Assembly (NCBI GenBank): GCA_030704615.1
Contig: JAKLZA010000091.1
Span: 1 to 25,000, forward strand
Direction of reading: 5' to 3'
Length of the DNA: 25,000 nucleotides
DNA from: Takakia lepidozioides
Taxonomy: Eukaryota; Plantae; Bryophyta
In this document: piece after piece, positions 1 to 25,000 of the stretch
Numbering within the stretch: the first letter of the stretch is position 1
How the letters are laid out: each line of letters opens with the position of its first letter
Made by a program: the position numbers and the translations under genes
Notes under the pieces: generated by a model
Told to the model about the DNA's origin: nothing
Database searches by the model: none
What the model saw: the letters and a program-made list of their open reading frames with translations, nothing else

Positions 1-19
1 GTTGTCACTTATTCATTGA

Positions 20-800
20 GTCAAGGGTATAAGGTGGATAAGACGCTCATAAAAACCATATTAGGGCTAGAAATCTTAGGAGAGTCTGCAGACTTTGCAA
101 CGTATGGGATAAATGTCAATCTTTGGACTAGTAGAACTTACTTGTAGAGATATTTGTGAGGGATGATGTGAAGGTGAAGTATCCTTCAATGGTGCCGACA
201 TTGGAAATTTGGCTACATATTATTTTTTGTGTCATCAAGAATGAGAAAAATTGTTGCATGTGCAACTAGGGCCACATATAAGAAATGAGGTTGAATTAAG
301 AGACCAATGGACATACAACAGTTGATCGAAGCAATGGTAATCCCCATTGACAAGTCTTTCAAGACGTAGCAAAATCAGTTAAAGGAATTGCATGCTGCCG
401 CTGTTCACATTGATCATTCACAGACAATGGTGATTCATGTTATGGGAGATGTAAGCAACCAGGATCAGTTGACTTGCATAGATTGACATGATATGTTTTA
501 TTTAGCGAATGAGCATTAGAATAATTGGGACGATGGCGTAAGACCAGGAGTTGAAATGAAATGTTTGTGTGAAGATGCAAAGACTATTTGGTACTAAGGA
601 ACCTAGAGATTGAAACCACAATTAAATGGAAGAAAGGGAGAAATGAGTTATAAGTGTTCATCATGATTGGGATAAACCCAAGTTTGTAGGATCTTATGAA
701 CGTTGTTTTATAGATTAGGTGCAATTGTATCCAAATTGGGAAGTTTGAACATAGTTGAAGAGAAGATATCGACATATCATTACTAAAGAGGATTTTGACA
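20..800 (+). mobile_element. Highly degraded Ty3/Gypsy integrase (Zn-finger to GPY/F region) remnant
   Basis: Across frameshifts and stops, motifs occur in the expected order: KVDKT...ADF..WDKCQ (HHCC-like, ~30-120), HSQT(N)G (~415-432, cf. HPQTNG), YVLFSE, KDYLVLRN, KPKFVGSY (~674-697, cf. GPY/F), FYRL, DISLLKR. A purine tract aaggagggggag at ~881-892 could be the PPT. Confidence 0.45.
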
Positions 801-1309
801 AAATTGAAATGATGGAGCCTACAGTGGGAGTAATGTTACTCCTTTGAGAGTTCGAGCAAGTTTGGCTTTTTGCCATTGTACAAGGAGGGGAGCATGAAGA
901 AATAAGGATGGGCTTGATACTCTTCCGTATAATTGGCCGAAGATATCAATGAAGTTTTTCTCATTCCAAGAGTATTATAATGGTTATAAGTGTTATAATG
1001 TTATGGCTTCCGTTGTCCAAAATTATTTTTTATTCCGTAAAAATAATATTTGGGGCGACCACAATAGCTATGGTCATAAACAATCAGTCCCGGAGGAGAT
1101 GTTTGGTGGAGTCAAGGCGTATTTCATCTACTTATGAGTGTTACAATTTGCAATAGCTCAGCATATTCTGATGTAAGTCAAGGTTTGGCCATCGGAATGT
1201 CTAATCTAGTTGTTGTGCTCTCTATGATAAAATGGTGCTGGAAGATGAGAAATCAAATTGATAATGACTGTATAGGTGTAGCTGTTGAAAGTCTTGCTAA
1301 AACTAATAG

Positions 1310-1376
1310 TTTCAATCATGAAAATGATTGTCTTGATAAAAATGATGGTCTTGATAAAGATAATGGCCTTGATTGA
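1310..1376 (-). repeat. Short ~18-19 bp tandem repeat (ATCAAGAC-core minisatellite of the Helitron family), reverse orientation
   Basis: gattgtcttgataaaaatgatggtcttgataaagataatggccttgat is the reverse complement of the atcaagacaatcattttt units at 2470-2515, 3618-3690 and 6445-6610. Confidence 0.7.
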
Positions 1377-1409
1377 TATTTGCTTTTAACGTTTTCAAAT
1401 GTCTCCAAA

Positions 1410-2152
1410 CTATGCTTTTGCTCTATTTATCATCTTTAGTTTCCATTTTTTGTGGTGCTTGGACCAATAATTTAACTCCTATGAGTTGAAACTAAACTCC
1501 GTGTTTTTTATTACAAGAGTTCATCCAATACCTAATGTTACACTTGATGGCAACAAGATCCCTTGAGTTTATACAATCTCCCTTCATTAGATGTTCATTT
1601 TTATTTAACACCCCTATAGTGTTATATATGTCATTGTTAGCTGTGTTTTGACGTTTGACATTTGATGTCCAGCCAAAAATTTGGTGTTTGATTTATGGAC
1701 ATTTGTAGTAAAGCTCAGATTACTTCCACCGATCTATGTTAAATCTCCCCACGTCCTTTTCCAATACCCTATCCACTCACCAATCTTACTTGTGTACTCG
1801 AATTAAAAATGGTTATCTTTGAGTAGTATAGAAAATTCGATTGATGAAATTCTTCTATAAATGAGACACACTTATAGTTTCCAATTTTTCTGAGATATGG
1901 GAATTTGAAAATGCCTACAAAAATAAATATTTCTTTGTGCTGGACAACGGAGTATTCCATAAAGTACTATGGAAGTTAGAACTATAAGATAATTGTCTGC
2001 ATGTGTTGCCGACATTTACAGCATGGTGCTCATTCAATGAGAGATTATCATATATTTCATAGGTTATATCATCATGTCTAATTTCTTGATTGTCTTTTTT
2101 TGTAATATATTTTTTTAATCATTTCTTTGTTGTCAATTTCTGACATTGACAT
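1410..2152 (-). pseudogene. Helitron-associated putative OB-fold ssDNA-binding protein, copy A (most diverged; frameshifts and stops)
   Basis: Manual translation: MSMSEIDNKEM.../MEYSVVQHKEIFIFVGIFKFPYLRKIGNY.../LLKDNHF*FEYTSKIGEWIGYWKRTWGDLT*IGGSNLSFTTNVHKSNTKF/TSNVKRQNTANNDIYNTIGVLNKNEHLMKGDCINSRDLVAIKCNIRYWMNSCNKKHGV*FQLIGVKLLVQAPQKMETKEMINRAKA*. It aligns at amino-acid level with copies B and C. The SSB function is inferred. Confidence 0.6.
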
Positions 2153-2158
2153 GTTTGT

Positions 2159-2449
2159 TTAAATAGGTAGTGCAATTAGAGGATTTCTCGCAATCAGTAG
2201 TATCAAAGCCTGAGTTTTTTCCTCGCCACTATTCAGTTTCCCGTCTGCCATTCTCTTCCTACAGTTCTTTGCAATATGACCAACTTTCTTGCAATAAAAA
2301 AATTTGGCCTTAAATTTCTTCTTTTTGTTTGTAGGAGAACTTGACGATCCTTTGATTGATAGACTACTGAGACTTGTATTACTAAACTTATTTGCTTCTG
2401 ACATAAACTTCTTCTTATTTGAGTTAATTATCTTTTTACCAACAAACAA
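2159..2449 (-). mobile_element. LTR-retrotransposon (Copia-like) Gag fragment with CCHC zinc knuckle
   Basis: The ORF contains KKKFKAK-F-FYCKKVGHIAKNCRKR, a CX2CX4HX4C knuckle with the first Cys mutated to Phe, preceded by a Lys/Ser-rich linker. Confidence 0.7.
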
Positions 2450-2469
2450 TGCAACACTCTTAGAGGTTG

Positions 2470-2939
2470 TGCCATGAAGACCATCATCTTTATCAAGACC
2501 ACTATTTTTATCAACTTATATCGAGATCTTTCCTTCCTAATTCTGCTATTAATATCCTATGAACCACGGTCCACCCCTTTTTGTAAAACTTGAATATAGT
2601 TTGGCAACAATCCACCATTTCTTACGGAAAACAATGAAATATGTGTTGTAATATGTATATAAGACCATGATAGACAATCAGACTGTAGTGAAATAATTTA
2701 TTGAACATTTATGATAGCTTAGGTAGTAAAGGCACCTAAACTGTAGTACTCATTTTTGGATGTTATATACAAAGTGTAGTCGCATAGTCACCTTGGATTA
2801 AGTTTAGATGGTTATGTGGTGTTGGGAGCACTACAACAGTGAGCAAAATGGGGCAACGGTGTTGTGAGGATGTGACATATTTTCTGGACGTTGTTATCAG
2901 AAGTCGCCACTAGTAGTGCGGAGCAACGCGAGGCCCTAG
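2470..2939 (+). mobile_element. Helitron derivative, 3' portion ending in hairpin + CTAG
   Basis: Begins with ATCAAGAC units. 2570-2670 is homologous to 4300-4380 (ccacccctttttgtaaaacttgaatatagttt; aaacaatgaaatat). Ends gtcgccactagtagtgcggagcaacgcgaggccCTAG|t, homologous to the minus-strand end at 4435. Confidence 0.6.
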
Positions 2940-2999
2940 TTCTAGTAACGACTGAAGGTCGGAGACTAGTTTTAGCGTAGAGCGGAAATAAGGTGTCAT

Positions 3000-3584
3000 A
3001 GCACCACGTCGTAAGCCACATCATCATCTTTATTTTTCTTAGACTGCCCAAAGTACCCGAAAAGAAAACCGCAAAATGCAACCTCCTGAAATGACGTACC
3101 TGTTGGAAGCCCTTCAGAGTAGACAAATCGTCAGTGTGAATCGAACAATTCTTCATCTCTCAAGCCCTCAGACAAAGTTTTCTTTAAATTGGAGGATATC
3201 TTATATATATGTGAGTACATGAATAAGGTTAATGACTTGACAGCTTATTAGCAGAGGGCTTGCATAGATTTGGAGTAGATGGGTGGAGACAATTTAAATT
3301 TCACAAAAAAAGTTCAAAAGTCTAAAATAAAAAATTCCGATCCGACTGTTTCGACTTCAAACAAATGGCACAACATCACTGACAGTGACCTTTACAATAC
3401 CATTGAAATTATCAACAAAAAAGGCGAAAAGGTAAGTGAGAGATTTACAAGATATTGGCGAAATGTTTGAGGGAAAAAACACAACATTTCTTTCCAGATC
3501 ATAGGAGTCAAATTGTTGGCCAAAGCTCCTTTACACGTAGAAAATACGGATTATGTTTTAACCGTAGTTTGGATAAATTTTTAA
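3000..3584 (+). pseudogene. Helitron-associated putative OB-fold ssDNA-binding protein, copy B
   Basis: HVVSHIIIFIFLRLPKVP.../DKVFFKLEDILYICEYMNKVNDLTAY*QRACIDLE*MGGDNLNFTKKVQKSKIKNSDPTVSTSNKWHNITDSDLYNTIEIINKKGEKVSE[deletion]RYWRNV*GKKHNISFQIIGVKLLAKAPLHVENTDYVLTVV. Includes track ORF 3279..3470 read through its stop. Confidence 0.6.
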
Positions 3585-3758
3585 ACAAACTGTGTAAAAT
3601 ATTGAAAATAAATATCAATATCAAGATAATTATTTTTAATCATGATGATCATTTTCTGTGAAGATAATTATCTTTTATCAAGACAATAAAATTAAATAAT
3701 GAGCGACCGGAAAGATATAAACAACCGACTTCCGATCCAAACGAAACAAATGCTAACC

Positions 3759-4161
3759 CGCATCCTGCGAGTTCGAACGTAATATTAATTGGAAGCACAT
3801 AAAGTCCTCCACAAAGTCTTCACGGCTTCATTACAGATAGATTAATCCTAAGAGGTCATTATGCAATGATCTTATGGCCTTTTTAGGATACTCTGCAATT
3901 ACACCATCATCCGGTGGTTTCCTAGAGTAGTGCTTAAGTCTTCATAGGTGCTCCCTCCTTAGGTCTAGAGCAGATTTGGTCTTCAAACCTCTCTGAGGGG
4001 TCATGGTCGCTCATTCACTGTCAACGGTGTGTGTGCCTTATGGTGTAATCGGGGTTTTAATTTTTTTCCCACAATATTTATAAATAAAATTAATCAGGGC
4101 CTCTGTCCCCTGTTCACTTAAATAAAAAAAAAAAACTAAACTAAACTAAACTAAACTAAAT
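3759..4161 (+). mobile_element. 5'-truncated non-LTR retroelement (LINE 3' end or SINE-like) insertion
   Basis: Absent from the paired arm. Ends with a small hairpin cagggcctctgtcccctg, a poly(A) run and (CTAAA)5. Flanked by duplicated taacc (3754-3758 and 4162-4166). Confidence 0.7.
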
Positions 4162-4434
4162 TAACCGAAGGGAAAAATACAGAAAAGAGGGTTCAACTCT
4201 CCCTCACTTCTTGGGCATAGATAGAGGTAGTTGCATCAAACAATGAAATACGGAGACGTGACATTGTAGCTTCATCAACACTGTCATTCTTTTTCCAAAA
4301 AACAATGAAATATAGGATGTGTGTATGTAACACCATGGGGATGACCCACCTTTTTTTGTGAAAATTGAACATAGTTTTCAGAATTCGTCGCTAGTAGTAG
4401 TACTATTAAACCATCCACAATGTGCATAACCTCA

Positions 4435-5211
4435 CTAGGGGTTCGTGTTGCGCCACACTACTAACGACGAATTTTGAGAACTACGTTCAATGTTCACAAA
4501 AGGGGCGGGGTCATCCGCATGGTGTTATATACACACATCTCGTGTTTCATTGTTTCGCTCAAGAAGAATGGTGGAGTGTTGCCGAAGCTATCATGTCACG
4601 TCTCCGCATTTCAGTATTTGATGCATCTACCTCTATGTATGCCCAAGAAGTGAGGGGGAGTTGAACCCTCTTTTCTGTATTTTTCCCCTTGTTTAGTATT
4701 TTTTTCGTCTGGATCAGAAGTCAGTTGTTTATATCTTTTTCGTCGCTCATCATTTAGTCTCTCATCATTTAGTTTTATTGTCTTAATTAAAAATGATCGT
4801 CTTGATAAAATATAATTGTCTTCATTAAAAATAATCGTCTTGATATTGATATTTGTTTTCGATGTTTTACACTTTGTTCAAAGATTTATCAAACTATGGT
4901 ATTAATATAATCCGTATTTTCTACGCGTAAAGGAGCTTTGGCCAACAGTTTGACCCCTATGATCTGGAAAGAAATGTCATGTTTCTTCGCTCGAGATTTT
5001 GCCAATATCTTATATTACACTTGATGGCTACAAAGTTTCACGCATTAACAGACAATCCACTAATTTTCTCTCCTTTTTCGTTGAGAATTTCAATGGTATT
5101 GTAAAGGTCAATATCAGTGATTTTGTGCCATTTGTTTGAAGTCGAAACAGACGGATCGGAATTTTTCATTTTGGACTTTTGAACATTTTTTGTGAAATTT
5201 AAACTGTCTCC
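4435..5211 (-). mobile_element. Non-autonomous, internally deleted Helitron copy C with intact 3' terminus
   Basis: The minus strand ends cgtcgttagtagtgtggcgcaacacgaaccCTAG|t (hairpin gtgt-ggcgca-acac, CTAG at 4438-4435, followed by T). Same module order as copy B. Confidence 0.7.
4889..5211 (-). pseudogene. Helitron-associated putative OB-fold ssDNA-binding protein, copy C (C-terminal half)
   Basis: GDSLNFTKNVQKSKMKNSDPSVSTSNKWHKITDIDLYNTIEILNEKGEKISGLSVNA*NFVAIKCNIRYWQNL/AKKHDISFQIIGVKLLAKAPLRVENTDYINTIV*. Confidence 0.6.
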
Positions 5212-6444
5212 ATGTCTTCACAAAACTGTACGAAGGGGACAATGAGATGTCAGCTTTATATTGCATACCACTGGCCATGGAATATCAACCCTTAAAATTG
5301 GTTGTGGGTGTACTCTCCTCATGGTGGTTTGGTCGAAGAACAGATGAAACAAACTAGCACAGTTGTGTGTACTTCTTAGTGGTTTTGATATATTTTCGGC
5401 CCAGGATGACTACCTGATCAATGTTTCTATAGAGGATTGCTAGTAGGTATGTTCAATTTCCTGCCACACATCCAACTCGTACCACCCTCCTACAAATGTT
5501 CTTGAATGCCATCATATATACCTCTCTTTTAGACGAAAACTTGGTTTGTTGAAGGGTGGTCGGATGTTAACTATTTTGTTTTCCCAGTCCAATTAATTCA
5601 TATTTATTATTTTGGATCGCACAAGGGGAACAAAAATTAGATACTTAAATTGTTATTCATCACGAAATCTCAAGCTATATCCAGAGAATTATAATAACTC
5701 CTCATTGGGATTTGGTTTATTCCCTATTCATGACCGCATGCCCACATACCTCAATCATGAGGTAGACATTAAATTAAACATTGAACCATCATGACCAAAT
5801 AGAGAACAACCACATTATTTCACATGTCTTGGCTTTCACTCAATTATTTCCCATTGTCCTTTTTTCACTTTCTCACTTCATCATCATTTTTTTTTTTTTT
5901 TTCTAGAGCAGCTCTTTTCTTTTCTTTTCTTTTTCTAGACGGTACACTCCCGTCCATCGTTCCAGATTCCTTGAGGTGGTTCATTGTTCATCTTTGTGCA
6001 CCATTCAATTTCCATCCGTTTTAGCCAACCATGTAACATTGGTCATAGAAATATTTCCTTAAATGTTCATAAAATCCTAAATATGGATATGTCAAATTTG
6101 TCAATTGTTTCGAAATACGAATATCTAATCAATAAAAGAACTAACTACTATACTTTTAGCTTAAATTAACCCAATTAATAATAAAAGTTTCAATTAAACA
6201 TTTAACATTGGACATGAGAGATATAACCAGGACAGGGCACTAAACTAAAATTAGAAAGCAGCTGTTATACAAATCCATGGGCTTCAGTTCAAAACTTGTT
6301 ATAGGATGTTTGTGAGTTATTTGCATGATATGTTCTTTCTGGAATGTCTCTTTTGTAAAATAACATTGTAGAGAAGTGCAGCGTAGTTTGATAAATCATT
6401 GAACAAACTGTGTACAACATTGAAAATAAATATCAATATCAAAA

Positions 6445-6610
6445 CCATTTATCAAGACAATTATTTTTTATCAAGACAATTATTTTCATCAAGAAGATCA
6501 TCTTTTATCAAGATAATTATCTTTTATCAAGACAATCATTTTATATCAAGACAATTAATTTTTGTTAAGACAATCATTTTATATCAAAATAATGATTTTT
6601 ATCTCAACAA
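6445..6610 (+). repeat. Minisatellite, about 8 copies of a ~19-bp unit (ttatcaagacaattatttt)
   Basis: Directly visible tandem atcaagacaattatttttt / atcaagataattatctttt / atcaagacaatcattttat units. Confidence 0.85.
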
Positions 6611-6711
6611 TTATAGTTATCAATTCTATCAAAATTGCCAATGTACACATAAATACCATTATTTATTTGTAAGAAATAAAAACTTACATATATGTATAAC
6701 TTTAACTTAAT

Positions 6712-9700
6712 ATGGAAAAATAAATTGCTAATGGTAAGAGACAGAGAAAGTATGCTTTAAACAAAGAGAAACTAATATAGATTTAAACATCCATTTCAAA
6801 CCACGGAAATACAATCTCAATCAACTCCTAATCCAGACGAAACAAATGCTAAACGAAGGGAAAACTGCAACATCTACAACAAATCACGGAAATAAAATCT
6901 CAACTAACTTTCGATCCACACGAAATAAATGCTAAACAAAGGAAAAAAATACAGACTAGAAAATCCACAACAAACCACAAATCCAAATGAAACAAATGCT
7001 AAACGAAGGGACAAATATGCATTCCAAAAAACCAATATCCATTGATCAAAGATCAAATATGTGTTACACAAATCCCAACTTCATTACAGACAAAAATAAC
7101 AAAAAAAAACAACTGAAAAGAAACAAAAGCTAATGTATTGCAGTCCTGCAAAAGAACCAAAGAATAATCTACTCCCACCAGAAATATGCTAGGTTTTATT
7201 TATCTAATTTTAACGAATACATTAGCAATGCGACTTTCAATAACATATATTGTTGTGTTTGCCGCAAAGATAGAGCAACCTCTAATGGAGAATCGATGAA
7301 TTACGAAGGCGAAATCTTAAAACACATGAAAAAGTGGCTAAGTCTACAAGTAGAAAATCACTTAAAAGAATATATTATCCTAGAACACGTTCCGGAAGAA
7401 TTGATAAAAGACACAATTTTTTTTTTAAAAATAAAAAAATATTAAAAAAAATCAATTGGATGAATTAAATGGGTTGTTACTGAACAAACGAGTAATATCA
7501 AATATTGCACGTACCATCTTCATTTGTAAAGACTGTAGTTCCAGCTTGAAAAAAAACAGAATGCCAAAGTTTGCACTAGCTAATGGTTTGTGGATCGGAA
7601 AAGTTCACAACATTTTGCCAAAGATAACCATGGCTGAAGAAGCATTAATAGCCAGATATCAATGTCGTGTTATGTTGTTGAAATTACGATATATAAATAA
7701 AGGTGGAAAGGGACAACAAGCATTAAGATGAATTTTAGTAAGTTTTGCTCAAAATCCAAGTCGTGCGATTGAAGTGCTGAACAAATTGTCACCACCGTGT
7801 GAATTTATCTGATATTGTTGTTGTTCACTTCGTCGGTACTTCACATTCACATGTTGTAAAAATTTATAATTTGCTATACATACGTAGATTTGCAGTAACG
7901 CCACGGTTAACATGTTTGAAAAACAATCACACGTGATACAATGACGTTGAAATTGATACCAACATATAGGATGGTCTACCAGAGAATGATATTCCACCAT
8001 CAATCTTGAGATCGTTGTTTGAATCCACGGATATTGACTTTGCCAACGTTGAATATCGTACCAACATAATGGATTTGCACAATAAAAAAACGGCAAGTAA
8101 TAAAGACGACCCGACTATTCAATCCGTGATAGACACCTCCAGACTCATCGATTTTGACAGAATAGACATAAAACACGATGACCTAATCTCCAATGCCCTA
8201 CATGGATTGTAACTATAATAGAACATGTACTTGTTATACACGCATGAAACCGAAACGGTAAACGAATATGAATCCAAAACTGATCTCGTGCATGTTTCCA
8301 AAATTATTTTTGTTTGGAATTGACGTCACCGAAATAAAAAGTTGTCCAATTAAATTAACTTTGGAAGCCCACATTGAGTATTTGATGAGTCTAATTGACA
8401 TCCATCACGACTTTTTAAAACACCACTTATTTCCATTTTTCATGTTCAATTTGATACACGTCGACAGATATATCTGGACGCAAAAATGATAATGTCGAGA
8501 TCGTCATTTGAAAGTGAAACACAACTCCTTAATAATATCCATTCCGCAGACTTTAATGACATAATAGATTATGTTAAAATAATAAATAATAAACCGAAAA
8601 TACAAAAATTATTGCGACACTTGAAAGTAACAAATAAACACGTAATGGCATTTGGACGCAATCGTACAATATAAAGAAAAACATGATGCAACAGGTGGGA
8701 ACACGAAGTTTATTCTTCTCTTTGAATCCAGCATTCGTACATCATCCTCTTGTGTCCTTGCTAAGTGAAAACAACATTGATCTTCACATTTTTTTTGCCA
8801 ACAACCTCCCGGATCACAATGAAAGGGTTATCACAAACCCGAAATCTCAAGCTAAATTTGTACATATCATCGTGAATGCAGTTTTTAAAAATGTACTACG
8901 TGTCAAAGAGAATACCAAAACTACCACCACAAATACATGAGTACTTGGAAATATAAGCGCATATTACGGTTGTTACGTAACCGCGGAAAATGATTCACTT
9001 CAAATACACACATTACTGTGGCTAGAAAATGCCCCAAATCCAAATGACCTCGTTCAAAAACTAAAAGACGACGAAGAATTCAAACGAAAAATGTTGGCAT
9101 CTTTTGACAACAATATCATAGTATGCGGCTTGATCCAATTCAAACCAGAAATACCGGTTGACGACGATATTCCAACCACTATCATTGATTCCAACAATGA
9201 AGAAAACAATATAAAACCGAAATCCATCCATCCATGCGTTACTAGACCTCCTGATGTTCATAATAAAACATGATATATTGACTTTGTGCACGACGTTTCA
9301 AAACTGTTGAATGTATATAATCGTCACGTGCACAATCATGCATGCTACAAAACCAACGAAGATGTTTTCAAAAAGAATTGTAGATACAGATTACGCGCTG
9401 TCTTAGTTGAAGAAACACATTTTGACGACGAAACTGGACTACTGCATGTAAAACGAATTAATAGACAGTTGAATAACGCAAATTCATGGATTTTAGTTTC
9501 AGAAATATACAACCACGATTTGAAGTTCATCGGTGCTTCAGAAAAAGACGCAAAGGCTTTAATATACTATATTACGGATTTCCGTCCACGTCACACATAT
9601 ATTCGCTCTTGTAAATAGCCGTACAAAAGATTCAAACGACCTAAATGACAATCTACATTGCGAACATTCAGTTGAAAAAAACCGCAAACTATTAATTCGA

Positions 9701-9990
9701 TATTTAAACACAATCGGATCTCAACAAGAGATTATGGCGATAAGGGTAGTTAGTTACATATAATGAAATATCTAGATCTTTTGACATATCACCAATTTGC
9801 ACATCTGCTGCAGTATAGTTTATCGGCATGGATTCGTGAATAAGAACAATCTTGATCGAACACAGATGAATTTGAACAGCATAGATGACAATAACAATAA
9901 CGAAAACACATTCGAAACGTTCAAAGTCGTGAAAGAAATGTATGTGAAAGATATATATGAAAGATACTTTATTACTATATGTCAAAACTT
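6712..9990 (+). pseudogene. Helitron RepHel pseudogene, N-terminal part (DUF6570-like + Helitron_like_N + HUH Rep motifs)
   Basis: YCCVCR (~7250); ICKDCSSSLKKNRMPKFALANGLWIG...EEALIAR...QQALR; LPENDIP; MFPKLFLFG...FPFFMFNL; LFFSLNPAFVHHPL (motif 1); VLGNISAYYGCYVTAENDSLQIHTLLWLENAPNP (8941-9042, HUH motif 2, first His mutated); RHVHNHACYK...CRY; NHDLKFI...ALIYYITD (motif 3 tyrosines, ~9560); LNTIGSQQEI. Many stops and frameshifts. The start is uncertain. Confidence 0.9.
6830..7020 (+). repeat. Three dispersed ~35-bp direct repeats encoding (N/D)PxExNAKRRE
   Basis: atccagacgaaacaaatgctaaacgaaggga (~6831), atccacacgaaataaatgctaaacaaaggaa (~6914), atccaaatgaaacaaatgctaaacgaaggga (~6981). Confidence 0.8.
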
Positions 9991-11889
9991 TAAAGACTTT
10001 CAACGAGGTCTGTGACAAGTTGAATGATTTATATCAAAATAGTAATGTTATCAATAAAAAACTGAGAGTGTACAAGTTCATATTATTGATTATGTAATAT
10101 AATGGATGAGCTGGTAAGTACTACTCGCACAACCATTAATGATAAAGATGCGTCAGCAAATCTTCCTTGTTCAGTACCAAAATCATTTGTTGGCTTTGTA
10201 ATGGTCCAAACCCATAGTTTGGGCACATTAACTGTTATTACCAAATTATTAATAAATGCGACGTAAGGGTAAAGATCCTAGAGACTGTGTCTAATTCATC
10301 ATTATTTAGTGATAAGAGATTTCAAAATTCAGAAAACCCAAATTTAATGTATTTGCACCTAATTCTACATTCAGTAAACCATCTCAATTTGCCAAATTTC
10401 CCCAAATGATGTGGTATTTTCATTGTAAACTCTTCGGCCATCAAAAAGATAGCTGATGAATTTTTGTTTTATTTAATACAATAGTTCTGTTTCTCATGAA
10501 GCCAAATTGGTGGTGACTTCTCTATTGGCTGAAATACCAATGTTTGGTTTGTTGTTTCTGGTGCATCACAACATATGATGTCACATATAGAATATTTTTT
10601 AACACTCGTAGCATCTGAAACCCCACAAGAATCATAACAGCCGCCTCAAATCTAAATCCTTGTTTTGGCCATTTGCAAATGCACTCTAACACCGGATTTC
10701 AATCCCTGGGCCCTATAATTGTTGAGAATATGGAATCTCATCCATGAATAAGTCTAGTACCTTCATGGCTATGACAAAAATCGATACAATAAATAATTTA
10801 TTCAATCCCTTGAAGATAAATTTATAGTACTAGGTGCCACAGGTGCCTATCGATGCCTCAAACCTTAGGCCACGTATGGCAACCTCTTCATATTTATTGT
10901 TTTCATTATGAAGAATTTATTTGTATATGGTTGGACCCTTCAAATTATTTACATGCAATTCCTAAGGTTGTCCTTAGCGACTTTTCTAATTATTTATTGC
11001 TTAATTATTCTTACACTTCTTTTTGTAAAACATGTGACTCACACTAATTCTAAATATTCACGCTTGTGTGACTTATAAAATGTACACGTGACATTTAAGG
11101 TAGAAGTGTTCTTTGATGCTCATCATGTATGACCTCCAATATCAAAGGTTGTAATCTATCAACCTTGAGCCTTGCATGTTCACACCTATGTTGTTATATA
11201 GGTCCAAACATTGTATCAATAAGGGTATATAATAGGGTATTTAATGCCCTACATGACTTGTATCAATTTATCAAATACTAGTCAACTATTGATATTGGGA
11301 TGAGATTGGGACGTATTGAAAGTTAGAGAAAAATACTTATATTGGGTTCGTTATGTAAGGCAATACCATGCTAATATTAGGGTAATTCCATTGTAATATT
11401 AGGTTACTTGCATGTATATAGACCTAATTAGTATCAAGATTGTAGAAAAAATTAACTATATTGACCCAACTTGTACCAAAAAGTTGACAAACTGGTATTA
11501 TTGATATTGCCCCATGTATTTTTCAAAGTGATACCTACAACATTGGTTCATACATTCACAAAGTCCTTTTGACATGAAAGGTCATTTAATTTACCAAAAA
11601 TCTTATTTGATGTAACTAAGTCTTTACTACTTATGAATCTACTACGTGCATAACCGTTATTTTTTGGAGGTCAGTAGGATCTGAAGAAACCTACCCTTCT
11701 AGATTACATGGAAAATATGAATTCTGATATTTACTGTTCTTACTAAATTCAATTTTATTATTTTGAAGGAAGTTGATACATCTATCTAGGGAACAATAAT
11801 GCCGATTTCTAAAATTTACTATCTTTAAATTTACTAATTTATAGTTTACTATTCAAAGAATTGGGTCGGTACTTGCTATATTTACTATT

Positions 11890-11937
11890 TAGGTAGACCG
11901 CACGAACAAACGTGAGAAAAGCTTTTTATAATATAGA
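11890..11937 (-). mobile_element. Probable Helitron 5' terminus
   Basis: The minus strand reads a|TCTATATTATAAAAAGCttttctCACGtttgttCGTGcgg: TC start after A with a TCTATA-rich leader typical of Helitron 5' ends. Confidence 0.45.
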
Positions 11938-12134
11938 TGTTTTCAACATTCCTGCAATGATGTTTCAAATATAGGGGAATTTAGGAATGTGTCACCTAAT
12001 TAATAGACCATAACACAATCATCTTTATGAGAGCATTGAAGCACAAAAAATCCATAGTAGCCCAAAATTTGGAGAATCCCAAGCATGTTGTCAACAGCTA
12101 ATTATCGTTAAAGTTGGCATTATCAAAATTGTGT

Positions 12135-15100
12135 TCAAAGTGTGCCCTCCATGAATGATGAATGATTTACGCCTTCCTCCAGAAAAAAAGTGATTGAAAC
12201 ATATACTTGTTTCATATAGAACAAATCAAAACCCTCCATATTGAAAATGTGAAGGATAGGCAATCCTTGGTACCCAAAAGACAACAAGGTCATCTCCCTC
12301 AATGTCAAATCCCCCATGCTTCCTTCTTCCACTTAAACTTGATACCTTGGTAAGACCTTCTTCATTAGTCCCTATAGCTTTTATTTTTTTACTGAACTGA
12401 TTCTCAATTAATACCTCATATTGTTTGAATCTTTCAAACTCCAGACTTGTGATTTGATAAGTAAACAACTGTAAATCTACAGGAATCATCTGGTGCCCTA
12501 TATGAATGATAAATGATTTACACCTTCAACTAGAAAAAAAAAAAACGATTCAAATATATATTTGTTTCATATAGAACAAAATCGAAATCCTCCATATTGA
12601 AAAGGTGGAGGATATGCAGCACTTGGCACCCAAAAGACAACAAGGTCATCTCTCTCAATTCCAAATACCCAATGCTTTCTTCTCTCACTTAACTTGATAC
12701 CTCGGTAAGACCTTCTTCATTAGTCCCTATAACTTTTATTTTTTTACTAAACTGATTCTCAATTAATACCTTATACTGTTTGAATCTTTCAAATTCCAGA
12801 CTTGTGATTTGATAAGTAAACAACTGTAAATCTACAGAAATCATCTGGTGCCGTACATAAATAATAAATGATTTACACCTTCCACTAGGAAAAAAATGAT
12901 TCAAATATATATTTGTTTCATATAGAACAAATCGAAACCTCCATATTGAAAAGATGGAGGATATGCAGCCCTTGGCATCCAAAAAACAACAAGGTCATCT
13001 CCCTCAATGCCAAATCCCCCATGTTTCCTTCTTCCACTTAAACTTGATACCCTGGTAAGACTTTTTCCATTAGTCCCTATGACATTTATTTTTAACTAAA
13101 CTGATTCTCAATTAGTACCTTATAGTGTTTGAATCTATCAAACTTCAGACTTGTGATTTGATAAGTAAACAACTGTAAATCTACAAAAATCATCTAGTGC
13201 CCTCTACAAATGATGAATAATATATAGCTTCCAACAGATTTTTTTTTTTTAAAGGGTTTTTTTTTTTTTCATATAAAACAAATCGAAACCCTCCATATTG
13301 AAAAAGTGAAGGACATACAACCTTTGGCTCCCAAAAGACAATAAGATCATCTCCCTCAATGCCGAATCCCCCATGCTTCCTTCTCCCACTTAACTTAATA
13401 CCTTGATAAGACATTCCCCATTAGTCCCTGTAACTTTTATTTTTTACTAAACTGATTCTCAATTAATACTTTATACTATTTGAATCTTTCAAACTCCAGA
13501 CTTGTGATTTGATAAGTAAACAATTATAAATCTACAGAAATCATCTGGTGCCCTCTATGAATGATTTATACCTTTCAACAGAAAAATAAAATAAAATAAA
13601 ATGAATAAATAAATTCAAATGTATGTTCTCATATAGAACAAATCGAAACCCTCCATATTTAAAAGGTGAAGGATATCCAACCATTGGCACCCAAAAGACA
13701 ACAAAGTCATCTCTCACTTTACTTGATACCTCGGTAAAACCTTCTTCATTAGTCCCTATAACTTTTATTTTTTTATTAAACTGATTCTCAATGAATATCT
13801 TATGCTATATGAATCTTTCAAACTCCAGACTTGTGATTTGATAAGTAATCAACTATAAATCTACAGAAATCATCTGATGCCCTACATGAATGATAAATGA
13901 TTTATACCTCCTACTAGAAAAAGAAATTGATTCAAATATATATTTATTTCATATAGAACAAATCGAAACCCTCCATATTAAAAATGTGAAAAATAAATAA
14001 AAATAAAAATAAAATGGAGGCTATGCAGCCCTTGGCACTCAAAAGATAACAATGTCATCTCTCACAATATCAAATCCCCCATGTTTTCTTCTTCCACTTA
14101 AACTTGATACCTTGGTAAGATTTTTTCCAGTAGTCCCTATGATATTTATTTTTTAACTAAACTGATTCTAAATTAGTTCCTTATAGGGTTTGAATCTCTC
14201 AAACTTCAGACTTGTGATTTGATAAGTAAACAACTGTAAATCTAGATAATCATCTAGTACCCTCCATGAATGATGAATGATTTACACCTTCCCACAAAAA
14301 CAATAAAATAAAATAAATGATTCAAATGTATGTTTGTTTCATATAGAACAAATCGAAACCCTCTATATTGAAAATGTAAAGGATCTTCAACCCTTGGCAC
14401 CCAAAAGAAAACAAGGCCATCTCTCTCAATGCCAAATCCTCAATGCTTCTTTCTCCCACTTAACTTTATACCTTGGTAAGACCTTTTCCATTAGTCTCTA
14501 TAACTTTTATTTTCTTACTAAACTGATTCTCAATTAATACCTTATACTGTTTGAATCTTTAAAACTCCAGACTTGAGATTTGAAAAGTAAACTACTGTAA
14601 ATCTACAGAAATCAAGGTGCGCCCTCCATGAATGATGAATAATTTACACATTTTCAACAGAAAAAAATAAAATGATTCAAATGTATACATGTTTCATATA
14701 GAACAAATCGAAACCCTCCATATTTAAAAGGTGAAAGATATGCAACCATTGGCACCCAAAAGACAAGAAGGTCATCTCCCTCAATGCCAAATCCCCCATG
14801 TTTCCTTCTCCCACTTAACTTTGATACTTTGGTAAGACCTTCTCCATTAATCCTATGACTTTTGTTTTTTTTATTAAATTGATTCTCAATTAGTACCTTA
14901 TACTGTTTGAATCTTTCAAACTCGAGAATTATGATTTGATAAGTAAACAACTGAAAAATCTAGAGAAATCATCTAGTGCCCTCCATGAATGATGAATGAT
15001 TTACATCTTCCAACAAAAAACAATATATTCAAATGTATATTTATTTCATATAAAACAAATTGAAACCCTGCATATTGAAAAGATGAAGTATATGCAACCC

Positions 15101-18100
15101 AAAAAACAACAATGTTATCTCCCTCAATGCCAAATCCCCCATGCTTTCTTCTCCCACTTAACTTGATACCTTGGTAAGACCTTCTCCATTAGTCCCTATA
15201 ACTGAACTAATTTTTAATTAATACCTTATATTGTTTGAATCTTTCAAACTTCAGACTTGTGATTTGATAAATATAAAAAAAATCATCTGGTGCCCTCCAT
15301 GAATGATGAATGATTTACACATTTTCAACAGAAAAAAAAAAAATGATTCAAATGTAAACATGTTTCATAAAGAACAATTTGAAATTCTCCATATTGAGAA
15401 GGTGGAAGATATGCAACCGTTGCATGTCACCCAAAAGACAACAAGGTCATCTCTCTCAATATCAAATCCCTTATGCTTCCCTCTTCCACATAACTTGATA
15501 CCTTGGTAAGACCTTCTCTATTGGTCCCTATAACTTTTATTTTCTTACTAAACTGATACTCAAATAATACCTTATACTGTTTGAATCTTTCAAACTCTAG
15601 ATTTGTGATTTGATAAGTAAACAACTGTAAATCTAGAGAAATCAAGGTGTGCCCTCCATGAATGATGAATAATTTACACATTTCCAACAAAAAAATAAAA
15701 ATTCAAATATATATTTGTTTCATATAAAACAAATCGAAACACTTCATATTGAAGAAGTAGAGGATATGCAGCCCTTGGCACTCAAAAGACAACAAGGTCA
15801 TCTCTCTCAATGCCAAATCCCCCATGTTTTCTTCTTCCACTTAAACTTGATACCTTGGTAAGATTTTTTCCAGTAGTCCCTATGACATTATTTTTTAACT
15901 AAACTGATTCTAAATTAGTTCCTTATAGGGTTTGAATCTCTCAAACTTCAGACTTGTGATTTGATAAGTAAACAACTGTAAATCTAGATAATCATCTAGT
16001 ACCCTCCATGAATAATGAATGATTTACACATTCCCACGGAAAAAAAAAATGATTCAAATGTATGTTTGTTTCATATAGAACAAATCGAAACCCTCCATAT
16101 TGAAAAATTGAGTGATATAAAACCCTTGGCACCCAAAAGACAACAAGGTCATCTCCCTCATTGCCAAATCTTCTATGTTTTCTTCTCCCACTTAACCTGA
16201 TACCTTGGCAAGACCTTATCTATTAGTCGATATAATTTTTTTTCTTCTTACTAAACAGATTCTCAATTAATACCTTATACTGTTTGAATCTTTAAAACTC
16301 CAGACTTGTGATTTGATAAATAAACAACTGTAAATCTAGAGAAATCATCTAGTACCATCCATGAATGATAAATGATTATACCTTCAAACAGCAAAAATAA
16401 TTATTCAAATGTATATTTGTGTCATATAGAATAAATCGAAACCTCCATATTGAAAAGGTGAAGGATATGCAACCCTTGGTACCCAAAAGACAACAAAGTC
16501 ATCTCCCTGAAAGCCAAATACCTCATGCTTCCTTCTCTCATTTAACTTGATACCTTGATAAGACCTTCTCCATTAGTTCCTATAACTTTTATTTTCTTAC
16601 TGAACTGATTCTCAATAAGTATATTAAACTGTTTGAATATCTCAAACTCCAAATTTGTGATTTGATAAGTAAACAATTGTAAATATAGAGAAATCATCTA
16701 GTACCCTCCATGAAAGATGAATGTTTTACACCTTCAATCAGAAAAAATATATATATATATATTCAAATGTATATCTGTTTCATATCGAACAAATCGAAAT
16801 CCTCCATATTGAAAATGTGAAGGATCTGCATCCCTTGACACCCAAAAGACAACAAGGTCATCTTCCTCAATGCCAAATCCCCAATGTTTCCTTCTCCCAC
16901 TTAACTTGATACGTTGGTAAGATTTTTTCCATTAGTCTCTATAACTATTATTTTCTTACTAAACTGATTCTCAATTAATACCTTATACTGTTTGAATCTT
17001 TAAAACTCGAGACTTTTGATTTGATAAGTAAACAACTGTAAATATACAGATATAATCTAATGCCTCTATGAATGATGAATAATTTACACATTTTCAACTG
17101 AAGAAAAAATATAATTCAAATATCTATTTGTTTCATATAACACAAATCGAAACCCTCCATATTGAAGAAGTGAAGGAGATGGAGCCCTTGCCACCCAAAA
17201 GACAACAATGTCATCTCCCCCAATGCCAAATCCCCCATGTTTCTTTCTTCTACTTAAACTTGATACACTGGTAAGATTTTTTCCATTAATCCCTACGACA
17301 TTTATTTTTTAATTAAATTGATTCTCAATTAGTACCTTATAGTGTTTGAATCTCTCAAACTTCATACTTGTGATTTGATAATTAAACAACTGTAAATCTA
17401 GAGAAATCATCTAGTACCCTTCATGAATAATGAATGACTTACACCTCCCAACACAAAAAAATAAAAATAAAATAAAATCAAATGTATATTTCTTTTATCT
17501 AGAACAAATCGAAACCCTCCATATTGAAAAGGTGAAGGATATGCAATCTTGGCACCCAAAAGACAACAAGGTCATCTCCCTCAATGCCAAAATCCCCCAG
17601 GCTTCATTCTTCTACTTAAATCCTATACCCTACTAAGACTTTTCCTATTAGTTCCTATGACATTTATTTTTAAACTGAACTGATTCTAATATTTTAAATT
17701 TCAGATTTGTGATTTGATAAGTAAACAACTGTAAATCTAGAGAAATCATCTAGTACCGTCCATAAATGATGAATGATTTACACCTTCCAACAGAAAAAAA
17801 ATAAAATAAAATGATTCAAATGTATATTTGTTGCTTATAGAACAAATCGAAACCCTCCATATTGAAAAGGTGAAGGATATGCAACCATTGGCACCCAAAA
17901 GACAACAATGTCATCTTCCTCAATACCAAATCCCCCATGCTTCTTTGTCCCACTTAACTTGATACCTTGGCAAGACCTTCTCCATTAGTCCGTATAACTT
18001 TTATTTTCTTACCGAACTGATTTTCAATTAATACCTTATATTGTTTGAATCTTTCAAATTCAACTTGTGATTTGATAAGTAAACAACTGTAAATCTATAG

Positions 18101-18498
18101 AAATCAAGGTGTACCCTCCATGAATAATGAATAATTTCCACCTTCCAACAAAAAAATAAAAATCAAAAAATAATTTTTAAATGTATGTTTATTTGATATA
18201 GAACAAATCGAAAACCTTCATATTGAAAAGGTGGAGGATATGCAACCCTTGGCATCCAAAAGACAACAATGTCATTTCTCTCAATGCCAAATCCCCCATG
18301 CCTCTTTCTTCTACTTATACTTGATACCCTAGTAAGACATTTTCTATTAGTCCCTATGACATTTTCTTTTTAAGTAAATTAGTACCCTATAATGTTTGAA
18401 TATCTCAAACTCCAGACTTATGATCTGATATATAAACAACTAAAAATCTAGATAAACCATCTAGTACCCTCCATGAATGATGAATGTTTTATACCTTC

Positions 18499-18535
<37 letters not shown>

Positions 18536-18869
18536 ATGTATATTTGTTGCATATAGAACAAATTGAAACCCTCCATATTAAAAATGTGAAGGATCTGCAA
18601 CCCTTGGCACCCAAAAGACAACAAGGTCATCTTCCTCAATGCCAAATCCCCTATGCTTCCTTCTTTTACTTAAACTTGATACCCTGGTAAGATTTTTCCA
18701 TTAGTCCCTATGACATTTTTTTTTAACTAAAATGATTCTCAATTAATACCTTATACTGTTTGAATATTTCTAACTCCAGACTTATGATTTGATAAGTAAA
18801 CAACTTTAAATCTAGAGAAATCATCTAGTACCCTCCATGAATGATGAATAATTTACACCTTCCACCAGG

Positions 18870-18901
<32 letters not shown>

Positions 18902-21900
18902 AATGAATATTTGTTTCATATAGAACAAATTGAAACCCTCCATATTAAAAATGTGAAGGATCTGCAACCCTTGGCACCCAAAAGACAACAAGGTCATCTT
19001 CCTCAATGCCAAATCCCCTATGCTTCCTTCTTTTACTTAAACTTGATACCCTGGTAAGATTTTTTCCATTAGTCCCTATGACATTTTTTTTTAACTAAAA
19101 TGATTCTCAATTAATACCTTATACTGTTTGAATATTTCTAACTCCAGACTTATGATTTGATAAGTAAACAACTTTAAATCTAGAGAAATCATCTAGTACC
19201 CTCCATGAATGATGAATAATTTACACCTTCCACCAGAAAAAAAAAAGAAAAAAAAAAAGAAGAAGATTCAAATGAATATTTGTTTCATATAGAACAAATC
19301 GAAAATCTCCATATTGAAAAAAGGAAGGATATGCAACCCTTGGGACCCAAAAGTCAACAAGGTCATCTCTCTCAATGCCAAATCCCCCATGCTTCTTTCT
19401 TCCACTTAAACTTGATACCCTGGTAAGACTTTTTCCTATTAGTCCCTATGACATTTATTTTTAACTAAACTGATTCTCAATTAATACCTTATAGGGTTTG
19501 AATCTCTCTAACTTCAGACTTGTGATTTGATATGTAAACAACTGTAAATCTAGAGAAATCATCTAGTACCTTCCATTAATGATGAATGATTACAACCTTC
19601 CAACTGAAAAAAAACAAAAAAAAAACAAATATATTTTTGTTTCATATAGAACAAATCGAAACCCTCTATATTGAAAAGGTGAAGGTTATGCAACCCTTAG
19701 CACCCAAAAGATAACAAAATCATCTACCTCAATGTCAAATCCCCTATGTTTTTTTTCTCCCACTTAGCTAGATACCTTGGGAAGGCCTTTTCCATTAGTC
19801 CCTATAACTTTTATTCTCTTACTGAACTGATTTTCAATTAATACTTTATAGTGTTTGAATCTTTCAAACTCCAGACTTATGATAAAAGTGATTCAAATGT
19901 AAACATGTTTCATATAGAACAGATCGAAATCTCTCCATATTGAAAAGGTGGAGGATATGCAACCTTTGGCACCCAAAAGACAATAAGGTCATCTCCCTCA
20001 ATGCCAAATCCCCCATGCTTCCTTTCCCCACGTAACTTGAAAGCTTGGTAAGACCTTCTCCATTAGTCCTTATAACTTTTATTTTCTTACAGAACTGATT
20101 TTCAAGTAATCCCTTATATTGTTTGAATCTTTCAAACTCCAGACTTGTTATTTGATAAGTAAACAACTATAAATCTAGAAAAATCATCTAGTACCATCAA
20201 TTACTAATGAATGATTTACACTTTTCAACAGAAAAAAGATGATTCAAATGTATATTTGTTTCATTTAGAACAAATCAAAACCCTCTATATTGAAAAACGG
20301 GAGGATATGCAACCCTTGGGACCCAAAAGACAACAAGGTCATCTCCCTCAATGTCAAATCCCACATGCTTTCTTCACCCACTTAACTTCATACCTTGGTA
20401 AGACATTTTCCATTAGTCCCTATAACTTTTAATTTCTTATTAAACTGATTCTCAATTAATACATTATACTGTTTGAATATTTAGAACTCCATACTTGTGA
20501 TTTAATAAGTAAACAACTGTAAATATAAAGAAATCATCAAGTGCCCTCCATGAATGATGAATAATTTTTCAAATTTCCAACAGAAATAATAATAACAATA
20601 ATAATAATAATTCAAATATATATTTGTTTCATATAGAACAAATCGAAAACCTTCATATTGAAGAACTTGAGGATATGGAGCCATTGGCACCTAAAAGACA
20701 ACAAGATCATCTCTCTCAATGCCAAATCCCACATGCTTCCTTCTTCTACTTAAACTTGATACCCTGGTAAGAAAAATTGAAAATATACTAATTAAACTCA
20801 GAATTTTTCAAACTTATTTTTTTTCCATTAAACTGATTCTTAATTAGTACATTATAGTGTTTGAATTTCTCAAACTTCATACTTGTGATTTGATAAGTAA
20901 ACAGTAAATCTACAGAAATTATCTAGTACCCTCCATGATAATGAATGATTTATACCTTCCAACAGAAAAAAATAAAAATAAAAATTCAAATGTATATCTG
21001 TTTAATATAAACCCTCCATATTCAAAATGTTAAGGATATGCAGCCTTTGGCACCCAAAAGACAACAAGGTCATCTCCCTCATGCCAAATCCTCCATGCTT
21101 CCTTGTTCCACTTATACTTGATACCTTGGTTACTTTTTCCATTAATCCTTATAACTTTTATTTTCTTATTAAACTGATTCTCAAGTTAATACTTAATACT
21201 GTTTGAATCTTTAAAACTCAAGACTTGTGATCTGATAAGTAAACAACTGTAAATATAATCATCTAGTACCCTCCATGAATGATGAATGTTTTATACCTTC
21301 CAACAGAAAAATAAAAATAAAAATAAAAATAATTCAAATGTATAATTGTCATATAGAACAAATCGAAACCCTTCATATTGAAAAGGTGAAGGATATGGAG
21401 CCCTTGGCACCCAAAAGACAACAAGGTCATCTCTCTCAATACCAAATTCTTCATGCTTCCTTCTTTTACTTAAACTTGATACCATGGTAAAAAAATTTCC
21501 ATTAGTCCCTATGACATTTTATTTTTAACTAAACTGATTCTCAATTAGTACCTTATACTGTTTGAATATTTCAAACTCCAGACTTATGATTTGATAAAAC
21601 TGTAAATCTAGAGAAATCATCTAGTACCCTTCATGAATGATGAATAATTTACACCTTCCACTTGAAAAAAAATGATTCAAATGAATATTTGTTTCATATA
21701 GAACAAATCGAAACCCTCCATATTGAAAATGTGAAGGATATACAACCATTGACACCCAAAAGACAACAAAGTCATCTTCCTCCTGCCAAATCCCCCATGC
21801 TTCCTTCTTCCACTTAAACTTGATACCTTGGTAAGACCTTCTCCATTAGTCTGTATAACTTTTATTTTTTTACTGAACGGATTATCTATTAATACCTTAA

Positions 21901-22544
21901 ACTGTTTCAATATTTTAAATTCCAGACTTGTGATTTGATAAGTAGACAACTGTAAAATCTAGAAAAATCATCTAGTGCCCTCCATGAATGATGAATGATT
22001 TACGCCTTCCACCAAAAAAATAGTGATTCAAACGTATACTTGTTTCATATAGAACAAATCGAAACCCTGCATATTGAAAAGTTGAAGGATAGGCAACCCT
22101 TAGCACCCTGGTAAGACTTTTTCCATTAGTTCCTCTGATTTTTATTTTTTAACTAAACTGATTCTCAATTAGTACCTTATAGTGTTTGAATCTCTCAAAC
22201 TTCAGACTTGTAATTTGATAAGTAAACTTTAAAGAACTGTAAATCTAGAGAAATCATTTAGTACTCTCCATGAATGATGAATAATTTACACCTTTCAACA
22301 GAAAAAATAAAAATAAAAATAAAAATCAAATGTATATCTGTTTCATATAGAACAAATCGAAACCCTCTATATTGAAAATGTAGAGGATATGCAACCCTTG
22401 GCACCCAAAAGACAACAAGGTCATCTCCCTCATGTCAAATCCCTCATGTTTCCTTGTTCCACTTAAACTTGATACCCTAGTAAGACTTTTTCCATTAGTC
22501 CTTATAACTTTTATTTTTTAACTAAACTAATTCTCAATTAGTAC
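12135..22544. repeat. Tandem satellite array, about 30 units of ~350 bp, partly derived from Ty1/Copia integrase
   Basis: The marker atagaacaaatcgaaaccctccatattg recurs about 30 times from ~12215 to ~22347. The minus strand of each unit reads SVGRCKSFII/LDDFSRFTVVYLSNHKSGV/FERFKQYKVLIENQFSKKIKVI(G/R)TNGEG, matching the Copia rve consensus S.GG.RYF..FIDDFSR.TWVY.LK.KSEVF..FK.FK..VENQ..KKIK..RTDNGGE. Confidence 0.95.
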
Positions 22545-22551
22545 GTACTAA

Positions 22552-22680
22552 TGTGGGTTCATCGAGGATGCAAAGGCACTGTTTGATAAGATGGCTGCAC
22601 AAGCATGGAATGTGATGATCGCAGGATATGCCCAGCAGGGTCACGGGATGGAGGCTTTGGATACCTATGAGCAAATGAGG
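22552..22680 (+). pseudogene. PLS-class pentatricopeptide repeat gene fragment
   Basis: CGFIEDAKALFDKMAAQAWNVMIAGYAQQGHGMEALDTYEQMR matches the plant PPR consensus KCG..EDA..LFD.M...(DVVS)WN.MIAGYAQHG...EAL..YEQM. Confidence 0.88.
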
Positions 22681-23066
22681 GTACCACCGACAGTTTGGAG
22701 GCTGTGATGGCTGCATATGTGTGGGGAAAAAGAAGCGAAGGGATAGAGTGTGGCCAGATTTCAGGCATAAGATTACTTATGATTCCCTGTGAATCAATAG
22801 CTACTAGCAACCTGCATGGGTAGATGGTCAACTAGAAGCTGCAGCAGCAGCAACACAATTGATAAATTCAGGCACTGCTAATGAAGGCACCTTCTTCAAC
22901 ACATTTCACCCTGTTTTTCCCTCTTATCAGAATCGGCCTTGAATTTTCATGTTGAATTCTGCAAGTTAGCTGGTTGAGTGAACCTTTGATAGTTTGGAGT
23001 GACTGACTGATATTGCCAATGTGACACAGGAAAGTATCCAGAAACAGATAACAGAGACAAGGAAAC

Positions 23067-23128
23067 CAGGAGTTGTGGAATGAATACTTTTCTGACCCCA
23101 ATCAATGGTGGGACAATCGAGGCAAAAG
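23067..23128 (+). pseudogene. OSB-type 'PDF' motif exon fragment, copy 1
   Basis: QELWNEYFSDPNQWWDNRGK followed by AG|GTAAAT donor-like site. Matches the first half of the PDF motif of plant organellar ssDNA-binding (OSB) proteins (W..FF..P.QWWDNR..K). Confidence 0.75.
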
Positions 23129-23640
23129 GTAAATGCCTGTTGGATTACAGAGAGTAGCAAATGCAATTGAGCATAAGAACTAGTGTGATAAGTTGAGTTG
23201 GGTGTTTCCTAGAACAATTCTAGGCTTTCATTGTCAGTTGCTAGCAACACGGAAAAGGTGAATGTATGATTTGTGCAGAGGCATGGATAGCTGAAGGAGC
23301 AGGGATAGAGTGTTGGTCCAGATTCATTTAAGAGGGTCAGATTTCAAGCTCCACATTACCTGTGATTCCCTGTGGATCAATAGCTACCAGAAACCTGCAT
23401 GGGTAGATGGTCAACTGGCAGCAGCGGCACAATTGATATAATCAGGCACTGCTAATGAAAGCATCTTCTTCAGCACATTTCACCATATTTTTCCCTCTTA
23501 TTAGAATCGGCCCTAACTTTCCATGTTGAATTCTGCAAGTTAGCTGGTTGAGTGAATCTAGTTTGGAGTGACTTTGACATGATACTGCTGATGTGACAAC
23601 AGGAAAGTATCCAGAAACAAGTAACAGAGACAAGGACAAG

Positions 23641-23697
23641 CTGTGGAATGAATAGTTTTCTGACCCCAGTCAATGGTGGGACAATCGAGGCAAGAAG
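23641..23697 (+). pseudogene. OSB-type 'PDF' motif exon fragment, copy 2
   Basis: LWNE*FSDPSQWWDNRGKK followed by AG|GTGAAT. Confidence 0.75.
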
Positions 23698-24080
23698 GTG
23701 AATGCTTGTTGGATTATAGAGAGTAGCAGATGCAATTGAGCATAGGAACTAGTGTGATAAGTTGAGTTGGGTGTTTCCTAGAACAAATCTAGGCTGTCAT
23801 CGTCAGCTGCTAGCAGCAAGACAATGATGTATGCTTGATTTGTGCAGAGGCATGGATAGCTGAAGGAGCAGGGATATAGTGTGGGTCCAGACTCAGGTGT
23901 TTCCGCCTTGGCAGGTTGCTCAGTGACCTTCCCTGGTAGCTTTGGAGTATAGTGAGTGTCTCACAATGCAATGTTGGTTGGTGCATCTTATGCATGAACT
24001 TGGAAAACAAACAAATGTCATTTTTTGGAGCTTTAGGCTGAACCTCTGTGTTGGGCTGCACTGTGCAGCCTGGCCTCTGC

Positions 24081-24125
24081 CTCAGACTCAGACTCAGACT
24101 CAGACTCAGACTCAGACTCAGACTC
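24081..24125 (+). repeat. (CTCAGA)7.5 microsatellite
   Basis: Directly visible. Confidence 0.97.
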
Positions 24126-24299
24126 TTTGATCTCAGACTGAAATGTATTTGGGCAATGAAGCACTTATGTAATTTTGAATTATCGTTGCATCTGCTCATT
24201 CTATCTGTTGTTCTGGCCATGCTTAGTCAGTTCTTCATTCCATGAGCAGGTTGTTGCCGTGATGCTTTGGAATTGTGTTTAGGTATCTTTAGATCGTGA

Positions 24300-24857
24300 T
24301 ACTGACCACAAGCAACCTACGGTGAATTGTGGTATCCTCCACATTTATGTGGAATGTCCTACAACGTAGGCCGTAGTATATTTCACACCCGCTATGGTCT
24401 TCTCCACAATTATGTGGAATGACCTACAGTATAGGCAGTAAAATACTCCACACTCACACCAAGAGTTGCTCTAAAATACGCCACATGTTGCCCCGACAAA
24501 AATACACGTGGTGCCCATACCGTTGCCCAGATGTCGTCAAGCCATGGTGACAGGCTGTCGCATAATTTTCCAGTAGACGTGGACAAGTCCACACCCTTTG
24601 TACGTCTAGGATCCACGTGGTGGTGTTCGCCAAACCACACGTCGCCCGTGGAAAAAGCCATTCACCCCGTGAAAAAAGCCACCTGTGGATTCAGCCACCC
24701 GTGGACTTTTCCACAGGGCCACCCGAGAGCCAGGCCATCCACGGGGTGTCCGAAAGCACTAGTCGTTTCTTACACCCACGTCAGGTGTGGATTGCGGCCG
24801 ATTCCACAACAAAAAATGTGGAAAAAACCGTGGAAAAAACCGGTTTCTCTTCTAGTG
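24300..24857. repeat. CACTA-type subterminal repeat region and TIR
   Basis: Many CCACR/YGTGG(A) motifs in both orientations. A ~64-bp tandem pair (~24337 and ~24402) each contains the palindrome tccaca-wwta-tgtgga. gtggaaaaaacc occurs twice just before TAGTG. Confidence 0.75.
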
Positions 24858-25000
24858 TACCTTAAACTGTTTGAATCTTTCAAACTCCAGACTTGTGATT
24901 TGATAAGTAAACAACTGTAAATCTACAGAAATCATCTAGTGCTCTCCAAGAATTATGAATGATTTACACCTTCCAACAGAAAAAAAAGTGATTCAAATGT
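24858..25000. repeat. Continuation of the ~350-bp satellite array
   Basis: taccttaaactgtttgaatctttcaaactccagacttgtgatttgataagtaaacaactg continues the unit interrupted at 22544 and runs off the window. Confidence 0.95.

Follow-up and report, generated by a model that had tools for sequence, protein, structure and literature searches.

The window analysed here is a 25,000-nucleotide stretch of Takakia lepidozioides DNA (contig JAKLZA010000091.1, positions 1 to 25,000 of the forward strand). It contains three decayed copies of one gene (A, B and C), pieces of the elements to which they belong, a fourth, deleted copy, and a decayed RepHel gene of the HLE2 type. The features are, in order of position:

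1299..1373, minus strand: 19-bp repeat spacer 3' of copy A; matches 6416-6580 and 4777-4826
1410..2152, minus strand: copy A, full length but interrupted by three in-frame stops and several frameshifts; matched by the family profile over 1423-2070 (iE 2e-21)
2474..2940, plus strand: piece of a non-autonomous derivative with 19-bp repeats, subterminal sequence and a 3'-terminal motif (2908-2938) ending CTAG
3177..3584, plus strand: copy B, the C-terminal two thirds, with three stops and a 12-codon gap; profile match 3177-3578, iE 1e-14
3585..3756, plus strand: spacer 3' of copy B, with 19-bp repeats and a CCGATCC..ACAAATGCTAA unit
4162..4400, plus strand: subterminal arm of the B element, terminal motif truncated; 84% identical to the C arm
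4434..4888, minus strand: from the C element, its spacer, its subterminal arm and, at 4466-4436, a 3'-terminal motif that ends in CTAG; the C and B elements are arranged tail to tail
4889..5212, minus strand: copy C, the C-terminal half, with one stop and one frameshift; profile match 4984-5202, iE 2e-12, and tail 4892-4990, 6e-4
6382..7014, plus strand: fourth, deleted gene copy, consisting of the last ~7 codons and the spacer and running into RepHel
7134..10015, plus strand: HLE2-type RepHel, decayed and ending before the helicase; DUF6570 E 1.5e-13, Helitron_like_N E 6e-4 (weak)

Three decayed copies of one gene

The first-pass annotation of this DNA, made from the letters alone, described three copies of a single ORF at about these places, and the description holds. 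Copy B, read with X at stops, matches pieces of copy A in BLASTP (E 1e-16, 43% over 79 aa; E 1e-10, 42% over 45 aa). A family profile of 55 outside sequences, from which five window rows had been taken out, recovers all three copies and gives no other window match below iE 1. Of the three, copy A alone spans the full gene; B and C have lost 5' sequence through decay or truncation. DNA identity is 62.7% between A and B, 61.7% between A and C, and 87.8% between B and C. Copy B had been drawn from about 3000 to 3584, of which 3177-3584 stands, whereas 3000-3176 is missed by the family profile (best iE 0.49) and holds faint homology at most.

The amino-acid blocks that were said to persist in spite of the divergence of A (about 62% DNA identity to B and C) are present in the window: L.D....EY..K, GG.NL.FT..V.KS, D.YNTI, VAIKCNIRYW and KKH..SFQ.IGVKLL..AP. 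However, copy B is without VAIKCNI, owing to its 12-codon gap, and its VV.H..IFIF block is borderline, because the score of 39 is reached by 4 of 279 random pairs. The VV.H of copy A lies in a frame that the family does not use there. The N-terminal G.fkfPyL, on which the first-pass comparison with viral SSBs relied, is not conserved: it occurs in copy A only, and the relatives have F(I/V)G.a.scW.G.kgNY at that site. An intron was considered for the TAG before GG that is common to A and B. Since relatives have Trp at this site and run colinearly, no intron is needed.

Past selection on the protein had also been proposed, and substitution patterns agree with it. By the Nei-Gojobori method dN/dS is 0.39 for A-B (58 codons; pN/pS interval 0.38-0.98) and 0.37 for B-C (83 codons; pN/pS interval 0.18-0.90), and the A-C value of 2.1, on 15 codons only, is uninformative. 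The 15 pairs among six related loci give dN/dS of 0.19-0.71, with 14 of the 15 bootstrap pN/pS intervals below 1. Protein-guided local alignment biases such values downward and decay after the death of the gene biases them upward. As dN/dS is mostly 0.2-0.5, the gene was once under purifying selection.

The neighbours of the gene copies in the window are RepHel, retroelement scraps and satellite, and copy A adjoins a gag-like zinc knuckle. Pfam did not bear out the reading by eye of 1-1300 as a Copia reverse transcriptase. Also seen were a PPR fragment (E 1e-9) and OSB-like pieces, and short pieces near-identical to the window occur in a run labelled plant metagenome. The PPR fragment and the metagenome pieces point to a plant host, and the appearance of the PPR and OSB-like pieces suggests a moss or another early land plant.

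The gene family and its linkage to RepHel

Window pieces, used as the query of a full HMMER search in 1.84 billion representatives, returned twenty proteins (E 2e-10 to 9e-4), all of them unnamed and 51-167 aa long. A later protein search returned 21 proteins, all fragments of 48-173 aa. There was no match in a word-based protein search with copy B, and longer homologues (245-2000 aa) were absent among 7990 candidates, which is weak evidence. Atlas look-ups placed two relatives in unnamed clusters, mostly of Basidiomycota (0.93 and 0.82), with recognition below threshold, so that they are a lead only. A pattern built from copy A and nine of the 20 HMMER proteins retrieved 30 metagenome loci, 16 of which are distinct once near-identical ones are removed. 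In these loci the family gene is intronless and about 220 codons long. Every family copy seen is broken, and all gene copies seen are now dead.

The adjacency of gene and RepHel that the first-pass annotation had suggested is borne out by these loci and by a 3' terminus that they have in common with the window. The gene is followed on its own strand by RepHel-family sequence in 11 of the 16 distinct loci (L008 is counted as linked through its own Pfam hits), among them all 10 whose downstream flank is 2.4 kb or longer; no opposite-strand RepHel match was found in the 16. The nearest match is 0.2-1.3 kb off in nine loci and 2.2 and 5.0 kb off in two, and these two keep only the 3' part of RepHel. 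The five loci without a downstream RepHel have flanks of just 24-1802 bases; L029 is among these five and carries helicase sequence on the upstream side of the gene. The related elements are collinear, with 65-88% DNA identity, and homology stops at a common motif. Because the loci represent one element lineage, the linkage is inherited and is not the outcome of 11 independent events.

DUF6570, which marks HLE2 (Helentron/Helitron2) in the classification of PMC11417382, is present in the RepHel of L008 (E 1.6e-21). A PIF1 helicase stands behind the Rep domain in relatives (L008, E 6e-12; L025, E 5e-4), and a Ulp1/C48 protease domain is found near the 3' end of related elements (L008). From 5' to 3', the element consists of the gene, the repeat spacer, RepHel (DUF6570-Rep-PIF1), followed in relatives by the C48 protease domain, and the 3' terminus. 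The initial picture of a two-gene Helitron, with an SSB-candidate gene (SSB, single-stranded DNA binding protein) and RepHel, left out the C48 protease domain of the relatives.

The window RepHel is 62-69% identical to that of the relatives, with tblastx matches reaching about 9850. The spacer before it is the same as that 3' of copies B and C, and 3563-3687 and 6382-6517 are 77% identical. The RepHel copy at 7134 has lost all of the accessory gene save the last codons. Read depth rises stepwise at about 6370-6400, and none of the contigs over 6250-7400 bridges gene and RepHel. The 2474..2940 piece matches 4434-4591 and the spacers in blastn. The 3'-terminal motif (2908-2938, 4466-4436) matches L004, L017 and L018 at 23-25 of 31 positions, where five shuffles give at most 18, and 11 of the 16 loci show no match of at least 20 bases to it. 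Terminal hairpins at the CTAG ends of the window are weak (-3.3 and -3.9 kcal/mol). Run X1 has contigs that connect 3748 with 4205 and 4364 with 2888, which fits an order of gene, spacer, arm and terminus in other copies. From the terminal motif and the X1 joints it follows that B and C are derivatives with internal deletions, arranged tail to tail.

This arrangement bears on the view that the ORFs stem from an endogenous giant virus or from a fragment of a host gene, and are either neighbours of Helitron debris or passive cargo. NCLDV-like regions with 17 SSB copies are described from Physcomitrella patens (PMC4083422), none of the window copies is directly adjacent to RepHel, and the zinc knuckle lies next to copy A. 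However, the position and strand of the gene by RepHel are fixed in elements that are 65-88% identical, dN/dS is well below 1, and spacer and terminus are common to the window elements. In addition, a search with one pattern gave no relative in IMG/VR contigs, and no viral core gene is present among the 18 window ORFs scanned. We consider this explanation highly improbable and largely refuted for the present state of the gene; a viral origin prior to capture is possible. Each of the three ORFs is a decayed copy of an accessory gene that forms an integral part of a Helitron family of the DUF6570 type (HLE2).

Affinity of the encoded protein

Rolling-circle transposition exposes ssDNA, and some Helitrons carry SSB genes (PMC6213432, PMC11417382). 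There is a good probability that the product of the accessory gene is an SSB of some kind. The first-pass annotation likened it to the SSBs of the T7 gp2.5, DUF2815 and DUF2738 groups rather than to RPA70. The second half of this statement is upheld, as no RPA70 domain is detectable by Pfam: none of 22 and none of 62 members reach E <= 1 with the Pfam families of RPA or Ssb-like proteins (the members are fragments, in which a very distant RPA is possible). The first half survives in part. There is a weak likeness to T7 gp2.5 in the C-terminal strands, but DUF2815 scores within shuffles and DUF2738 gives no Pfam match.

The profile of T7 and HTVC gp2.5 ranks first of 48 phage protein profiles against the family in hhalign. 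The alignment covers 52-54 columns with a score of 24-25, which 0 of 30 shuffles reach, and has a probability of only 3-5%; the likeness is confined to the C-terminal three strands. In the same 3-5% probability alignment the near-invariant Tyr of the family (of RYW) falls on T7 Tyr158. The HTVC set is not an independent pick, because it was chosen through the relative P0009, which was taken out of the query profile. P0009 itself matches phrog_112 (gp2.5-like) at E 0.0018, the one member of 62 to do so. With T7 gp2.5 alone the score is 18.4 and the register differs; with DUF2815 alone it is 15.1, within shuffled controls (4 of 30 reach it). The known homologues T7-only and DUF2815 score just 22.7 against each other with equally shallow profiles. 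The profiles of T4 gp32 and E. coli SSB score 13.8 and 13.5 against the family, the latter within its shuffles, and one shuffled T4 gp32 template (1 of 20) scored 26.7.

A reverse blind test with four profiles holding T7-type SSBs gave 2-4 family pieces in the top 30, where 0.12 are expected; the E. coli SSB profile, too, gave one. In the forward blind test, which covered 5717 phage ORFs, the first 40 places held no SSB, and Javan-type SSBs did not rank above chance level. Two T7-like pelagiphage SSBs are among five tblastn matches (E 4-9). The C-terminal profile had no match in the genomes of five phage records, hhalign with single sequences gave no significant result for Enc34 ORF6 or T7 gp2.5, and PDB sequence searches were blank or at chance level. 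When single members were scanned, 0 of 62 matched DUF2815 or DUF2738 in Pfam at E <= 1. The long acidic C-terminal tail is absent, the members ending 10-25 residues past the last strand.

The OB-fold, originally called by eye, is not confirmed by structure prediction. Two AlphaFold models are poor (pTM 0.37 and 0.35), and five structure searches gave no significant match, gp2.5 and Enc34 ORF6 being absent among the matches listed. Model 1 has a 22-residue helix, H39-60 (pLDDT about 55), followed by strands, the last two of which reach pLDDT 79-91; the strands modelled are those behind the helix. The weak PDB matches from Foldseek are bacterial/mitochondrial-type SSBs, editosome and MCM proteins and other cellular OB-folds, and are not of T7 type. 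Among the PDB matches listed, 23 of 46 are what we take to be OB-fold proteins, all at E > 0.3.

Such matches to bacterial and mitochondrial SSBs and other cellular OB-folds are what might be seen if the product of the integral accessory gene belonged to a different OB-fold lineage, be it a diverged RPA, an archaeal Ssb-like protein or a bacterial-type SSB, and did the same job without being of virus type. In the account of PMC11417382, RPA stands ahead of RepHel in HLE2 elements, in the position found here, and Ssb-like_OB (PF21473) is also on record for HLE2. However, RPA and Ssb-like Pfam families find no match in any of the 62 members at E <= 1, and the score of the E. coli SSB profile falls among those of its shuffles. 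The long helix predicted ahead of the last three strands would also be as in T7-type SSBs, of which a long helix directly after strand beta-2 is described as the hallmark (PMC5686142). We regard this alternative as unlikely. A low probability is also given to an integral gene of different fold and job, such as an antagonist of silencing or a RepHel partner, whose likeness to SSBs would be a chance match of a long beta-hairpin; against it, the weak signals agree, namely phrog_112, the two pelagiphage SSBs in tblastn and the first rank of 48 in hhalign.

With confidence slightly above even, we favour an integral HLE2 accessory gene that likely codes for a single-domain non-RPA ssDNA-binding protein, probably of the phage T7 gp2.5 type. 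That the product is a T7-type SSB is, taken by itself, somewhat favoured. On present evidence the protein would work like a T7-type SSB, and it is not filed as a member of that group. RepHel would nick and peel off one strand, and the protein may coat this strand and the circular intermediate, with the conserved RYW aromatics perhaps stacking on the bases. The coating would shield the strand from nucleases and re-annealing, and the protein perhaps helps strand annealing at insertion.

Comparison with viral SSBs and known Helitrons

Helitron accessory SSB genes have so far been treated as host RPA captures. No description of a Helitron joined with gp2.5, Enc34, DUF2815 or DUF2738 was found in the literature outside subscription journals, Repbase and bioRxiv supplements. 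The accessory gene of plant HLE2 Helitrons is real and apparently undescribed, and it may have a virus-type fold. A conserved non-RPA gene in a fixed place is invisible to Pfam-based surveys, and part of the HLE2 gene set has therefore been missed.

T7-like SSBs are characterized in PMC4889955 as virus-specific, with no close cellular homologues. The conserved stacking aromatic of the T7 type is Tyr158 in T7 gp2.5 and Trp150 in ORF6. The family is similar in size to T7 gp2.5 and Enc34 ORF6/DUF2815 and may resemble them in the long helix predicted before the last three strands (PMC5686142); a weak in-register alignment of the C-terminal strands would set the family Tyr on T7 Tyr158. Unlike T7-type SSBs, it is without a long acidic tail, has an extra N-terminal part and is coded by a eukaryotic transposon. 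The gp2.5-like SSBs of NCLDV offer a possible source, as virus-type SSB genes are described in the Physcomitrella genome; compared by description, those genes differ in sitting in viral core-gene clusters and not in Helitrons (PMC4889955, PMC4083422). We tentatively suggest, with a little less than even confidence, that land-plant HLE2 Helitrons have a T7/giant-virus-type SSB of their own, a class known to date from viruses only. It would represent an ancient virus-derived replication module of one Helitron branch, either conserved across kingdoms or transferred between fungi and plants. If the protein is of T7 type, Helitrons would be linked to viral replication modules, and the gene would be a testable helper for rolling-circle transposition. 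It would also bear on the origin of Helitrons from prokaryotic viruses or plasmids proposed in PMC6213432.

HLE2 elements in mosses have already been reported, in Sphagnum magellanicum (HelenSM92), Ceratodon and Physcomitrium (PMC11417382). Like the HLE2 elements with RPA or Ssb-like_OB in that survey, those described here have a DUF6570-marked RepHel and a separate gene upstream of it. They differ from the survey's description in the absence of an RPA or Ssb-like_OB Pfam match, in the single intronless gene of ~220 codons and in the C48 domain of the relatives (PMC11417382). Plant HLE1 Helitrons with RPA70-like genes also carry a putative ssDNA-binding gene of their own. However, their RPA is Pfam-detectable and described as enriched downstream of RepHel, whereas the gene here lies upstream, belongs to HLE2 and is not RPA-like by Pfam (PMC11417382). 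The window elements end in CTAG, as does the proto-Helentron of PMC11417382, HLE2 elements including HelenSM92 being compared by description.

Possibly rearranged and nested copies in related elements

In the related metagenome-contig loci L020-L022 and L029/L030, the C-terminal half of the accessory gene, which encodes a putative ssDNA-binding protein, directly continues the helicase sequence, and L020 has an additional N-terminal half upstream of its RepHel. These junctions may have arisen by a deletion spanning tandem or circle-derived copies. Additional copies of the 31-base 3'-terminal motif are found within or beside the elements of L004 and L020, which suggests nested non-autonomous insertions. 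Related elements (L008 and L018) also contain a Ulp1/Peptidase_C48 domain, located after the helicase and close to the 3' end.

L004:11875-11905, minus strand, additional 3'-terminal motif
L020:12058-12088, plus strand, additional 3'-terminal motif
L008:16148-16534, Ulp1/Peptidase_C48 domain (Pfam E 1e-4, above Pfam's cut-off)
L018:8918-9106, Ulp1/Peptidase_C48 domain

Inverted repeat and short repeats in the window

The B and C elements, internally deleted Helitron derivatives, together make up an interrupted inverted repeat of 1.9 kb (window 3284-5212) with an arm complementarity of 80-90%. This structure is a possible source of hairpin RNA. Two short, very high-copy repeats are probably small insertions. 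Contig depth in the bin 2902-3218 is approximately 100x single copy, and numerous contigs have loose ends at positions 2940 and 4024-4070.

2941-3001, short, very high-copy repeat
~4012-4070, short, very high-copy repeat

Retroelement scraps, satellite and duplicated segment

The remaining features include retroelement scraps and a tandem array. The candidate reverse transcriptase was recognized by eye only, and the Pfam scan of 1-1300 (minus strand) was blank.

1-1300, minus strand, candidate Copia reverse transcriptase
2159-2515, minus strand, zinc knuckle (zf-CCHC, E 0.0017), retroelement scrap
10530-10620, plus strand, Pol beta-barrel piece (E 0.012), retroelement scrap
12100-22530, satellite array (~355-bp units, ~28 copies, 60-98% alike)
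22552-22704, PPR fragment (PF01535, E 1e-9), immediately after the satellite
22844-23900, ~570-bp duplication (copies 89-90% alike)

The PPR fragment is the chief reason for regarding the host as a plant. Both copies of the duplication encode FSDP.QWWDNR, which resembles the PDF motif found in OSB proteins, the organellar ssDNA-binding proteins of plants; a 26-aa piece from the duplication had no match in the Pfam scan. One further satellite unit begins at 24824 (span 24824-25000).
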